IMG/VR virus record: IMGVR_UViG_3300049020_000015
Location: 1 to 59,842 of that record
Origin: a virus
Strand: one strand, 5' to 3'
DNA: 59,842 nt
Shown here: piece by piece, positions 1 through 59,842 of the stretch
Position numbering within the stretch: the first letter of the stretch is position 1
Layout: the number at the start of each line of letters is the position of its first letter
Notes under the pieces: generated by a model
The model's database searches: none
What the model was told of the DNA's origin: nothing
The model's input: the letters and a program-made list of their open reading frames with translations, nothing else
Translations under genes and position numbers: made by a program

Positions 1-127
1 CGGTGAGTGGATTTTTCAGCTTTAAGACGGTTCTAACTCGCCCTGTGAAAGACCGAACGAAAGGCTTGTATTTGCCTGACTGACCATCTTTAATAATGTC
101 ATCCACTTTTTGTTCCGCTGCTGTCAT
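1..127. repeat. Terminal overlap identical to 59716-59842 (circularisation overlap)
   Basis: cggtgagtggatttttcagc...gttccgctgctgtcat is read at both ends. It carries the 5' end of minus-strand ORF 59408-59842. Confidence 0.95.
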
Positions 128-137
128 ACTCTTTCGC

Positions 138-392
138 CTACCCGGCGTGGGGTTGGTTAATTACAAATATCTCATCAATCGGGCATTCAAGGTGTTCACA
201 GAACAAGGCCAGCATATCGACAGTAATAGCCCATTTGCCGGCCTCGATCTTATTGATTGTTGCTGGGTCGATTGCCATAAGACGGCCCAATGCTGCTATT
301 GACAAGCCATTCGAGACACGCTTATTCTTCAACCAGTTGCCGACTATCAATCGGGCCTGCTGTAACTGTTCGGGTGCAATGTTGCCTTTCAT
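138..392 (-). CDS. XRE/Cro-CI family helix-turn-helix DNA-binding protein
   Basis: KRVSNGLSIAALGRLMAIDPATINKIEAGK matches the HTH_3 pattern. The ATG at 392 lies 1 nt after the TAA of the upstream gene; the track ORF extended to 512 would overlap its neighbour. Confidence 0.8.
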   Translation of the reverse strand: MKGNIAPEQLQQARLIVGNWLKNKRVSNGLSIAALGRLMAIDPATINKIEAGKWAITVDMLALFCEHLECPIDEIFVINQPHAG

Positions 393-393
393 A

Positions 394-918
394 TTATAGA
401 AGCCTCCAAACTCGCCTTGTTTTTTCGTCTTCCGCTTTTGTTCGGAATACCTTATCAGTAAAGTGATTAATTTGGTTTTGAACCGTCTGTCTGTCTTCGG
501 ATGGGTAAACAAAACTTTGACTTATTCCCAGCCTCGAAAGAAGCACCCGGTATTCTCCGCTTTTGCCCTTGTAATACGGCACCCCGTCTTCGATGGCATC
601 TAAGTTTGTAGGGGCCTGGTCAATCAGTTTTGCAATCTTTAGGTTGTGAACCTTATGTGCCACAGATCTTGCAGTTCGGCCTAACTTATCAGCCATTTCC
701 TGATATGTTAGGGATGTGCAATATTGTGCTATGAATAAAACCTCTTCTTTAGACCAATAATTTCTATCGCTTGTCAGTTTAAGATTTGATGCCTGCCATC
801 TTACAGAATCAACACTCCGTTCCAGTCTGTTAGCGAGTTCATCAATATCTGCTATGGAATAGTTCTCCTTCAGATATTGAATATCTTCATCTGTCCAATG
901 CTTATTATTCTTTTCCAT
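394..918 (-). CDS. DNA-binding protein with two Myb/SANT-like repeats
   Basis: Two repeats of the W-x2-E/D-E pattern: HWTDEDIQYLKENY... and YWSKEEVLFIAQY...LGRTARSVAHKVHNL. Confidence 0.6.
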   Translation of the reverse strand: MEKNNKHWTDEDIQYLKENYSIADIDELANRLERSVDSVRWQASNLKLTSDRNYWSKEEVLFIAQYCTSLTYQEMADKLGRTARSVAHKVHNLKIAKLIDQAPTNLDAIEDGVPYYKGKSGEYRVLLSRLGISQSFVYPSEDRQTVQNQINHFTDKVFRTKAEDEKTRRVWRLL

Positions 919-954
919 AAATAGAAATGAAAAATAGGGCCGAAGCCCCGATTG

Positions 955-1218
955 TTATTCTGCAATAATATAAATGTAGTCAACAGAGCCGGAATCAATA
1001 TATGATTCATAAACTCGTTTCCCTTCTTCGGTAAACAAGTGGTTTAATTTTGGTTCACCATCAAACTCGAAACAATCTTTGAAGAATTTACGAGCAATCG
1101 TTTCAGGAGCCTCGCCTTGTTTAGCAGTGAAAACGAACTCTTGATGTTTCAGGTCGGTTAATTTGGCGGGAGTTGAATTTGTAGTCATAATCTTTTCGCG
1201 GAGTTTATCGAGCTGCAC
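955..1218 (-). CDS. Hypothetical protein
   Basis: Co-oriented ORF in the leftward operon. The start at 1218 is GTG; an alternative ATG lies at 1188. Confidence 0.6.
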   Translation of the reverse strand: MQLDKLREKIMTTNSTPAKLTDLKHQEFVFTAKQGEAPETIARKFFKDCFEFDGEPKLNHLFTEEGKRVYESYIDSGSVDYIYIIAE

Positions 1219-1421
1219 CGCTCGTTTGATGAATCAAAGATAGCCAAAGGTTTTGAATCATGAAATATATTTCATTACTTAGAGCACTTCTTGACCACGA
1301 TCAATTCCGGTTTCCCGTAAATAATTCATTACAACTTGCAATACCTTTAATTCGATGATTTGATACCCGGCATGTCCGGGCTATAAAATAAGCGATAAAT
1401 TGCCTCTGTTTCTACAAGGGC

Positions 1422-1694
1422 TTATTCTGCACCTCCCTTCTTCTCCCGCTCCACCTGCTCAACCGCCATCAGTGCTAATTTCTTTGCATCATACTCTATC
1501 AACTCTGCTAACTTATACACTTCAGCTAATTGCCACAGCGACGGGTCTTTGATCATCTTCTTCATCCGGTTGTTGTTAGTGCCGTAATCGGTAGCTAGTA
1601 CAGTATAGGGAATCCAGGCGAATATATCTGTGAATTGTTTGATTGCTCCGGCCTTGAGCAATCCCTGGATAGTTTGGTAACGCGGGTCTTTCAT
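1422..1694 (-). CDS. Hypothetical small protein, divergent from integrase (excisionase/RDF candidate by position only)
   Basis: 90-aa ORF. It is the first gene of the leftward operon, across the attP-like spacer from int. Confidence 0.55.
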   Translation of the reverse strand: MKDPRYQTIQGLLKAGAIKQFTDIFAWIPYTVLATDYGTNNNRMKKMIKDPSLWQLAEVYKLAELIEYDAKKLALMAVEQVEREKKGGAE

Positions 1695-1719
1695 TTGGCG
1701 AAGGTCGGGAAAAGGGGAG

Positions 1720-1972
1720 AAAATATGATTATCGTATAAGGCATGTATGAGTACGAGTAATTAGGTATATAGAAATGCAATGATAATCAATTGCATATGA
1801 GGTATGATTCGCACCTGGTCGGGACCTCTACGGCACTTTTTCGAAACCCGCGCTAGTCGCGGGTTTTCTCATTAAATGCAGTACTGACGGGCTTTAGCTG
1901 AGAATGAGAAAGAAAATAAAGGAATAGAAAAGTATTTCAAAAAGCCTAAATTGTATGAGTAATGTATAAGTA
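1720..1972. other. attP-like region: repeated GTATGAGTA-type arm sites, inverted repeat, and a T-loop-like hairpin
   Basis: GTATGAGTA occurs at 1745-1753 and 1953-1961, with variants at 1801-1809 and 1964-1972. There is an inverted repeat ATGCAAT/ATTGCAT at 1775-1796. TTCGAAACCCGC at 1840-1851 sits inside the 1843-1867 hairpin. Confidence 0.45.
1843..1867. terminator. Strong hairpin (AAACCCGCG-ctagt-CGCGGGTTT) flanked by T/A runs; bidirectional terminator or att core
   Basis: 9-10 bp perfect stem with a 5-nt loop, TTTTT upstream and TTTT downstream. Confidence 0.5.
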
Positions 1973-3151
1973 ATGTTTAAATACTCAGTCAGCCTCATAC
2001 TCTACCGACCTGCCAACGCCAAAGGGCAATATCCGATTTATATTCGAATAACTATAAATCGTAAGCAGTCCTACATATCTACTGGTCATTTCATAGATCC
2101 CAAACTCTGGGACAAGAAAGCTGAACAAGTCCGGGCCGGTCACATGCAGGCCGCGGTAATTAACCCCGACATCACCACCCGCAAACAGACTATAATAAAA
2201 AGGATAGTTGACCACCAGGTAAAAGGCGAAAACATCACAGCATCGCATCTTAAGAACCTGGTAACTGCCAAAGCGGACTTACACAACATCTTTGAGTTTG
2301 TTGAAGCTTTTGCTGCCGAAGTGGAGCATAAACGCGAAGGCGGCACCCTGGACAACTACCGCAAGCATTTGAAGGTCCTGGAGCAATACCATGGTTCCCG
2401 GTCCCTGGCCTTTGAGGAAATTACCCATGACTACCTGGTTAAGTTTGAAAGCTACCTACGCAAACCGATTGCAGGGGTGCGCGAGGGTCTAGGAGGCAAC
2501 TACATTCATAATATCTGGAAGACAATCAAGACCTTTTTTAACGCCGCTCGTAAACGCGGGGTAACAACTTGTTACCCATTCTCAACCTACGAGAATCCAG
2601 AGTACGATGCACCTCACAAAGACTACCTGACACTTCAGGAGCTTGATCATCTTGAAGATGTACTGAGTAAGACCAGTAACAGCACCTTAAAGCAAACGCT
2701 TACTTACTTTCTGCTAGGATGTTACTCCGGCCTTCGCTTATCTGATTGGCAGCAATTCAACCACGACCAGCATGTAAAGGATGGCCGACTATACCTGCGT
2801 GCAAAAAAGAACGGTGAATGGGTGACAATGCCGGTTGTGGGACGGTTAGCTAATCACCTTGAGCACGTAAAAGCGCAGCCGCTAATTATCACAGAACAGG
2901 AAATAAACCGCACATTAAAGAACGTAGGCGGCATTAAAAAGAAGATAACAACACATACAGGTCGGCATACATTCGCCATTACTATGTGTGCTGATCAAGG
3001 AATTAGTGCCGAGACATGCAGCGAGTTGATGGGGATCACAATTAAGACCTGCGTTGAAAACTACTATAAAATAACCAACCGCAAGATTGATAAGGAATGT
3101 TTTGGGGCGTGGACTAAAAAAGCCACACGGCCAGGCGCCAAAGTACAATGA
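1973..3151 (+). CDS. int: Tyrosine recombinase / phage integrase with N-terminal arm-type DNA-binding domain
   Basis: C-terminal catalytic signature: GLRLSD ... HTGRHTFA ... ENYY (R, HxxR, Y). The N-terminus YPIYIRITINRKQSYISTG is typical of Bacteroidota-type integrases. Confidence 0.9.
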   Translation: MFKYSVSLILYRPANAKGQYPIYIRITINRKQSYISTGHFIDPKLWDKKAEQVRAGHMQAAVINPDITTRKQTIIKRIVDHQVKGENITASHLKNLVTAKADLHNIFEFVEAFAAEVEHKREGGTLDNYRKHLKVLEQYHGSRSLAFEEITHDYLVKFESYLRKPIAGVREGLGGNYIHNIWKTIKTFFNAARKRGVTTCYPFSTYENPEYDAPHKDYLTLQELDHLEDVLSKTSNSTLKQTLTYFLLGCYSGLRLSDWQQFNHDQHVKDGRLYLRAKKNGEWVTMPVVGRLANHLEHVKAQPLIITEQEINRTLKNVGGIKKKITTHTGRHTFAITMCADQGISAETCSELMGITIKTCVENYYKITNRKIDKECFGAWTKKATRPGAKVQ

Positions 3152-3199
3152 GCCCGGCAATAATAAGTCCTAAGATAATCTGGTCGCGGTAGTGGGGTT

Positions 3200-3403
3200 T
3201 CATACGTCCGCTACCCGGCTAATTACTTCAATATCATCCATGCTCACGCCCTGCTTTTCGGCGATCTTTGAAAGCAATTTCACTTGTGCTTCCAGTAGTC
3301 TATTACGTTTTGAAATTTGATGAGACCATTGGATGAAATAATATAAGGCGGCAACTGCGATAATGAAGCCGCCAGCGTAGAGGATGAATTGATCTGAGGT
3401 CAT
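3200..3403 (-). CDS. Small membrane protein (1 TM)
   Basis: Hydrophobic segment FILYAGGFIIAVAALYYFIQW. Lies in a co-oriented three-gene cluster. Confidence 0.6.
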   Translation of the reverse strand: MTSDQFILYAGGFIIAVAALYYFIQWSHQISKRNRLLEAQVKLLSKIAEKQGVSMDDIEVISRVADV

Positions 3404-3459
3404 GAGTTGGTGTTGAGGGTTAAAAAATGTGGGAAACTCAATGTAACTGTTTAGGTGGC

Positions 3460-3675
3460 TTACTTATCAAAATACTCCTGCAGTTCTTTCATTTCTTCTT
3501 CTGTCGCACCATTCTTTCGATAGATCTGAATCAATGTGTGAAGAATAAATTGCTGGTTCTTAACTAAGCTATCAGCTCGCATGGCGGCTCGAATAAGATA
3601 GAACCAAATCACCAGGCTAATAATGGCAGGAATTAATAAATCAGTGTACTCAATGGATGCAATCGTCTGTAACAT
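3460..3675 (-). CDS. Small membrane protein (1 TM)
   Basis: TM segment LLIPAIISLVIWFYLI. The ATG at 3675 lies 4 nt after the stop of the upstream gene; the track start at 3705 would overlap it. Confidence 0.6.
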   Translation of the reverse strand: MLQTIASIEYTDLLIPAIISLVIWFYLIRAAMRADSLVKNQQFILHTLIQIYRKNGATEEEMKELQEYFDK

Positions 3676-3679
3676 GTGG

Positions 3680-4117
3680 TTATTTTTTGTTAAATAATTT
3701 GTCAAGGTTCTTCTTAGTTAGAGTAAAGTAGTCACCTCCTGTCAACATAATATCGCAGTGCTTTATGCCCATAGTCCTTTGAGGCCTTAGAATCATTGCT
3801 TCGTCTCCCAAAACAATATCAGTTTTTTCGTTTTTAGAAATTGCATTATTGATATACTCGTAAAAAGCATTTAATACACCCCCTGTTTCTTTGAATTTAA
3901 ATGATCTTATATCTGTGGTATTGTATTTTAAATTATTGTAGGTAAGTATATATGTAGTATCAGAACCTGATAGCGTATATTCCAACTTTGCTATTAATAC
4001 ACCCACGCTTTTTATTTCTCCAATCTTTGTGACGTCAAGTGGTTTTAATTTTTCTATCTGTGCCATTAGTGAATTGCATATAAAGAACGCAATAAGCGAA
4101 AAGTAAAGCCTACTCAT
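3680..4117 (-). CDS. Secreted protein with N-terminal signal peptide
   Basis: MSRLYFSLIAFFICNSLMAQ signal-like N-terminus, followed by a beta-rich body. Confidence 0.65.
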   Translation of the reverse strand: MSRLYFSLIAFFICNSLMAQIEKLKPLDVTKIGEIKSVGVLIAKLEYTLSGSDTTYILTYNNLKYNTTDIRSFKFKETGGVLNAFYEYINNAISKNEKTDIVLGDEAMILRPQRTMGIKHCDIMLTGGDYFTLTKKNLDKLFNKK

Positions 4118-4423
4118 AAATGTTATAGTTATAACGTTAATATATGTTTACCCCTAAACCAACTGGGTATAATTGCGGAATAATGTTAAAATGTGATTAA
4201 GTGACCAACGGAACTTTTCTGAGTTCAAATATTTACTAAATTTATTATCCAATTGCACCCTACGGAATCCTAACCTTTTCCTCGATCATTAACCAAATTC
4301 CTGTTCATCCTTAAAGTACCGGCCATGTTATTAATTTCTCCAACGTAACATTGATTTCATTACTTTTGCGGCCTTCTTACCAGGTTAATATACCTGTACA
4401 AAATATTGGTCTTTAGTTTAACC

Positions 4424-4551
4424 AGCGATCGAACCTAGGAAATTCGTATTTAAGCACGGTTAACTACAGGGCGCCGATAAGGCGCAGCATGTAGTGACTG
4501 CTTAAGGGCTTCCTAGGGCCTGATCGCTTCACGAAGGCTGCGCCCTTTTTT
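4424..4551 (+). ncRNA. Candidate structured RNA: 105-nt rod-like multi-stem hairpin plus an alternative 8-bp terminator stem and T6
   Basis: Rod pairings: 4424-4430/4522-4528, 4434-4441/4510-4517, 4450-4456/4499-4505, 4463-4468/4490-4495, 4471-4475/4481-4485. Competing stem: 4481-4488/4537-4544, followed by TTTTTT at 4546-4551. Confidence 0.45.
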
Positions 4552-4621
4552 ATATCAGACACCAGAACTGCGTACTCAACATTTAATACTGCTACTGCCA
4601 TGAATAACTCATGCACTAAAT

Positions 4622-5200
4622 CTACTTGCCAGACTTGCCAACTTCGGCCTTGCCCGTTTTCTGCTGTTCCAACGCGCCTTTTAGAATACGCTTGCCCGAT
4701 TCTTTCGCAAGAGTGCCAGGAACATTGCCAACAAGTTGATCCAGCGCCTTCATTATCTCTTTATCGTGTTCATTTGAATTACGAACTATTGTGTCAAGAA
4801 CGGGCGGGATTTCCTTTAAACTAGCGACCATAGGTTTTAAAAGTTCATTTATTGTTTGCCTGGTTTCTGCCAGCGCTTCAAATAATTTATTTTTATCTGC
4901 TTTAGCCTCCTCGTGACTCTCCTCCAATTTGGCTATAAGCCTCTCAGCCATTGCGAGTTGGCCGGCTAGGTATGCCGGATCGTTTGGGTCGGCTACCATA
5001 TATCCACTTTTATTTGGAACTATATCTAAATTTCCATTTAGCCATTGTTCTAAAATAGCAGCATCTTCAGTCTTTGGATTGCCCTTTCCGTCAATCCATT
5101 TGTAAATACGATAAGAAGGAATGCCTGTTTCCTTAGACATTTTCAATACAGACTTTGATTCCTTTGAAAGTTTATCGTTAATCCTCTCAATTATTTGCAT
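4622..5200 (-). CDS. Putative immunity repressor-like protein (N-terminal HTH, coiled-coil C-terminus)
   Basis: SKETGIPSYRIYKWIDGKGNP is HTH-like. The gene is divergent from a Cro-like gene across a repeat-bearing spacer. No S24 peptidase motif was seen. Confidence 0.6.
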   Translation of the reverse strand: MQIIERINDKLSKESKSVLKMSKETGIPSYRIYKWIDGKGNPKTEDAAILEQWLNGNLDIVPNKSGYMVADPNDPAYLAGQLAMAERLIAKLEESHEEAKADKNKLFEALAETRQTINELLKPMVASLKEIPPVLDTIVRNSNEHDKEIMKALDQLVGNVPGTLAKESGKRILKGALEQQKTGKAEVGKSGK

Positions 5201-5308
5201 AAATTCTAAATTTCGACAAAAGGCTAAGATAAATTTGGATAAAGTTCCAAACGGCTTTACATTTGTTTCAACAAACGTTTCAACGAATATACTAAAACTG
5301 ATTATAGG
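5201..5308. promoter_or_regulatory. Divergent switch region with repeated GTTTCAAC operator-like sites
   Basis: GTTTCAAC occurs at 5265-5272 and 5277-5284 (12-bp phase), each the centre of a short inverted repeat (TTTGTTtcAACAAA; CGTTtcAACG). A related ATTTCGAC lies at 5210-5217. Confidence 0.5.
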
Positions 5309-5530
5309 ATGAAACTTTCAAAGAAGGCTATCAAGAAGATCGACAGACCAATGAGGCAAAAGCTAGCGATAGCGTTGGGGTTTAGCGAATACTGGGTAGG
5401 TCGTTTGGTGAAGAAGAACAAGTCAAACGGCCCCCTTGTTGCCCCGCCGGCGCTGTTAGTTCTCAGGCAAGAAACTGGATTGCAGGATGAGGATATACTT
5501 GAAGCTGCAGCAACTGTTACTACAAAGTAG
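5309..5530 (+). CDS. Cro-like small HTH regulator
   Basis: 73 aa, first rightward gene. RQKLAIALGFSEYWVGRLVKK is HTH-like. Confidence 0.6.
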   Translation: MKLSKKAIKKIDRPMRQKLAIALGFSEYWVGRLVKKNKSNGPLVAPPALLVLRQETGLQDEDILEAAATVTTK

Positions 5531-5592
5531 TCGCAAACCTTGCTAAAAAGTTTCATACGTCAAAGCCAAACCAACTCACTTAACAATATTTT

Positions 5593-5832
5593 ATGTCTGA
5601 CATCGAAAAAAAGATAGACCGCCTGTTACGTGAAGTGCAGAGTTTGAAGAAGGTGCAGAACAAGGAAACATGGGTAAGCTGTAGCTGGGTATCTGATGTG
5701 ACAGGATGGAATAAGAGTAAGCTACAGATGGCAAGGCAACAACATATTATTGAGTATAAAGAAAGCCCCGGCGGCGGCTACCTCTACAAGCTCGAATCCA
5801 TCCCCGAGCAGTTCATTAAAAAAGTTTCCTAA
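5593..5832 (+). CDS. Hypothetical protein
   Basis: 79-aa ORF in the rightward early array. Confidence 0.65.
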   Translation: MSDIEKKIDRLLREVQSLKKVQNKETWVSCSWVSDVTGWNKSKLQMARQQHIIEYKESPGGGYLYKLESIPEQFIKKVS

Positions 5833-5848
5833 CCATCAATACAATACC

Positions 5849-5926
5849 ATGAAAAAGTCTACACAAATTCTGATCGGCGCACTTGTTATTGCCGCCATCT
5901 ATTTTGTGAACTCATTATTTCAGTAA
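5849..5926 (+). CDS. Tiny membrane peptide (25 aa)
   Basis: Hand translation gives MKKSTQILIGALVIAAIYFVNSLFQ*. It fills an otherwise empty gap. Confidence 0.35.
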   Translation: MKKSTQILIGALVIAAIYFVNSLFQ

Positions 5927-5943
5927 CCGTAATAATCGTACCC

Positions 5944-6108
5944 ATGAAACAATTTCGCGTAACCCTTAAGTACATCATCAACGATCACACGCTCTCCTTA
6001 TCAACAGTGATACCGGCGTACAACGAAAACAGTGCTATAAGCAGATGCATCGAGGCGAATAATATAACGAGTGTGGTTGAGCAGAAAGCTGACGTTTTAA
6101 ATAACTAA
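5944..6108 (+). CDS. Hypothetical small protein (54 aa)
   Basis: Hand translation gives MKQFRVTLKYIINDHTLSL...VLNN*. It fills the gap before 6114. Confidence 0.45.
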   Translation: MKQFRVTLKYIINDHTLSLSTVIPAYNENSAISRCIEANNITSVVEQKADVLNN

Positions 6109-6113
6109 ACTAT

Positions 6114-6467
6114 ATGGAAACACAATTTACACCTGGCCCGTGGCATGTACATGATAACGTATCATACGAAAAGATACACGAGCGAAACATCGGCACATAT
6201 GATATTAAAACCACCCCGCCAGGCGCACTAGAAGATTCCATCTGGCTGGCAGACGTAAAGCCGTATGATGTGTCAGGGTTTACCAGTAAAGAGACGGCGT
6301 GCGCGAATGCTCACCTCATCGCCTCAGCCCCTGACATGTTCGAAGTGATTAAAGGATTGTACGAGTACAGTAAAAAGTCAGGTGTTAAATCCTATATGTA
6401 CGAAGAGATCGAGGCTGCTTACCTAAAAGCCACCGAGCAAGCTATTTCTCCTATAGAAAACCAGTAA
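6114..6467 (+). CDS. Hypothetical protein
   Basis: 117-aa ORF, co-oriented. Confidence 0.7.
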   Translation: METQFTPGPWHVHDNVSYEKIHERNIGTYDIKTTPPGALEDSIWLADVKPYDVSGFTSKETACANAHLIASAPDMFEVIKGLYEYSKKSGVKSYMYEEIEAAYLKATEQAISPIENQ

Positions 6468-6562
6468 CCCCCTACAAATGAAAGACCGAAAGACCGTACC
6501 CCTGACCGTTGAGCAGGCGTTGAGAGCTTGCGAAAGATTCACTAATCTTCAAACTCGTAAAG

Positions 6563-6820
6563 ATGAAAGTAATCTGCGTAAAACCAATAGATAATCCCAG
6601 CCCCAGCGCAATGAATAAGCCTCGGCCTAAAGTGGGAGATATAGACACTGTTGTTGACGAAGTGAAATATGATAGCATTGTTTATTATGAACTGGGAAGA
6701 TTCGGCTATGATATGTTATATGCCTCCAATTGCTTTTCAACCCTAAGCACCGATCTCGACGAAACCGCCCTCGTGACCGAAGAGTTTGAAGAAAAATATT
6801 GTGTACCGGTAAATCAGTAA
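6563..6820 (+). CDS. Hypothetical protein
   Basis: 85-aa ORF, co-oriented. Confidence 0.65.
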   Translation: MKVICVKPIDNPSPSAMNKPRPKVGDIDTVVDEVKYDSIVYYELGRFGYDMLYASNCFSTLSTDLDETALVTEEFEEKYCVPVNQ

Positions 6821-6822
6821 TC

Positions 6823-7086
6823 ATGTTAGCTACTGAACAGCAAATAAAGATGGCGGCGAAATTATACCAGTGTCGTGATGCGGCTAAGGCGTTGCATGGT
6901 GCCGAATATGAGACAGAACTTAAATGGTATATAGCACGGATATACGATTACCAGAAGAGTCAGAAAGTAGAAACATTACCTGCCGTATCAGCTATATGCA
7001 GCCGGCCAATAGTAAAAGAGAACCCAAGTGCTATAATGATGTTCATGGCAGCCGCTGTTGAGATTATTGAACCGTCAAAAGATTAA
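6823..7086 (+). CDS. Hypothetical protein
   Basis: The ATG at 6823 lies 2 nt after the upstream stop; the track start at 6799 would overlap it. Confidence 0.65.
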   Translation: MLATEQQIKMAAKLYQCRDAAKALHGAEYETELKWYIARIYDYQKSQKVETLPAVSAICSRPIVKENPSAIMMFMAAAVEIIEPSKD

Positions 7087-7089
7087 CAT

Positions 7090-7449
7090 ATGTACACATT
7101 CGAACAACTTAAAGACGACGTCCGCAAAGAGGCCGAAGCGCTGAAGATTCACGCGACGAAGGAGGAGAGGGAGAGGTTGGATATCGCCAATCTTAATGCA
7201 GTTGACCCTGAGAAATGTATATATGGTTTGCTTACTGGCGAATGCGATTCGGATCGAGCCGATGAATTAATTCAGGCATGTAATAAAATACTGCTACAAT
7301 ACGAGCCGTGCAGCGAAAATCTTATGGTGGTAGAAGGATTTAAGAAATGGAGATGGTCACCAATTGAGGTGTACATAGGAAAGGAAGAGTCCAACAACGC
7401 CTCACTAATCTCTTTCCTGCGCGGTGAGACTGAAACGTTAGAACTATGA
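7090..7449 (+). CDS. Hypothetical protein
   Basis: 119-aa ORF, tightly packed. Confidence 0.7.
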   Translation: MYTFEQLKDDVRKEAEALKIHATKEERERLDIANLNAVDPEKCIYGLLTGECDSDRADELIQACNKILLQYEPCSENLMVVEGFKKWRWSPIEVYIGKEESNNASLISFLRGETETLEL

Positions 7450-7703
7450 CGCCAAAAGTAAAAGCAAAGGAGCTTGTTAACGAAAAGTATTACCAGCCGT
7501 TAACGCTGCACCTGAACGTTAACAATAATAGTAAGGAGATGTGGGAATATGCAAAGCGGTGCGCATTAATAATGGTAGATGAAATATTGCCCAATACATG
7601 GAAGCTGACCACATATAAAAAGAGCTTTGGGTTTATAGATGTTGATCAGGGACTTACAACAGAGTATTGGGAAGATGTGAAAAAAGAAATTCAACAACTA
7701 TGA
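7446..7703 (+). CDS. Hypothetical protein
   Basis: ATGA start/stop overlap with the upstream gene. Confidence 0.7.
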   Translation: MTPKVKAKELVNEKYYQPLTLHLNVNNNSKEMWEYAKRCALIMVDEILPNTWKLTTYKKSFGFIDVDQGLTTEYWEDVKKEIQQL

Positions 7704-7918
7704 CAACCGCCATCGAACCCCATCCCGACCAGGTTAGCGACTACCACCGCCTCAAAGCCATCCGTCGCGGCTCCATGCAGGCAATAGAAGACAAGGCGAT
7801 TGCGGAGTATATGAGGTTGTTTGACGAGCAAGGGAGAGAGGCGGCAGAAAAAGAGTTTTTTAAACATTTTAATAAAGGCAAAGATGTCAGACAAGAAACT
7901 ATACTACAAGTACGATAA
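7700..7918 (+). CDS. Hypothetical protein
   Basis: ATGA overlap at 7700-7703 (MTTAIEPH...). Confidence 0.6.
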   Translation: MTTAIEPHPDQVSDYHRLKAIRRGSMQAIEDKAIAEYMRLFDEQGREAAEKEFFKHFNKGKDVRQETILQVR

Positions 7919-8081
7919 TGGTGATACGCCGATTATCTGTAAGCTGGATGATGTTAAGGATATGCTCGATGCTGAAGCCAGCGACTATAACGAGGAAACA
8001 AATAAAGCTGATGAACCACACTGGACTATCACTTTGGTGTTCCTGACTGATGAAGAATTTGCTAACCTGCCTGAAGCCTAA
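7884..8081 (+). CDS. Hypothetical acidic protein
   Basis: ATG at 7884 (MSDKKLYYKYDNGD...). It overlaps the upstream ORF by 35 nt, so the start is uncertain. Confidence 0.5.
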   Translation: MSDKKLYYKYDNGDTPIICKLDDVKDMLDAEASDYNEETNKADEPHWTITLVFLTDEEFANLPEA

Positions 8082-8085
8082 TCCC

Positions 8086-8376
8086 ATGATCACCCTCGAA
8101 TTCCAACTACACATCGACCCGTCACTCTACGGGTTCAAGTTCAAAGATGCCAACTATGCAACTGTAAAGTATGGCACCGAGAAAGTGGGCGATAACATCA
8201 TCGTTGCAGTCTCAGGCATCGAGTTAGGCCCGACGTTGTTAATCGCGATCACCGACCGGGAGAGACTAATAAGAGAGGCAGAGGCGGCAGCGAGAAATAA
8301 CGCAGAGGCGTATTGGGAGAACAGGCCAGCAGATGTAATGACAGGAATAATAAGCGGCTTTGCGCCTTATATATAA
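8086..8376 (+). CDS. Hypothetical protein
   Basis: ATG at 8086 after the upstream TAA. Followed by a terminator. Confidence 0.65.
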   Translation: MITLEFQLHIDPSLYGFKFKDANYATVKYGTEKVGDNIIVAVSGIELGPTLLIAITDRERLIREAEAAARNNAEAYWENRPADVMTGIISGFAPYI

Positions 8377-8389
8377 TTATCAGGACGGT

Positions 8390-8410
8390 GGGGCGCCCAT
8401 GGCCCCTTTT
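8390..8410 (+). terminator. Rho-independent terminator
   Basis: GGGGC-gcccatg-GCCCC followed by TTTT. Confidence 0.7.
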
Positions 8411-8574
8411 ATTAAGCTCTTTCAAATTTCTAATACTACAAGGACGTGCGCGTAATGGCGGCTCCCCCTTGTCCGTAGGCTTGACCTACGGGGGATAACT
8501 GGAAGTCTTTGTTTAGTAATGTTATTCCGAAGTACAACAAAGCGGGTTTGCTTCTTTACTGTGACAAAAGGAAG

Positions 8575-8760
8575 ATGATAGCCGGAAATAAACCGGCCCC
8601 TAACGGGAATAGAAGTTCTTTTAAGATACGTATTGATTGTTACAGCCGGTTACGTGACGCTGCCGGATTAAAGTCTGATAAGCGGGGAATAAAGTCATCC
8701 GAAGACAACATCAATACAATTTTATTAATGGCGCTTCATGGTAGCAAGAGTGCTAAGTAA
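8575..8760 (+). CDS. Possible ribbon-helix-helix-like small protein (61 aa)
   Basis: SFKIRIDCYSRLRDAAGL...EDNINTILLMAL fits a strand-helix-helix pattern. It is an isolated ORF in otherwise non-coding DNA and could be spurious. Confidence 0.35.
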   Translation: MIAGNKPAPNGNRSSFKIRIDCYSRLRDAAGLKSDKRGIKSSEDNINTILLMALHGSKSAK

Positions 8761-8930
8761 GGTGGCAACTGAAAACAGCACGATGACGGCGAGAGTAAGC
8801 AGCTACGGTAGCGGAAACCTGGTTCACGTATAAAGGTGACAGATGTTAGCCAATTGGACGATCCGCGCCTTACGCCAACACACTAATAGAGGTACGCCCC
8901 TAAGCCGCTCCGGGTAAGTGAGCGGCAAAC

Positions 8931-9078
8931 GCAAGTGTAGCAGAATTGGTAAACGCAGCGGGCGACATGCCCGGCTAAAAAAAGGCGCGAAAACAGGATG
9001 TGGAAGTCTGACGATAGTGCCATAAAAATGATTGCGCTTCCAACGTGATCATTGAGGGTTCGAATCCCTTCGCTTGCA
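8931..9078 (+). tRNA. Non-canonical (split) tRNA-Gly(UCC)-like element: 5' acceptor and D-arm at 8931-8957, a 74-nt insert, then anticodon arm to 3' end at 9032-9078
   Basis: 3' part: TTGCG-CTTCCAA-CGTGA, TCATT, GAGGG-TTCGAAT-CCCTT, CGCTTGC-A. The 5' strand GCAAGTG (7/7 pairs, one G-U) is followed by TA and GCAGAATTGGTAAACGC. Confidence 0.5.
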
Positions 9079-9096
9079 CGAAAAACATTCTACCCA

Positions 9097-9411
9097 ATGG
9101 AACTTATATTCTGGACGTCAGTTGGACTGTCCATTGTAGCAGTGATCAGCGTAGTGATACTAATTATTAAATTCTATAACCCTAACCCTTTACGTATGAT
9201 ACCTGGAATACTCGCCTTTGTTTTTTTCGCGCTGTTTGTGATTCTGATTCGCATTGTCCGTAACATTTTCCGGCCCGAGAGGAGAGAGGCGCGGCGTATA
9301 AAAAGGGCGCAAGGCAGAGCAAAGATTATCGACGTAAAAGATATATCAGGCTATGAATATGATCACTCATTCAGTGAACAGCCGTATAACCCTTATGAAT
9401 TGTATAACTGA
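9097..9411 (+). CDS. Membrane protein (2 TM) with charged C-terminal tail
   Basis: ATG at 9097 (MELIFWTSVGLSIVAVISVVILII...GILAFVFFALFVILI...RRIKRAQGR). The track start at 9052 would lie inside the tRNA-like T-arm. Confidence 0.65.
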   Translation: MELIFWTSVGLSIVAVISVVILIIKFYNPNPLRMIPGILAFVFFALFVILIRIVRNIFRPERREARRIKRAQGRAKIIDVKDISGYEYDHSFSEQPYNPYELYN

Positions 9412-9515
9412 TGACGGCCATCGCTGAGATAATTGAGACGTTGAAGTGGTTATTGCTGGCGGCTTATGGCTCGGTTAAGATCTGGAAGTATTGTATTAGG
9501 AGTAAACGATATTAA
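9411..9515 (+). CDS. Small hydrophobic peptide (34 aa)
   Basis: TGATG overlap with the upstream gene. Hand translation gives MTAIAEIIETLKWLLLAAYGSVKIWKYCIRSKRY*. Confidence 0.35.
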   Translation: MTAIAEIIETLKWLLLAAYGSVKIWKYCIRSKRY

Positions 9516-9548
9516 GATACGCTACAAATCAGACCTATACCAAGGACT

Positions 9549-9575
9549 CCGGCCTTATTCTTAGGGCTGGATTTT
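9549..9575 (+). terminator. Rho-independent terminator
   Basis: CCGGCCTTA-ttct-TAGGGCTGG stem (with G-U pairs) followed by ATTTT. Confidence 0.6.
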
Positions 9576-9589
9576 AAAAAGATTAAACG

Positions 9590-9865
9590 CTCTTTTCATA
9601 ATTAAAGGAGTACGATCAATAACCAGGCTGGTATCGACCCAGCCGGTTTCTTAAACTCTTCCGGGCATACGCTCGTGGTCTCGGTGCCGACCTATCAAAA
9701 ACAGCACACGGGTTGCTCACGTACGGGCGCAACCGGTCGGTGAATAATATTGGCAGCCGGTAGTTCAAAGTCGGTTTGTGTGGATCGGGGTGTTTAGTCT
9801 TACTCGCCCCAACTCCCTACGGATTTTTCATGGATTACCTCCCGTCGATCGGGCGGGAGGGTTTT
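9590..9865 (+). ncRNA. Candidate structured non-coding transcript or leader upstream of the YopX genes
   Basis: No ORF of 60 aa or more. Nested GC stems at 9626-9631/9639-9644, 9687-9692/9735-9740 and 9711-9716/9729-9734. Ends in a strong terminator at 9838-9865. Confidence 0.35.
9838..9865 (+). terminator. Rho-independent terminator
   Basis: CCTCCCG-tcgatcggg-CGGGAGG followed by GTTTT. Confidence 0.7.
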
Positions 9866-9887
9866 AAGACAACTTACAAATAAGTAT

Positions 9888-10370
9888 ATGGGCAGAGAAA
9901 TATTATTCAGAGGTCAGTCAGTTAAAACGGGCAAGTGGGTATGGGGTAGCCTTATTCAAAACGGGGAATATGATTACGCAATCTATGACTGCAACGAGCA
10001 CTCAGATTATAATGGTGAAGAAGTAGTCGAAGAGACAGTTGGTCAGTACACAAATATGAATGATAAAAAGGGTCATCGGATTTTTGAAGGTGACATTGTG
10101 AAGTTCCATTATTTTTTTCAATCACTGGGCGAAGGGCTAGGAGTACAAGAGTCGGAACATGAACTTATTGGTAAGGTTACGTGGGGTAGTTACGGCTGGG
10201 GAATAGACGCAGTAAAAGGGGAACATTGGCAGGGATATACCGGATATGATGCCGGGGAAGGCGATACATCTTTTATGGAATTACATGAGTTAAACCCAGG
10301 CTCACCACATGAGGAAAGCTTTGATGTCATCGGTAACATTCATCAAAATAAAGAACTATTAACCCCCTAA
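9888..10370 (+). CDS. YopX family protein
   Basis: ILFRGQ...GKWVWGSL ... IFEGDIV ... VIGNIHQNKELLT are hallmark YopX motifs. Confidence 0.8.
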   Translation: MGREILFRGQSVKTGKWVWGSLIQNGEYDYAIYDCNEHSDYNGEEVVEETVGQYTNMNDKKGHRIFEGDIVKFHYFFQSLGEGLGVQESEHELIGKVTWGSYGWGIDAVKGEHWQGYTGYDAGEGDTSFMELHELNPGSPHEESFDVIGNIHQNKELLTP

Positions 10371-10372
10371 CC

Positions 10373-10795
10373 ATGCAATACATCTTCCGCGGTCTAACCG
10401 CTGACAACAAATGGGTATACGGCAGCTTAATACAACGTACTGATGGCATCGGCAAACTGTCACTGATCGAGGTGCAGGATAAGGACGGCGAGATAACAGT
10501 GTGGCAGGTGAAGGATGATAGTGTGGGGATGTGGACGACAAAGACTGATAAAAATGGGAAAAGGATTTTCGAGGGAGACATTGTGCAATTCGTGTCTACA
10601 GAGTCGTATGAATATGATGCCGATTATGATTATGAAAAGTTGGGCAATACACCGGTGAAATCAGCCATGGCATGGAATGACGACGCTTGTGGATTTAGAG
10701 CCTTAGCACAATCAAGGTTCAAGGTTACAATTAACATGTTAGAAGTGGTTGGCACAATTTACGAGAACCCCGAACTCTTAACCCCCGCTAAATAA
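10373..10795 (+). CDS. YopX family protein (tandem paralogue)
   Basis: IFRGL...NKWVYGSL ... IFEGDIV ... VVGTIYENPELLT. Confidence 0.8.
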   Translation: MQYIFRGLTADNKWVYGSLIQRTDGIGKLSLIEVQDKDGEITVWQVKDDSVGMWTTKTDKNGKRIFEGDIVQFVSTESYEYDADYDYEKLGNTPVKSAMAWNDDACGFRALAQSRFKVTINMLEVVGTIYENPELLTPAK

Positions 10796-10796
10796 T

Positions 10797-11207
10797 ATGA
10801 AAAAGCAAATAACTGTAAGAGAACATTCTGCAAAGACTATTGAAGTTGAAATTCCTAGCTATTACAACTTTCATGGCAAGTATACAGCAATAACTGATCA
10901 TGCTGTAATTAATGTATGGTCTGGGCTGCACATGATTTCTTTCATTTTGGCAAGTAATGTAGAGCGATATAATCAAGCAATTGACGATGTATTCGGATTA
11001 TTTACTATCGAGCCATGCACCAAAGAAGAATTTGACACCGCATTCAACAACACTATTAAATGCCTGACTGAGCAATATCAGTTATCGATGAATATGTTAG
11101 ACCCAAAAGAGCAAACAGCAGCAGAAGGCCAGGAGCAAGCAGTTGAATCAGCAGCGCAGGACACTGCTATGGAAGTAACAGAAAGCGCCGAAGCAACTGA
11201 AGAATAG
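10797..11207 (+). CDS. Hypothetical protein with acidic C-terminus
   Basis: 136-aa ORF followed by a terminator. Confidence 0.7.
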   Translation: MKKQITVREHSAKTIEVEIPSYYNFHGKYTAITDHAVINVWSGLHMISFILASNVERYNQAIDDVFGLFTIEPCTKEEFDTAFNNTIKCLTEQYQLSMNMLDPKEQTAAEGQEQAVESAAQDTAMEVTESAEATEE

Positions 11208-11223
11208 TTAAAGTGGGAGGTGC

Positions 11224-11249
11224 GGAGCCCTCAGACGGGGGCTCCTTTT
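11224..11249 (+). terminator. Rho-independent terminator
   Basis: GGAGCCC-tcagacgg-GGGCTCC followed by TTTT. Confidence 0.75.
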
Positions 11250-11296
11250 AAAAACACAATCATTACATAATCGGATTAAAGTTAAATCATTTTTTT

Positions 11297-12064
11297 ATGA
11301 CAGGACGTATACAGAGCAGAAAATCAGAATCTGCCGCTAGTACGCTGCCGGAGATCGGCAAGGTAAAAATAGGGGAGAAAGCCCCCAACGGTAATTACCC
11401 TCGCTCGTTAGACTACTTTAAACCTACTGGCAACTTCGCTAATGAGTTTACCATGAAGTACGGTGATAAGCCAACAAAGCTCTCAGTATGCTTTATCAGC
11501 GATGACCTCAACGAGGTCTGTAATGAACGTTTTGAAAGCTGGGTTAAAGGTAAACGTTGGGGTTGGGGCGACGGATCTACGTTCTCCGTATGGGATGCAA
11601 CAGCGCTTGAAGGCAAGGGAACATATGTGCATGGCTTACCCGCTGCCGACCCGCGTGTTAAAGCCCTCAAATGGGATGTGATGCTTACCCTTCGTTTCGT
11701 GTTGTTGGAACTTAAAGGCATAATGGGTTATTGGAGATTCGAAACAAAAGCAAAAGCAACTACCATTCCATCGATAGTAAAGGCATTCGACTTTGTAAAA
11801 GAACGCGCCAATACAATTATCGGCTTCCCTTTCAACCTTACGATAGAACGCAAAACGGGTTATAGCCCAGGCGAGGCTAAGAATTACCCAGTAGTTAGCC
11901 TGGTGCCGAATTTCTCTCAGGACGCTATTGAAATGGTTAGCGAGTATGTTGCAGCTGGTGGTAATGTGCATAAGATTACTACGGCCATGATCGAACAAAA
12001 GAAAGTGTTAGCTGATGCAGATAAAAAATTATTAACCGATTCAACACAGGGAGGTGCGCAATGA
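11297..12064 (+). CDS. Hypothetical protein, translationally coupled to the downstream nuclease (candidate ssDNA-annealing/binding partner; inference only)
   Basis: 255-aa ORF with ATGA overlap to 12061. No motif recognised. Confidence 0.6.
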   Translation: MTGRIQSRKSESAASTLPEIGKVKIGEKAPNGNYPRSLDYFKPTGNFANEFTMKYGDKPTKLSVCFISDDLNEVCNERFESWVKGKRWGWGDGSTFSVWDATALEGKGTYVHGLPAADPRVKALKWDVMLTLRFVLLELKGIMGYWRFETKAKATTIPSIVKAFDFVKERANTIIGFPFNLTIERKTGYSPGEAKNYPVVSLVPNFSQDAIEMVSEYVAAGGNVHKITTAMIEQKKVLADADKKLLTDSTQGGAQ

Positions 12065-13104
12065 AATTCGAATTAGTCCCTACTGAATGGTTTGACCCCA
12101 ATGCAATACGATTGCCATCTTATAAAGTAGGACGGGTGAACTACGGTAATGGCCGGTCATACATCCGTCTAAACGAAGACGGTTCACTTGAACAGCCGTT
12201 CCGACTATACACCTCACTCACTACCGCCATTAACTCATGTGCGCCAATGGAACGGCCATTACTTGAATGGTACTGCAAGTGGGGGTTAGCTGAAGCTGAG
12301 CGGCTTGTTAAACTCAGCCAGCATTACGGCACATTGATGCACCAAGAGATCGGGTTCTATCTCACAATGAACTATTACGACTTTGATACCATTCAGGAAA
12401 GAGTATCCGGGTATTTGTCAGCACACAACTACTGGCAGCCTGAAACCGATAAATGGGCTGATGATCTGAAATACGATATAACAGCTTTCATAGCCTTCGC
12501 ACAAGAACACGAAGTAGTGCCGATGGGTATTGAGTATGTGTTGCTATCTGAAAAGGGATTCGGCACTCTTATCGACCTGGTATGCAAAATGAAGATCAAA
12601 GAAAAAGGCTTTCACGGCGAAGTATATAAGACCGGCGATAATAAAGGCCAGCCAAAGGAAACCTTCAAGGTTGTCGAAAAGACTGCCATTATCAACTTTA
12701 AATCAGGCAAGCATGGGTTCTACCGCTCGAATGGCATTCAGATCGAATGTGAGCGCCAATTGTGGGAGGAAAACTTCCCTGATGTAAAGATAGATGCAGC
12801 CATGAATTGGGCGCCTAAAGAGTGGCGTATCGCTCCTGATTGGTCTCTGAAAGATTGGACGGGCGATATTGAGCAGGCCGAAGTTGATGCTATGCTTGCG
12901 TTAGCTGAAATCCGTTACGCATCCAAGGCTATCAATAAAAAGTACATGCGTATAGAAGGGCAGGCATTCAGCACCCGGCCCGTAACCGACTGCATCGTCA
13001 ACCAGACTGCAGAGGAGTACTGCTATGGAAAGTACAGTGATCTTATGGCGCCGGTAGTAGTTGCCCATCACGACCCTGAAGTTAACGCCACAATTGTTGA
13101 GTGA
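12061..13104 (+). CDS. PD-(D/E)XK-type nuclease-like protein (putative recombination exonuclease)
   Basis: GTLMHQEIG ... GIEYVLLSEKGFGTLIDLVCKMK resembles the D...E-x-K nuclease core. Confidence 0.5.
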   Translation: MKFELVPTEWFDPNAIRLPSYKVGRVNYGNGRSYIRLNEDGSLEQPFRLYTSLTTAINSCAPMERPLLEWYCKWGLAEAERLVKLSQHYGTLMHQEIGFYLTMNYYDFDTIQERVSGYLSAHNYWQPETDKWADDLKYDITAFIAFAQEHEVVPMGIEYVLLSEKGFGTLIDLVCKMKIKEKGFHGEVYKTGDNKGQPKETFKVVEKTAIINFKSGKHGFYRSNGIQIECERQLWEENFPDVKIDAAMNWAPKEWRIAPDWSLKDWTGDIEQAEVDAMLALAEIRYASKAINKKYMRIEGQAFSTRPVTDCIVNQTAEEYCYGKYSDLMAPVVVAHHDPEVNATIVE

Positions 13105-13505
13105 TGGAAGCAACCTTACAGATACGACGAGTTGAAGATTGCATGGAGTGGCTGGAAGCCCAGGCAGAAAGTTATACCGCATCACAATCAATCGCATGGT
13201 TGATTGATCAGATGGGTCTTTTGTGCAAGGCTATGGCATTCGTGAATAATCAAATGGCAGTTGCGAAGAGAGCGTTGAATAAAAAAAAGGTGGAAGCATA
13301 CAACAATCTGGTAACAGGCGAGAATAGCGAGTTTTTCAGCCCGTCTCTTGCAAAAGACTACATAAATGCAAAATTGGATCAAGAGCAATATGAATATGAT
13401 ATGTGTGAAAGGTGCAGCCGAACAGTGTTGCACACAATCGAAGCATTAAGGACCTGTATATCCGCCCTGAAAATTGAGAGTCAAACAACCAATTATTCAC
13501 ATTAA
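13104..13505 (+). CDS. Hypothetical protein
   Basis: ATG at 13104 with TGATG overlap; a GTG lies at 13101. Confidence 0.7.
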   Translation: MEATLQIRRVEDCMEWLEAQAESYTASQSIAWLIDQMGLLCKAMAFVNNQMAVAKRALNKKKVEAYNNLVTGENSEFFSPSLAKDYINAKLDQEQYEYDMCERCSRTVLHTIEALRTCISALKIESQTTNYSH

Positions 13506-13514
13506 AATAATGGA

Positions 13515-14126
13515 ATGGAACATTGGAAACAAATTGAATTTGGGAATGGCAAATATTCTGTTTCAGATTCAGGTAACGTAAAAAACAATATTACAGGCAA
13601 ATTACTAAGCTCTCAAATACAAAACTCTGGGTATCGCTTAGTTCACTTGCACGATAACGGAAAAAGAAAAGCCTCGACAATACATCGCCTTGTTGCATTG
13701 GCTTTCATAGATAACCCTGAATTAAAAACAATGGTGGATCATATTGATTGCAATAAGTTGAATAACCATGTTTCCAATTTAAGGTGGGTTACCGCTTGTG
13801 AAAATGGTAAATACGCTGTAGAGAATGGGCTATTTAAAAACGCTGCATTAAAAGCTAAGGACAGAATGAAGAAGATTGGGCGAGCATTTTCTAAAGCGAA
13901 TGGCGAAAGACTAATTGCAATGAACGCTAAAAAAAGAAAACCAGTGCTTCAGTTATCGTTGAAGGGCGAATTTATTAAAGAGTGGCCATCGGTTAGGGCA
14001 ATACGAAATGCTAATATCGCACATAATGTAGGGAAAGTATTAAAAGGAATATATGAGCAGTCGGGCGGGTATAAGTGGATATTCAAGGAGCCCGACCCAC
14101 ATCAAAAATTAACGATGGATTTATAG
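13515..14126 (+). CDS. HNH homing endonuclease (NUMOD4 + HNH_3 type)
   Basis: WKQIEFGNGKYSVSDSGNVKN (NUMOD4) and VDHIDCNKLNNHVSNLRWVTACEN (HNH). Confidence 0.85.
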   Translation: MEHWKQIEFGNGKYSVSDSGNVKNNITGKLLSSQIQNSGYRLVHLHDNGKRKASTIHRLVALAFIDNPELKTMVDHIDCNKLNNHVSNLRWVTACENGKYAVENGLFKNAALKAKDRMKKIGRAFSKANGERLIAMNAKKRKPVLQLSLKGEFIKEWPSVRAIRNANIAHNVGKVLKGIYEQSGGYKWIFKEPDPHQKLTMDL

Positions 14127-14202
14127 CCATCGTTTTAAGCAACGATATATCGACGATTAACAATATATAAAAAAGGAATTCACAATTACAAAATCAATAA
14201 CA

Positions 14203-14583
14203 ATGTCAACAGTAACCAAAGACACTAGCATCCTTAACCTGGCTACGAAAAAGCAGACAGAGGTAATTCGCCACACATTCAGCGAGGAAGAAATTAATGC
14301 AATGAACGGAACCATTTCCTCTAACCTTCGCAAGAGCTATGACCTTCAAAGTGCGCTGGATGAAATAAAAGAAGAGTATAAAGGCAAAATGAAGCCACTC
14401 GAAAAAGAGAACAGGGTTCTTCTAAAACAAACCAAAGATGGGTTTGTAGATCGCGATCAGGAGGTGTATTTAATTCCTGACTATGACAACCGGATCATGG
14501 AGCTGTACGACGAGAACGGAATAAAGGTGGGTGACCGTAAGATGTTAATGCAAGAGCTGCAAGGCCATCTTGATTTAAAATAA
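14203..14583 (+). CDS. Hypothetical protein
   Basis: 126-aa ORF. Confidence 0.7.
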   Translation: MSTVTKDTSILNLATKKQTEVIRHTFSEEEINAMNGTISSNLRKSYDLQSALDEIKEEYKGKMKPLEKENRVLLKQTKDGFVDRDQEVYLIPDYDNRIMELYDENGIKVGDRKMLMQELQGHLDLK

Positions 14584-14607
14584 TTATTCACCCATCAAAA
14601 TAAAAAA

Positions 14608-15309
14608 ATGGATCACAATTTCACAATTACGCCGTCTGGCGATACAATGGTTATCCGTACCGGCGAGGCTGAAAAGATTTACCCTCCACGGAAAGTAAAT
14701 ATTAGCGGCAATATTCAGGCGCCAAGTGAGTATTTTAATAAACGTGCTCCACAAATTGCCGACAAGCTACATCTTACTCATGTTGTGGTGGATATTGAAA
14801 ATCTAACGATTAACCTTGTTATCAACGAAACAAATGAATTTGCCGAATTCGTTTCAGGCAAGCTTGAACACTTTAAGGAGTTCGTTGATTTCGGTATTAA
14901 CCGCCAGAAGAAATATGGCATTCAGGAGCTATATAAGATGCTGAAGCTGAAACGTGCATACTTCCAACGGCGCGAAGATCACGCAATAATACTCGAACAG
15001 CTTCGGAAGTTTGAAGCCAAAACCGAGGTTGAGTTTCAGAGCATGAATGACTTCAAAGGCGCTACGGCCATGAAGAAAATCGAAACGTGTAAGACCAATC
15101 TCACTTACAACTTCGTTCTGAACATCCCAATCTTTAAAGGATTCGAAGCTGCTACGTTCCCAGTAGAGATCGAGTTTGAGCCGCATGACGGCGGCATTAT
15201 TTGCTGGCTTGTTTCACAAGACCTGGCAGAGCTTGAAATCAAAAACCGTGACGAAATCATGGCTAAAGAAATCGAGCAGTTCAAAAGTGTTGTAGTTGTC
15301 AAGAAATAA
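14608..15309 (+). CDS. Hypothetical protein
   Basis: 233-aa ORF. Confidence 0.75.
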   Translation: MDHNFTITPSGDTMVIRTGEAEKIYPPRKVNISGNIQAPSEYFNKRAPQIADKLHLTHVVVDIENLTINLVINETNEFAEFVSGKLEHFKEFVDFGINRQKKYGIQELYKMLKLKRAYFQRREDHAIILEQLRKFEAKTEVEFQSMNDFKGATAMKKIETCKTNLTYNFVLNIPIFKGFEAATFPVEIEFEPHDGGIICWLVSQDLAELEIKNRDEIMAKEIEQFKSVVVVKK

Positions 15310-15344
15310 TGATGTAGTGACCCAACCCCCGAAAATTGTGAAGT

Positions 15345-15761
15345 ATGAATGTACACCATCCAAAAGTTAAAAAGATTCTTAGGCAATGTGAGCGCAGAAT
15401 AATGAAGCTAACAGGCAGAAGCCCAATAAGCATCTTCATACTAAACTCATACCCGGCAACTATCCCTTATGAGGACATCGAAAGAATTGTGTGCGAAGTG
15501 ACCGGCATAAGCCCTGAACTTGCAAAGTTGAAATCCCGTAGAACGGAATACAAAGTGACGCGACAACTGCTTTGTTTTTACGCCAGAGCGCATACGTCAA
15601 TGTGCTACAGATTAATTGGCGAGAAGGTTAATCTTACTGATCACGCTACGGTAATGCACGGAATCAAAAGAATAAAAGGGCTTATCGAATCTGATGATAT
15701 AGAGATAAGCCGGTATGCAAAAGAAATAAACATCAGGATCGCGCAGCTAAAGGCTGGGTAA
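15345..15761 (+). CDS. DnaA C-terminal (domain IV)-like HTH protein
   Basis: SRRTEYKVTRQLLCFYARAHTSMCYRLIGEKVNLTDHATVMHGIKRIKGLI parallels DnaA domain IV (R..aRqiamyl...IG...DHsTV.h). Confidence 0.7.
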   Translation: MNVHHPKVKKILRQCERRIMKLTGRSPISIFILNSYPATIPYEDIERIVCEVTGISPELAKLKSRRTEYKVTRQLLCFYARAHTSMCYRLIGEKVNLTDHATVMHGIKRIKGLIESDDIEISRYAKEINIRIAQLKAG

Positions 15762-15847
15762 TAAAAATATTTACCCCGTTTTGATTTTGGTAATAATAGA
15801 GGGGTATAGATTTCCACTTTTAATCCGTGCCCCTAAATCCGAATCAT

Positions 15848-16273
15848 ATGGGGGTTACCAACCAAACTTACAGTGAGAAATTAAAAAGCGCTAACTGGCA
15901 AATGAAACGCCTGAAGATATTCCAGCGTGACAAATGCACATGCTTATCCTGCAATAGAGATTGCCTAAAGGAAGGGCTGTCAATGCATGTGCATCATATC
16001 AAATACCTGCCTAACCTGGAACCGTGGGAGTATGACGATTGCTATCTGGTTACCTACTGCGAGTTATGCCACAACACCGAACACATGATCGGCGGCCAGG
16101 TAGATGAGATCCTGATTGAGCTAATCCGTAAGAACGTAATATTTATTAAACCGGTCACTCAGATAAACACCCTTATCGAAAAGTGGCCGGAGTTCCACAC
16201 AAGGCTAAAAGCTTTTTTAGATGAATCGATGATGAATTATCTGAAAACCATAAATCCGAATCCAAATGTCTGA
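15848..16273 (+). CDS. HNH nuclease-like protein
   Basis: CTCLSCN...HVHHIKY...YCELCHNTEH (Cys pairs plus HH/H). ATG at 15848; the track GTG is at 15827. Confidence 0.6.
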   Translation: MGVTNQTYSEKLKSANWQMKRLKIFQRDKCTCLSCNRDCLKEGLSMHVHHIKYLPNLEPWEYDDCYLVTYCELCHNTEHMIGGQVDEILIELIRKNVIFIKPVTQINTLIEKWPEFHTRLKAFLDESMMNYLKTINPNPNV

Positions 16274-16940
16274 AACTACCGGTTGGATCAAGTTGCACAG
16301 AAAATTATTAAAGAACCCAGTTGTAATGAAAGACGGCGACCATTTAGCGGTGTGGGTTTACCTGCTTTTGAATGCAACCCGTGTTGTTCACGATTCCATT
16401 TTTGACGGCAAAAAAGTTCAATTACAACCTGGTCAATTAATAATTGGACGCCGTAGAATCGGCTCTGACATGGGGATTCACGAAAGTAAGGTGCAACGAA
16501 TTTTAAAATGTTTCGAAAGTGAACACCTGTTTAAACAACAGACAAGCTCTAAAAGTCGCTTAATATCAATACTTAAGTGGAAAGAATACCAGATAAGTGA
16601 ACAGGCTAGTGAACAACAAATGAACAACAAGCGAACAACAAGTGAACAACAAGCGAACACTATACAAGAAGTATTAGAAGTTAAAGAAGAAAGAGAAGTA
16701 GAGAAGACCACGCGCGAAAAATTTTTTGACAACCAAATCCTAGTTCAAAGCATTTTCATGAGGTGGGGCATTACCCTGGATCAGTTAAACGAAATGCTTA
16801 ACGCCTTCGACATGCATCTTGTCGCTGAAGGCAAAAGTGGAATTACGGACGCAGAGTACCGTAGCTACTTCCACAACTGGGGTGTCAAAAGATACACAAA
16901 CTACAAAGGCAGTTTTACTCAAAACGGGATGGTATTCTGA
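16266..16940 (+). CDS. Replisome organiser / replication initiator-like winged-helix protein
   Basis: GWIKLHRKLLKNPVV...HLAVWVYLLL...IGRRRIGSDMGIHESKVQRILKCFE. The gene carries internal iterons and lies upstream of the primase-helicase. Confidence 0.6.
   Translation: MSETTGWIKLHRKLLKNPVVMKDGDHLAVWVYLLLNATRVVHDSIFDGKKVQLQPGQLIIGRRRIGSDMGIHESKVQRILKCFESEHLFKQQTSSKSRLISILKWKEYQISEQASEQQMNNKRTTSEQQANTIQEVLEVKEEREVEKTTREKFFDNQILVQSIFMRWGITLDQLNEMLNAFDMHLVAEGKSGITDAEYRSYFHNWGVKRYTNYKGSFTQNGMVF
16597..16660. repeat. Iteron-like tandem array: 5-6 copies of an 11-bp unit NNGAACAACAA (candidate ori)
   Basis: Units start at 16609, 16620, 16631, 16642 and 16653 (exact 11-bp phase), plus GTGAACA at 16597. 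A purine-rich tract follows at 16661-16710. Confidence 0.6.
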
Positions 16941-18733
16941 TGAAAACGAATTGGGAAAAGTATGGAATTGATATTGGCAAGGTTACAGGTGGCAAGACTT
17001 TTTGCCCCAAATGTCACGCAAGCCGAAAGCATAAGAAGGATAGATCGTTAAGTGTAGATAAAGAGACAGGAGCATTTAACTGTCACAATTGCGGGTATAG
17101 GGGGTATGCAGTTGAAGTCGAGCGGCAACGAAAGGAATATGTTAAGCCTGTGCCGCGCTTGGAAAAGTTGAGCGAGAAGGCGTTAAGATGGTTCGAACAG
17201 GACAGGGGAATATCCAATAACACTCTCCTTCGGTTGAAGATAACGGAAGCAAAAGAGTGGATGCCTCTGTTCGAAAGTGAAGTTGCAACTATCTGCTTTA
17301 ACTACTACCGGAATGAAGAGCTGGTAAATATCAAGTTCAGAGGCCCTCAGAAGTCGTTTAAGATGGCAAAAGATGCCGAGTTGATATTCTACAACCTTGA
17401 CTCTCTAAGCGGCAGTAATGAGGCTGTAATCGTCGAGGGCGAGATTGATGCTTTAACGCTTCATGAGTGCGGGATTTACAATGTCGTTAGTGTTCCTAAC
17501 GGCGCAAGCAAGGGAAGTATGAAGCTGGAGTATCTCGATAACTGCTGGCAGGATTTCGAAGGAAAGAATAAAATCATTATAGCTACAGATGGTGATTCGC
17601 CGGGTGTGGAATTACGGGAAGAATTGGCTCGACGATTAGGCAAAGAAAGGTGTTACACGGTTGCATATCCTGACGGCTGCAAAGACGCAAATGAAGTGCT
17701 ACTAAAGTTCGGACGTGATAAGGTTATAGAGGTATTCACTCAAGCGAAGGAATGGCCATTAGAAGGGATTATTACGATGGATGAAATGTTCGATACAATT
17801 CAGGGCTGGTATGAAAAGGGTTATCCCCCTGGTGCCAAAGCTGGCATAACCGGGTTCGACAAGCTGCTGACATTCACAACCAAACAGGTAACTACCATTA
17901 CCGGCATACCTGGCCATGGTAAAGACGAGTTTACCAATTTGATCTTAGCCCGTACGGCGATCAATTGCGGCTGGAAATGGGGGTGTGCTGATTTTGAAGA
18001 AGAGCCAGAGCAAACAGTAACGAAGCTGGCAGAAAAGATTCATGGTAAATCTTTTGATTTCAGGAAAGATCCATTTCACCGATTGTCGCCAGCGGAATAC
18101 ATGGACGCCATAGGGCTAATAGATCAGCACTTCTACTTTTATAAAACTGAAGAAATAGAAACCGATATTGATTCATTGCTTGCGATTGCTGACCGGTTGG
18201 TGTTGAAATATGGTATTCGCGGATTGAGGCTTAACCCATGGAACTGGATTGAAAACAATACCGGTTTGGATGGTACTGAGTATGTAAGTGCAGTTTACAC
18301 CAAGATTATTAAGTGGGCTAGAAAGCGAGACGTACATGTGTTTGTTATCGCCCACACTACAAAGATTGGAAAGGATAAGGCAGGCAAATTCGAAATACCC
18401 AACCTGTATAACATTTCCGGTTCAGCGCACTTTTACAACAAAACACATAACGGTATAACTGTTTACCTCGATGTTGCAACCGGATTCACGACCGTATACG
18501 TTCAGAAGGTAAAACAAAGTTGGTTAGGCCAAAAGGGATATGTTGTTTTCAAATTCGATACTTATACCAGAAAGTACGAGTTTATTGAATTGCAAACTGT
18601 ACACCATTCGCCGAAACAGGATGAAGAAAAAGAGCCGCCCAAAGAATTGGGTTTAGGGAAGTGGCGACAGTTGCCACCTGAGCCGGACGAAACAAATGAT
18701 TATTATGAAAAAGACGACGATGCGCCATTCTAA
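16940..18733 (+). CDS. Bifunctional primase-helicase (zinc finger + Toprim + DnaB/Twinkle-like P-loop)
   Basis: CPKCH...CHNCG zinc finger. Toprim acidic motifs VIVEGEIDAL and ATDGDSPG. Walker A GIPGHGKD. Confidence 0.85.
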   Translation: MKTNWEKYGIDIGKVTGGKTFCPKCHASRKHKKDRSLSVDKETGAFNCHNCGYRGYAVEVERQRKEYVKPVPRLEKLSEKALRWFEQDRGISNNTLLRLKITEAKEWMPLFESEVATICFNYYRNEELVNIKFRGPQKSFKMAKDAELIFYNLDSLSGSNEAVIVEGEIDALTLHECGIYNVVSVPNGASKGSMKLEYLDNCWQDFEGKNKIIIATDGDSPGVELREELARRLGKERCYTVAYPDGCKDANEVLLKFGRDKVIEVFTQAKEWPLEGIITMDEMFDTIQGWYEKGYPPGAKAGITGFDKLLTFTTKQVTTITGIPGHGKDEFTNLILARTAINCGWKWGCADFEEEPEQTVTKLAEKIHGKSFDFRKDPFHRLSPAEYMDAIGLIDQHFYFYKTEEIETDIDSLLAIADRLVLKYGIRGLRLNPWNWIENNTGLDGTEYVSAVYTKIIKWARKRDVHVFVIAHTTKIGKDKAGKFEIPNLYNISGSAHFYNKTHNGITVYLDVATGFTTVYVQKVKQSWLGQKGYVVFKFDTYTRKYEFIELQTVHHSPKQDEEKEPPKELGLGKWRQLPPEPDETNDYYEKDDDAPF

Positions 18734-19163
18734 ATATAACTACTACATCGGCATTGACGCCGGTACAACAACGGGCCTGTGTGTCTGGGAAAGAGACGAG
18801 AAGCAAATCAAGCAGCTCGATTCTATGCCGATTCATAAAGCCATGAACGAAATAGGTTATTGGAACCGGTTCGCCCCTGGTCAGGTTTTCGTCCGGTTGG
18901 AAGATGCCCGCCTGCGTAAATGGATACCGAGACAGAAAACGGAATCAGCGGAACGAGGCAGGCGTGAAGGCGCGGGTTATGTCAAAGCTCACTGCGCAAT
19001 CTGGGAAGCGTTTCTGAAAGATCTGGGCGTGCCTTATGAGTTAGTGCCGCCGAAGAACAACAAGACGAAAGTAAAGGCTGAATACTTCGCTAAGTTGACC
19101 GGGTATCAGGAACGAACGAACGAACATTCAAGAGACGCCGCAATGTTGGTAGTCGGCATGTAA
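18720..19163 (+). CDS. RuvC-like Holliday junction resolvase (copy 1)
   Basis: YIGIDAGTTTG, VRLEDARL and NEHSRDAAML acidic catalytic motifs. Confidence 0.7.
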   Translation: MRHSKYNYYIGIDAGTTTGLCVWERDEKQIKQLDSMPIHKAMNEIGYWNRFAPGQVFVRLEDARLRKWIPRQKTESAERGRREGAGYVKAHCAIWEAFLKDLGVPYELVPPKNNKTKVKAEYFAKLTGYQERTNEHSRDAAMLVVGM

Positions 19164-19209
19164 TTAACTAACAAAATCAACTCCCCGCCTCCCAATCGGC
19201 GATAATAGA

Positions 19210-19809
19210 ATGAATAATCACATAAACATATCAGCCTTATTTGTCCGCAAGGATAGCGTTTATAAGTCGCTAGTAGTTGACTGCTGGGATATTGAAAGGG
19301 ATGCAAGGCTATGGCCCGGTGGCAATCCTGTTATTGCGCACCCGCCTTGTAGATCATGGGGCAAGTTATCGCATTTTGCAAGACCTAGAGACGGTGAAAA
19401 GGGATATGCAATAAAATGCATTGAATGGATAAGGCAGTGGGGAGGGGTATTAGAGCATCCTGCGGCTTCAAGGTTATGGCCGGAGCTCAAGTTGCCGCTA
19501 CCTGGTTATTACGATGAATATGGCGGGTTTAGTATCTGTATTGATCAGTTCTGGTTTGGGCATAAGGCACAAAAGAGGACTTTACTGTATATCTGTGGGT
19601 GTAGTCAGAGTGATTTGCCCCCAATACCAATACGGTTTGATGCAGTTACCCACTGTGTTAGCGTAAATAAAAAGAACAAATTTGGGCGCCGACCAGGTTT
19701 GAAAAAAGAGATTACCAAAGTAGAGCGCGAACAAACCCCTGTTGAATTAGCTGAGTGGTTAATTAAAGTAGCCGTTCAATGTAAATCAAAATCAATTGTA
19801 TGCATGTGA
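19210..19809 (+). CDS. Short cytosine-C5-methyltransferase-like protein lacking a recognisable AdoMet motif I
   Basis: HPPCRSWG (motif IV PCQ-like), VLEHP (ENV-like), AQKRTLLYICG (QxRxR-like), TPVELAEWLI (motif X-like). No FxGxG was seen. Confidence 0.5.
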   Translation: MNNHINISALFVRKDSVYKSLVVDCWDIERDARLWPGGNPVIAHPPCRSWGKLSHFARPRDGEKGYAIKCIEWIRQWGGVLEHPAASRLWPELKLPLPGYYDEYGGFSICIDQFWFGHKAQKRTLLYICGCSQSDLPPIPIRFDAVTHCVSVNKKNKFGRRPGLKKEITKVEREQTPVELAEWLIKVAVQCKSKSIVCM

Positions 19810-20255
19810 ATACAAACCACCCCTACCTCATCGGCATCGACCCTGGTGTTACAACCGGTCTGTGCATCTATTACAAGCCAGAGAAGCGGATATGCCAACT
19901 GCGATCAGGCTCGCTGCTCGAAATGCTTTTCCTGCTGAGGGAATCGATCTGGTGGGAAAGGATTAATAACGATAAGGTATTTATCAGGATGGAGGACGCC
20001 CGCCTGAGAACCTGGGTACCGTGGCAAAAGAATGAGATAGCTGAACGAGGCCGGCGCGAAGGTGCTGGTTACGTCAAAGCCCACTGTGCTATTTGGGAGG
20101 ATTGGTTTAAGATCGTTGGCATCCCTCATGAGCTTGTGGCGCCGAAGAACAATAAGACAAAGGTGACCGCCGAATACTTTAAGAAGTTGACGGGGTATGA
20201 TGAGCGGACGAATGAGCACCAAAGAGATAGTGCGATGCTTTGCGTAGGCTACTAA
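19800..20255 (+). CDS. RuvC-like Holliday junction resolvase (copy 2, paralogue of 18720-19163)
   Basis: LIGIDPGVTTG, IRMEDARL and NEHQRDSAML. The C-terminal ~90 aa are nearly colinear with copy 1 (AERGRREGAGYVKAHCAIWE is identical). Confidence 0.7.
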   Translation: MHVNTNHPYLIGIDPGVTTGLCIYYKPEKRICQLRSGSLLEMLFLLRESIWWERINNDKVFIRMEDARLRTWVPWQKNEIAERGRREGAGYVKAHCAIWEDWFKIVGIPHELVAPKNNKTKVTAEYFKKLTGYDERTNEHQRDSAMLCVGY

Positions 20256-20280
20256 TTGAAAAATATTTAAAAAAGGAGAT

Positions 20281-20607
20281 ATGAAAGTACTTCACCTAAC
20301 GCTGAAAAAGAAATGGTTTGACATGATCGCCAGCGGTGAGAAAAAGGAAGAGTACCGGGAACTAAAAGCATATTGGATGACACGGCTGCTTAACCAGCAT
20401 GGCGATAGCTTCAAAAGTTTTGATGTTATCCATTTTAAAAATGGGTACAACCCAAATGCGCCAACAATGGATGTTGAATGTAAAGGAATTGAGGTTGGCG
20501 AAGGCAACCCAAAGTGGGGCTGCAATAAGAGAACGTTTATAATCAAGTTGGGCAAGATACTATCGATAAACAATTACTCACCCCTCACCTCAAAAGTAAA
20601 CGCATGA
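20281..20607 (+). CDS. ASCH domain protein
   Basis: LTLKKKWFDMIASGEKKEEYRE is the typical ASCH N-terminus. GGAG lies upstream. Confidence 0.65.
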   Translation: MKVLHLTLKKKWFDMIASGEKKEEYRELKAYWMTRLLNQHGDSFKSFDVIHFKNGYNPNAPTMDVECKGIEVGEGNPKWGCNKRTFIIKLGKILSINNYSPLTSKVNA

Positions 20608-21068
20608 ACCTAATAGACTATCTCCCTTATTACCTCGGCTGCGACTACTGGACTAATAACAGTCAAGGCAACCTGAATGCTAAAACACTGCATGATGTGA
20701 TTGATGTGGTTAAGAGAGGCATGGATGTACGGTTGCATTTGAGGCGAACGACCGATCTGACCGAAGAAGAAGCTGCCCATCTGGCCCTTATCTATAGTGG
20801 CGCCAAAAAGGTGATTAAAACGCAAGGTGTAGCAAGTAACTGGCATTACTTCTTTTGTCACTTCAATGACAATGAAGACTGTGAGCAATTAGTTATTGGA
20901 TCAGATGGTTGCGCATGGTATCGGCACTATTTCGATGAGAAAGAACCGGGCAGCAGGAATATTGTAAATGAGCACAAGGCTACGCACTACCTCCTGTGCC
21001 AACGCTTCGACCTATTCAACCTTATTGATAACGGCCTCGCCTTAGACGCTAAAACTATAACACCATGA
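20604..21068 (+). CDS. Hypothetical protein
   Basis: ATGA overlap; 154 aa. Confidence 0.7.
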   Translation: MNLIDYLPYYLGCDYWTNNSQGNLNAKTLHDVIDVVKRGMDVRLHLRRTTDLTEEEAAHLALIYSGAKKVIKTQGVASNWHYFFCHFNDNEDCEQLVIGSDGCAWYRHYFDEKEPGSRNIVNEHKATHYLLCQRFDLFNLIDNGLALDAKTITP

Positions 21069-21394
21069 AACGCCTCCTCCTCTTCCTGCTCTGCCAGGGT
21101 AGCTTAGACGGATTTAGTCAGACAGCTGATAATGACGGCATTTACCTACATGAGTTAGGTCTTGCTTGTAAGTGCTCGCAGTGCACAGCAGCCGCCAAAC
21201 CTGACACCCTCGCCGCTCACCTCTTAGTCTCTCACCGTCCCCCGTCATTCGGCCATAGCATAGAGGGGTACTGCATTGTCATTAATGATGTCTGTACGGG
21301 CAGGCATCTTGTATACCGGCGTAAGAAGTTCGTCGAAATAAAGCCGCCGTATGATGTATGGAGGTGTATAAGGAAGGAGGTGGGCCGTGATTAA
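21065..21394 (+). CDS. Hypothetical Cys-rich protein with hydrophobic N-terminus
   Basis: ATGA overlap; begins MKRLLLFLLCQGSLDGFSQ. Confidence 0.6.
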   Translation: MKRLLLFLLCQGSLDGFSQTADNDGIYLHELGLACKCSQCTAAAKPDTLAAHLLVSHRPPSFGHSIEGYCIVINDVCTGRHLVYRRKKFVEIKPPYDVWRCIRKEVGRD

Positions 21395-21752
21395 CATAAG
21401 AGAAAATTATTGGGTGGTCGAGGTGCCGGAAGATGCCAGAAACTTTCGTATTGGAAAATCAGAACGATTGAAGGGCAATGTTTTTTACAACACAACACTT
21501 GATTATTTCGCAGGAAGCCAAGTTATTGAATTGGGTTCCGGCACATATCAAATCATCTGCACCCTCAAAGACGCAACGTACACCCAGGCCGCTGAGATCG
21601 TCGAGCATGACGGCGACGGGTTCAAAGACTACAACCCAAACAACTTTCATTTCGACCTGCCGCTCATGAGTCCCTTTGATTCGCTGCGGTCATTGTTTAC
21701 GGCAAAAGGGTGTGACTTAAACAACAATTATTTAATCATTAAAAAAGGGTAA
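21387..21752 (+). CDS. Hypothetical protein
   Basis: GTG start with 8-nt overlap; 121 aa. Confidence 0.6.
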   Translation: MINIRENYWVVEVPEDARNFRIGKSERLKGNVFYNTTLDYFAGSQVIELGSGTYQIICTLKDATYTQAAEIVEHDGDGFKDYNPNNFHFDLPLMSPFDSLRSLFTAKGCDLNNNYLIIKKG

Positions 21753-21753
21753 G

Positions 21754-21984
21754 ATGTGCATCAAGAATCCTAAGCGTTTTCTATTCTGGGAATATTACGG
21801 TGACTGCAAAAATAAGGTGGTGAGGTTTGGCCGATTCATGGAGTGTTCCAGCCAATTTGTCGCAACGTTTGAATGTGTGTTATGTGGTCGCCAAACTAAA
21901 CAACATTTCGTTTCAGAGGATACGCTTCTTGAAATGGGCGTGCCGATAGAAACAATTATTGAAAATAGAAAAAAGTTATACTAA
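21754..21984 (+). CDS. Hypothetical protein
   Basis: 76-aa ORF, tightly packed. Confidence 0.65.
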   Translation: MCIKNPKRFLFWEYYGDCKNKVVRFGRFMECSSQFVATFECVLCGRQTKQHFVSEDTLLEMGVPIETIIENRKKLY

Positions 21985-22250
21985 TGGCAAAAAATAAACC
22001 AGGCATTCACCTTCTCGAAACAAAAGGTGCAGTTATCCACCACAAGCCGAGGACGTACGCCAAGCAATACTACTGGCATATCGTCGCCCGTAACGGTCGC
22101 ATCATCGCCCGAAGTTCTGAAACATATACACGGAAGGCGGGAGCGGTGAAGAGTATAAAAATCGTTTCAAAAATATTTTGCACTAATCCGGCATGGAATA
22201 GCTACTATGACCATAGCAAACCCGATTCGCCACTTCAAAGTTATTTATGA
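21984..22250 (+). CDS. DUF1508 (YegP-like) domain protein
   Basis: YYWHIVARNGRIIARSSETYTRKAGAVKSIKIV matches the YegP repeat pattern. Confidence 0.6.
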   Translation: MAKNKPGIHLLETKGAVIHHKPRTYAKQYYWHIVARNGRIIARSSETYTRKAGAVKSIKIVSKIFCTNPAWNSYYDHSKPDSPLQSYL

Positions 22251-22600
22251 GTGAGAGATTACACGCACTTAAAGTCGGAGATAAAATATGGTTCGAAGAC
22301 GAGAAGCAAGGGTATACGGTGAAGGCTTGTGATGATCGTTATGCTATCTGTACAAAACCGTTCAACCCACTTAAAACAGTACTCTATACAATTGTGGATT
22401 TTAAGGAAGGTATTCGTGGCAGGAACAACCTTATATTCAATATTTACGATTATAAAAAACAGGAAGATATTGATGAATGTCTTAAGGATTTAAATGCAGA
22501 AGTAGATCCAACTAGGGTGTCTCACAGGCATCATGTAGCATTAGTGGTTACAAAAGTGCAGCACAACCAACAAAAGGAGGCCAACAATGAAACTCATTAA
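22247..22600 (+). CDS. Hypothetical protein
   Basis: ATGA overlap; 117 aa. Confidence 0.7.
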   Translation: MSERLHALKVGDKIWFEDEKQGYTVKACDDRYAICTKPFNPLKTVLYTIVDFKEGIRGRNNLIFNIYDYKKQEDIDECLKDLNAEVDPTRVSHRHHVALVVTKVQHNQQKEANNETH

Positions 22601-22817
22601 ACTTCTGGCCTGCTTTATCACCGGCCACAAGTGGACAAGTAAGGCCATGAAGAATATAAAGCCAACAGAAACTGAATTGAAGTCCTACACCGGTTTTAAG
22701 CACTATGCAAAGATGTATTGTGATAGGTGCGGCAAGGAATCTAAATTGAATAACCGGTTATTAAACGCGACTGCCTTAAACACCTTGGCTTCACAATTGA
22801 GGCTGATAAGTGCATAA
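22587..22817 (+). CDS. Hypothetical protein
   Basis: 76-aa ORF. Confidence 0.6.
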   Translation: MKLIKLLACFITGHKWTSKAMKNIKPTETELKSYTGFKHYAKMYCDRCGKESKLNNRLLNATALNTLASQLRLISA

Positions 22818-22862
22818 TGTGTAGCATATTTCGACTATCAACAATTAATTTAAATAAATCAA

Positions 22863-23135
22863 ATGAGCAAACTAAGTCAGGAAACGATTGACCGCATAAA
22901 GACTGATGCGATTAGCTGGTCAGAGAATCAATACGGCCATGACGATGTAAACAAAGATTATCTGGAAGGTGCGTTACATGAGGTGGGAAGGGCGCAGGGG
23001 TTAGTGGATGCGTTCGTAATAATATCTAAAGCTCCCATGCCAACCAATGACAGTGAAAGAGAATCATGGGTGATAGCCGCAAGAGCCACCGTGGTTGACG
23101 CCCTCGCCAAATACAAGGAGGTAAGTAATGAATAG
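22863..23135 (+). CDS. Hypothetical protein
   Basis: 90-aa ORF. Confidence 0.65.
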   Translation: MSKLSQETIDRIKTDAISWSENQYGHDDVNKDYLEGALHEVGRAQGLVDAFVIISKAPMPTNDSERESWVIAARATVVDALAKYKEVSNE

Positions 23136-23763
23136 CGAATGTAAATGCACATACCCGAACTACAACGCCTTCACCGGTCGCTGTATGACTTGCGGCGGGT
23201 TTCATAAGAAAGACCTTGACATGAGTTTCGATTACAAAAGCCGGGATTGGGAAGATAGTAATAGTAGGCCGGTTTGCGTTGCTTGTTTAAACGAAAGTAG
23301 AGCGCATCAAATACCGGGTAACTTTGAGCATACATGTGGTAAACGGGTCGATAACACCCAATTACCGGCTGAGGTAATGGAAGAAATAAACAAACTTCAG
23401 GACGATCTTACATCCATTATAATACTGGATGATAGTTTTAATAAGGGGTATTATTGTGGAATGAGAACGGGCATAGAAGCCGGTGCAACCGAATACGCCA
23501 GTAAGCTGCATGAGATTGAGCAAAAGAACCTAGAGCTAGATGAATGGAAGAGTCAGGCGATGTACTTGCTCAACCCCTTATATGAGTACGGGGATAATTC
23601 GAAAGAAATAAAGTTAGGCGAAAGTATTACAACATTTATCCTATCACGATGTAAGAAGTACGACGCCGCCCGCACCCTCCTCGAAAAAGTAAAATCCCGG
23701 CACGAAGCAGGATTGCTACCTGACCGGTTTTTATATGAAGAAATAAAAACGTTCCTAAAATGA
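23128..23763 (+). CDS. Hypothetical protein with Cys-rich N-terminus
   Basis: 211 aa; CKC...CMTCGG...CVAC. Confidence 0.7.
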   Translation: MNSECKCTYPNYNAFTGRCMTCGGFHKKDLDMSFDYKSRDWEDSNSRPVCVACLNESRAHQIPGNFEHTCGKRVDNTQLPAEVMEEINKLQDDLTSIIILDDSFNKGYYCGMRTGIEAGATEYASKLHEIEQKNLELDEWKSQAMYLLNPLYEYGDNSKEIKLGESITTFILSRCKKYDAARTLLEKVKSRHEAGLLPDRFLYEEIKTFLK

Positions 23764-24053
23764 AGCAGCCAACAACTCCATGCGCAATCGCTACACAAGA
23801 GCAAGTGCAAATAAACAGAGAGTTCCTTTTGTCGCAAGGATGGGTGCTTAAAAAAGAGTTCCCGCTATACGAATCGTTTGCTCACTCAAAGAACTCTGAT
23901 ATGATTTGCGCTATTGGCTTGTATGGTGAATTCAGTATTTGCCAACTCCATTGGTGTAATAAAACGCCTGAGCGTGAGTTTACGACGATTAATCCGGCCT
24001 TGACCAAAGAAGACTATTTCAAAATTCTTTCATTGCTAAACATCATTCTTTAA
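23760..24053 (+). CDS. Hypothetical protein
   Basis: ATGA overlap; 97 aa. Confidence 0.7.
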   Translation: MKQPTTPCAIATQEQVQINREFLLSQGWVLKKEFPLYESFAHSKNSDMICAIGLYGEFSICQLHWCNKTPEREFTTINPALTKEDYFKILSLLNIIL

Positions 24054-24676
24054 TGGAACACAATATTGATCTAATAAAGCAAATCAGGGAAGCATACGCG
24101 AAAGAAGAAGGGTATAGCTCGTTTGCTAACATGGCGCTTAACGTGAATATAGTACCACGAGATTTAACAGAGATTGCAAAGCGATATGCAGAAGGCATGA
24201 TCGCTGCCCTCCAATCCCGCTGCGACAGGTACGAGAAGGCGTTGAGGGAGGCGAGGACATGGGTTGTTGAGGCGTTAGAATCTGATCACACTGGAACCGT
24301 CATGTCTGCACAGAATGATTTAAAGCTGATTGACGAAGCCCTGAAGGGGGAAGGGGAGAAAGCGACGCCAACAAAGCAATGGTGGGAGGGCAAGGCTATG
24401 AGTGATATGCCGGAGTATGTACAAGTTATTAGCACAGAAATAGCAAAAGACACTGGCACTTATTGTAAGGTGTTTAAATGGAGCATCTTTAGTGACAACA
24501 CATTTCCTAGCAATGGAGATTGGGGTGCTGAGATTGAAGGATATGAACCTATCTACTTGTGCCGTCCTGAGCTTAATTTTCCCGGCCAAGTATATGGCAG
24601 GCTACATGTAAGCCACTTATTACCCGCCACCGCTGCCGAATACAACGCCTACCTGCAAACACTAACCGTTAAATGA
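24053..24676 (+). CDS. Hypothetical protein
   Basis: TAATG overlap; 207 aa. Confidence 0.7.
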   Translation: MEHNIDLIKQIREAYAKEEGYSSFANMALNVNIVPRDLTEIAKRYAEGMIAALQSRCDRYEKALREARTWVVEALESDHTGTVMSAQNDLKLIDEALKGEGEKATPTKQWWEGKAMSDMPEYVQVISTEIAKDTGTYCKVFKWSIFSDNTFPSNGDWGAEIEGYEPIYLCRPELNFPGQVYGRLHVSHLLPATAAEYNAYLQTLTVK

Positions 24677-24682
24677 TGGATA

Positions 24683-25021
24683 ATGACAAATAAACTATAC
24701 CATTGGATAAGATACGGCGGTAAGATTCCCCGTAAACTTAAAAAGAAAATATTGGGCAAAAAGATGAAGCGTAAAGAATTGCGCTTTATGATCCGCACTT
24801 TAAAGTTTGGCGAACCTATAAGGACAATGTATGAGCGACGGGAAATAAACCATGGTATGTTTTGCCCGAAGTGTGGCGAACGTGGGGCTGTTGGTACTGG
24901 GAATAAAACAACCTATCCGGAACATTGGGAGCAGTTCTATTGCGTTAGGTGCCACTATCAGGTGGCCGAGATTGACAATAGCCCGTTTATTCACGTATTA
25001 GAGGAGATGTATTGTAAATAG
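24683..25021 (+). CDS. Hypothetical zinc-ribbon protein
   Basis: CPKCGE...CVRCH. Confidence 0.65.
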   Translation: MTNKLYHWIRYGGKIPRKLKKKILGKKMKRKELRFMIRTLKFGEPIRTMYERREINHGMFCPKCGERGAVGTGNKTTYPEHWEQFYCVRCHYQVAEIDNSPFIHVLEEMYCK

Positions 25022-25045
25022 TAACTAACCCACAACAATAAATAA

Positions 25046-25402
25046 ATGGAAAAGAAACTAACCATCCAATCCCACACCGGCGAGACTTACATCGTCCATA
25101 AGTATATCCTCGACAATGAAGGCAAGCAACATGTCTGGTGTAATGACTGGTATGGGCATCATGTGATAGGAGTGGATTGCGAGTGGGTGCAGACCGGCGC
25201 GGGGTGGATAAAGGCGAGCGAGCGGTTGCCGGAAAGGCACGTTGGTGTAATTGTTAGAAATATGAAAACCTGGCAAGTAAAGGTGATGACAAACTATGGG
25301 CATATTGCTGGCTGGGACGTCGGAATGGATCGCCAGTTCATGTGGGATAATACCGAATGGCTCGACGAAAGCGCCGGCGAAAAGGAGGTAGCCAATGGAT
25401 AG
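25046..25402 (+). CDS. DUF551-like protein
   Basis: GWIKASERLPERHVGVIV resembles the DUF551 core. Confidence 0.55.
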   Translation: MEKKLTIQSHTGETYIVHKYILDNEGKQHVWCNDWYGHHVIGVDCEWVQTGAGWIKASERLPERHVGVIVRNMKTWQVKVMTNYGHIAGWDVGMDRQFMWDNTEWLDESAGEKEVANG

Positions 25403-25694
25403 TTTGATCTACCTGGCAATCCTAATAGCTGTATGTATTGTTTCAGGTTACGTAATAGGATATAACAATGGAAGGAATCAGCCCCGAAAGGTGACCCCCT
25501 ACCAACTCAAACTGCAAACCGCCCTCATCGAAATAGGGAAAGAGGCTAATAAAATCACCCCTACCGATTCCGATATCGATCACTGCCATACAAAGCTACA
25601 GGAAGCAATAACCAAAGGCGACATTAGGGGCCAGCGGAAGTATGGGAGAATGTTGGCTGCTATGGTGGTGAAGTGGATGGTGGAGAGGGGGTGA
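25395..25694 (+). CDS. Small membrane-anchored protein
   Basis: N-terminal TM segment LIYLAILIAVCIVSGYVIGY. Confidence 0.65.
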   Translation: MDSLIYLAILIAVCIVSGYVIGYNNGRNQPRKVTPYQLKLQTALIEIGKEANKITPTDSDIDHCHTKLQEAITKGDIRGQRKYGRMLAAMVVKWMVERG

Positions 25695-25706
25695 AAATGT
25701 AATACT

Positions 25707-25919
25707 ATGAAAGATAAACCAAAACAACTGGGAGAACTGGATATTGCCGTTCAATTCAGGCTGAAGGGCGGGAAGGTCATTTACCGGACTATTGACCATA
25801 TGGAGTCGGTCAGGTGGGTTGCACAGACTAAACGGTGGTGTTTGAATTTGAAGACCAATAAGGCGGAATACCTGTTTTGTGATTTGTTTGTCGTGGAACA
25901 TATTGAAAGTTCAAAATAA
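25707..25919 (+). CDS. Hypothetical protein
   Basis: 70-aa ORF. Confidence 0.6.
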   Translation: MKDKPKQLGELDIAVQFRLKGGKVIYRTIDHMESVRWVAQTKRWCLNLKTNKAEYLFCDLFVVEHIESSK

Positions 25920-25938
25920 AGTGAAAGTCATATCTTTG
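25903..25938 (+). promoter_or_regulatory. Late-promoter-like element: copy A of the TTGAAAGTTCA motif plus a TATCTTTG (-7-like TAnnTTTG) box
   Basis: TTGAAAGTTCA at 25903-25913 and TATCTTTG at 25931-25938, about 32 nt upstream of the terS start. Confidence 0.4.
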
Positions 25939-25969
25939 TGAGACTGAATATTCATGACCAAATCATAAT

Positions 25970-26305
25970 ATGGCATTAGGAGGAGCAAGACCAGGCGCAG
26001 GGCGCAAGCCCAAGGTGGACGAGGAAAAGATCCGCGGGTTAGCTGTGTCTGCAATAGAAAAGAAGCATGGAGATCTTGAGACTGGGTTTATGAAGCTATT
26101 AGAAAGCAATGAGCCCAGCCTTATAAAATTCGTATGGGAGCATGCGGTAGGTAAGCCGAGGGATAAGATGGATGTTGATACGAGTCTCGTTGGGGGCCCT
26201 GCTGTCATCATTCAAATGCCGGCCGGAACCAATATTGACCTGCCTGATAATACCGAAGAACCCGACAACCTAGAAGATGAAGGAAGTCCAATTGTTCAAG
26301 AATGA
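25970..26305 (+). CDS. terS: Terminase small subunit (putative)
   Basis: N-terminal GGARPGAGRKPK motif; lies immediately upstream of, and overlapping, terL. Confidence 0.55.
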   Translation: MALGGARPGAGRKPKVDEEKIRGLAVSAIEKKHGDLETGFMKLLESNEPSLIKFVWEHAVGKPRDKMDVDTSLVGGPAVIIQMPAGTNIDLPDNTEEPDNLEDEGSPIVQE

Positions 26306-27470
26306 GAAAAGCCCCTTGTATTGGGCCAACCTTACTGCTCAACAGAAGATTGTAATCAATCAGGGTGGAACATCCAGCGGGAAAACCGAGGCAATTATGC
26401 GAGTATTGTTTACTATCGCTATTATCCGCAAAGGGTATGTAATAACAGTCACCACTAACACGGTACCAAAGTTAAAGGAAGATGCTCTCCGCATCGCTAA
26501 GAACATTGCTAAGATACCTGAGATCAAGTTATTTATAAAAGACTACAATAGTACTGACCGTACATATACTTTCAATAACGACTCTATAATTGAGTTTAAG
26601 AGCTTCGAGGATGAAGAGGAAGCGAAGGGGGGTAAGCGTCACATACTCTACATTAATGAGGCTACCCGTATACCATACGCTATTTTCTACCAGGCTGATC
26701 TACGTACTAAGGTAAGAACCTACATGGACTATAACCCCACATCCTCGTTTTGGGTGCATGATAAGGTGATCAATTGCCCCACGGGGCCGAAGGGTAAGGA
26801 GTTTGACAGTGTGAAGGTTATACGTAGCTGGCATGAGCATAACCCATACTTGACGGATGCCGAGCACGCCCGTATAGAACGCATAGGCGACAGGGATCTG
26901 TTCAAGGTGTACGCCCGGGGATTAACCGGTAAACTACGAGGAACAATATACAATTGGGATGAGGTAGAAGCGTTCCCGTGGACCGATGGCGTTATCTGGT
27001 ACGTTGACTGGGGGTTCTCTGAAAAAGAGACGGCCGATCCGACGGCATCCGGCCGTATAGCCTACAAGCCGTCTGACAGCGAATACGATTATGTGATCGA
27101 TGAGTTATGTTATGCAAGAGGGTTGGCCCCTGATGTGCTTGCGGATATGATATGGAAGGCCGGCTACAAGACAGGTCAGCCTTGTTATTGCGATCATTCG
27201 CCGGAAGGGATACGAGCTTTGAGATTAAAAGGTATCGCCGCATTCCCCTTTACAAAGGGTCCAGGAAGCATTATTGCCGGGGTATTGTTTATGCGCAACA
27301 AGAAAGTAGCCTACACTTCTCGAAGTGAGAATATAAGGACCGAGGTTAGAAAGTACAAATTCCTTGAGATAGAAGGCATTGTCACCAACACCCCAATTGA
27401 CGAGTTTAATCACCATATGGATGGGACCCGGGGAGCATGCCATACTCACCACCTTGTTACAGGTCAATAG
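26277..27470 (+). CDS. terL: Terminase large subunit
   Basis: Walker A GGTSSGKT, Walker B-like ILYINEA, and C-terminal nuclease acidic motifs (YVDWGFS, YCDHSPE, HHMDG). Confidence 0.85.
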   Translation: MKEVQLFKNEKSPLYWANLTAQQKIVINQGGTSSGKTEAIMRVLFTIAIIRKGYVITVTTNTVPKLKEDALRIAKNIAKIPEIKLFIKDYNSTDRTYTFNNDSIIEFKSFEDEEEAKGGKRHILYINEATRIPYAIFYQADLRTKVRTYMDYNPTSSFWVHDKVINCPTGPKGKEFDSVKVIRSWHEHNPYLTDAEHARIERIGDRDLFKVYARGLTGKLRGTIYNWDEVEAFPWTDGVIWYVDWGFSEKETADPTASGRIAYKPSDSEYDYVIDELCYARGLAPDVLADMIWKAGYKTGQPCYCDHSPEGIRALRLKGIAAFPFTKGPGSIIAGVLFMRNKKVAYTSRSENIRTEVRKYKFLEIEGIVTNTPIDEFNHHMDGTRGACHTHHLVTGQ

Positions 27471-27471
27471 A

Positions 27472-27512
27472 TTTCAAATAAATTTGAAAGTTCAGAATTA
27501 AATGTAACTTAG
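27472..27512 (+). promoter_or_regulatory. Inverted repeat plus promoter-like element (copy B of the TTGAAAGTTCA motif) at the head of the glycan cassette
   Basis: Inverted repeat TTTCAAAT-aa-ATTTGAAA at 27472-27489. TTTG (27483-27486), 18-nt spacer, TAACTTAG (27505-27512). Confidence 0.4.
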
Positions 27513-27529
27513 CTTTTCCCGACGTACGC

Positions 27530-27793
27530 ATGGGTAAGCTGAGTACGTTGACTATGGTTAACGAAATGGGCGTTATAAGTCTTACCACTTATGGCGCCCT
27601 TATTTATTTTATGGCAACAATTATTCTGAAAGACGAGATACTACTACCAGATGCGCGGGGCAGAGATTTCCCTTTTAAAAAAATAGAATGCAGTTGTTGG
27701 CAAAGATCAATTGGCTTTGAAGGTATCGAGGTGAGGATTGAAAATAAAAGCATCAGCATTCCTATCAATAACGTATTAGCCATTATCGAATGA
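27530..27793 (+). CDS. Hypothetical protein
   Basis: 87-aa ORF, first gene of the cassette. Confidence 0.6.
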   Translation: MGKLSTLTMVNEMGVISLTTYGALIYFMATIILKDEILLPDARGRDFPFKKIECSCWQRSIGFEGIEVRIENKSISIPINNVLAIIE

Positions 27794-28509
27794 CCGACAT
27801 CTGCATCCCACTCAATAACCGGTCAACGGTCAACAACTTGGAGCTGCGTTATTGTCTACGCAGCATCGAGAAGCATTTATCCCGCGTCGGCAACATCTTC
27901 ATCATTGGCTATTGCCCTGATTGGGTTCAAAACATTATCCATATACCTACTGACGAAGACCCGCGTAACCGGTTCAGAGATCGTAATATCATGAACAAGA
28001 TGCTGGCGGCGTGCAAGGATGAGCGCGTGAGTGATGACTTCCTGATGGTGCATGATGATCATTTCCTGTTGGTAAACTATGTAGCAAGAGCTTTCCCTTA
28101 TTACCATTGTGGGCATATGGTGCCGGGGGACGGGCAATATGGGGAGACAAAGCGAAATACATTATCAATTCTGGGAAGGCCGATTTATGACGAGGTAAAG
28201 AACTTTGATACCCATTGCCCAATACTCTTTAATAAAGAGAGGTTTATGCGGAGTGCACCTTTGGCCGACTGGAATAGATGGTATGGTTACTGCCTAAAGA
28301 CGTTGTACTGTGTAATGAACGGGATTGAGGGCGAGTATATGGATGATATAAAAATACGCATGCCCTTACAGGCAGATGAGATAAACCAGGCTATTGCCGG
28401 CCGTACATGGTTCAGCATTGGCGACCGGTGCTGGGCGCCCAATGGGATGAAAGAAATATTACAAGACTTATATCCAATACCAAGCAAGTATGAAAAAGGA
28501 AACGATTGA
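27790..28509 (+). CDS. Stealth-CR2-like sugar(-phosphate) transferase-like protein
   Basis: NNLELRYCLRSIEKHLSRVGNIFIIGYCPDWV resembles the Stealth CR2 block (N.ELRYSLRS...PW). An HDDH acidic motif is also present. Confidence 0.5.
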   Translation: MTDICIPLNNRSTVNNLELRYCLRSIEKHLSRVGNIFIIGYCPDWVQNIIHIPTDEDPRNRFRDRNIMNKMLAACKDERVSDDFLMVHDDHFLLVNYVARAFPYYHCGHMVPGDGQYGETKRNTLSILGRPIYDEVKNFDTHCPILFNKERFMRSAPLADWNRWYGYCLKTLYCVMNGIEGEYMDDIKIRMPLQADEINQAIAGRTWFSIGDRCWAPNGMKEILQDLYPIPSKYEKGND

Positions 28510-28717
28510 TATTGATACATCAAAGAACGCTGAAGTGAATAAGGGCGAACCGGGACTACCGGTGAAGATACCATTATCAATTGTGAGGTGGTTGGCCTAT
28601 TCGATAGGGATTGCCTTATTGTTAATTCCTTTTCATTTAACCTTTTGGCAGGGGATAAACGGCTCTTTGCTGCTCGGCCACTTCGCAAGTCAACTTAATG
28701 CGTTAATTAAAAAGTAG
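28490..28717 (+). CDS. Small membrane protein (about 2 TM)
   Basis: WLAYSIGIALLLIPFHLTFW and GSLLLGHFASQL. Confidence 0.55.
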   Translation: MKKETIDIDTSKNAEVNKGEPGLPVKIPLSIVRWLAYSIGIALLLIPFHLTFWQGINGSLLLGHFASQLNALIKK

Positions 28718-28718
28718 T

Positions 28719-28925
28719 ATGAAAACACTCAGGCATATATTCATTGCGCTTTTCTTGGCTGGTGTTGCTTATTGCATTGCTGCATCTGCAACAGAGTGGT
28801 GGATAGATGAGTTAAAGTCGTCGGGCGGCATGGTGACAGCAAGGGATTTAGTAGGCGCCCAATTTACGCCATGGGGCGCGGCATTGTTAGTTTTTGGCGG
28901 TTACTTAAAATTAGTATGGGAATGA
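28719..28925 (+). CDS. Small membrane protein (2 TM)
   Basis: IFIALFLAGVAYCIAASA and WGAALLVFGGYL. Confidence 0.6.
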   Translation: MKTLRHIFIALFLAGVAYCIAASATEWWIDELKSSGGMVTARDLVGAQFTPWGAALLVFGGYLKLVWE

Positions 28926-29578
28926 CCATCTGTTATTCATTTGCCAGCCGGTCAAGGCCGGAGCGATTCTTTGAGACACTCGATAATGTGCGCACTATGA
29001 GCGCCAGTGATGATTATTTCGTAGTGGCTAAGCTGGACACCGACGACCTAATGATGTACAATGATAACGTAAGATGTCGCATCGAACAGGCTCAGACCCC
29101 TATCATTTCAAGGTGGGGTACCAGTCAAAGTAAGATACACGCAATTAATAGATCATTAGATAACTTACCCCACTGGGACATTCTTGTCTGCCTCAGTGAT
29201 GATATGCGCTTTCGTACTCACGGATTCGACAACCTTATCCGTCAACACATGCCGGCCGATCTTGACGGGTTTGTTCATTTAATGGATGATTACGCTAAAG
29301 ACCGGGTATGCACGGTGAGTATATTGGGCCGCAAGTATTATGAACGCGATGGGTACATATATCACCCTGACTATTATTCGATGTGGTGCGATGATGAAGC
29401 GCAAGCTGTTGCCCAGCTGAGAGGTAAATATATTTTAGTGCCTGGTACTCATATTGAGCATCTACATTATACAAATAATGCAAAGGCAAAAAAAGATGAA
29501 TTGTATTGGAGAAACGATACTTATAATAAGGATAAAGAAGTGTTTTTAAAACGACAATTGCTAAACTTTGACTTATGA
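28922..29578 (+). CDS. GT-A fold glycosyltransferase-like protein
   Basis: ATGA overlap at 28922. MTICYSFASRSRPERF...VCLSDDMRF (DxD-like). Confidence 0.55.
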   Translation: MTICYSFASRSRPERFFETLDNVRTMSASDDYFVVAKLDTDDLMMYNDNVRCRIEQAQTPIISRWGTSQSKIHAINRSLDNLPHWDILVCLSDDMRFRTHGFDNLIRQHMPADLDGFVHLMDDYAKDRVCTVSILGRKYYERDGYIYHPDYYSMWCDDEAQAVAQLRGKYILVPGTHIEHLHYTNNAKAKKDELYWRNDTYNKDKEVFLKRQLLNFDL

Positions 29579-30126
29579 GTGACGAAAAGTGGAAGGCTAT
29601 CCCAAACACCAATGGCGCGTATGAAGTAAGCAACTATGGTCGGCTCAGGTCATATTTAGGGCAGGGCGCCAGAAAAAAATCTAAAGAGCCTGTAATGCTT
29701 AGCATAACAATAAACGGGAACGGCTACCCAGCAAAGCATATAAGAGGAGTTAATTTACGCATCCACCGACTTGTAGCGGAGGCGTTTATTCCTAACCCTT
29801 CAGGGTTACCTATGGTTAACCACATTGACGGCGATAAAACAAATAACCATATATCTAACCTTGAATGGTGCGATAAGAGTCATAATGAACGCCATGCTGA
29901 ACGAATGGGGCTTAAGAATAAGGCAAGGGGAGAAGGCTGTAATAAGTCGCAATTGACCGATGCGGATGTTATGGAAATATATAAATCAAACTTAGGGACC
30001 AGAGAATTGGGGCGTCAATACGGTGTCAATCACTCCGCAATATCGAATATAAAAACAGGCAGAACCTGGAATCACATAACAGGTGCGCCAATTGTACCTA
30101 ATAAGCGAAATGTATCATTCAAATGA
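29575..30126 (+). CDS. HNH homing endonuclease (NUMOD4 + HNH_3 + C-terminal HTH)
   Basis: WKAIPNTNGAYEVSNYGRLRS and VNHIDGDKTNNHISNLEWCDKSHN. ATGA overlaps at both ends. Confidence 0.85.
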   Translation: MSDEKWKAIPNTNGAYEVSNYGRLRSYLGQGARKKSKEPVMLSITINGNGYPAKHIRGVNLRIHRLVAEAFIPNPSGLPMVNHIDGDKTNNHISNLEWCDKSHNERHAERMGLKNKARGEGCNKSQLTDADVMEIYKSNLGTRELGRQYGVNHSAISNIKTGRTWNHITGAPIVPNKRNVSFK

Positions 30127-30698
30127 CACCAAAACTATCAATACTCATTCCAACGGTGCCAGGACGAGAGCAATTCTTTGATAGGATAGTGAAACACGTG
30201 TCAAGTCAAACGGTTGATTATTACTTAAAGCACGGCGTCGACATTGAAATACGTTCAGACAAGACAACCGATATATCGATAGGTGCCAAACGAAATCTAT
30301 TATTGCAGGAGTCGCGCGGCGAATACATCTGTTTCATCGATGATGACGATCGAATAGCCGATGATTACATTGAACTGGTAATGGCGGGCATTGCGACCAA
30401 TCCTGACTGCTGTTCGCTTAACGGGATCATTACCACAGACAGCAAAGACCCGAAACCGTTCAAGCATTCAATAGATTATGATTCGATGTATGAGCGCGAC
30501 GGTGTTTACTACCGGCCACCCAATCACCTCAATACCGTGAGATCATCGATTGCCAAACAGATGACATTCCCTGATTGGCAGCGAAGCGAGGATAGCAACT
30601 ATTGTTTCCAACTCCGGGATAGTGGACTACTGAAAGTGGAGTATAAGGTCGAGCAGACGTTATATTTTTATGATTACGTAAGCGATAAAAATTATTGA
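30123..30698 (+). CDS. Family 2 glycosyltransferase
   Basis: KLSILIPTVPGREQFFDRIVKHV ... ICFIDDDDRIADDYI. Confidence 0.75.
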   Translation: MTPKLSILIPTVPGREQFFDRIVKHVSSQTVDYYLKHGVDIEIRSDKTTDISIGAKRNLLLQESRGEYICFIDDDDRIADDYIELVMAGIATNPDCCSLNGIITTDSKDPKPFKHSIDYDSMYERDGVYYRPPNHLNTVRSSIAKQMTFPDWQRSEDSNYCFQLRDSGLLKVEYKVEQTLYFYDYVSDKNY

Positions 30699-30699
30699 T

Positions 30700-30855
30700 A
30701 TGGGTATGAAACTAGGACCAACATTAACCGCTGAACAAGAGTTCCGACGTGAAATCATAGCTAGAATTGAATATTGGGAGAATCGAGAGGACGGCAAGGA
30801 GTATGCCGAGTATTATAAATCAATATTAAGGGGCTTATTAAACAAGGACAAATGA
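30700..30855 (+). CDS. Hypothetical small protein (51 aa)
   Basis: Hand-translated ORF that fills the gap, with ATGA overlap to 30852. Confidence 0.4.
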   Translation: MGMKLGPTLTAEQEFRREIIARIEYWENREDGKEYAEYYKSILRGLLNKDK

Positions 30856-31700
30856 ACGCGATCGCATATTCATTATTCGGTTACAACCAACAACATGAAA
30901 ATTGTTACGACTTCCGGGCATACCTACGTGGTCTACATCTTAATATTCGCATTGCAGAACTGCTTTATCCAGGGTGGTCTATTTGCGTGGCAATAGACCA
31001 ATCGGTGCATTATTCGCCATATAGGGAATACTTCACCAACCTGGCATTGGATAAAAGATTAGATGTTTATCTACAGGCTACCCGCCCTTTGTGCGAAATG
31101 ATGCTGTATCGGTTGTTGCCTATGTTCATGATCGAGGATGATAAAAACAAATACGACCGCATTATCTGCCGCGACACTGACAGCTTGTTATCCTACCGCG
31201 AACGACAAGCAGTTTCCTATTGGGAACGAGGCCCCAAGATGGCACACGCAATTACCGACAGCGTAAGCCATAACATAACCCTTATGGGCGGTATGATCGG
31301 GTTCCAGTCCGGCCCCTTCCGCGCACGCATGGGCGTTAAGTCATTCGACGAACTACTATCACTCAGCCAGGGTATTGACTTTAATAACAAGGGCGCCGAT
31401 CAGGATTTCCTGAACCGGTACGTATTGCCCAAGGTAGCCGACAGCATCACCGAGCATTTCGTTCTTGGGCACCCTCAGACGTTCAGGGGCGATTGCCACA
31501 ACTTCATACACGATATTGACCTGAAAGAAATAGGGGTCCCTGATGAGCTTAAGGAGACCAACGGGTATGGCTTTCATGTTGGTGCCAGTGGCATGCAAAC
31601 TGATGCGGTGGTAAAGTTCCTGCAGAAGCATGGCAAGGATAATGAGTATTGGGAGGGGATCGAGAAACAATATCCATCTATATTTTATTGGATGCTATGA
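30852..31700 (+). CDS. Putative glycosyltransferase-like protein (DxD motif)
   Basis: 282 aa; IICRDTDSLLSY is DxD-like. The call rests on context within the GT cluster. Confidence 0.4.
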   Translation: MNAIAYSLFGYNQQHENCYDFRAYLRGLHLNIRIAELLYPGWSICVAIDQSVHYSPYREYFTNLALDKRLDVYLQATRPLCEMMLYRLLPMFMIEDDKNKYDRIICRDTDSLLSYRERQAVSYWERGPKMAHAITDSVSHNITLMGGMIGFQSGPFRARMGVKSFDELLSLSQGIDFNNKGADQDFLNRYVLPKVADSITEHFVLGHPQTFRGDCHNFIHDIDLKEIGVPDELKETNGYGFHVGASGMQTDAVVKFLQKHGKDNEYWEGIEKQYPSIFYWML

Positions 31701-32437
31701 TCAAAGGAATTTATAAAATTACATCACCCACCGGGAAGGTATACATTGGGCAAAGCATTGATATTGAAAAGCGCTTTAGAATATATAAACGCGTTAAACC
31801 ATGCTTTGCTCAAAAAACATTATACCAATCCCTTATGAAGCACGGTGTGGGCGCTCATAGTTTTGACGTGTTGCATCAATTGCCAAACGATGTAGACGAC
31901 GATATACTGAACGTTTATGAAATATTGTATATAGCCCAACACAAATCCTGTGGGATAAAAATGCTGAACATGTCAAATGGAGGTCGTGGACGCGCATGTT
32001 CAGTTTCAGAGGAAACGAAGAAGAAGATAAGCCAAGCCCATAAGGGTAAAGTTGTTTCAGAAGAATCAAGGATTAGAATGAGCAATGCTCAAAAAGGCGG
32101 GAAAAGGTCAGAGGCACATAAGGCGGCATTGAGCTGGAAGGGGCGTAAGCATAAAGAGGAAACAAAGAGAAAAATAGGAGCTAAGTCAAAGCTTAGATCA
32201 GGCGAACTGAATTGTAATTATGGCAAGAAACGATCAGAGGAAACAAAACAAAAGCAGAGCGAGGCGCTAAAAGGGAAATACGTTGGGGAGAAAGCCGCTA
32301 ATTTCGGAACAAAGCACAAACCGGAAAGCCTTCAAAAGATGCAACAAACTCATTTAAAAAAATGGTCTGATCCAGAGTATAAGGCGAAAATGAGACAAGC
32401 AGCCATTGACAGATGGAAGCGACAAAAAGAAAAATAA
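31697..32437 (+). CDS. GIY-YIG homing endonuclease with NUMOD3 repeats
   Basis: GIYKITSPTGKVYIGQS...KRFRIYK, then repeated EETKKKISQAHKGK-type NUMOD3 units. ATGA overlap at 31697. Confidence 0.85.
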   Translation: MIKGIYKITSPTGKVYIGQSIDIEKRFRIYKRVKPCFAQKTLYQSLMKHGVGAHSFDVLHQLPNDVDDDILNVYEILYIAQHKSCGIKMLNMSNGGRGRACSVSEETKKKISQAHKGKVVSEESRIRMSNAQKGGKRSEAHKAALSWKGRKHKEETKRKIGAKSKLRSGELNCNYGKKRSEETKQKQSEALKGKYVGEKAANFGTKHKPESLQKMQQTHLKKWSDPEYKAKMRQAAIDRWKRQKEK

Positions 32438-32442
32438 TTATT

Positions 32443-33189
32443 ATGAATAAGTATTGTGTACTTTCTGTAGACAACAACTCTGACTACTACAGCCTACTGC
32501 CGCTCGTCTGCCATAGCTGGCAGAAACTGGGTTATCAGCCGGTGATCATATTTGCCAACGCGCCATACAATACATGGAAGATAATAATGGACGCATGCCC
32601 CGATGCTAAGAGTCACATTATCCATCCGGTAGAAGGCGTTAAAGATTCAACATTGGCGCAACTACAAAGGTTATTTATGGGTGTGCATGCGCCTGAACAA
32701 GACGATATAATGATCAGTGCTGATGCCGACATGGTTATCGCCTCCGACATCTTCACCCACGACGTAAGCCAGGGGCAAATTGTTTCCTATGGTTACGACC
32801 TCACTGGCCGGTCAGAACTACCTATCTGCTATGTAAAGGCAACAGCTGCCAAATGGCGTGAGCTTATGGGCGAGTTTCATATCCCCGATGCCGCGTATAG
32901 CGACCAGTGGGAGACTTATTGGAGCACTGACCAACAGCTGTTAACCCAGCGCGCACACGAGTATGGCATGGGGAGGATAACCTTCGTTGACCGGGGCAAC
33001 CAGAATAAACACGGGTTGCCTACGGGCAGATGGGACCGCTACGATTGGGCGCATATCCCCGACGCCATCATCGACGTGCATATGAAGCGTAACGATTGGG
33101 ACGCTCAATACCAGGTCGCGGAAAGAATATGGCCCGGTGAAGATCATTCATTCATTACTAAATTTAGGGAGGCGTTAAATGGATTATAA
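32443..33189 (+). CDS. Putative glycosyltransferase-like protein (DxD motif)
   Basis: IMISADADMVIASD is DxD-like. ATG at 32443, after the endonuclease stop. Confidence 0.4.
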   Translation: MNKYCVLSVDNNSDYYSLLPLVCHSWQKLGYQPVIIFANAPYNTWKIIMDACPDAKSHIIHPVEGVKDSTLAQLQRLFMGVHAPEQDDIMISADADMVIASDIFTHDVSQGQIVSYGYDLTGRSELPICYVKATAAKWRELMGEFHIPDAAYSDQWETYWSTDQQLLTQRAHEYGMGRITFVDRGNQNKHGLPTGRWDRYDWAHIPDAIIDVHMKRNDWDAQYQVAERIWPGEDHSFITKFREALNGL

Positions 33190-33757
33190 GACCATTCAGG
33201 AAGGCTTAGATGTAATTGGCAAAAGCGACCGATGGGGCTTTTTAAAGACGTCAGGCAATTGGGATAATCATAAACCATTGCTTTTAATAGGGCTGACATT
33301 AGCCGAAGGCGCCGTAATAGAGCTAGGCAGCGGCGATGGTAGCACGTTGGTCTTGCGCCAGTACTGCGAATATACCGGTCGCATATTTCAGTCCTTCGAT
33401 AATAACGAAGAATGGTGTAAAAAGACCGGCGCTAAGCATGTATCAAATTGGGATGATGTCATAGCAGAGGCGGTAACAATAAAGTTTGGCCTCATCTTCA
33501 TCGACCACGCGCCAGGTGAACGCCGTTACCTCGATGCTATTGCCCTTGCCAATGCCGCTGATGTATTGGTGCTGCATGACACGGAAGAAGGAGGGGCGGG
33601 CAATTATTCATGGTCAAAGGCATGGCCGCACTTCAAATACCGCCTCAACTACAACAAGACAGGCGGCGGTGCAGGGGCTACCCTGGTGAGCAATAAGATT
33701 GATGTTAACCGGTTCAGAGGTTTATCTTTGGGATCATACACTTTTGATAACGATTAA
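33179..33757 (+). CDS. Class I SAM-dependent methyltransferase
   Basis: Motif I VIELGSGDGST; post-I/II FIDHAP...VLVLHD. Confidence 0.7.
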   Translation: MDYKTIQEGLDVIGKSDRWGFLKTSGNWDNHKPLLLIGLTLAEGAVIELGSGDGSTLVLRQYCEYTGRIFQSFDNNEEWCKKTGAKHVSNWDDVIAEAVTIKFGLIFIDHAPGERRYLDAIALANAADVLVLHDTEEGGAGNYSWSKAWPHFKYRLNYNKTGGGAGATLVSNKIDVNRFRGLSLGSYTFDND

Positions 33758-33767
33758 TTATTTAAGT

Positions 33768-34031
33768 ATGAAAATCCCTCAGAACATTATTACAAAGTAC
33801 AGCCTCTATGAGACAAATGAGCAACTTGGCCAATCGTTCATGAATGGTCTGAAAGTGTACAAATCTACACGTCCAGATATTGAGCATTTACGTTTTGCCG
33901 AATGCGATATACACGGGAATCCAACAAGTTACATTGCAATAATGAATGTACAGGAGAAAAAGATAATCCAAGTTACTACAGAATTCATGAATGATATTGC
34001 CTTTGAAGCCATGTTAAATGAAGCATTATGA
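33768..34031 (+). CDS. Hypothetical protein
   Basis: ATG at 33768, after the upstream stop; 87 aa. Confidence 0.55.
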   Translation: MKIPQNIITKYSLYETNEQLGQSFMNGLKVYKSTRPDIEHLRFAECDIHGNPTSYIAIMNVQEKKIIQVTTEFMNDIAFEAMLNEAL

Positions 34032-34049
34032 TCGATCTAAACCACTGCA

Positions 34050-34481
34050 ATGAATGGCAGTATGACAGACAAAGACCAACATAAATTAGCCAAAGCAAAA
34101 GCGATCGCCGACGAGATTGTGCACCTAGCCGATGTTATTACAAAGAACACCTGCATAGCATTCCCGCCTAAACGATTGTTTCGCAAGAAGGGGAAACGCC
34201 CGCCAAAGCGTTTGAAACGGCGTAAGGCAATGTTAGTGTTAGCCATAAGCCCGCAGATGGTGCGAGCCCGTATTATGATGATAGCGGCTCAGCCAATACC
34301 AAATTACGTTCCCGGAGGCGTAGTAAATACAGGTATAGCTATAGTAGGCGAATCAGGTCCCGAACAAATAATACTACCAAATGGAACAATCACAACCGCT
34401 AATCAACATCCTCATCCGCACCAGCTCCCGACCGGCCCAATTTGCCCGGTGCCTGGAATCGATAAGGAATCAGACGTATAA
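34050..34481 (+). CDS. Basic protein carrying a tape-measure C-terminal-like GESGPE motif (possible gene fragment)
   Basis: GGVVNTGIAIVGESGPEQIILPNG resembles the GG..vGE.GPE..iP motif of tape-measure C-termini. Overlaps the next gene by 101 nt. Confidence 0.4.
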   Translation: MNGSMTDKDQHKLAKAKAIADEIVHLADVITKNTCIAFPPKRLFRKKGKRPPKRLKRRKAMLVLAISPQMVRARIMMIAAQPIPNYVPGGVVNTGIAIVGESGPEQIILPNGTITTANQHPHPHQLPTGPICPVPGIDKESDV

Positions 34482-35010
34482 AAACATTCAGATTATCGTT
34501 GGGTTTGATAATCCGGAAGCTGTTCGATATATCCCTATCGGCGACAATATCAGGAAGTTATTTATTGAACCATTTTGCAATTACCCATACTTCTATGACC
34601 TGTACTGCAACACATTGAAGCTACTGGTGACCCACGGCTGGTTCTTCTTTCTTGACGATGACGACGCCTTAGCCAGCAATACGGTATTAGAAGAACTTGC
34701 CGAACACCTTACCGAACCCGCCGCCATCATCTGTCAGATGTTACGCAACGGTGTACCGAAGCCCGCCGATAACTATATCCGAAAGAAAATAATAGCAGAG
34801 GGCAAGATCGGCCTGCCTTGTCTGGTGCTGCACTCGAAACACAAGGCACTTTCCGGCTTATATGGCCATAAGGCTGGCGACTACCGGTATATCAAGGAAG
34901 TCACCGACCAGGTACCCACCAAATTTATAGCCCTGCCATTGGTAAATGCCGGCGCCCGAGGTCACGGCAAAATGGAAGGGAAAGACAATCTTTCAAACAT
35001 TTCAGAATAA
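34381..35010 (+). CDS. Family 2 glycosyltransferase
   Basis: LINILIRTSSRPAQFARCLESIRNQTYKNIQIIVGFDN ... FFLDDDDAL. Confidence 0.75.
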   Translation: MEQSQPLINILIRTSSRPAQFARCLESIRNQTYKNIQIIVGFDNPEAVRYIPIGDNIRKLFIEPFCNYPYFYDLYCNTLKLLVTHGWFFFLDDDDALASNTVLEELAEHLTEPAAIICQMLRNGVPKPADNYIRKKIIAEGKIGLPCLVLHSKHKALSGLYGHKAGDYRYIKEVTDQVPTKFIALPLVNAGARGHGKMEGKDNLSNISE

Positions 35011-35038
35011 TTTGAAAATATATTTCTAATTTCGTAGT

Positions 35039-35248
35039 ATGCAGGAGATTAGATGCAGTAGTCCTAAGTGCAATAAAGTGGTTGGTGAATTGGAAGCCGG
35101 TAAGGCCCGATTCAAGTGCAAACACTGCGGCACCTATACGACTGCAGAGATATTGCCAACGCAAGTTGGCCCCGAGCAAAACATACAACAAGCGACCCAG
35201 TGGACAGGAACGGCTAACGCCTATGTAGGTAGACACGATAGAGGTTAA
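35039..35248 (+). CDS. Com-like zinc-ribbon protein
   Basis: MQEIRCSSPKCNKVVGELEAGKARFKCKHCGT parallels the Mu Com pattern (RC..C.k.l....g...ikC..C). Confidence 0.5.
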   Translation: MQEIRCSSPKCNKVVGELEAGKARFKCKHCGTYTTAEILPTQVGPEQNIQQATQWTGTANAYVGRHDRG

Positions 35249-35279
35249 CGCTTAATCCAAAAATACTAGCGCCCCAAGA

Positions 35280-35320
35280 GGGCCAGCACTCAGCAATGGG
35301 TGACTGGCCCTTTTTCTTTT
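35280..35320 (+). terminator. Rho-independent terminator closing the glycan cassette
   Basis: GGGCCAG...CTGGCCC stem followed by TTTTTCTTTTT. The portal ATG follows at 35322. Confidence 0.7.
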
Positions 35321-35321
35321 T

Positions 35322-36899
35322 ATGGAAGTACAACGACTTATAAACGCAGGCAGAGAACTGATTAAAGGCGATTTTGATACCGCCCTTAAGTCGTTGACAC
35401 CGTACTCCTATGAACTTGTTTCTAACGGCTATCGACCTTCTGCAACGGGCGCCGGCGACAATTGGTTCTTTGAAGCGAATGGCAAGTCGGTTTTTCATTT
35501 CAAGTATGCTGGGCATAATAGCTCAGTAAAGGCCTATGAATATTGCCCACCCGTTAACGCGATCATCAACAAGAAAGCGCAGGCGTTTATCAACGGTAAG
35601 ACATGGGTACTGAATCTCACTGGCAAAGAGAAGGGCAAGGAAGCTACAACGGCAGATGCGAAAAAGCTACAGGCCTTATTTGAGAAGCCTAATCTATTAC
35701 AGTCCTGGAAGCAATTTGAGGCGCAAGGGTATATCTACCAACAGTTGTTTGGCTATACTATCGTACTGCCTATTAAGCCATTAGGCTTCAAAGAGAATAT
35801 CGATGCGACAGCCCTATGGAATATCCCGCCGTCCATGGTGGATATTGAGGAGACCAACAAGCTCTTTTACCAGAGCGATAATAAAGGCATCATCAAGCAG
35901 ATTGTACTTAACTACAAGGGGGTACAAACAATATTGAACGTTGATGATATATACATTATAAAAGACTTCACCCCTTCGTTCTGCAGCCTTGTTATCCCTG
36001 ATAGTCGTATTCACTCACTCGAACTTCCTATCAACAATATCATCGGCGCCTACGAAAGCCGTAATGTTCTGATCAATTACCGGGGGGCGCTGGGTATACT
36101 ATCGCAGGACCCGGGTAGCGGTAATTATGGATCCATACCAATGTCCGAAAAGGAAAAGGAGAACCTACAACAAGACCTACGTCGCTATGGCCTTAAGAAC
36201 CATCAATGGCAGTTTATCATAACATCAGCCGCTTTGAAGTGGCAACAGATGGGGGTAGCGACACGCGACCTTATGTTGTTCGAGGAAATCGAAGCTGACA
36301 CAATGGCTATCTGCGATAACTACAATTACCCTTACCAGCTAATGAGTAGCGCTAAGGGAACAACCTTTAGCAACCTTAATGAAGGCAAGAAGTTGCTATA
36401 TCAAGATGCCACACTACCCGAAGCTGAAAGCATATACGAGCAGTGGAATCAATTCTTTAATACTAAGAAGTACAACCTTAAGATAGACAAGGACTACAGC
36501 CATGTAGCGGTATTACAGGAAGATAAACAGCAATCGGCACAGGCTCGTAAGACCCTCGATGACGCGCTTACTATTGAATTCCAAAATGGCTTAATAACAC
36601 TCGATGACTGGCTTGAGAAGTTGGGCGAAGACCCATTGCCCGATGGGTTGGGTCAGGTACGTGCAACTGACCCTAAATCATCTAATGTGCCACTGGCAGT
36701 AACCATTGGTGTGGGAGGTGTTCAGGGATTAATCGCTGTGATAACCGCACAGGGAATGAGTGAAGAAGCAAAGCAGGCAACCCTTGAGGTGGTGTTTGGA
36801 TTATCTCCGCAAGATGCAGCACGAATGTCAATACAAACAGAAACACAAACTAATACCAATGAAACCGGAAACCAAGAACAAGGGCAAGCAGCAGCCTAA
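35322..36899 (+). CDS. Portal protein
   Basis: 525 aa, positioned upstream of the protease and capsid genes. The assignment rests on size and synteny. Confidence 0.7.
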   Translation: MEVQRLINAGRELIKGDFDTALKSLTPYSYELVSNGYRPSATGAGDNWFFEANGKSVFHFKYAGHNSSVKAYEYCPPVNAIINKKAQAFINGKTWVLNLTGKEKGKEATTADAKKLQALFEKPNLLQSWKQFEAQGYIYQQLFGYTIVLPIKPLGFKENIDATALWNIPPSMVDIEETNKLFYQSDNKGIIKQIVLNYKGVQTILNVDDIYIIKDFTPSFCSLVIPDSRIHSLELPINNIIGAYESRNVLINYRGALGILSQDPGSGNYGSIPMSEKEKENLQQDLRRYGLKNHQWQFIITSAALKWQQMGVATRDLMLFEEIEADTMAICDNYNYPYQLMSSAKGTTFSNLNEGKKLLYQDATLPEAESIYEQWNQFFNTKKYNLKIDKDYSHVAVLQEDKQQSAQARKTLDDALTIEFQNGLITLDDWLEKLGEDPLPDGLGQVRATDPKSSNVPLAVTIGVGGVQGLIAVITAQGMSEEAKQATLEVVFGLSPQDAARMSIQTETQTNTNETGNQEQGQAAA

Positions 36900-36974
36900 G
36901 TTACCAAAGGAAGTGCTTGAAAAAAAGCTGCTTGAAAAGGAAAAGCAAGTTGCTGACAAAAAAATAATTAAGAA

Positions 36975-37826
36975 ATGAAAAGTATCATACCGCATAATCT
37001 AACCGGCAAATCTCTTTACGACTACCTGGTAAAGAATGAGGGATTGATATTTCATACTAAGAAAAGTACCACCAAGAGAGCGGATGAAGTCTATGCTCAA
37101 CCGCTTTATATAGACGATAAAGGCAACCTAGTTACAAAGGCTGAAGTGGATCAAATTCAAATCGATCCTAATAAGCTGAAGGTTGTAGCGGTAATCAATA
37201 CCACCAATTGGTTAGACTCTCATGGCGATGTGCATATCCCTGGTATATGGAAGAAGTCGCTATCTGATAATAAGAAAGCGGGATTCTATCTACTTAAATC
37301 TCATGGTCGCGAGTTCGAGGATGTGATCGGTGACGGCCTAAAAGGGTTGACAAAGAAATTGTCATGGAGCGAATTAGGCGTTGACATACCCGGCATTACC
37401 GAGGCGTTGATATTCGATGGCATCATTGAGAAAGAGCGCAATGAATACATGTTCGAACAGTATTCAAAGAAGCGCGTAAAGAAGCATAGTGTGGGCATGA
37501 GGTACGTGAAAATGGTAACCTGCATTAACGACGACGACTACCCAGTTCAAAAAGAGAACTGGGATAAGTACATCGAAATGGTAGCCAACCGGGAAGAGGC
37601 AGAAGCTGATGGGTACTTCTGGGCCATACTGGAAGCGCAGATTATAGAGGGGAGTGCAGTTCTTTTTGGTAGCAATCCGGTTACTCCTACTATGGAGGCT
37701 ACATTAATTCAAGGCAAAACTGATTCAGGTGATGACACTAATGACCAGCCGCCAGTAGGCACTGGGAAGGAGCCGTCTACATTCGATCTGGATCGTGCGA
37801 TAAAAGAAGTAAAAATTATTGTTTAA
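36975..37826 (+). CDS. Prohead protease (HK97/S78-like)
   Basis: NTTNWLDSHGDVHIPGIWKKSL is a protease-like motif. The gene sits between portal and capsid. Confidence 0.65.
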   Translation: MKSIIPHNLTGKSLYDYLVKNEGLIFHTKKSTTKRADEVYAQPLYIDDKGNLVTKAEVDQIQIDPNKLKVVAVINTTNWLDSHGDVHIPGIWKKSLSDNKKAGFYLLKSHGREFEDVIGDGLKGLTKKLSWSELGVDIPGITEALIFDGIIEKERNEYMFEQYSKKRVKKHSVGMRYVKMVTCINDDDYPVQKENWDKYIEMVANREEAEADGYFWAILEAQIIEGSAVLFGSNPVTPTMEATLIQGKTDSGDDTNDQPPVGTGKEPSTFDLDRAIKEVKIIV

Positions 37827-37845
37827 CCTATAACTAAGGTTCACA

Positions 37846-39108
37846 ATGTTAACAGAACAACAATTCACCGACCTAACTGCAAAGTTGGGTAACGAATCCG
37901 CAACAGCGATAAAAAAACAATTTGCTGAGTCGGAAAAATCCATCAACGATAAGATCGAAGATGTGAAAAAAGGTCTGATGACCTCCAAGGAATTTGAAAC
38001 ATTCAAAGCCGAAGAACTTGCAAAAGTAACCGAAAAGCTCACAGGCTTTGAGTCAATCCTTAAAGAACAAGGCACAGCTATTAATGCACTTAAAGAAAAT
38101 GGAAATACCGCAAAGCCAAAGACATTGGAAGATGTATTGGCAGATAAAGAAGTGTTGGCAGAAATTAAAGCTGTTCAGAAAGCAGGCCAGGGTAATGTAG
38201 AAATACCATTGGATGGTATTACACTGAAGACTGCCGGCAGCACATCAATTGGCAACAGTATTCAGCCAATGACGCCGCCGCCTAACAGCCCTTACTTGCC
38301 TGCCGCTGCCCCGCTTGATGCTAATAACTTTTTCGGCATCATGTACAACCCAAATTTCATTATCAATTACGTAAACAGAGGAAGTACAAACTTCAGCATG
38401 TTGCCTTGGGTGAATGAAACGAGCGTTGAGGGTGCAGCCGCTGAAGTACAGGAAGGCGCGCAGAAGCCCCTATGGAACACTCGGTTTAAAGTGGAAATGT
38501 CAACCGCAAAGAAGATCGCGGCAATGTCCACTATCACCGAGGAGTTCGACCAGGATTTGCCAGGGTTCACCACGATTGTTCAACGCTTACTTACTGAAGA
38601 AGTGGCCCGTAAGTGGGATGATGCAATCTATGCCGCTGTAATCGACGTTGCGAAGCTCTACAACATCACAGGCCTGAATGGGAAGGTGGATGATGCCAAC
38701 CTGTACGATGCGCTCCGTGCTGCAATTGCACAGATCGGCAAATACAATTTCAATGCAAATTTCATTGGTGTTAACCCAGTTACCGGCGCTTTGATTGAAA
38801 TGCAGAAAAGCGCCACTGACCGATTATACTTGGTGCCGCCATTCCTGCAGAGATTGCAAAGCATGATGCGCGAAGGCAATAAGGTAACCGAAGGGTATGC
38901 ACTGGTGGGTGACATCAATCAATACAATGTTGATACTTACAAAAACATGGTGCTGAAAGTTGGCTACAATAGCGATGATTTCCGTCGTAATCAATTCAGT
39001 GTAATTGCCGAGGTGCGTTACCACGATTACATCAGTGACAACCGCAAGAATGCGCTGTTGTACGACCAACTGGATCGCATTGTTTCACTCATCGATTCAG
39101 GTAGCTAA
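37846..39108 (+). CDS. Major capsid protein (HK97-fold type with N-terminal coiled-coil delta domain)
   Basis: 420 aa, following the protease. The N-terminal ~100 aa are K/E-rich and helical. Confidence 0.75.
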   Translation: MLTEQQFTDLTAKLGNESATAIKKQFAESEKSINDKIEDVKKGLMTSKEFETFKAEELAKVTEKLTGFESILKEQGTAINALKENGNTAKPKTLEDVLADKEVLAEIKAVQKAGQGNVEIPLDGITLKTAGSTSIGNSIQPMTPPPNSPYLPAAAPLDANNFFGIMYNPNFIINYVNRGSTNFSMLPWVNETSVEGAAAEVQEGAQKPLWNTRFKVEMSTAKKIAAMSTITEEFDQDLPGFTTIVQRLLTEEVARKWDDAIYAAVIDVAKLYNITGLNGKVDDANLYDALRAAIAQIGKYNFNANFIGVNPVTGALIEMQKSATDRLYLVPPFLQRLQSMMREGNKVTEGYALVGDINQYNVDTYKNMVLKVGYNSDDFRRNQFSVIAEVRYHDYISDNRKNALLYDQLDRIVSLIDSGS

Positions 39109-39935
39109 TGTCCCTTATTGACCGCACATACTTCGTTGGTGAGTTGAATATCCCAAACATCACACAGGCTGCCATAGGTAGCACTGTTGATCTTTTTATT
39201 GAAGAATACGAAGATAAACTACTGAATGATGTGTTGGGGTATACGCTAAATAAAGCATTGAAAGCTGGGCTGCAGGAGGTACCTGTTGCCCAGAAATGGA
39301 CGGACTTAATTGAGGGGGTTGAGTATACTGACGTTAATTCTAAAACCAGATATTGGAAGGGGTTAGTTGCTCAACCACCTACTGTCCTAAATGCTTTAGA
39401 TGCGCTCAACCCGATTGATGTGGTTGTTGGCCGAGGTCAATTGTATGATCCTGCGCCTACGTCAACCAGCACAACGATACCGGCGGTATTAGTTGGTAAG
39501 ACTTTCATAATTGAAAAAAGAGGAGTCGGTAAACTGATAGCAGGCGAATACAGCGTAGTAGGTAATATACTCACTTTAGCCAGCGGCCAGTTCGCTGATG
39601 AGGATGTATACACATACAAGGCTGCAACGCTTGCAATCAATACCAGTACCGGAACCAATAAAGAAAGTCTGATCGCTAACTATGTTTACTACTGGTATCA
39701 GCGTAACAACCATACACAGACGGCTACTACCGGTGAAGTAAAACCACAGAACGAAAACGCGGTCATTGCTAACCCGTCATTGAAACTTGTAAAGGCATGG
39801 AACGATATGTCTGCATGGATATGCGAACTGGTGGACTATCTGGATGCAAAGAAAGATGATTACACCCAGTGGGCTGACCAGGATGTGTATTGCATGCTGA
39901 GAAAGTTCAGACCGATCAATGAGTTTAATATCTGA
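39108..39935 (+). CDS. Head-tail joining / head completion protein (putative)
   Basis: TAATG coupling to the capsid gene; synteny only. Confidence 0.45.
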   Translation: MSLIDRTYFVGELNIPNITQAAIGSTVDLFIEEYEDKLLNDVLGYTLNKALKAGLQEVPVAQKWTDLIEGVEYTDVNSKTRYWKGLVAQPPTVLNALDALNPIDVVVGRGQLYDPAPTSTSTTIPAVLVGKTFIIEKRGVGKLIAGEYSVVGNILTLASGQFADEDVYTYKAATLAINTSTGTNKESLIANYVYYWYQRNNHTQTATTGEVKPQNENAVIANPSLKLVKAWNDMSAWICELVDYLDAKKDDYTQWADQDVYCMLRKFRPINEFNI

Positions 39936-39937
39936 CA

Positions 39938-40459
39938 ATGGATGAAACCGTATACATAGTAGAAGAGATGGAGTCCATAGTTGCTAAGGTCAATACTGCA
40001 TTGACTGCTGCAAACTTTGGCACTACACCAGTTTACTACATGTATGGGCATCCCAAAGAGATAGCAATAAGATTGCAGGAACTTTCGAATAGTCCGACAG
40101 AAGGGCATAAGAAGTTCCCGCTGATCATATTGTTTACAGACATAACCATTGACCGGTCATTACTAGGCTTCTACGGGTCAACTTCGCTCAGGATGCTTAT
40201 TGCAAATTTTACTTTACCTGAATATACTTCAGTGCAAAGGACTGAAATAAACTTTAAGCCCCTCCTGCACCCGATTAAGAAAGAATTGATCAATCAAATA
40301 GATAGGCATGGTCGATTCACTTATGAGGATGAGTTAACCTACAAGGAAACAGACATGTACTACTACGGTAGTAAGATCAATGATGCCAATGTATTCAATG
40401 ACCGGATTGACGCAATTGAGCTAAGAGACATTAAGCTGAATATTAAAAACAAATGTTAA
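39938..40459 (+). CDS. Head-tail adaptor or tail completion protein (putative)
   Basis: Synteny only. Confidence 0.4.
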   Translation: MDETVYIVEEMESIVAKVNTALTAANFGTTPVYYMYGHPKEIAIRLQELSNSPTEGHKKFPLIILFTDITIDRSLLGFYGSTSLRMLIANFTLPEYTSVQRTEINFKPLLHPIKKELINQIDRHGRFTYEDELTYKETDMYYYGSKINDANVFNDRIDAIELRDIKLNIKNKC

Positions 40460-40476
40460 CAAACTAATTCAATAAA

Positions 40477-41430
40477 ATGGCAACGCTAAATAAACCACTT
40501 TGCGCGACCAACTACGGTAACACCGGGGTGGGCGAATGCTTTGTTGATCTGGATAAAATAATCGGCGCTATCCAAGTGCCGCCAAATTTCCAGATTGCAC
40601 AATCAGACGTAGCCGGCCTGCTGGCATTCTTTGAAACGAAGATACACGCAGCTATTGGCACACGGGTATTCCCCTATCCGAAGCTCACCAACATCACGGA
40701 TAATACCGAGGATATCACCATCAATACAACTGATTATGGTGATAAAATCTATGTTAAGGATGGGTTTTACGACTGGACATTCCGGTATCTGAACGGTGGT
40801 GTACAACTGCACCAGGAACTTGCGAAGAACGGCGGTGCGAATAAGAACTTCCTCTTCTTCGATAAGAATAGTGTACTGATTGGCTACAAGTCAGGCGCAT
40901 ACCTGAAAGGTATACCTGTTGATCAGTTCCGCGTATTACCATGGAGGCCAAACACCGGCGCAGAATCAGCACTGTTTAATATGAGGTTCATCATTGATCC
41001 GATTTATTTGAATGGCGGCAACCTGGGCTTCCTGAAAGTTGATTTTAACTTACTTGACCTGACAGGCCTGCAGGATGTGGAACTTACTATCATCGACCAG
41101 GCAGCCAACGTAGCGACCGTAAAAGTGCGCTCAAAGATCAGCGATGTAGATCTGTATAGTACTTACAAAACAAACCTGCTCGAAACTACCGCCTGGCGTT
41201 TATTCAAGTCAGACGGCAGCGCTAGTAGCATCACCAATGTTGCGGATAATGCCGCTGATGAAGCCTTCGACGTAACAGGTAACTATGCCGACTGGGCGGC
41301 TGAGTTCGATGGCGCCGAAATGACAATCAAGCTTGCGATTCCCTCAGTCCTTAAAGCCGCTCCTATAGAAATGGAAGGCTTTGAAGATAAGGACGGGGTT
41401 GCCTTCATTGTCGAATCAGCATCGAGCTAA
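40477..41430 (+). CDS. Major tail (tube) protein (putative)
   Basis: 317 aa, located between the head-completion genes and the chaperone/tape-measure genes. Confidence 0.5.
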   Translation: MATLNKPLCATNYGNTGVGECFVDLDKIIGAIQVPPNFQIAQSDVAGLLAFFETKIHAAIGTRVFPYPKLTNITDNTEDITINTTDYGDKIYVKDGFYDWTFRYLNGGVQLHQELAKNGGANKNFLFFDKNSVLIGYKSGAYLKGIPVDQFRVLPWRPNTGAESALFNMRFIIDPIYLNGGNLGFLKVDFNLLDLTGLQDVELTIIDQAANVATVKVRSKISDVDLYSTYKTNLLETTAWRLFKSDGSASSITNVADNAADEAFDVTGNYADWAAEFDGAEMTIKLAIPSVLKAAPIEMEGFEDKDGVAFIVESASS

Positions 41431-41621
41431 TGACAATCATATTCGATAATACCGGCTTCAGCGTAGAATACTGGGGCCGGTTTACAGAATCTGAGTTCAT
41501 TGAGCAAGGGATGAAGCAGAAGGTATTTAAAAGGCACCCTGACGATGTGAGGCGGCAATTACTTTTAGAGGCATTTAAAATTATAAGCAATTACACTTCA
41601 TCAACTACAGCGACGACTTAA
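41430..41621 (+). CDS. Hypothetical protein
   Basis: TAATG overlap; 63 aa. Confidence 0.55.
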   Translation: MTIIFDNTGFSVEYWGRFTESEFIEQGMKQKVFKRHPDDVRRQLLLEAFKIISNYTSSTTATT

Positions 41622-41643
41622 GGGCTTCGACATTCAAGAAGAA

Positions 41644-42030
41644 GTGCAACAGGCTGTCATTGAAACGTCTGGCGATATGATTGTATTGAACCAAGGCCAA
41701 TTGTCGCTGGGTAAACGCGCAGATGGCACGGAGATAACCCCCACGTATTCTGACCTGACCATCATGCTAAAAGACGATAAAGGCCACGAATCAAGGTGGG
41801 TGACGTTAAAAGATACCGGTTCGTTGTGGGGAGATATGTTCGTTGACGTTGGTAATAACTCTTACGAAATGGGATCAGCTGATGCAAAAGCCGCCAAGCT
41901 CGAAAAGAAGTATGGCAAAAAGATATGGGGGTTGACGAAAGAAAGCAAACGTGAAGAGTACATACCACTTTATTTATTGCCTGCTATTCAATCACGAGTT
42001 ACTAAAAAGCTCGGTTTAAAATTCGGATAA
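41644..42030 (+). CDS. Hypothetical virion-module protein
   Basis: GTG start. The frame is open from 41587 with no ATG until codon 12. Confidence 0.55.
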   Translation: MQQAVIETSGDMIVLNQGQLSLGKRADGTEITPTYSDLTIMLKDDKGHESRWVTLKDTGSLWGDMFVDVGNNSYEMGSADAKAAKLEKKYGKKIWGLTKESKREEYIPLYLLPAIQSRVTKKLGLKFG

Positions 42031-42031
42031 G

Positions 42032-42235
42032 ATGGGATGCCCGGGTTGTTTACCAACGGCTAGAGAACGCCAAGATCTTTTAATTCAAAAAGAAAACGAA
42101 GCAAAACAGCATGCGGTCGCGGATCAAAAAATATATATCCTCTATAATCTCCCGGACGGACAAGTCTCCTACATGTCCGCAGACGCCGCCCGCGCAGCAG
42201 GTATTACCCCCATCAAATATATATCGTTCGTGTAG
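42032..42235 (+). CDS. Hypothetical protein
   Basis: 67-aa ORF. Confidence 0.55.
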   Translation: MGCPGCLPTARERQDLLIQKENEAKQHAVADQKIYILYNLPDGQVSYMSADAARAAGITPIKYISFV

Positions 42236-42245
42236 TAAGCTACCC

Positions 42246-42824
42246 ATGGTAGCGTTTCTCGATGCGCTGTGTGACGACAATATTAACTCATTAATTATTG
42301 ACGGGAAGGCTACCAATGACCAGCTTACCCAGGCTTGGGTGCTAATCCTTTCAGAATACTACGAGCTACGCGGGGATGGCGTTGAGAGTAATGAGCAATG
42401 CGCATTAAGTAGAGATATTCAAAAACTACACAATCATCTATACTTAGTTGATGTATGTGTGCAATTCTTATTGGAGCGGTATAGTGATTCAATTGCCGAT
42501 AGCCTAAGACAACTAGGGTATTCATTCCGGCCTACCTCACAGGAGCCTATCGGCTATATAAAGCAACTTAATTCTGTTGTTCAAAAGAGTAAGACGAGGT
42601 ATGTCCAACTTCAACAGCTATTAAAGCAACTTGAACAATTAATGGAGGAAGCGGGTACCGAGAAGCCTAAGCGCGAGGACTTCGAAAGGATGATCATCTA
42701 CATTGAAGAGATGCAGGGCGCCACTTATAATATTGAACAATTGACCGTAAGCAAATATGTGATGCTCGAAAAGAAGTACAACCAGAAAGTCGAACATTTA
42801 AAACAGCTGCATGCCAAACACTGA
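42246..42824 (+). CDS. Tail assembly chaperone-like protein (by position)
   Basis: ATG at 42246 (MVAFLDALCDD...), immediately upstream of the tape-measure gene. Confidence 0.45.
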   Translation: MVAFLDALCDDNINSLIIDGKATNDQLTQAWVLILSEYYELRGDGVESNEQCALSRDIQKLHNHLYLVDVCVQFLLERYSDSIADSLRQLGYSFRPTSQEPIGYIKQLNSVVQKSKTRYVQLQQLLKQLEQLMEEAGTEKPKREDFERMIIYIEEMQGATYNIEQLTVSKYVMLEKKYNQKVEHLKQLHAKH

Positions 42825-45800
42825 ACGCATAGAAACCCTCATATCGCCGGAAGCGCTAAAGCAGTTCGAGCAACTGAAAGCGTCTACAGATGCTAATACC
42901 GCCAGCTTTGAAAAGCTGATCGCTAAGGCCGTGGAGTTGAATAAGGCGGTGGGTAATGCAAGTACTTTCAAGGAGGTCAACAAGGCTACGCAGGAAATGA
43001 CAGCGAATGAAAAAGCATTGGCAAAGCAGGTTGATGAGTTAGCAAAGGCAAATGCAAAGCTGCAGACATTGTACAGTGACGAGGCTAAGAAGATAGCTGA
43101 AATTAAAGTACAACAACAGGAGCAGAATAAAATATTGAAAGATCAAGCTAAGGAGGCGTTAGGCCTTGTTGGCGCTTATGATAAATTAACAAAAGAATAT
43201 AACGAGGCGGCAAAGGCTGCCAAAGACCTGGCGGCTCAGTATGGTGCTGGTAGTAAACAGGCTAAAGAAGCCAGTGCCCGTGCGCTTGAGCTTGACGTAA
43301 GGCTGAAAGCTGCTGACGCAAATGTAGGTAGGTTCAATAAGAACGTTGGTAATTACAGCGGCGCCCTTGATACGCTGAAGAAAGCATTACAGGATGTTAG
43401 CAAGCGTATTGATGACAATACTAAATCAGGGCAGCAGAATGTAGCGGTTATGGAATCGTTACAGAAAGAACAGAGCCTGCTTCAATCGCTGGTCGATGCC
43501 CAATCGAAAGGATTTGCAAATGCAACCGGGGAGATAAGAAATAACCAGCAGGCCATACTGTTATTGTCACAGGTATACGGAGAGGATAGCGCAGTAATCC
43601 AGGAGCTAACCAAAAAGACTGCCGAGCTTACCGATACCGTTGGCGATATGAAGGCGATTATTAAAGCGCAGGCAAGCGATACCCATGTGTTTGACGGGCT
43701 GATCGCAGCAGCGCAAGGGTTAGCCGGAATCTATGCTGTAGCGCAGGGAACTGCTGCCCTTTTCGGCGACGAGAACGAAGAACTGCAAAAGACCTTTGTT
43801 AAGTTACAATCTGTAATGGCTGTATTGCAGGGGCTACAGGCAATTCAAAACGCGTTGCAAAAAGAAAGTGCAGCTCGGCAGCTGCTAAATATCGGGTTGC
43901 AAAAGATAACGGTATTGCAAACTAACTTGGAGACCGCAGCACAAAGCAAGAATATTATAGTGAAGTATGCGGCTATTGCGGCACAGAAAGCATTGAACGC
44001 TGCTATGTCGTTGGCAGGAGGTCCGCTACTTGCGGTCGTTGGCTTATTGGCGCTTTTACTGATTTCGCTTTCGTCTTTTGCGTCAGCAACGGCCAAAGCA
44101 AAAAGAAACTTCGAGGCACTTAATGAAGAATTTGCAGGATTCGAGGCATTGCTCAATGAGGAAGTTGATGCAATAAAAAGGGCTGGCGACGAAACTGTTG
44201 CTGAACTTGAAAGTCAATTTGCAAGCGAGGCTAAAGTACGGGAAGCTAGGAGAAAGTCATTGAAAGAAGAAAGCGCAGCCATTCGGCGTTTCCTTGCCGA
44301 TAACGGTGCTGCATATAAGGAGGCATTTAAAGAGTTTGAGAACTTTACCAACCGTCAACGTACAGGCGAAAAGCTATCCGAGGAAGAAGAAAAAAGACTC
44401 AGGCAGGTTGAAACTTTCGTGCAAAAGTTCCAGGCTGCAAGGAATCGGGACTTCGCATTAGATAGCCAGATCGAAATAGATAGACTGAACAACAAAAAAG
44501 AAACCACTGAAGAATACATAAAAGCCCAACAGGAAGAAATTGAAGCAACTAAACAGCAAATTCAAACACGCCTACAACTACAACAATCAATAGCTGGTGA
44601 TGAGCGGAGAACTCAGAAGGAGCGAATTGCTGCCTTGCAAGAATCGGCACGACTACAACGCCAGCTGATTAATGCGGGGGCCGATAGCCAGCGATTAACA
44701 CCTGGCCTTACTCCATCCCAAATAAAAGTAATCGAGGCAACACGGACCGCAGCTCTTACCCAGGCCCGTCGGGAATCAAACAAGGCTATTGAAGACCTTA
44801 ACCGGTCATATGCTGAACGTGAACGCAAGGCTAGGTTCGATATTATAAAGATCGAGATCGAGGACCAGATAAAGGCCGCTGATCTGATTTCTAATGACGA
44901 AAAGAAGTCTTTTGATAAGCGCCTTGATGCATTATATGAAAGTTACACCAAACGGCGGGAGATTATTACTGCCAATTATGAGTTTGAAAGAGAGCAGGCG
45001 CGAAAGAATGGCGCATTGCCGGATGAATTAGTTGCTATCGAGCGTAAGGCGCTGTCGGATATTAACCAGTTAACTATTGACTATGGGCTGCAGCAACAAG
45101 TTCTATATGCGCAGAATCAGGAAAAGATCAATGATATTCTGGAAAAAGGAGCAGAGGCTAGAAGAGACATAATAACAAAGAACGAGGATCTTGCCATAAA
45201 TGAACTTAATAAACTGCGGTTAGCCGGATTGCTTGGCGTCGAGGAATATGAAAATAAAAAAGCAGCTATTCAAGCTAAGGCGGGATTAGAGACATTATTG
45301 GAAGACCGTAAGTTGATTTTCGCAAAAGTGCTAACTACAAAAGAAGGAACTGCAGAAAGAGAAGCAGCAGAAAAAGCACTCGCTAACAACACTTTGGCAA
45401 TTAGTTTAGGCCTACTAACTGAAGAAGAAAGAATAAGCGCCCGACGCCTTGAAAATACAAATAGGACTGTTCAGGCTATTAGCGACATATACTCAAATAT
45501 GTTCTCTTTTATATCTGAAGGCTTTGGCATCCAGTCAGACGCAGAAAGTGCAAGGATTCAAAAACAACTGGACGCTTTAACAAAGCAAGAAGAACTGGAT
45601 AAAAAAGTTGTAGAGGCTACAATTACCAATGCGCAAGATAAAGCTGCTGCTTTAAACGAAATTGAAGTAAAGACACAGGCCAAAAGAGAGGCGCTGGAAA
45701 AACGTCAACGACAATTAGACCGACAAAAGGCTCAGTTCGACAAAGCTGCAAATATTGCAAACATAATAACTGGAACCGCACTTGCGGTTATCAATACATT

Positions 45801-46293
45801 AAAAGATCCTAAACTAATTGCATTAGGCTTGAATATCCCTTTAGCCGCAACGATTGGTGCGCTTGGTGCTATTCAACTTGCCCGGGCTATTGCCGCTCCC
45901 TTGCCGGCATTTGAACATGGCACAGACGACGCGCCTGGTGGACTATCGTTGGTGGGGGATGGCTATCGAAAAGAATTGGTAATAACCCCACAAGGAAAGG
46001 TGATGCAAACGCCAGCTGTTCCAACGGTGATGAATGTACCAAAGCACTCAATTGTATTACCGGATGCTAGGGCGGTCTTAGAGGGCGGCCTTGCAGTTAA
46101 TCAGCAGGGTAGGTTAGTAGCGTCAGGAGGTAACACAGACATGAGCAGGGTGGAACAAAAGTTAGACACTATAGCAAAGGCAATTAGGAATAAACCGGTA
46201 CTCAATATGAATGCAACCGAGAGCGGCCTGACTGCTATATGGAATCACGGAGCTAACACTGTCACCTATATAGACGAGCAAACGAGGTTTTAA
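42811..46293 (+). CDS. Tail tape measure protein
   Basis: 1160 aa, A/K/E/Q-rich coiled coil. Central hydrophobic segment GGPLLAVVGLLALLLISLSSFA. C-terminal GGLSLVGDGYRKELVITPQG. Confidence 0.9.
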   Translation: MPNTERIETLISPEALKQFEQLKASTDANTASFEKLIAKAVELNKAVGNASTFKEVNKATQEMTANEKALAKQVDELAKANAKLQTLYSDEAKKIAEIKVQQQEQNKILKDQAKEALGLVGAYDKLTKEYNEAAKAAKDLAAQYGAGSKQAKEASARALELDVRLKAADANVGRFNKNVGNYSGALDTLKKALQDVSKRIDDNTKSGQQNVAVMESLQKEQSLLQSLVDAQSKGFANATGEIRNNQQAILLLSQVYGEDSAVIQELTKKTAELTDTVGDMKAIIKAQASDTHVFDGLIAAAQGLAGIYAVAQGTAALFGDENEELQKTFVKLQSVMAVLQGLQAIQNALQKESAARQLLNIGLQKITVLQTNLETAAQSKNIIVKYAAIAAQKALNAAMSLAGGPLLAVVGLLALLLISLSSFASATAKAKRNFEALNEEFAGFEALLNEEVDAIKRAGDETVAELESQFASEAKVREARRKSLKEESAAIRRFLADNGAAYKEAFKEFENFTNRQRTGEKLSEEEEKRLRQVETFVQKFQAARNRDFALDSQIEIDRLNNKKETTEEYIKAQQEEIEATKQQIQTRLQLQQSIAGDERRTQKERIAALQESARLQRQLINAGADSQRLTPGLTPSQIKVIEATRTAALTQARRESNKAIEDLNRSYAERERKARFDIIKIEIEDQIKAADLISNDEKKSFDKRLDALYESYTKRREIITANYEFEREQARKNGALPDELVAIERKALSDINQLTIDYGLQQQVLYAQNQEKINDILEKGAEARRDIITKNEDLAINELNKLRLAGLLGVEEYENKKAAIQAKAGLETLLEDRKLIFAKVLTTKEGTAEREAAEKALANNTLAISLGLLTEEERISARRLENTNRTVQAISDIYSNMFSFISEGFGIQSDAESARIQKQLDALTKQEELDKKVVEATITNAQDKAAALNEIEVKTQAKREALEKRQRQLDRQKAQFDKAANIANIITGTALAVINTLKDPKLIALGLNIPLAATIGALGAIQLARAIAAPLPAFEHGTDDAPGGLSLVGDGYRKELVITPQGKVMQTPAVPTVMNVPKHSIVLPDARAVLEGGLAVNQQGRLVASGGNTDMSRVEQKLDTIAKAIRNKPVLNMNATESGLTAIWNHGANTVTYIDEQTRF

Positions 46294-46305
46294 AACTGGT
46301 AATCA

Positions 46306-48402
46306 ATGCAGGGTAAAGATTTTATATATTTTTTATTTGACGAAAACAATAACAGTTATTACCAGTATGGTGATACGGTTCTCTCGTCTGCCTCACTTAA
46401 GCCGCTAGAATTTACACCGGACGGATGGAAGAAAATCCAAATTCAGAACCAACGTAACGGCACCTACTTCGCGGTAGATCGCAGTTTTACTGTACCATTA
46501 GAATATGTGAAAGATGGTGGACAAATACTCAAACACATCTACTACAACTATGGCATAGAGGCAAAGGTGTATATGGTAGTATGTGAGCAACAATTATACT
46601 TTGATGCAACACATTACGGGTATTACTATAAGTTATTGTATCGTGGAGAGATTGATCTTGCACAGTTTAAACACGACGGTGCTAAGGTTACAGTTAACAT
46701 CATGGAGGGCGGTATTGTTAAGTTTATCAAGGCTTATGAGAATACTAAGTATGAGATACCTGTTGATGTGCCCGATGCTGTTGATGTGTATATGGATGGG
46801 GTAGAATTTAAATATAATACCGGATTCATAACTATACAGGATAGCTATGATAATGTTCAGCCATTTGGGAATGCAGCACATAGAGAATATTTTATGACAT
46901 TTTACAATTTCTCAACGGAAGGGCAATTAGTTAATGTCATTACTCAGGACATATCCAGAGAAATTGCGACCGGCTTTAATCCGGCCACAGATGAACGATG
47001 GTTTTTAAAAGCCTTGGCAAATGTAAACTTAGATACGCATTTTAAATTTAGCGGGTCTCTAACAAAAACGCTTGGGCCGTTTACGATGCGTTTTAGGATA
47101 TTGGTTGCTGATCAGAATGGCAACCAGCTATTAACACTCTTCGATGAAACCAAAGGGCCGGGTGCAATATTCGAGCCGGTTAATATTGATGTTCAAGCTA
47201 CTTTAAATCTAAGTCAAGATGACCGGTTGTTTCTGCTATTAATACTAGACTCAGACAACACTGCACTTCCGATGTATGGTATTTTTAGTATTGACGAAAG
47301 CACTTCTGATTTAAGTTATTTTTCTTCATACAGGCCAACCACCATCAAAGCCCTGCGCCCGGCCTACGTATTACAGCAACTCATAAGTAAAATATCAGGA
47401 GGCGCATACACGCCCCAGTCCGATTACCTAACCAATACCATTAACGATGTTGTTATCACATGCGGAGACGCAATACGCAATATACAAGACGCTGTTATAA
47501 AAACAAGCCTGCGCGATTTCTTTACATCCTACAATAGTCATTTCGGAATTGGGATGGGGATGTTGGGGAACACTTTAAGGCTTGAGCAAAAATCTTTTTG
47601 GGTACAGTATACTGATGTCATTGACCTTGGCGAAGTGAGTAAGATGAAAGTGTCGCCAGCTAACGACCTACTTGTAAATAACATTAAGATAGGAACGCCT
47701 GAGCAAAAATACGACGACGTGAATGGCAAGCAGGAGTTTAATACGACTTCTGAGTATTCCACCCCTATTACGCGAGTAGCAAAAGACTTAAGCCTTATAA
47801 GTGTGTACCGGGCCGATTGCTATGGTATAGAGTTCACGCGCCTTAATCTTGATGGGAAAGATACTACTGATAATGACAGCGATAATGATGTGTTTATGAT
47901 CCATATTGAGGACACGCAAAGGGGTGATGGCTTATATCATGTTGATCGCTCATTGAATGCTGGCGCCACAGGACTGCTTTCCCCGGCTACAATATTTAAT
48001 CTATATCTCACGCCCGCGAGAGCGCTCAGGCGCAACGGTGATTATATAAGATCATTGTTTTATAAACTCGATGCCAAGTATTTAACATTTCAAACGTCGG
48101 ATAAGAACGACCAGGTTGTTGCTGTCGGCATAACCGAGAATGCGGATGTGCAAATCGCGTCACTCCCATCACCATTATTCAGCTGCAACTATCTGGAATT
48201 TGAAACAAAGGTGCCGCTTGATACACTTGAACTTTTAAGGGCTAATCCTTTAAAGGCGTTCAGTGGAACATGGGCCGGGTTCTCCTTCGTGGGCATACCG
48301 GATAAAGTATCGGTACAGCCAGGTGATAACGGCGCACAGACGTTTAAGTTACTCGCCAGCCCTAACACAAACTTATTGGATTTAATAAATATTGAAGGAT
48401 GA
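46306..48402 (+). CDS. Distal tail / baseplate protein (putative)
   Basis: 698 aa, directly after the tape-measure gene. Confidence 0.55.
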   Translation: MQGKDFIYFLFDENNNSYYQYGDTVLSSASLKPLEFTPDGWKKIQIQNQRNGTYFAVDRSFTVPLEYVKDGGQILKHIYYNYGIEAKVYMVVCEQQLYFDATHYGYYYKLLYRGEIDLAQFKHDGAKVTVNIMEGGIVKFIKAYENTKYEIPVDVPDAVDVYMDGVEFKYNTGFITIQDSYDNVQPFGNAAHREYFMTFYNFSTEGQLVNVITQDISREIATGFNPATDERWFLKALANVNLDTHFKFSGSLTKTLGPFTMRFRILVADQNGNQLLTLFDETKGPGAIFEPVNIDVQATLNLSQDDRLFLLLILDSDNTALPMYGIFSIDESTSDLSYFSSYRPTTIKALRPAYVLQQLISKISGGAYTPQSDYLTNTINDVVITCGDAIRNIQDAVIKTSLRDFFTSYNSHFGIGMGMLGNTLRLEQKSFWVQYTDVIDLGEVSKMKVSPANDLLVNNIKIGTPEQKYDDVNGKQEFNTTSEYSTPITRVAKDLSLISVYRADCYGIEFTRLNLDGKDTTDNDSDNDVFMIHIEDTQRGDGLYHVDRSLNAGATGLLSPATIFNLYLTPARALRRNGDYIRSLFYKLDAKYLTFQTSDKNDQVVAVGITENADVQIASLPSPLFSCNYLEFETKVPLDTLELLRANPLKAFSGTWAGFSFVGIPDKVSVQPGDNGAQTFKLLASPNTNLLDLINIEG

Positions 48403-49229
48403 AAACGTGGCTTGTTTATATACATAAGAATTCAGATACTAAGGAAGTATTTTATGTGGGCATAGGCAGTTCTGAAAAAAGGCCTTACAAAAAAAGTAAT
48501 CGTAGCGAAAGATGGAAAAACTATGTAATTAAATACGGCAATCCAATAGTTGAAATAATCGATAGGGGTCTTTCATTCGAGCAAGCGATAACGCAAGAGA
48601 AAAATCTTATTGCAAAGTATGGGCGTAAAAAAATTGATCCCAACGGGATATTAGTGAATATTTCAGAAGGTGGTCGTGGCAGTAGTGGAGTTCCTTGTTC
48701 CGAAGAAAGGAAAAAGAAATTAAGCGTTGCGTTAAGCGGCAAAAATAACCCTAACTATGGCCGATCTCATACGCTCGAAGCAAGGGAGAAAATACGTTTG
48801 TCCAAGATAGGAAGGCAACACTCGATTGAAACAATTAAAAAAATACTACAAACACGTAAAGAAAATGAAAAATGTATTGGATTTAAAATGAGCGAAGAGG
48901 CGAAGAATAAGATAAGATTATCAAGACTTGGCCAAAAGGCAACTGAAGAAACAAAAATAAAAATGCGCCAAAGAATATCTGATAGAGGAGGTAGTAATAT
49001 GAAAGGCAAAAGGCATGCTGATGAGGCTAAAAAGAAAGTAAGTGAAGCTAATAAAGGTAAAAGGACTGGAGCCCATAATCATAAATCTAAGAAAGTAATT
49101 GATACCGCGACGGGCAATATTTATGTTTCCTGTAAAGACGCGTGCGATACACTGAGATTGAATTATACATACGTTAAATCACAATTGAATGGGTTTCATA
49201 AGAACCTTACAACCCTAAAGTATTTATAA
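48399..49229 (+). CDS. GIY-YIG homing endonuclease with NUMOD3 repeats
   Basis: LVYIHKNSDTKEVFYVGIG...RW, then EERKKKLSVALSGKNNPNYG and EAREKIRLSKIGRQHS repeats. ATGA and TAATG overlaps. Confidence 0.8.
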   Translation: MKTWLVYIHKNSDTKEVFYVGIGSSEKRPYKKSNRSERWKNYVIKYGNPIVEIIDRGLSFEQAITQEKNLIAKYGRKKIDPNGILVNISEGGRGSSGVPCSEERKKKLSVALSGKNNPNYGRSHTLEAREKIRLSKIGRQHSIETIKKILQTRKENEKCIGFKMSEEAKNKIRLSRLGQKATEETKIKMRQRISDRGGSNMKGKRHADEAKKKVSEANKGKRTGAHNHKSKKVIDTATGNIYVSCKDACDTLRLNYTYVKSQLNGFHKNLTTLKYL

Positions 49230-50170
49230 TGGCTAATCAGATATATATACCTTTTTTAAATCCTGTCCGGTTCGTAGAACTTGACCCAGTAGAATTGCCG
49301 CAATACCTAACCAAGCATTTTGACGATTATTGGTTCAAAGAGCAACTACAACCCTTCGAAACTATGGTCGAGTTCAAGCAAAAGTACCAGACAAGTGACA
49401 CCATATATCTACAGTTCGAGGCAAACTTCGCATCAATTCAAATGCAGGTAATAGACTGCGAGCAAACGGTGTTACTAACCCAGGTAGCTACGCAGGTGAG
49501 GGCTAATAAATACTTGGCGGGTTATTATGTATATGAGCTAACATTAAGCCTTGATGCCTTTAGCGCTGGTACTATTTGGCTAAAACTAAATCTCGGTCTC
49601 GGTAGCAAGTTCATGATCAGTGAGCCGATCGATGTTGCCGAGACATGGCCCGGCACAATTCTATTCCAGTACTACAATTCAAAGTATCACGGCGATGTAA
49701 TATTCGAAACCGGCATTGTGTTCGGTCTTCGATGCGATGCGCTTATCCGGCGCCTTGATCCGGGAAACGAACGAACGGCCTATCGTGATCAGAAGCTCAA
49801 CCCAACCATGCTAAAGGTCAGACCTTTCAGAGCCTTTGAGTTGGTCATAGGTCACCGAGTTGGCGTACCCGACTGGGTAGTTGATAAAATGAATTGGATA
49901 TGGTCTTGCGACAACGTGCAATGCGATGGCAAGTCGTTCGCGGTTTTGGAAGATAACAAGTTTGAGGATAAAGAAATTGACCCACGTTATCCGATGCGCC
50001 AGTGGTCGTTAAACATTCAGGAAGGTATCAATAGAGCAAGTAAGATAGTGGGCGTTGATGTTAACCCGAATAAGAAGCTAATGATTGTTTATCAGATACC
50101 CGGTACCGTGTTTGGCGACCTGAGCGAGAACGCAGCAAGTAATTTAATACCAATTACAGAAGTAGAATAA
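49229..50170 (+). CDS. Tail/baseplate protein (putative)
   Basis: 313 aa; synteny only. Confidence 0.5.
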   Translation: MANQIYIPFLNPVRFVELDPVELPQYLTKHFDDYWFKEQLQPFETMVEFKQKYQTSDTIYLQFEANFASIQMQVIDCEQTVLLTQVATQVRANKYLAGYYVYELTLSLDAFSAGTIWLKLNLGLGSKFMISEPIDVAETWPGTILFQYYNSKYHGDVIFETGIVFGLRCDALIRRLDPGNERTAYRDQKLNPTMLKVRPFRAFELVIGHRVGVPDWVVDKMNWIWSCDNVQCDGKSFAVLEDNKFEDKEIDPRYPMRQWSLNIQEGINRASKIVGVDVNPNKKLMIVYQIPGTVFGDLSENAASNLIPITEVE

Positions 50171-50172
50171 CT

Positions 50173-51561
50173 ATGGCACAGATAAGACTAAGCATAGCGA
50201 CAGTTAATATCACTAACGATCTTATTGTGATTGCACGTAAGACTACCACGCCGTTGGTTATTGAGGCACAAGAGGTATACGATGCGCCTCATCCAATAAC
50301 GCAAAACGTAGTATTGCCTGCTACGGGTGATATAGATCCGGTTATTTATTACGTGGACTTTTACGAGTCAAGTGATGGCGTGTCGCTTGATCTTCTATTG
50401 TCGTCGTTCCAATACGATTTACAGAATAATGTTATCCTTTCAGAACGCAGGTTCTATACTGTTGGGGGTACCGGGCCTAATGACCCACCGGCAGATCAGG
50501 ACACTTTAACCGATGCCTACCTGGACGGTAAAACTATTTCAGGGGTATTCAAGGAAGGGTTTAGGTATCTTAAGCCAGAGACAGAGACTACACCAGAATG
50601 GGAAGTTGTCGCCGGAGGAGGCATAAGGTTATTAGGTGGCAAGCAGTTTAGTGGGGAAGAGGTTGTATCTATTGAAATATCATATACCGGTTCATCTGGT
50701 AGCGGTTCATCGGGGGGGAGTTTATATAATGGTACAGCCCTTATCGATACAGATACAACACTCGACACTACCTATCGAAACAAGAGACTACGGACCGAAT
50801 CGGCTGCCAGCAATAAACTCGTAGTGACTTTAGAGCCGGTAGGTAGTGCGCCAGATGGAACCTTTTATCACTTCACCAGCAACGGAGGTAGTCAAAATCA
50901 AACACGGGTATTACCCAGCGGAAGCGAGACGATAAAGTATAATGGCGAGAACTATACGGAAATGTCTTTTGGGAAAGGTGAGTTTTTACGCATCGTAAAG
51001 ACAGGTACATTTTGGGAGGCGGAGCTAGCGCATGAAAATATTCTAAATGTTGGTAGTAGGTTTTCAGGCGATTGGAAAGACTTCCCTTCCTGTAAACCCG
51101 AAGACGCTACATTGTACGATGGCGACGAGTGGCCGCGTATATGGTGGTGGATTAAAAATAAACTACCAGCAACGCATTATATAACCGATGACAATGTAAT
51201 CAGCGGTGGCTATACTCACCCATTAGAAAGAAGAGGGCAATTCGTGATTCATAGCACCTTGAAAAAATTCAGGATGCCAAACACGCAAGAGCTGATGGAT
51301 AAAGGGTTGAAAGATTTTGATAGTTATGGAACTGATACGGAAAGGACCTACGATTATCCCGGCGGTATTCAGGATGATCAGGTCGGACAAGTTGGGTTTT
51401 CATTAAATAAAGGTAATGGATATACAGGTGGGGCTCAGAACGCCGGCTGGTTTGCGCCAGGTGATCCTAACCACCCGCACCCTAATGAGGTGGTGATAAT
51501 GCAAAGTGGTAAAGAAACAAGGGTAAATAACAATGGGGTAATTTTTTTAAGAAGGTTTTAA
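50173..51561 (+). CDS. Tail fibre/baseplate protein with tail-collar-like C-terminal region
   Basis: GSSGSGSSGG linker. FRMPNTQELMDKG resembles the tail-collar F.lPDlrG motif. Confidence 0.5.
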   Translation: MAQIRLSIATVNITNDLIVIARKTTTPLVIEAQEVYDAPHPITQNVVLPATGDIDPVIYYVDFYESSDGVSLDLLLSSFQYDLQNNVILSERRFYTVGGTGPNDPPADQDTLTDAYLDGKTISGVFKEGFRYLKPETETTPEWEVVAGGGIRLLGGKQFSGEEVVSIEISYTGSSGSGSSGGSLYNGTALIDTDTTLDTTYRNKRLRTESAASNKLVVTLEPVGSAPDGTFYHFTSNGGSQNQTRVLPSGSETIKYNGENYTEMSFGKGEFLRIVKTGTFWEAELAHENILNVGSRFSGDWKDFPSCKPEDATLYDGDEWPRIWWWIKNKLPATHYITDDNVISGGYTHPLERRGQFVIHSTLKKFRMPNTQELMDKGLKDFDSYGTDTERTYDYPGGIQDDQVGQVGFSLNKGNGYTGGAQNAGWFAPGDPNHPHPNEVVIMQSGKETRVNNNGVIFLRRF

Positions 51562-51600
51562 ATGTTTCAGAACTGATTGAAAATAGTATAATTTTATATC

Positions 51601-54600
51601 ATGAAGGCTCTAAAATCATTAGAGCCAAAACAGCAAAAAACTTTCCGGGATAAATACCTGGCAGTTGTTTTTGCGGTGGCGGCTCTTCTTATTAGTTCGA
51701 TTGCGACAGCGCAATTAGACAGCGCGAAGTACTCACCTATCAACGGATATGGGTTTAAATATAAGCGCATGGTATTTGATAGCGTGTTAATGATCCCGCG
51801 CTCAACATCCCCTCATACTCCGTGGCGTGCGGGCGCGATAAGGTATAATGCGCCGGATTCTACTCTGCAATTATGGACAGGCAATCAGTGGAATTCAATA
51901 TTAACCGGGATCGGTAATGGTGTTGACACAGCCTACATGATCAATGATACGCTGCTACTTATTGAAACGCCAGATCAAAACTTTATGCTTGCTATACCAG
52001 GGCGCCCGCGTGTCGATTCTATTTATAGAAAGGCTGGGCAAGATTCTATTTATTATTCAAAGAATGGTGTAGAATATGCCTTAAAAGATAGCGCAGGCGG
52101 CGAGGGCGGTAGTTCATTAGACACAACTACCATCTATCAGAATATAAACTTAAAGCTCAACAAGCTCGACACTGTAACCTACGAGACGGTAGGTTCTGAT
52201 ACCTTAGTATATATCGGAACATCCATAACTGTGGGTACCGGAACAACATCTACGCAGTTTCGATACTCAACATGGGCAACAAGATTTCTGAAGCGGTATG
52301 GCTATGGTTTCAAAGAATGGAACTTGGGAGCATCTGGTTCTCAGCTCACTCACCAGATCGGTAATATTCCACTGAAACGCCCGGGATTGAGATTATTGGT
52401 AATTGAATTCGGCACGAATGAATTGAATACATCAGTTGACAGTGCGACCTACCGAACTAATCAAATAACATTCATTGATACCTGCATTGCTCGAGGCTGG
52501 TCCGTGTCAGAATTGGCAATCATTTCTCAAATGGGTTCACAATACGGCGCCGTTGGAACTGTTGCTCAACAGCGGGGCATGAACTTCGTTGATAGTACAA
52601 ACTGCCTGAGCTACGGTATCAATTACATCGACGCCTGGAATCCTGAATTAACGCCGGGCTATACATACATTATTCAGAACCCTGACATTCACCCAAGTGA
52701 TGAGCAAGCAATGGTGCTGGGTGAGATCGTAGCCGGTTCAATAAGTAAGATGATTCAGTATAATAACGAGGGTAACGAATTGGTATTAGATGGCCGTGCC
52801 CAATTTGGAAATGCAGTTATAAAGAATAGAAAATTTATTGCCGCTCCGCAGCTGCTGGGTATTGATAGTACCGGTAACGTCGGAGTAACAACAACACTTC
52901 CGGCGAACATAAGCACACAGGGGGAAATGATCATGCGCGGTGGTTTGGTGCTGCAAGGGTACGGCCAGCGAGCTGAAGCTACGCAACGAAACTTAACTGA
53001 TTATAACAGTGCCTTAGATTTATACCTGGGAAAAGGGTCGCGCATAATCCAGAATGTTGGTGGGTTTCAAAGTACTTTAATACCAATGGCAACGAACGGG
53101 TTCGCGTCATGGGGGTCTAATTTCTCGGGTGGCCTTAACCTTGACTTTCAGCAGACAAACATAAACGGGCCTGCTTTAATTACAGGAAGAATCGAAGTAG
53201 GCACTAACAGTTACATACAGAGTGCCCAGGGAGGCGATGTGTCCGGTAACCGAATATTCACCAGCGAGGGCGGAACTGGTGATATGATATTTAAGAATAG
53301 AATAAGCGTTGGTAGTACCTATTGGACAATGAGCAAAGGAGTAAACGGTACCGAGGATATGGTAATGAAGTTATTCCCTTCAGGGTCGTTGGTTAAGCAA
53401 AGTTCCGGCACACTTAATGAAGTTGGGGTTTCAGAATTTACCGTGAACTCAACAACAAAAGGTATTCTTATACCTCGCATGAGCGGGTCACAAAGAAATG
53501 CTATTACGGTTGGTAAAATAAGTGGCGTAAGTATATCAAATGCAGGATCTGGATATACTGATGGCGGATATACGAACGTAACTGTTAGTGGTGGCTCTGG
53601 CACCGGTGCAACATTCGGAGTGAATATAGCGAGCGGTGTAATCACGGCCGTAACACTAATGAACTCCGGTACCGGTTACCTGGTAGGCGATGTATTATCA
53701 ATTACTACAGCTGATGTGGGAGGAACGGGAAGCGGGGCAACGATCACGGTTACAGCAGTTCAGGAAGACGGGTTGCTTATATTCAACAATGAGACACATA
53801 AACCCAATTGGTATAATGGTGTAACTGGCTGGCAGGTCCCTGCTGATTCAGCGTCAGCAGGTGGCAGTACTTATACGTTTATCAATGGCCTTACTGAATC
53901 GGGTGGCACAGCAAAGTTGGGCGGTACGTTAACACAGAATACCACAATAGACGGTAGTTCGAGTTATACAACAACTTATACAGGGAGTAGAACAAGTACC
54001 AACAGTTCTCTGATAGCCGAAAACACATCGAGCGGTAGAGGGTTAACTGCGACAAGTTCAACAGGCATAGGTGTGTATGGTACCGGCGCAGTTGGACTGC
54101 TTGGGCTCTCATCCAGCGGTACAGGCGTTTGGGCCGAATCGACTACAGGGCAAGCATTTTATGCCCTTTCCCCTTACACTGATGGCGCAGGAGTATTCAT
54201 ATCCAATCCGTCAAGCACAAATACAACACACACAGTATTGAATTTAACAAGGCTATCAACAAGCGCGGGGGCAAATAATATTGCCGGTGCTTTAGATTTC
54301 AATATTAATAATACAACAGCCGCCGGAAGTGTAACCACTGCGAATAGGCTTATCAGTAAGCTAACAACTGCAACATCAGGGTCAGAGGTATCACAATTCG
54401 AAATTTGGGGAGTTAATAGCGGAAGTTCGGCAAAGAAATTCTCCATAGCCGGGAATGGTCAGATTACGGCTGATGGTTATGGCAGCGGCACTCATACTGT
54501 AACCCCAGCAACAACACCGGTATACAGTTCATCTGGCGTAATTGGCGAACGCATAGCACCAAAAATCTACACAGCCTTACTCAGTCAGTCAGGAACAAGC

Positions 54601-54873
54601 GATCCAACTGCAACGATATTAGGCACAAACGAAATTGGCGCTATTATATGGACAAGGAATAGCACAGGGAATTATACTGGTACGCTAACAGGCGCATTTA
54701 CGAATAATAAAACATGGCTCATATGTCAGAAGGGTGACGGCACCGGCAGTTTCGTTAATGCTTTATTATCCAGGAATAGTGACAACGCATTAACCTTAGA
54801 TGTAAGGGATAATGCCAATTCCGTGACTGATAGTTTCACTAATCTGTCAATAGAAATACGAGTATACCCGTAA
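51601..54873 (+). CDS. Large tail fibre/spike protein with SGNH/GDSL-esterase-like domain
   Basis: 1090 aa. SGNH-like blocks YIGTSIT, LGASGS, EFGTNE and PDIHPSD (about nt 52190-52760). G/S/T-rich repeats in the C-terminal half. Confidence 0.65.
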   Translation: MKALKSLEPKQQKTFRDKYLAVVFAVAALLISSIATAQLDSAKYSPINGYGFKYKRMVFDSVLMIPRSTSPHTPWRAGAIRYNAPDSTLQLWTGNQWNSILTGIGNGVDTAYMINDTLLLIETPDQNFMLAIPGRPRVDSIYRKAGQDSIYYSKNGVEYALKDSAGGEGGSSLDTTTIYQNINLKLNKLDTVTYETVGSDTLVYIGTSITVGTGTTSTQFRYSTWATRFLKRYGYGFKEWNLGASGSQLTHQIGNIPLKRPGLRLLVIEFGTNELNTSVDSATYRTNQITFIDTCIARGWSVSELAIISQMGSQYGAVGTVAQQRGMNFVDSTNCLSYGINYIDAWNPELTPGYTYIIQNPDIHPSDEQAMVLGEIVAGSISKMIQYNNEGNELVLDGRAQFGNAVIKNRKFIAAPQLLGIDSTGNVGVTTTLPANISTQGEMIMRGGLVLQGYGQRAEATQRNLTDYNSALDLYLGKGSRIIQNVGGFQSTLIPMATNGFASWGSNFSGGLNLDFQQTNINGPALITGRIEVGTNSYIQSAQGGDVSGNRIFTSEGGTGDMIFKNRISVGSTYWTMSKGVNGTEDMVMKLFPSGSLVKQSSGTLNEVGVSEFTVNSTTKGILIPRMSGSQRNAITVGKISGVSISNAGSGYTDGGYTNVTVSGGSGTGATFGVNIASGVITAVTLMNSGTGYLVGDVLSITTADVGGTGSGATITVTAVQEDGLLIFNNETHKPNWYNGVTGWQVPADSASAGGSTYTFINGLTESGGTAKLGGTLTQNTTIDGSSSYTTTYTGSRTSTNSSLIAENTSSGRGLTATSSTGIGVYGTGAVGLLGLSSSGTGVWAESTTGQAFYALSPYTDGAGVFISNPSSTNTTHTVLNLTRLSTSAGANNIAGALDFNINNTTAAGSVTTANRLISKLTTATSGSEVSQFEIWGVNSGSSAKKFSIAGNGQITADGYGSGTHTVTPATTPVYSSSGVIGERIAPKIYTALLSQSGTSDPTATILGTNEIGAIIWTRNSTGNYTGTLTGAFTNNKTWLICQKGDGTGSFVNALLSRNSDNALTLDVRDNANSVTDSFTNLSIEIRVYP

Positions 54874-54918
54874 TCATTATTCCTATCCTATGCATTACTA
54901 ACCCACAAACAAATTACT

Positions 54919-55650
54919 ATGCGAATTTTAATATTATTATTACTTCCGTTCGCGGCATTCAGTCAGAATATTCTATACTACGAATCGGCTGAAGGCGCCA
55001 CGCTGTTTGCGTCTAAGCTATCAGGTATAACAGCGACCAAACAAACGACCACCGTATACGGCATCACCATATCAAAGGATAAGCATTACGGCGGCTACCA
55101 GTCAGCCAGGTTCGAATTGCGCGATACCGACCCTATGAACAACAGCGGCACCCGTGCAGAGATCACTTTCCCTACAACCACCAACCTCAATCGATGGTAC
55201 TCATACGCGCTGTTATTTGATAGTGCTAATTATAAGAAAGATTTGAGTGATGAAGTAATTACGCAATGGCACCAGGGTGGTGGTAAGACGCCTGCACTCT
55301 GTTTAAGGACAAAGAATGACCGGTTGTATTTACGGGTAATGGGTAGTATATGGGTTGACCTTGGGCTTTTGGATAAGGGTAAATGGCACACATATGTGAT
55401 GCACATTAAGCATTCATCCGGCAGTGACGGGCTGGTTGAGATATGGAGGGATGGTATCAGGATACTTAGCCGAACAGGTCAGAACATGTATAGGGTAACG
55501 GGGGACATTAAAAACCCCAACTGGAAACTGGGGGTATATAAATCGTCCTGGAATTATAGCGAAACCACTGCGACCAACAAACGGGTATTATTTTTTGATG
55601 ATATAAAGATTGGCAACGAGAAAGCGACACTAAAGGAAATGACGCCTTGA
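54919..55650 (+). CDS. Secreted polysaccharide-lyase-like jelly-roll protein
   Basis: Signal peptide MRILILLLLPFAAFSQ. SARFELRDTD...TRAEITF...ITQWHQGGG...LVEIWRDG...NWKLGVYKSSW fits the Polysacc_lyase (heparin-lyase-I-like) pattern. Confidence 0.6.
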   Translation: MRILILLLLPFAAFSQNILYYESAEGATLFASKLSGITATKQTTTVYGITISKDKHYGGYQSARFELRDTDPMNNSGTRAEITFPTTTNLNRWYSYALLFDSANYKKDLSDEVITQWHQGGGKTPALCLRTKNDRLYLRVMGSIWVDLGLLDKGKWHTYVMHIKHSSGSDGLVEIWRDGIRILSRTGQNMYRVTGDIKNPNWKLGVYKSSWNYSETTATNKRVLFFDDIKIGNEKATLKEMTP

Positions 55651-55735
55651 TTAATTATACCGAAACCTCAATCCTGTACTAATTGAAATATTAACCTTGC
55701 CCGATACGTAGCTATTAATAGTGGGGGCAATTATT

Positions 55736-55927
55736 ATGAAACACGCAGATATGCACGATACTGGCATCGGCAATGTCTACATGACAATTGTAACAACCAT
55801 CTTATTTTTTATAGCCCGGTTTGCACTGAGCGATCTTGCGGCCATCGCTGCAATATTCGCTGGGGTTACAACAGGAGGCTATAATATTTATCGATTTATA
55901 AAAGACCGTAAAACTAAAACCCCGTAA
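55736..55927 (+). CDS. Holin candidate (2 TM)
   Basis: VYMTIVTTILFFIARFAL and LAAIAAIFAGVTTGGY, followed by a basic tail. ATG at 55736; the track GTG is at 55721. Confidence 0.5.
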   Translation: MKHADMHDTGIGNVYMTIVTTILFFIARFALSDLAAIAAIFAGVTTGGYNIYRFIKDRKTKTP

Positions 55928-55931
55928 AACT

Positions 55932-56228
55932 ATGCCTACAAAAATAAGCGCACAAGGAGCAACACGCCCTAGCCCAAAGTGGTGGCGTAACCTGGAACGC
56001 GGTATGTTGCTAATGCTGATACCGGCCGCAACTGTGATCATCCAAAGTTGGGGGTTTGCCGATGAGGCGTTAGCATTAAAGATCAACCTGATTGTTAATA
56101 CTGGTCTGACCGCTGTTATTAAGTTTATTGGCATGATGCTCGTTGATACAGAGGATAATTACGTATCAAACCTTTCGCAAAGCGATCAAAACAAAGTAGA
56201 GGTAAATAATCCACCTGTAAATCAATAG
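55932..56228 (+). CDS. Membrane protein (holin/antiholin candidate)
   Basis: Two hydrophobic segments (MLLMLIPAATVIIQSW; TGLTAVIKFIGMML). Confidence 0.5.
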   Translation: MPTKISAQGATRPSPKWWRNLERGMLLMLIPAATVIIQSWGFADEALALKINLIVNTGLTAVIKFIGMMLVDTEDNYVSNLSQSDQNKVEVNNPPVNQ

Positions 56229-56230
56229 GT

Positions 56231-56545
56231 ATGGAATTGCATATACATATCCATCATCACGGTGATGATAAACTGTTTACCGAAATCAAATCTATTAATT
56301 CAAAAATTGAAATCATGGGAGAGAAATTAGACGCCATCAAGGCGGAACTGTCAGCAATCAATGAATCAACTAACAACATTGCTGCAGACCTCGACAGGCT
56401 GGCTGGCCAAATCGCAGGCGGGTTAACAGCTGAAGAAGCTGATTCAGTTGTTGCTGATCTGAAAGCGACCTCTGACAAATTGAAAGCTATTGCAGCTATC
56501 AATCCTGAGACTACAGAGCCAACCGACCCAAACGCGAACTTGTAA
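56231..56545 (+). CDS. Hypothetical coiled-coil protein with His-rich N-terminus
   Basis: Begins MELHIHIHHHGDD; 104 aa. Confidence 0.65.
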   Translation: MELHIHIHHHGDDKLFTEIKSINSKIEIMGEKLDAIKAELSAINESTNNIAADLDRLAGQIAGGLTAEEADSVVADLKATSDKLKAIAAINPETTEPTDPNANL

Positions 56546-56586
56546 TCAAACAATCCCTGACCCGTAAGTCGGGGATTCCCTATACC

Positions 56587-57252
56587 ATGAAAAGATATTG
56601 GATAATTGGACTGCTGGTAGTCGCTGCAGGTTTCTTGCTGTGGCTTTTACTTAGAGATCCAAAACAGCCGGATAATCACAACTACCAGCACGACCAGGCG
56701 CAAACTGATTTAAAGATTGTCAGACAACAACGTGATTCAGGATTGAGGGTGATTGATAGCCTTAAGGGTGTCATTGAAAAGCGTGACATAGAGAAAGCAG
56801 AGCTTAACAACAAGTTGTCCATAACCCGCCACGACCTCGACAAAAGCGTCAACACCGCCCTGCGACTATCCAAAGAGATCAAAGCTATGAAAGACACCGC
56901 CCGTATGGCTGGTTGGGGCGATGATGAATGGGCGATAGTCAGGCGGGCAACGCTGGATAGCCTGACTGGTGAAGTGGGTAGCCTGGCCTATCTCTACCAG
57001 CAATACAAAGACTTCAGCGATAGCCTGACAGTAATCGTGTCGAAGAATGAGGTTGACTATAAGGCTGCGCTCGCTGAACAGAAACGGCTGTATGACAATC
57101 TGTATAGTAAATACGAACAACTGTACAAGTTATATGAACAGTTGTTCAAAGATTATAGCAGCGTTAAGAAGTCGGTGAGGCGAGAACGATTGAAAACAAA
57201 GATAGCGGCAGTGTTGGCGCTGGTTGCTGGTGGGGCGGCCATCATTAAATAA
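56587..57252 (+). CDS. Membrane-anchored coiled-coil protein (i-spanin-like candidate)
   Basis: N-terminal TM WIIGLLVVAAGFLLWLLL, a long coiled coil, and a C-terminal hydrophobic segment. Confidence 0.5.
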   Translation: MKRYWIIGLLVVAAGFLLWLLLRDPKQPDNHNYQHDQAQTDLKIVRQQRDSGLRVIDSLKGVIEKRDIEKAELNNKLSITRHDLDKSVNTALRLSKEIKAMKDTARMAGWGDDEWAIVRRATLDSLTGEVGSLAYLYQQYKDFSDSLTVIVSKNEVDYKAALAEQKRLYDNLYSKYEQLYKLYEQLFKDYSSVKKSVRRERLKTKIAAVLALVAGGAAIIK

Positions 57253-57253
57253 T

Positions 57254-57661
57254 ATGAATAAAACAATGTCTATGTTAAAGTATCTATACTTATTAATAAT
57301 ATTCCTTTCATCTTGTACAAAAAAAATTGAAGGTGATAAGCCCTCCGCAAGCAATCCCGCATTGGATTATTTTAAACCCGCATATATCATAACGTCTTCC
57401 GGGGGTTGCTACAATTCGAGTTTAAAGCTTAATAAAGACGGCTCTCACAACAACCAATGGTATAGGGACGAAATGAATTTTGATACTGTTATATTCATTG
57501 GAACTAATATACTTATGAAGCCTGTGTCCTATTATGATAGAACCTATTGGCATGATCCATTATTGCAATATAATATAGGCCAAGCTGGAGCACGAATAAG
57601 TATCTCAGGGGAAAGGCCGTCATTGAAGTTATTGATGTCAGGGCTTGTTAATGATAAATAA
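57254..57661 (+). CDS. Lipoprotein (o-spanin-like candidate)
   Basis: MNKTMSMLKYLYLLIIFLSSC carries a lipobox-like LSSC. The start lies 2 nt after the upstream stop. Confidence 0.5.
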   Translation: MNKTMSMLKYLYLLIIFLSSCTKKIEGDKPSASNPALDYFKPAYIITSSGGCYNSSLKLNKDGSHNNQWYRDEMNFDTVIFIGTNILMKPVSYYDRTYWHDPLLQYNIGQAGARISISGERPSLKLLMSGLVNDK

Positions 57662-57822
57662 CCGGCTAGTGATACTCTTTGAAATAAAAAAGCCCACCGC
57701 TTGAACGATGAGCTTTCAAATATTTTCACTGTGTCGAAGCGGTGAAATACCCAAGAAAAGAGGGCCATCAATATATGTGTCCCGAACCTGTTAAGAAAAC
57801 AAATTTAACGAAAAATAATTTT

Positions 57823-58059
57823 ATGTCAAACGAAAACAAATCATGGTTAGCAAAGTATTGGAAAGACTTATTACTGGTTATCACCGTAGCCTTTGTAGTA
57901 TTCTACGTAGCGGTATTCTCCGGCGTATGGGCTGACCGCAATTACAAAACCGATTTCTGGCCTAATTTCTTTAAATGGTCTGGTATCGTATTAGGCGTTG
58001 CGATAGTGGTAGGCTGGGTGATTGGCTGGACAAGTCAAAATAAACGCCCACGGCAATGA
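57823..58059 (+). CDS. Membrane protein (2 TM)
   Basis: ATG at 57823. LLLVITVAFVVFYVAVF and IVLGVAIVVGWVIGW. Confidence 0.55.
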   Translation: MSNENKSWLAKYWKDLLLVITVAFVVFYVAVFSGVWADRNYKTDFWPNFFKWSGIVLGVAIVVGWVIGWTSQNKRPRQ

Positions 58060-58454
58060 TCTCATACCTCCTCAACCAGCTGGCCTTAGCCGGCTTTAAC
58101 TTCATTAACAGCCGGATTGATGCTTACCGCATTCTTCACAATAAGAAGATTGCGCATGGTATCAACTTCGGCGCATATGCTTTATTCGTCGGTCTGCTGT
58201 GTTGGTTGGGAAGATATGAGTTGTGGGATATATTGTTATTCGCAATCTCAGCCTACTGCAACCGGCAATTCACCTTCGACATCCCGCTTAACCTTCGGCG
58301 TGGACTTGAATGGGATTATGTCAGTAAAGCCAACCCGCCAAAGTCAATTACCGATATAATAGAAATATGGTTGTTCGGCTATAATGGGCGGGCGCCGTTC
58401 CTGCTGTATGGTGTGATATGGGGGATATGTACGCTGATTAAAATATTAGGGTAA
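58056..58454 (+). CDS. Membrane protein (multi-TM)
   Basis: ATGA overlap; 132 aa, hydrophobic. Confidence 0.6.
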   Translation: MISYLLNQLALAGFNFINSRIDAYRILHNKKIAHGINFGAYALFVGLLCWLGRYELWDILLFAISAYCNRQFTFDIPLNLRRGLEWDYVSKANPPKSITDIIEIWLFGYNGRAPFLLYGVIWGICTLIKILG

Positions 58455-58524
58455 TTACCCTTTTCTGAATTTCTCTCCCGTTTAAACTATCCAAAAACGG
58501 TGGGGTAAGTACCCCTAAAATAAT

Positions 58525-59082
58525 ATGGCAGACTTCAAAACAGCCTACAAAATAACCATGGCCCATGAAGGTGACTATGCGAATAATCCCGCTGACACTG
58601 GCGGCGAAACCTGGCGCGGTATTGCACGCAATAAACACCCTGACTGGCCGGGGTGGGCGCTTGTTGACAAGGCGAAACACGGCGACTTTCCGGCGAATCT
58701 AAACAGCGTACCCAACCTGCAGAACCTGGTTGAAATGTTTTACAAGGTGAAATTTTGGGACTACCTGAAGCTCGATCAGGTAAACAACCAGAAGATCGCC
58801 AATGAACTGTTCGACACTTCCGTCAACATGGGGCAGGGGATAGCCGCATTGTTCTTACAGCGCTCATTAAACGTCTCAAACCGAAATGGGAAAGATTATC
58901 CTGACCTGCAGTTAGATGGCGCTATTGGGCCTGTCACAATCAATGCGCTGAATAATCACCCGAGACAGGAGCAGGTATTGAAGTTATTGAACACTTTGCA
59001 GGGGGCGAGGTATATAAGTATTTGTGAGGCGAATCCCAGTCAGGAGATATTTATGACGAGTTGGTTGAGTAGGGTGGGGTAA
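58525..59082 (+). CDS. Endolysin: GH108-type lysozyme with C-terminal peptidoglycan-binding (PG_binding_3-like) domain
   Basis: AYKITMAHEGDYANNPADTGGETWRGI is the GH108 N-terminal signature (catalytic E in HEG). Confidence 0.8.
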   Translation: MADFKTAYKITMAHEGDYANNPADTGGETWRGIARNKHPDWPGWALVDKAKHGDFPANLNSVPNLQNLVEMFYKVKFWDYLKLDQVNNQKIANELFDTSVNMGQGIAALFLQRSLNVSNRNGKDYPDLQLDGAIGPVTINALNNHPRQEQVLKLLNTLQGARYISICEANPSQEIFMTSWLSRVG

Positions 59083-59090
59083 AGCTCTAA

Positions 59091-59345
59091 TTAACGCCGT
59101 ACCACTTCGCGTGGCACTGGTCTTTTCGACTTAATTAGATAAGGCATAACCGATGTGTCACCGGGAATCATAAGGGCAATCGTATCAATAGCGACAGTGC
59201 TAAGAACTTCTTTCATTTCCTCGCGCGTCAGGTTGGTTTGGTAATAAACAACCGGTTTACGCTTCAATTGTTTATCCAATACTTTATTCTTAAAGTATAG
59301 AACGCCTATACAAATTAACAGGAAAACTATAATTGCATTTTTCAT
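59091..59345 (-). CDS. Small membrane-anchored protein
   Basis: N-terminal TM segment in MKNAIIVFLLICIGVLYF. It is the last gene of the leftward operon and converges on the endolysin gene. Confidence 0.6.
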   Translation of the reverse strand: MKNAIIVFLLICIGVLYFKNKVLDKQLKRKPVVYYQTNLTREEMKEVLSTVAIDTIALMIPGDTSVMPYLIKSKRPVPREVVRR

Positions 59346-59359
59346 AACTCTTTTTTAAA

Positions 59360-59402
59360 CCCTGCGGTTGCAGGGAATAGGGCGCCCCGGCGAGAGTCGG
59401 GG
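59360..59402 (-). terminator. Two GC hairpins between minus-strand genes (weak terminator or attenuator)
   Basis: CCCTGC-ggtt-GCAGGG at 59360-59375 and CCCCG-n8-CGGGG at 59385-59402. Only a short T run follows on the minus strand. Confidence 0.3.
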
Positions 59403-59407
59403 TTTAT

Positions 59408-59842
59408 TTATACACCAAATCTACGCGCCCCCATTTCAACAAGTTCAACCATGGTCTTAAAGTCGGTTTCAACGATGGTTCCAGGCTTCGGTTTCTCTTT
59501 TAGCTGTAAGAAAAACCTTTCCTTAACAACATCTTCAAAAACTGTCATATCAAACTCGTTATCGTTCTTTAACCCCAACAGCCTATTTGATATTATCATG
59601 TCGTTTACCCATAGCTTCAAGGCAGTTTGCAAATCCTTTAACCAACTAAGTTCACCATGAAGTTCAGGGTTTACAATATCAATGAGACTTTCAATGTAAT
59701 CAACTAGTATTGAGCCGGTGAGTGGATTTTTCAGCTTTAAGACGGTTCTAACTCGCCCTGTGAAAGACCGAACGAAAGGCTTGTATTTGCCTGACTGACC
59801 ATCTTTAATAATGTCATCCACTTTTTGTTCCGCTGCTGTCAT
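59408..59842 (-). CDS. Hypothetical protein (144 aa) immediately downstream of the XRE gene across the circular junction
   Basis: Complete ORF. Its ATG is at 59842, equivalent to position 127, and is 10 nt downstream of the stop of 138-392 on the circle. Confidence 0.7.
   Translation of the reverse strand: MTAAEQKVDDIIKDGQSGKYKPFVRSFTGRVRTVLKLKNPLTGSILVDYIESLIDIVNPELHGELSWLKDLQTALKLWVNDMIISNRLLGLKNDNEFDMTVFEDVVKERFFLQLKEKPKPGTIVETDFKTMVELVEMGARRFGV
59716..59842. repeat. Terminal overlap identical to 1-127
   Basis: Direct comparison of both ends. Confidence 0.95.

Follow-up and report, generated by a model that had tools for sequence, protein, structure and literature searches.

A candidate tRNA-scaffolded stable RNA in an exchangeable cassette slot of a temperate phage

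Positions 8931-9078, on the plus strand of the window (the whole stretch of DNA that was analyzed, 59,842 nucleotides), could well be a conserved gene for a predicted 148-nt tRNA-derived stable RNA, a reading that we hold with even confidence and in which a tRNA scaffold or "expanded tRNA frame" carries a large central domain. The window is the circular 59.7-kb genome of a temperate phage, it contains no other tRNA, and its host is probably a Chitinophagaceae-like member of the Bacteroidota. The tRNA frame of the element is robust, with a 7-bp acceptor stem, a leucine-type class II D arm, a canonical T arm, and the discriminator A73. Between the D arm and the T arm lies a 97-nt domain of three hairpins, in place of the usual roughly 22 to 40 nt. 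The parts of the element and the two edges of the slot in which it lies are as follows.

8899..8927, plus strand: upstream hairpin, CCTAAGCC-GCTC-CGGGTAAGT-GAGC-GGCA; one copy in the genome; 5' edge of the slot
8931..8937, plus strand: 5' strand of the acceptor stem, GCAAGUG; 7/7 pairs (one G-U) with 9071-9077 in unconstrained minimum-energy folds; identical in the ortholog of relative L017
8938..8956, plus strand: U8 and A9, followed by a leucine-type class II D arm, GCA-GAAUUGGUAAA-CGC; 3-bp stem with one A-C mismatch; G18 and G19 present
8957..8976, plus strand: central hairpin 1, 7 bp with one bulge and a GACAU loop, from the minimum-energy fold; invariant in L017
8984..9021, plus strand: central hairpin 2, stem GGCGC/GUGCC with a 28-nt loop that includes UGGAAG (9001-9006), from the minimum-energy fold
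9027..9053, plus strand: central hairpin 3, 10-bp stem AAUGAUUGCG/CGUGAUCAUU with a 7-nt anticodon-like loop, CUUCCAA (9037-9043), from the minimum-energy fold
9054..9070, plus strand: T arm, GAGGG-UUCGAAU-CCCUU, aligned to the T arm of the Rfam tRNA model
9071..9078, plus strand: 3' strand of the acceptor stem, CGCUUGC, and discriminator A73, without an encoded CCA (L017 has CCA)
9097..9411, plus strand: gene for a small membrane protein of 104 aa, starting 18 nt past the element; 3' edge of the slot

An unconstrained minimum-energy fold of the element yielded the acceptor stem, the T arm, and the three central hairpins, and six other oversized elements from slots or prophages (L018/L114, L020, L105, L110, and L111) folded likewise. 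In these unconstrained folds the acceptor stem of the element is stacked on the T arm in the standard manner, with 7 bp contiguous with 5/5 T-stem pairs and a T-psi-C-type loop, as in a canonical tRNA; the D stem is weak because of its A-C mismatch. Hairpin 1 begins exactly where an anticodon arm would be expected to start, and hairpin 3, which abuts the T arm, is what the preliminary description of this DNA had taken for an anticodon arm plus variable loop. Hairpins 1 and 2 were predicted from energy folding only, and the region as a whole did not fold more stably than shuffled sequence (z = -0.36 for 8761-9098 and -1.95 for 8925-9085). Because CUUCCA in the loop of hairpin 3 is Watson-Crick complementary to UGGAAG at 9001-9006 in the loop of hairpin 2, a kissing contact between the two is possible. 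Complementarity of this kind would arise by chance with a probability of roughly 0.03, and among the elements compared it was confined to this one and L017, being absent from the other oversized elements examined. A search of the phage genome for an antisense target of the central domain gave a longest match of 10 nt, which is what chance would give.

Comparison of related phages showed, at the level of sequence, that the element is the occupant of an exchangeable cassette slot between the conserved hairpin and the membrane-protein gene, which is the first gene of a replication/recombination block. Flanks are shared with relatives whose slot contains a tRNA-Arg (L008 and L117), a tRNA-Ser (L021), or a tRNA-Thr (L004), and with relatives whose slot is empty (L036, L046, and L104), while the slots of other relatives hold other oversized tRNA-like RNAs. 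Every one of the membrane-protein homologs P0001-P0006 is preceded by a tRNA or tRNA-like element. A mosaic breakpoint with L008 falls at 9077, and turnover of the cassette is fast even between near-identical phages (L017 versus L117). The contents of the slot can decay, since the slot tRNA of L016/L013 has a broken T arm. The open reading frame at 8509-8760 is probably non-coding, because it has no PHROG match and overlaps blocks that are conserved as DNA in otherwise differing contexts.

As judged from its variants, the hairpin at the 5' edge is conserved and strongly covarying: its pattern had 27 matches in viral contigs and 9 in genomes, mostly of Chitinophagaceae and other Bacteroidota, the variable stem positions were fully paired in 17 of 20 distinct variants, and at least 9 different stem sequences were represented. 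It had no Rfam match. A metagenome scan with CGGGTAAG-N-GGCA-N100-130-GGTTCRANTCC, which omits the CCTAAGCC half, returned 52 loci, nearly all of them chance matches before ordinary tRNAs; the sole relevant locus was L084, which is the same as L018.

The element is identical in L009 and L011, and its diverged ortholog in L017 has 6 differences, none of which breaks a predicted pair. A second ortholog pair (L114 versus L018) has 5 differences and again no broken pair, and the joint probability that 11 randomly placed differences would spare all predicted pairs is 0.04. In L017, both substitutions in hairpin 3 keep pairing (A-U to G-U and G-U to A-U), a G-U pair of the T arm becomes G-C, and the single substitution in hairpin 2 lies in the loop. 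Covariation support is weak, since the exact element is represented by only two distinct sequences (that shared by the window, L009, and L011, and that of L017). The central domain is 95 to 97% identical between diverged phages in two independent element types, and the same element is kept in phages whose neighboring protein is just 49% identical. DNA similarity searches with 8700-9300 found no match in GenBank phages, PLSDB plasmids, or E. coli genomes.

The preliminary description had read the locus as a split tRNA-Gly(UCC) interrupted by one discrete 74-nt insert at position 26/27. The features from which it started were all present where it had placed them, namely GCAAGTG at 8931-8937, CGCTTGC at 9071-9077, A at 9078, the T arm GAGGG-TTCGAAT-CCCTT at 9054-9070, the CTTCCAA loop at 9037-9043, the D-loop-like AATTGGTAAA, the hairpin CGGGC-GACAT-GCCCG, and the A run. 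Its statement that 8931 is the only 7/7 complement of the 3' acceptor strand did not hold, as 8914, 8918, and 8958 also qualify with G-U allowed, and such a complement somewhere in the 200 nt upstream is expected 21% of the time. In the ARAGORN comparison that it had proposed, 0 tRNA genes were called in the native element, and tRNA-Gly(tcc) was called under default settings, with a score of 115.0, once 8958-9031 had been removed. The L017 ortholog scored 117.5 after a deletion of the same type. In an Infernal search with Rfam models, likewise proposed, the tRNA model (RF00005) aligned the 3' part alone and did so at 20.1 bits, below the 29-bit threshold. A gathering scan of the whole window and E-value scans of 1-9500 found only this sub-threshold tRNA match.

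We probed the intron idea by exhaustive single-deletion scans with ARAGORN scores and shuffling controls. An alternative class II parse, in which hairpin 1 is the homolog of the anticodon arm and the "UCC arm" lies inside a giant variable region, scored 116.5 versus 115.0, so that a split tRNA-Gly with an intron is one of two equally scoring parses and a single discrete insert at position 26/27 is not supported. When the central 97 nt were shuffled and the frame was kept, 12 of 200 trials included a single deletion that brought the ARAGORN score to 115 or more, and the score of the tRNA-Gly(tcc) parse after deletion is barely beyond chance. The native element is not a 70- to 95-nt cloverleaf at detector threshold. 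At position 27 stands a hairpin whose loop has 5 nt, unlike that of a canonical anticodon arm. The hairpin with a canonical 7-nt loop sits 70 nt beyond that position, and all five bases of the supposed "variable loop" (UCAUU) pair with the last part of the "insert," giving the 10-bp stem. In the relatives L105, L107, and L020, Infernal placed the extra sequence in the anticodon loop or the variable region.

The preliminary description was right that the interruption fits no known bacterial or phage intron type. It is 74 nt long and lies outside the anticodon loop, compared with roughly 200 nt or more inside the loop for group I introns, and no group I intron or other ribozyme was matched in Rfam at an E-value of 10 or below (Intron_gpI included). 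No bulge-helix-bulge motif was found at 8957/9032-type junctions, one of which falls at the foot of hairpin 1 and the other within the 10-bp stem, and no RNA ligase, splicing endonuclease, or other splicing enzyme was found among 30 phage proteins scanned; these results speak against the splicing that the split-gene reading implies. An ARAGORN tmRNA search (-m) was negative on both the native and the spliced sequence, and there was no Rfam tmRNA match. The Y RNA-like family YrlA (RF02553) did not match the element at an E-value of 10 or below, and the topology differs, the termini of the element forming an acceptor stem where YrlA has a terminal Ro-binding stem with an internal tRNA-like module.

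The ancestry of the frame appears to be that of a leucine tRNA. The 5' half is identical at 17 of 20 positions to GTGGCGGAATTGGTAGACGC, the D-arm consensus of 85 oversized frames among the matches listed, and over its final 28 nt the element exactly matches a phage tRNA-Leu(taa) in L001, which was the sole match in viral contigs to the exact 25-mer of the T arm and acceptor and is otherwise unrelated. The AAtTGGTAAAC D loop of the element recurs in the slot elements of L021, L020, and L105. Because the D arm agrees at 17/20 positions, the 3' 28 nt equal those of a tRNA-Leu(taa), and the 148 nt are conserved in L017, the resemblance is far beyond chance; the element is tRNA-derived with both halves present, as the preliminary description had held. 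The glycine identity did not survive, given that A73 stands where bacterial tRNA-Gly has the discriminator U73 (PMC9976931) and that the frame is of leucine type. Class II tRNA-Leu of bacteria and phages shares with the element the D arm (GGCGGAAUUGGUAGACGC, 17/20 in the element), A73, and the 7/5 acceptor/T branch, and in that class additional nucleotides between the anticodon and T arms are usual. It differs in having a center of about 33 nt rather than 97; in addition, the element has no leucine anticodon, its hairpin at the anticodon position has a 5-nt loop, and ARAGORN and Rfam reject it. Recognition by E. coli LeuRS is anticodon-independent (PMC9976931), and because the frame has A73, G18 and G19, and the D-loop/T-loop corner that this enzyme needs, the RNA may even be charged with leucine. 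It is unlikely that the UCC-like loop serves in ordinary decoding.

We defined a class of oversized leucine-type frames by a 7-bp acceptor stem, a leucine-type D arm, a canonical T arm, usually A73, a length of 100 to 150 nt, and the absence of an ARAGORN call. With 7/7 acceptor pairs, a D arm at 17/20, 5/5 T-stem pairs, A73, and 148 nt, the element is, by these features, a diverged member; it lacks the exact D-arm signature GGCGGAAYTGGTAGACGC, having instead AGCAGAATTGGTAAACGC, with three substitutions of which one makes the A-C mismatch. A frame scanner of our own, applied to 860 kb of loci, picked out 15 oversized frames, versus 0.5 per shuffle. Scanning viral contigs with GGCGGAAYTGGTAGACGC-N60-90-GGTTCRA gave at least 120 matches, and among those listed, 105 of 118 had at least 6/7 acceptor pairs and at least 4/5 T-stem pairs. 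This single strict pattern yielded at least 85 unique frames of 100 to 138 nt. Among the 85 listed, A73 was present in 65, ARAGORN called none in native form, 52 lay in loci without a canonical tRNA, and the best single deletion gave scattered "anticodons" (leucine in 13). No shared sequence motif was found in the centers of these 85 listed frames. The Rfam tRNA model passed some frames at low score (38 to 42 bits for L105, L020, and L107), amounting to 9 of 20 sampled. Oversized leucine-type frames are likewise present in Leuconostoc phage Ln-9 and in the model Bacillus phage SPP1, where the frame is roughly 110 nt long and lies at about 6646-6755 of NC_004166.2; the element at 2789-2912 of L105 belongs to a prophage of Chitinophaga sp. 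Hz27 (NZ_JBHKFJ010000006.1). Because ARAGORN called 0 of the 85 listed frames and Rfam about half of those sampled, such frames are invisible in current phage annotation, that of SPP1 included. A literature search, with most subscription journals outside its reach, turned up no account of phage tRNA frames of this oversized leucine type.

We weighed four other explanations. A functional intron-containing tRNA-Gly(UCC), from which 72 to 74 nt are spliced by some route or in which they are tolerated, and which decodes GGA/GGG for the phage, is unlikely in our estimate. The post-deletion ARAGORN scores of the element and L017 agree with it, as do U33, C35, C36, and A37 in CUUCCAA, the G1-C72 and G10-C25 pairs, the retention of loop and arm in L017 with pair-preserving changes, the real tRNAs in the slot of relatives, and the appearance of L215, L199, and L020, which resemble tRNA-Leu(UAA) genes carrying an insert next to or within the anticodon loop. 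However, G1-C72, C35, and C36 apply only under the intron parse, A73 is not the bacterial U73, the frame is leucine-type, and an equally good parse exists; the shuffled centers, the pairing of the "variable loop" with the "intron," and the lack of a ribozyme match, a bulge-helix-bulge, or a ligase or endonuclease among the 30 proteins weigh in the same direction, and the post-deletion anticodons look random across the 85 listed frames. A decaying pseudogene, that is, a former leucine-type phage tRNA that took up insertions and lost its function, would account for the silence of ARAGORN, the sub-threshold Rfam score, the weak D stem, the destroyed T arm in the slot tRNA of L016/L013, and the fast turnover that separates L017 from L117. 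We nevertheless think it rather unlikely, as the acceptor and T stems of the element are perfect and such stems are kept in 105 of 118 matches listed, none of the 11 differences in the two ortholog pairs disrupts a predicted pair, and the element persists beside a protein only 49% identical.

A purely cis-acting processing signal ("tRNA punctuation") would have a frame recognized by RNase P and RNase Z split the upstream transcript from the membrane-protein mRNA, with the center as neutral filler that drifted and grew. The location of the element within an operon, 18 nt before a start codon, fits such a role, and so do a slot that takes any tRNA or none, irregularities that cluster in the anticodon/variable region and leave the acceptor, T arm, and D loop intact, and hypervariable centers with no common motif. 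The conservation of the center bears against it, at 95 to 97% identity between diverged phages in two element types with no pair-breaking change; neutral filler would also be expected to shrink, not to reach 60 to 100 nt repeatedly in more than 100 phage contigs, and most oversized frames elsewhere stand alone rather than amid obviously co-transcribed genes, as far as gene context viewed without detail can tell. We regard this explanation, too, as rather improbable. The preliminary description had further raised an attachment or decoy site, and we rejected the reading as attP, or as a secondary att or decoy site derived from a host tRNA 3' end, as very improbable. The phage is temperate, with an integrase gene at 1973-3151, and 9032-9078 looks like the 3' two-thirds of a tRNA; yet the element also includes the 5' acceptor strand that matches it and a D arm, the integrase gene is 5.8 kb away, relatives have complete and different tRNAs in the same slot, and the flanks are shared, recombination-prone sequences rather than integrase arm sites. 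An exact 32-mer of the 3' part had 0 matches in 185,579 species-representative genomes, a search limited to exact matches in representatives. The description's remaining alternative, a tRNA-like domain of a larger RNA, comes closest to the evidence.

Under the reading that we favor, that of a tRNA-scaffolded stable RNA, the element would be co-transcribed with the early rightward operon; no consensus Bacteroidota promoter was found directly upstream, the nearest being at 5234-5265. The RNA would fold into an L-shaped frame and would be excised by host tRNA-maturation enzymes, with RNase P acting at the 5' end and RNase Z or exonucleases together with the CCA-adding enzyme at the 3' end. Excision would leave a stable small RNA and a short, defined leader for the downstream mRNA. 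The frame would thus serve as a natural "tRNA scaffold" that stabilizes and processes its payload, the central domain, which is almost wholly different between phages.

The presence of tRNA genes in phages is commonly attributed to codon usage or to evasion of the host's anticodon nucleases. We tentatively suggest that there is a large unannotated class of phage RNAs in which a conserved leucine-type frame carries, where the anticodon and variable arms would be, a hypervariable payload of 60 to 100 nt. Host enzymes that process tRNA, and perhaps LeuRS, would be drawn to the frame, and the payload would have a function in trans in the conflict between phage and host, for instance as a decoy, as a guide, or by binding a protein. 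Members would occur in Bacteroidota phages, in many uncultured viral contigs, and in cultured Firmicutes phages (such as SPP1 and Ln-9), and the T4 species 1 and 2 RNAs would be an example of the class. If widespread, such tRNA-shaped RNAs unable to decode would be a self-processing, nuclease-resistant carrier for small functional RNAs. They would also offer a comparative handle on a 50-year-old loose end, the role of T4 species 1 and 2 RNAs, and the slot with its strongly covarying adjacent hairpin would be a genetically testable cassette in Chitinophagaceae phages.

The canonical CUUCCAA loop, with U33, C35, C36, and A37, is kept in L017 and is a feature that a pure scaffold model leaves unexplained.

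Among known systems, the candidate RNA would be analogous to T4 species 1 RNA. The T4 species 1 and 2 RNAs (rnaC and rnaD) are phage-encoded, 119 to 139 nt long, and sited among tRNA genes; they are absent from Rfam, and their function is unknown (PMC3014915, PMC9697503). T4 rnaC (139 nt) ends in a T arm, CCGGG-UUCGAAU-CCCGG, with a partial acceptor strand, and has a large non-tRNA interior. Unlike the element, it has no recognizable D arm and about 5/7 acceptor pairs, and no sequence resemblance between the two was seen by eye; the T4 RNAs belong to a tRNA array in a phage of E. coli, whereas the genome of the element has no other tRNA-like gene. In the approach of Ponchon and Dardel, a recombinant RNA reportedly replaces the anticodon arm of an engineered "tRNA scaffold." There, too, the acceptor, D, and T frame is retained to process and stabilize an arbitrary central RNA, a topology reproduced exactly in L020 and L111, in which an anticodon-like stem closes the insert. 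The engineered scaffold is man-made; the element has a natural, conserved payload, which folds into three hairpins of its own instead of a single arm. tmRNA likewise keeps the acceptor stem, the T arm, and a D-loop analogue and has a large functional domain in place of the anticodon arm, but the element has no tag reading frame, pseudoknots, or G3-U70 and is 148 nt long compared with about 350 nt. Archaeal non-canonical tRNA introns and split tRNAs resemble the element in having a body interrupted outside the anticodon loop and detectable only after in silico removal; they need a bulge-helix-bulge and the archaeal splicing endonuclease, neither of which was found here (the enzyme being sought among 30 phage proteins), and the host lineage is bacterial, the relatives of the element and the genomes bearing the upstream hairpin being Bacteroidota.

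The 148-nt element at 8931-9078 (+) is real and tRNA-derived, and it is probably a variant within the tRNA-like stable RNAs of phages. The preliminary description had read it as a split tRNA-Gly(UCC) with a 74-nt insert at 8958-9031, and all of the sequence features that it described are present. When 8925-9085 was folded without constraints, the acceptor stem (8931-8937/9071-9077) and the T arm formed together with three central hairpins. The five bases taken earlier for a variable loop instead pair with the final five of the supposed insert, within the 10-bp stem of the third hairpin. Nor is 8931-8937 the unique 7/7 complement of the 3' acceptor strand, as had been stated; with G-U pairs allowed, others lie at 8914, 8918, and 8958, and since such a complement is expected by chance within 200 nt 21% of the time, the acceptor pairing alone is little proof. 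UGGAAG, in the hairpin 2 loop, is a perfect complement of the CUUCCAA loop (rough chance probability, 0.03), and an intramolecular "codon-anticodon" kissing contact is possible; loop-loop complementarity of this kind was not seen in the other elements checked. The features of the window considered here are as follows.

1973-3151, tyrosine integrase gene
5234-5265 (+), Bacteroidota sigma-A-type promoter TTTG-N-TAnnTTTG, the sole consensus match on the + strand
8899-8927, conserved single-copy hairpin CCTAAGCC-stem-CGGGTAAGN-stem-GGCA
8957-8976, 8984-9021, and 9027-9053, central hairpins of the element in the unconstrained fold
13515-14126, 29575-30126, and 31649-32437, three free-standing homing-endonuclease genes (two HNH_3 plus NUMOD4, one GIY-YIG plus NUMOD3)

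ARAGORN found no tRNA or tmRNA in the whole native window, and Rfam gave no match to it at gathering thresholds. With 8958-9031 deleted, ARAGORN called a tRNA-Gly(tcc) with a score of 115.0; the Rfam tRNA model did align to 9011-9078, but its 20.1 bits fall short of the 29-bit threshold. An intron-containing tRNA-Gly is favored by the canonical CUUCCAA loop, which is kept in L017, a locus carrying a diverged ortholog of the element. However, when ARAGORN scoring was repeated after deletion of every internal segment of 8 to 105 nt, two parses tied: Gly(tcc) at 115.0, with ~72 to 74 nt removed, and a 95-nt class II form at 116.5, which takes hairpin 1 for the anticodon arm and the 10-bp hairpin for the variable arm. 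With the frame kept and the central 97 nt shuffled, scores of at least 115 were reached in 12 of 200 trials, so the "anticodon arm" adds little beyond the frame's own contribution. No group I intron or ribozyme was matched in an Rfam search of the window, bulge-helix-bulge geometry is absent from the element fold, and none of the 30 phage proteins scanned contained an RNA ligase, RtcB, CCA-adding, splicing-endonuclease, or synthetase domain. We therefore rank this reading low, and the element, while tRNA-derived as first proposed, is probably not a split tRNA-Gly. A further suggestion, that a tRNA fragment serves as an att site, is rejected: the 32-mer across the loop and T arm has no exact counterpart in 185,579 species-representative genomes, 5.8 kb separates the element from the integrase, the tRNA 5' half is in place, and in relatives the same position is occupied by complete tRNAs of other kinds.

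Judged from its sequence, the frame is leucine-type. Its 5' part, GTAGCAGAATTGGTAAACGC, agrees with the class II consensus, GTGGCGGAATTGGTAGACGC, in 17 of 20 positions. The final 28 nt also occur, without a mismatch, in a tRNA-Leu(taa) of an unrelated viral contig, and the discriminator is A73. Bacterial tRNA-Gly has U73, and the identity of E. coli tRNA-Leu resides in A73 and the D/T-loop corner, not in the anticodon or variable arm (PMC9976931). The L017 element differs from that of the window at only six positions, although the membrane protein of its phage is only 49% identical; three of the differences are unpaired, and the three in stems keep pairing (A-U to G-U, G-U to A-U, and G-U to G-C). 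Five differences separate a second pair of orthologs, L018 and L114, and break no pairs. Random placement of the same substitutions would spare all pairs with P = 0.19 (L017), 0.22 (L018/L114), and 0.04 jointly, and we regard this sparing as suggestive, not conclusive.

Relatives of this region were traced through homologs, exact or near, of the 104-aa membrane protein encoded downstream (9097-9411). All of them have in common the 5' hairpin (CCTAAGCC-stem-CGGGTAAGN-stem-GGCA) and, conserved at the DNA level, the first part of the membrane-protein gene; the slot in between varies. In L008, which with L016/L013 is among the closest relatives, 98% similarity to the window begins exactly at 9077, and a 76-nt tRNA-Arg(acg) preceded by an HNH endonuclease gene lies upstream of this breakpoint. 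In these closest relatives the gene (HNH_3/AP2 homing endonuclease; L008 1649-2101) is directly 5' of the tRNA (L008 2116-2191), which is odd and had no Rfam tRNA match. The T arm of the slot tRNA-Arg of L016/L013 has been destroyed (CAAGG to CCTGA), and the contents of these slots thus indicate that cassettes both turn over and decay. Ordinary tRNAs occupy the slot elsewhere (tRNA-Ser(tga) in L021, tRNA-Thr(tgt) in L004, and tRNA-Arg(tcg) in L117), and it is empty in L036, L046, and L104. Oversized occupants missed by ARAGORN are those of L018, L019, and L084, which are identical, and their ortholog in L114 to L116 (145 nt), L020 (102 nt), L111 (113 nt), L110 (116 nt), and L105 (124 nt), the last in a prophage of Chitinophaga sp. 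Hz27. Their unconstrained minimum-energy folds each recovered the acceptor stem, D arm, and T arm. Against the Rfam tRNA model, L105, L020, and L107 pass at 38 to 42 bits, with their extra sequence placed in the anticodon loop and/or variable region.

Hairpins of the 8899-8927 type are also found in L004, L017, L018, L020 to L048, L102 to L109, L111 to L113, and L117, which are Bacteroidota phages and prophages, mostly of Chitinophagaceae. Among 20 distinct variants, with at least nine different stem sequences, 17 are fully paired; no Rfam family corresponds to them. The hairpin lies just 5' of the gene that opens the recombination/replication block (encoding a membrane protein, PD-(D/E)XK nuclease, Sak4-like ATPase, or RecT-like protein) and is often followed by TTTTAA. 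A degenerate copy of its loop motif occurs in the center of the L018/L114 element. In the 340 nt upstream of the hairpin, blocks are kept at the DNA level in otherwise differing phages (window 8390-8425, 8592-8626, and 8729-8806): a terminator-like GC hairpin with TTTTATTAAGCTCTTTCAAAT; ACCGGCCCCTAACGGGAATAGAAGTTCTTTTAAG, also in L017, L020, L114, and L117; and 78 nt common to the window and L020. Because of this DNA-level conservation, the open reading frame at 8509-8760 is probably non-coding. There may be a longer structured leader here, with the tRNA-like RNA as its 3' portion.

The element exposes a widespread set of RNA genes overlooked by standard tools. A scanner that looked for a T arm, a fully paired (7/7) acceptor stem, and GG within a D arm detected 60 canonical-length and 15 oversized (>95-nt) frames in 860 kb of loci, against 0.5 oversized frames per shuffle and 2 in a reversed-upstream control; new ones include L104 4543-4678, L112 1949-2066, L107, and L004 3252-3357. 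A strict pattern applied to IMG/VR (leucine D arm, 60 to 90 nt, GGTTCRA) gave at least 120 matches, and among the 118 listed, 105 have at least 6/7 acceptor pairs and at least 4/5 T-stem pairs. These represent at least 85 unique frames of 100 to 138 nt (L118 to L237), with A73 in 65 of the 85 listed; the true number of oversized leucine-type frames is greater than 85. ARAGORN called none of the 85 listed frames, and their best single deletions gave scattered "anticodons," leucine in 13. Canonical tRNAs are lacking at the loci of 52 of the 85. No motif common to the centers of the listed frames was found, and their architecture varies; many share the acceptor AGTCAGG/CCTGACT, yet have unrelated centers. 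The Rfam tRNA model accepted 9 of 20 sampled frames at 31 to 41 bits, compared with 45 to 69 bits for canonical tRNAs of the same loci. Two unannotated frames occur in cultured Firmicutes phages.

NC_004166.2 ~6646-6755 (L239 ~395-504), oversized frame of ~110 nt in Bacillus phage SPP1
NC_027358.1 ~146-271 (L240 ~396-521), oversized frame of 126 nt in Leuconostoc phage Ln-9

Both are leucine-type and pair perfectly over the 7 bp of the acceptor stem; their D arm is GGCGGAATAGGTAGACGC, their T loop is TGCAAAT, and neither had an Rfam match. The SPP1 frame overlaps a doubtful "gene 10," for which the record flags a conflict with the conceptual translation, and is followed by a second minihelix-like T arm and a terminator. 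L215 4435-4570 and L199 571-699 (-) resemble genuine tRNA-Leu(UAA) genes that have gained a hairpin of 44 to 52 nt next to or within the CUUAAAA anticodon loop. That of L199 is at ~U34/A35, the site of cyanobacterial group I introns, and it is far too short to be one. The literature searched, which covered few subscription journals, contained no account of such oversized leucine-type frames in phages.

Two stable RNAs with no known role, rnaC and rnaD, are encoded in the tRNA region of T4 (PMC3014915, PMC9697503), and neither has an Rfam family (no match at E-value ≤1). rnaC (species 1 RNA; L238 1501-1639) is 139 nt long; at its 3' end it has a canonical T arm, CCGGG-UUCGAAU-CCCGG, and then part of an acceptor strand. 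By analogy, the element may work like a T4-type stable RNA and an engineered tRNA scaffold, a likeness for which we claim no homology. It would be cotranscribed with the early operon and excised by RNase P and 3' tRNA-processing enzymes, and the tRNA frame would stabilize a payload domain. Leucylation would be possible, and the RNA would take no part in ordinary decoding. A search of the phage genome itself found no antisense target of the payload.

The window assembly is circular, with bases 1-127 repeated at 59716-59842 (genome, ~59.7 kb), and nearly all genes are on the + strand. In addition to the integrase, it encodes a primase/helicase, portal protein, major capsid protein, terminase, and Gp3-like recombination directionality factor. 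The three homing-endonuclease genes are consistent with heavy mosaicism around the slot. The primase/helicase is ~34% identical to homologs from Riemerella, Tenacibaculum, Cellulophaga, and Flavobacterium phages. The promoter at 5234-5265, which heads the rightward early operon at a divergent junction with leftward genes, fits a Bacteroidota host.

Follow-up and report, generated by a model that had tools for sequence, protein, structure and literature searches.

A predicted glycan-assembly cassette between the terminase and portal genes of a temperate Bacteroidota-type phage

Gene content of the terL-portal interval

The DNA analyzed here (the window; 59,842 nt, positions 1-59,842 of IMG/VR virus record IMGVR_UViG_3300049020_000015) belongs to a temperate, Bacteroidota-type phage that encodes a GDSL esterase fibre and a polysaccharide lyase elsewhere in its genome. 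As the initial annotation had noted, terL (26277-27470; Terminase_6N) ends at 27470 and the portal gene (35322-36899; PF04860, 2e-16) starts at 35322, leaving 7.85 kb between them. This interval contains about 15 overlapping or tightly packed ORFs in the same orientation as terL and portal, has a GC content like that of the remainder of the genome, and lies 24 kb from the integrase. All features given by their span below are, like terL and portal, on the plus strand. Six of the cassette products resemble glycosyltransferases and are soluble: one is of Stealth type, three are GT2/GT-A, and two are GT-A proteins of a GT8-like kind. No transmembrane segments are predicted in any cassette enzyme. 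From its predicted products, the locus is a putative glycan-assembly island inside the late (packaging and head) gene region of this phage clade. The initial annotation, taken as a whole, is partly confirmed.

The gene at 27790-28509 encodes a minimal Stealth-family protein (239 aa), a predicted hexose-1-phosphate transferase carrying NNLELRYCLRSIEKH. Alone, this protein scores 26.5 bits to Stealth_CR2, under the Pfam threshold of 39.4 bits; Stealth_CR2 is matched by all 29 of its relatives, and their joint profile matches GlcNAc-1-phosphotransferase (3.6e-12) and CpsY (6e-8), supporting its earlier description as Stealth-CR2-like. The GNPTAB profile match covers residues 14-160. Like GNPTAB and CpsY, the protein has a CR2 region, in which the ELRYxLRSIEKH and NDD motifs are conserved, and its C-terminal S-K-Y-E is CR4-like. 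However, at ~240 aa it is half or less the size of the characterised members, the searches detected neither CR1 nor CR3, and it falls in a large family (>3000 clusters) of phage-sized proteins, none of them characterised. Small Stealth-like homologues are also found just upstream of the terminase in cluster K mycobacteriophages.

The three proposed GT-A/GT2 proteins are likewise borne out. Those encoded at 30123-30698 and 34381-35010 contain a DDDD motif and pass PF00535, while the 218-aa product of 28922-29578, in which an SDD motif is invariant in the alignment, matches a PHROG glycosyltransferase family (phrog_14945, 1.6e-11) and gave no match in a PDB profile search. The 30123-30698 GT2 occurs in the clade as two deeply diverged alleles (~43% versus 70-100% identity). 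Two further DxD proteins, encoded at 30852-31700 (invariant D108-T-D110) and 32443-33189 (invariant D94-A-D96), had no match in sequence-family searches. Their AlphaFold models (pLDDT 80 and 82, respectively) are assigned by Foldseek to GT-A/GT8-like folds (7e-6 and 3e-7), the first being glycogenin/UGGT-like and the second GT8/GT6-like. The initial annotation had let its proposal of a glycan-building cassette depend in part on whether the DxD proteins are nucleotide-sugar transferases, and the predicted GT-A transferase folds count in its favour.

The gene at 33179-33757 had been called a class I SAM methyltransferase. Its product contains the sequences ELGSGDGST (motif I), FIDHAPGERR, and HDTEE, and hhalign gives 59.8% to a Methyltransf_24-like neighbour family, but Pfam, NCBIfam, and PDB-profile searches returned no match, so we retain it as a probable methyltransferase, one that probably acts on a sugar. 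In relatives P0123, P0131, and P0230 the 32443-33189 gene is fused to it. This arrangement resembles that of PBCV-1 A064R, which joins two rhamnosyltransferase domains to a methyltransferase domain that methylates the sugar its glycosyltransferase domains add to the capsid glycan (PMC7826918). Further likenesses are a virus-encoded, multi-enzyme glycan assembly, here predicted to be cytoplasmic as well, and, in a Foldseek search against viral models, the proximity of the GT8-like proteins to giant-virus and cyanophage transferases. In contrast, PBCV-1 is a eukaryotic giant virus whose genes are scattered and have no sequence-level relationship to the cassette, and its acceptor, Vp54, is known, whereas here the acceptor is only putative.

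Two mini-proteins, each described earlier as having two transmembrane segments, are encoded at 28490-28717 and 28719-28925. The former (75 aa, with a conserved C-terminal ILGHFASQLNALIKK) is the only one of the pair that is retained across the clade, and a single transmembrane segment is clear in it; the latter, a hydrophobic protein of 68 aa, is confined to the window, L001, and L002. The conserved protein hints at a membrane-associated step. As it is the only conserved membrane protein, spans the membrane once, and is joined by no multi-pass protein, the case for the flippase-like role once suggested for the pair is weak.

The remaining genes are less uniform. Both homing endonucleases that had been proposed match the expected domains: a free-standing HNH enzyme (NUMOD4 and HNH_3; 29575-30126) is an insertion where relatives have a gap of ~30 nt, and a GIY-YIG/NUMOD3 enzyme (31697-32437), present at this site only in the window, sits on a recombination breakpoint. 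Small ORFs lie at 30700-30855 (51 aa), 33771-34031 (a variable slot, slot 2), and 27611-27793 (60 aa, poorly conserved; relatives have another small basic peptide at this position). An 87-aa version of the last (27530-27793) overlaps a conserved non-coding RNA (discussed below); the ORF is probably just 60 aa, if real at all. A basic protein of 143 aa (34050-34481) has homologues also in the cassette-less L045 and is possibly a backbone gene.

These genes bear on one alternative, which we regard as unlikely: that the glycan is added to some other acceptor (a non-structural phage protein, a cytoplasmic protein of the host, or a glycoconjugate, free or lipid, that serves lysis or assembly), or that the block is partly decaying cargo, parts of which are kept mobile by the homing endonucleases. 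Consistent with this, family and profile searches assigned no function to ORFs of 51, 60, and 110 aa, and homing endonuclease genes are common within the block and near it. However, the core enzymes are intact and their catalytic-type motifs are invariant across hundreds of homologues, which speaks for selection on activity, and the consistent synteny described below points to one coordinated pathway.

Promoter, leader RNA, and terminator

The cassette begins with a Bacteroidota-type promoter-like site, TTTG-N18-TAACTTAG (27483-27512), which is kept in L001-L010, while L011, L084, L086, and L087 have a perfect TTTG-N19/20-TAnnTTTG at the equivalent site; this conservation supports both the predicted promoter and the view that the cassette has its own. 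An exact copy of its 15-nt core, TTGAAAGTTCARAAT, is found at just one other position, 25903, which lies upstream of terS. Overlapping the -33 element is a perfect, operator-like palindrome, TTTCAAATAAATTTGAAA (27472-27489), of the type TTTCA-N8-TGAAA, which is found in the window only at 27472, 35000, and 51565, all intergenic. The second copy (35000-35017) precedes the zinc-ribbon/portal unit and the third the fibre gene. In relatives a palindrome of this type also lies 3' of terL, and it precedes the zinc-ribbon gene in the cassette-less L045 and L050. Because the promoter core is common to terS and the palindrome to the portal and fibre junctions, the cassette looks co-regulated with the late genes, and late timing is inferred from these common motifs alone. 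A promoter of host-housekeeping type could nevertheless be active in lysogens.

The promoter is followed by a structured leader RNA (27517-27613) comprising, in order, a P1 hairpin (27520-27550), a terminator-like P2 hairpin (27568-27599), a U-run, and an AUG. A covariance model yields 20 hits, one copy per cassette-bearing locus. The loops of P1 (GGUAAG, 27533-27538) and P2 (CUUACC, 27581-27586) are complementary, over 6-10 nt in the family, and covary in nine sequence types, a complementarity matched by none of 2000 shuffles. The leader has no Rfam match and was previously unannotated. In phage lambda, PR'-6S RNA-tR' likewise places a promoter, a short structured leader, and an intrinsic terminator before a long late operon, and P4 CI and P1 c4 are also leader-RNA controls. 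The leader described here shares this arrangement and, as a further likeness, has loops that covary in a specificity-like manner between related phages. It differs in that both complementary loops lie within one 90-nt leader, predicting an intramolecular kissing interaction, and in that no Q-, CI-, or c4-like component was identified.

The block had been described as closing with a strong terminator and as including a Com-like zinc ribbon. Both elements are real: the zinc ribbon (CxxC...CxxC) is encoded at 35039-35248, and a GC-rich hairpin with a U-run (35276-35320; -27.7 kcal/mol, z = -3.5), whose stem covaries among relatives, ends 1 nt before the portal AUG. However, both are also found directly upstream of portal in cassette-less relatives and so belong to the portal backbone rather than to the cassette. 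With a terminator-like hairpin in the leader and the backbone terminator before portal, expression may proceed by read-through under an antitermination-type control.

The zinc ribbon also recalls the Mu com-mom DNA-modification module, and the cassette adjoins terS and terL in several lineages. These observations would fit glycosylation and methylation of phage DNA (base hypermodification) beside the packaging genes as a means of evading restriction. We consider this highly improbable: the zinc ribbon also occurs in cassette-less relatives as part of the portal backbone, a scan of the larger ORFs revealed no hydroxymethylase, thymidylate-synthase-like, or deazapurine genes, and the phage is temperate, with a Toprim-domain (primase-like) protein the only replication protein found. 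Moreover, six transferases including a Stealth enzyme are unlike the DNA glycosylation systems that are known.

Conservation and mosaicism of the cassette

In >20 related contigs the cassette is, without exception, flanked by terL and portal and encoded on the late strand. Synteny is held in all close relatives, including phages with an unrelated terL: in L053-L056, terL is of another type and the cassette is still linked to the portal and capsid genes. A five-gene core adjoins terL in distant phages. The comparison of terL-portal spacing that had been proposed shows that L012, which is more distantly related, lacks the cassette and has a gap of only ~680 bp. The remark that no such cassette was known at this locus holds for cultured phages, but in metagenomes the cassette is common, with 693 homologue clusters for one of its genes.

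Even near-identical phages differ in a mosaic manner in the genes and alleles they carry, as in O-antigen loci. The accessory genes that are swapped encode extra GT-like proteins, FkbM and Methyltransf_24-like methyltransferases, and a Rossmann-fold protein. Like lysogenic-conversion modules of the gtrABC type, which glucosylate O-antigen, and like morons, the cassette provides a temperate phage with accessory glycosyltransferases under their own promoter and is absent from L012. In contrast to these, it contains no GtrA- or GtrC-like multi-pass proteins, is not near int or att, shows no GC deviation, lacks its own terminator, is conserved clade-wide, and shares its regulatory motifs with the late region. 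The initial view of an autonomous moron-type unit is borne out only in part.

Candidate acceptors of the glycan

The main rival explanation, which we consider doubtful, is that the enzymes remodel a lipid-linked glycan of the host envelope, such as capsule, LPS, or the general O-glycan of Bacteroidota, late in infection or in the lysogen. Here the mini-protein would tether the soluble transferases at the membrane, where they would attach or alter sugars on undecaprenyl-linked intermediates, masking receptors against superinfection or keeping progeny off lysing cells. Capsule and LPS loci typically draw on GT2, GT8-like, and Stealth enzymes; the top NCBIfam matches are polysaccharide or lipid-linked-oligosaccharide transferases, with CpsY among the PDB matches; and the allelic mosaicism is like that of host surface-glycan loci. 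The conserved mini-protein, the housekeeping-type promoter, and a temperate lifestyle combined with a glycan-targeting esterase fibre and lyase also fit. The same idea has been put forward for a glycosyltransferase between the portal and capsid genes of 'Gratiaviridae' (PMC8008677). However, the cassette was found to encode neither a flippase nor a polymerase, no initiating transferase, and no multi-pass protein of Gtr type, and its six or more transferases far exceed the number in known seroconversion modules. The packaging/head location far from the integrase, the motifs common to the terS, portal, and fibre junctions, and the tie to structural genes across phage lineages also argue against it.

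We tentatively favour a model in which a methylated, possibly phospho-linked glycan is assembled on virion proteins in the cytoplasm, late in infection. Of the two hypotheses offered initially, virion glycosylation and envelope remodelling, position, regulation, and precedent favour the former, as a prediction. The linkage to structural genes counts for it, as does the lack of linkage to lysogeny genes or of a GC anomaly. The enzyme identities and solubility, the glycosyltransferase-methyltransferase fusion in relatives, the mosaicism, and the Stealth-like genes near terminase in cluster K mycobacteriophages count for it as well. A close precedent is the cluster O mycobacteriophage Corndog, whose gp35-38, an O-methyltransferase and three glycosyltransferases, occupy the portal-to-protease interval (PMC4351075). 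These enzymes are reported to act on the capsid and the tail tube (PMC11600133, which cites Freeman et al. 2023). Both systems combine a methyltransferase with several GT-A-type transferases, encoded co-directionally among the head-morphogenesis genes of a siphovirus late operon, and in both the enzymes are soluble and are not virion components. No sequence homology is detectable between cassette proteins and the Corndog enzymes, and the host phyla differ. The block described here lies between terL and portal, has two to three times the size, contains a Stealth enzyme and a membrane mini-protein in addition, comes with a promoter and a leader RNA of its own, and shows strong mosaicism among close relatives. 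For Corndog, virion glycosylation is reported, whereas here it is a prediction.

Several observations count against virion glycosylation. No Ser/Thr-rich extension is seen in the capsid, the tail tube, or neighbouring proteins, nor does any feature set these apart from their counterparts in cassette-less relatives, and the membrane mini-protein would be superfluous for cytoplasmic protein glycosylation. The lack of homology to the validated Corndog enzymes and the housekeeping type of the promoter also weigh against it. GT2, GT8, and Stealth enzymes are, in addition, equally typical of capsule and LPS synthesis.

If virion proteins are the acceptors, the enzymes would act in the cytoplasm late in infection, drawing on host nucleotide sugars to build a short, methyl-capped, possibly phosphodiester-linked oligosaccharide. 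The oligosaccharide would be built directly on proteins of the capsid, tail tube, or fibres, either while the particle is being assembled or earlier, and swaps of alleles and accessory genes may give closely related phages different glycans.

Composition of the block between terL and the portal gene

The window is an approximately 60-kb temperate, siphovirus-like genome with a Bacteroidota host; it encodes a Bacteroidota-type tyrosine integrase (1973-3151) containing Arm-DNA-bind_5 and SAM_5 domains, as well as an HK97-fold capsid, a tape-measure protein, a fiber with a GDSL-esterase domain, and a polysaccharide lyase. A Bacteroidota MAG provides the sole match to a cassette gene in the genome collections. 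As the initial annotation had noted, terL (26277-27470) and the portal gene (35322-36899) are not adjacent, and genes for glycan synthesis lie between them: the spacing is 7.85 kb and holds about 15 overlapping or tightly packed ORFs, all on the + strand. Together, the enzymes of the block make up a coordinated glycan-assembly module that is under selection and lies in the late region.

By itself, the Stealth-like protein (27790-28509) scores 26.5 bits against Pfam Stealth_CR2 (cut-off 39.4) and has weak matches to GNPTAB. The 29 relatives scanned all match CR2 (best 2.8e-11), four of them also match CR4, and CR1 and CR3 were detected in none; the 29-member profile matches human GlcNAc-1-phosphotransferase (GNPTAB) at 3.6e-12 and CpsY at 6e-8. 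Based on these family-level matches, we assign the protein as a putative minimal Stealth-type enzyme of about 240 aa, with a predicted sugar-1-phosphate (hexose-1-phosphate) transferase activity. Similar proteins of about 235 aa form a very large family (3035 clusters at E <= 1e-3 in an exhaustive search). A full-length minimal Stealth-like homolog, 24-26% identical, is also encoded by gp6 of the mycobacteriophage Fionnbharth (JN831653, 1273-1959) and by about 34 other cluster K mycobacteriophages, in which it occurs just upstream of terminase and portal and is hypothetical and unannotated in the records.

Two proteins, encoded at 30123-30698 and 34381-35010, pass the PF00535 (GT2) cut-off of 23.3 bits (31.3 and 35.4 bits, respectively), and each contains a DDDD motif. 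A third (28922-29578) matches only a PHROG glycosyltransferase family (1.6e-11) and has an invariant SDD motif; searches of the PDB with the single sequence or a profile returned nothing useful. Neither of the remaining two putative transferases (30852-31700 and 32443-33189) matches Pfam (including GT8), NCBIfam, or PDB sequences, alone or as profiles, and both were modeled with AF2 from homolog alignments and compared by Foldseek. The model of the first (pLDDT 80, invariant D108-x-D110) matches the PDB at 6.7e-6 and that of the second (pLDDT 82, invariant D94-x-D96) at 3.0e-7, with TM values for the two of 0.42-0.58. These models indicate GT-A folds with GT8 enzymes (glycogenin, UGGT, GlyE, LgtC) as their nearest neighbors, and among viral models the proteins fall beside giant-virus and cyanophage transferases. 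We considered whether the two GT8-like proteins are recent duplicates of each other, which was ruled out (hhalign probability 1%). The initial annotation had made its glycosylation reading depend on the DxD proteins being nucleotide-sugar transferases; the predicted GT-A, GT8-like folds with invariant DxD agree with this and favor a glycosylation cassette.

The product of 33179-33757, originally described as a class I SAM methyltransferase, retains this assignment only as probable. Its motif I (V-x-E-L-G-S-G-x-G-S-T), of the E/D-x-G-x-G-x-G form after a beta strand, is invariant or near-invariant across 23 sequences and is followed by Rossmann-like motifs, but no methyltransferase profile in Pfam, NCBIfam, or the PDB matches it, and Pfam scans of 23 relatives found no match. 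Its profile aligns across motifs I-IV with a Methyltransf_24-like family that relatives carry in the neighboring variable slot (hhalign 59.8%, E = 8.8e-5), and there is a weak motif-I alignment to the TylF-like methyltransferase of phage Corndog. In several relatives the methyltransferase-like protein is fused to the preceding GT-A protein, resembling chlorovirus A064R, a GT-methyltransferase fusion that adds a sugar and then methylates it through its methyltransferase domain (PMC7826918).

Both homing endonucleases proposed for the block were confirmed as free-standing + strand genes, an HNH enzyme (29575-30126) and a GIY-YIG enzyme (31697-32437). Such genes are unusually numerous both in the window, where they occur also at 13515-14126 and 48399-49229, and in the related loci L052, L059, L085, L086, and L091; they are of the HNH/NUMOD4, GIY-YIG/NUMOD3, and HNH-AP2 types, and their sites differ from one relative to another. 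The block additionally encodes a basic 143-aa protein (34050-34481), the last 33 codons of which overlap the start of a GT2 gene; it contains an IVGExGPE-type motif that is also present at the C-terminus of the tape-measure protein, and a homolog occurs in the cassette-less relative L045.

Conservation and mosaicism of the cassette

We compared the window to 50 IMG/VR loci related via terL, 18 related via the GT8-like gene, and seven more contigs. In all close relatives the gene order is Stealth, membrane mini-protein, GT-A, GT2, GT8-like, a variable position (slot 1), GT8-like, methyltransferase, a second variable position (slot 2), GT2, zinc ribbon, and portal. The order is kept even in contigs with a terminase of another type (terL 33-37% identical; terS of the GP3_package or Terminase_2 type), in which portal and capsid are 70-95% identical to those of the window. 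Comparison of the terL-portal spacing, as had been proposed, also revealed relatives that lack the cassette: in the more distant L012 (terL 64%, portal 55%) the two genes are separated by just about 680 bp, and two others have about 2.4 kb with no transferases. In the distant phages L060, L062, L064, and L065, a core of five genes is shared at 26-50% identity and likewise lies next to terL.

From this clade-wide synteny and the terL-adjacent core in distant phages, the block appears to be an ancient, mobile module that is now a fixed feature of the clade, not a recent moron. The proposal of an autonomous moron-type unit is thus not borne out: unlike a moron or lysogenic-conversion module, the block has neither deviant GC content (0.42-0.47, like its flanks and the remaining genome) nor a sporadic distribution, being present in every close relative.

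Within the conserved order, the cassette is mosaic. From Stealth to the first GT8-like gene, the window and its nearest relative, L051, are 98% identical in nucleotide sequence, and the GIY-YIG gene of the window marks a sharp recombination breakpoint at which 98% identity gives way to no similarity; the second GT8-like gene and methyltransferase are 76% identical, slot 2 (33771-34031) shows no similarity, and identity returns to 94% from the last GT2 gene onward. The GT2 gene at 30123 exists as two alleles, about 43% identical, in phages with 95%-identical terL. In relatives, slots 1 and 2 hold further HNH-AP2 endonucleases together with an additional GT-like protein, a protein with a Rossmann fold, an FkbM methyltransferase, and a Methyltransf_24-like protein, and the cassette, 7.85 kb in the window, reaches about 10 kb. 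O-antigen and capsule loci show this same pattern, and such shuffling of alleles and accessory genes implies that closely related phages may carry different glycans. In L005 and L006/L052, an RNA ligase-like gene (PF17720 RLIG1, 4e-14; for example, L052 5028-5609) is the first gene after the leader RNA described below, preceding Stealth.

The cassette is common in metagenomes (693 homolog clusters for one gene). Among cultured phages, megablast with the block matched none of 50,697 phage records, and tblastn with a GT8-like protein found only a weak match, to an uncultured megaphage.

Late-region signals and the leader RNA

The initial annotation had placed the block between its own promoter and terminator, of which only the promoter stands. 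The sole strong downstream terminator, a hairpin with U-run ending one base before the portal AUG, follows the zinc-ribbon gene (35039-35248), and both elements are present in cassette-less relatives, the hairpin with compensatory stem changes. Therefore the zinc-ribbon gene, previously counted as a cassette member, and the portal-proximal terminator are elements of the phage backbone. The zinc-ribbon protein contains four cysteines (CxxC...CxxC) beside a conserved hairpin, in distant relatives too; it has weak matches to zinc ribbons only and none to Com family models. The gene and the GC-rich, portal-abutting hairpin (together 35039-35320) are conserved in L012, L045, L050, L001, and L002. 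This pairing suggests that portal and head genes may be controlled in the Com/mom manner, at translation or by read-through. Between these two elements L012 contains a tRNA-like sequence, recognized by eye, with an apparent CAT anticodon (about 8560-8640); the window contains no tRNA.

The cassette promoter reads TTTG-N18-TAACTTAG, and several relatives have a perfect TTTG-N19/20-TAnnTTTG at the same place; a sigma-70-type scan is uninformative for this phylum, and the scan missed the long-loop terminator. The window contains two exact copies of a 15-nt core, TTGAAAGTTCARAAT, one at the cassette promoter (27484-27498) and one upstream of terS (25903-25917). The copies sit in the two intergenic regions flanking terS-terL, and a perfect TAnnTTTG box (25931-25938) comes after the upstream one. 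Overlapping the cassette promoter is a palindrome, TTTCA-N8-TGAAA, found in the window at only three intergenic late-region junctions: after terL (27472-27489), before the zinc-ribbon/portal unit (35000-35017), and before the esterase fiber gene (51565-51582). Cassette-less relatives likewise have it ahead of the zinc-ribbon gene, and it probably binds a dimeric late regulator. Because the promoter core is common to terS and the palindrome to late junctions, we infer that the cassette may be co-regulated with the late genes.

The cassette promoter is separated from the first AUG by a conserved leader RNA of about 95 nt (27517-27613, + strand), consisting of a 5' hairpin followed by a terminator-like hairpin and U-run that ends just before the AUG. 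It is found in the window and in L001-L011, L053, L056, L058, L059, and L084-L091. With a covariance model, each of 20 cassette-bearing loci yielded a single copy; cassette-less and distant loci gave no hit, nor did the rest of the window. No Rfam family matches the leader, and a DNA-pattern scan for further copies returned only the known clade and chance coding matches in viral sequences and nothing in metagenomes.

Although the loop sequences differ, the apical loops of the two hairpins are in all cases perfect complements of each other across 6-10 nt. There are nine matched loop types, GGUAAG/CUUACC in the window and, for example, GGGGUAG/CUACCCC, GGUUAG/CUAACC, GGUGAG/CUCACC, and UCGGGA/UCCCGA elsewhere. 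Because the model alignment does not keep the loops of different types in one register, pairing was judged by direct complementarity with cross-type and shuffle controls: mean complementarity is 7.2 nt within a sequence and 4.2 nt across types, and none of 2000 loop shuffles reached the observed value. The layout of promoter, short structured leader, terminator, and long operon, which recurs as the zinc ribbon, terminator, and portal unit, suggests control by read-through.

Acceptor of the glycan and relation to known systems

The molecule on which these enzymes act is a choice chiefly between virion proteins and host glycans. We tentatively favor virion proteins, a reading nearly as apt to be right as wrong, because the enzymes are soluble (no block enzyme has a transmembrane segment), and because the module lies far from the integrase and keeps a physical link, and apparently a regulatory one, to the packaging and head genes in different lineages. 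Small Stealth-like proteins just upstream of terminase in cluster K mycobacteriophages also argue for this reading, as does the fact that the sole characterized phage cassettes of like composition and position modify capsid and tail tube. As in the Corndog/Che8 type, the glycosyltransferase and methyltransferase genes are embedded co-directionally in the operon for virion structure and assembly; the Corndog gp35-38 cassette lies in the structural region (PMC4351075) and is reported, in a statement in PMC11600133 citing Freeman et al. 2023, to modify capsid and tail tube. Homology to the Corndog enzymes was rejected, as the o282, o258, and methyltransferase profiles align with gp35 and gp36 at hhalign probabilities below 10%. 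The portal, capsid, tail tube, and neighboring structural proteins, when compared to those of cassette-less L050, show no Ser/Thr-rich tails or cassette-specific extensions.

The main rival is remodeling of lipid-linked host glycans, which we consider possible though on the whole unlikely. It would fit the families to which the enzymes belong, the host-type promoter, a published proposal for another Bacteroides phage family (PMC8008677), and the conserved membrane mini-protein (28490-28717, + strand), a 75-aa protein found clade-wide that has one transmembrane segment and ends in a conserved C-terminal helix; a second mini-protein, of 68 aa, is present in the closest relatives only. However, the block encodes no flippase, polymerase, or Gtr-type component, a further reason for favoring virion proteins. 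Clear transmembrane segments number about one at most in any protein of the block, so the flippase-like role once suggested for the small membrane proteins was rejected for want of a multi-pass topology, and a topology and Pfam scan of the block found no GtrA-like flippase or multi-pass serotype-specific transferase, unlike in gtrABC-type seroconversion. Hypermodification of DNA would be a third use of the enzymes and is very improbable.

Phage glycosylation cassettes in the structural region are known; new here are the phylum, the enzyme families (Stealth and two orphan GT-A families), the size, the hypervariability, and the dedicated leader RNA. A fuller picture, speculative and rather unlikely to hold in all its parts, is that of an uncultured, abundant clade of Bacteroidota siphoviruses that would decorate virions with strain-specific, methylated, perhaps phosphodiester-linked glycans. 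These would be specified by a recombining "glycotype" island, in which recombination, in part at the sites of homing endonucleases, reassorts alleles and accessory genes, and expression of the island would be gated by a previously undescribed kissing-loop leader RNA with at least nine matched specificities. On this picture, diversification of the kissing loops into matched specificities would suggest that read-through into the cassette and head genes is under RNA-based, phage-specific control.

To our knowledge, demonstrated cases of phage-encoded virion glycosylation are limited to a few actinobacteriophages, whose recognition by antibodies it changes, and to giant algal viruses. The cassette offers a large minimal-Stealth enzyme family without a characterized member and two sequence-orphan GT-A families, and the leader, a compact, natural, covarying kissing-loop RNA before a terminator, is a testable new cis-regulatory motif. 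Should a host surface glycan be the target, the block would be an unusually large conversion module encoded in the late region. If virion proteins are the target, virion glycosylation would extend to Bacteroidota phages and could be hypervariable, with a different glycan per phage strain, which would bear on phage-host and phage-environment interactions, serological typing, and phage engineering.
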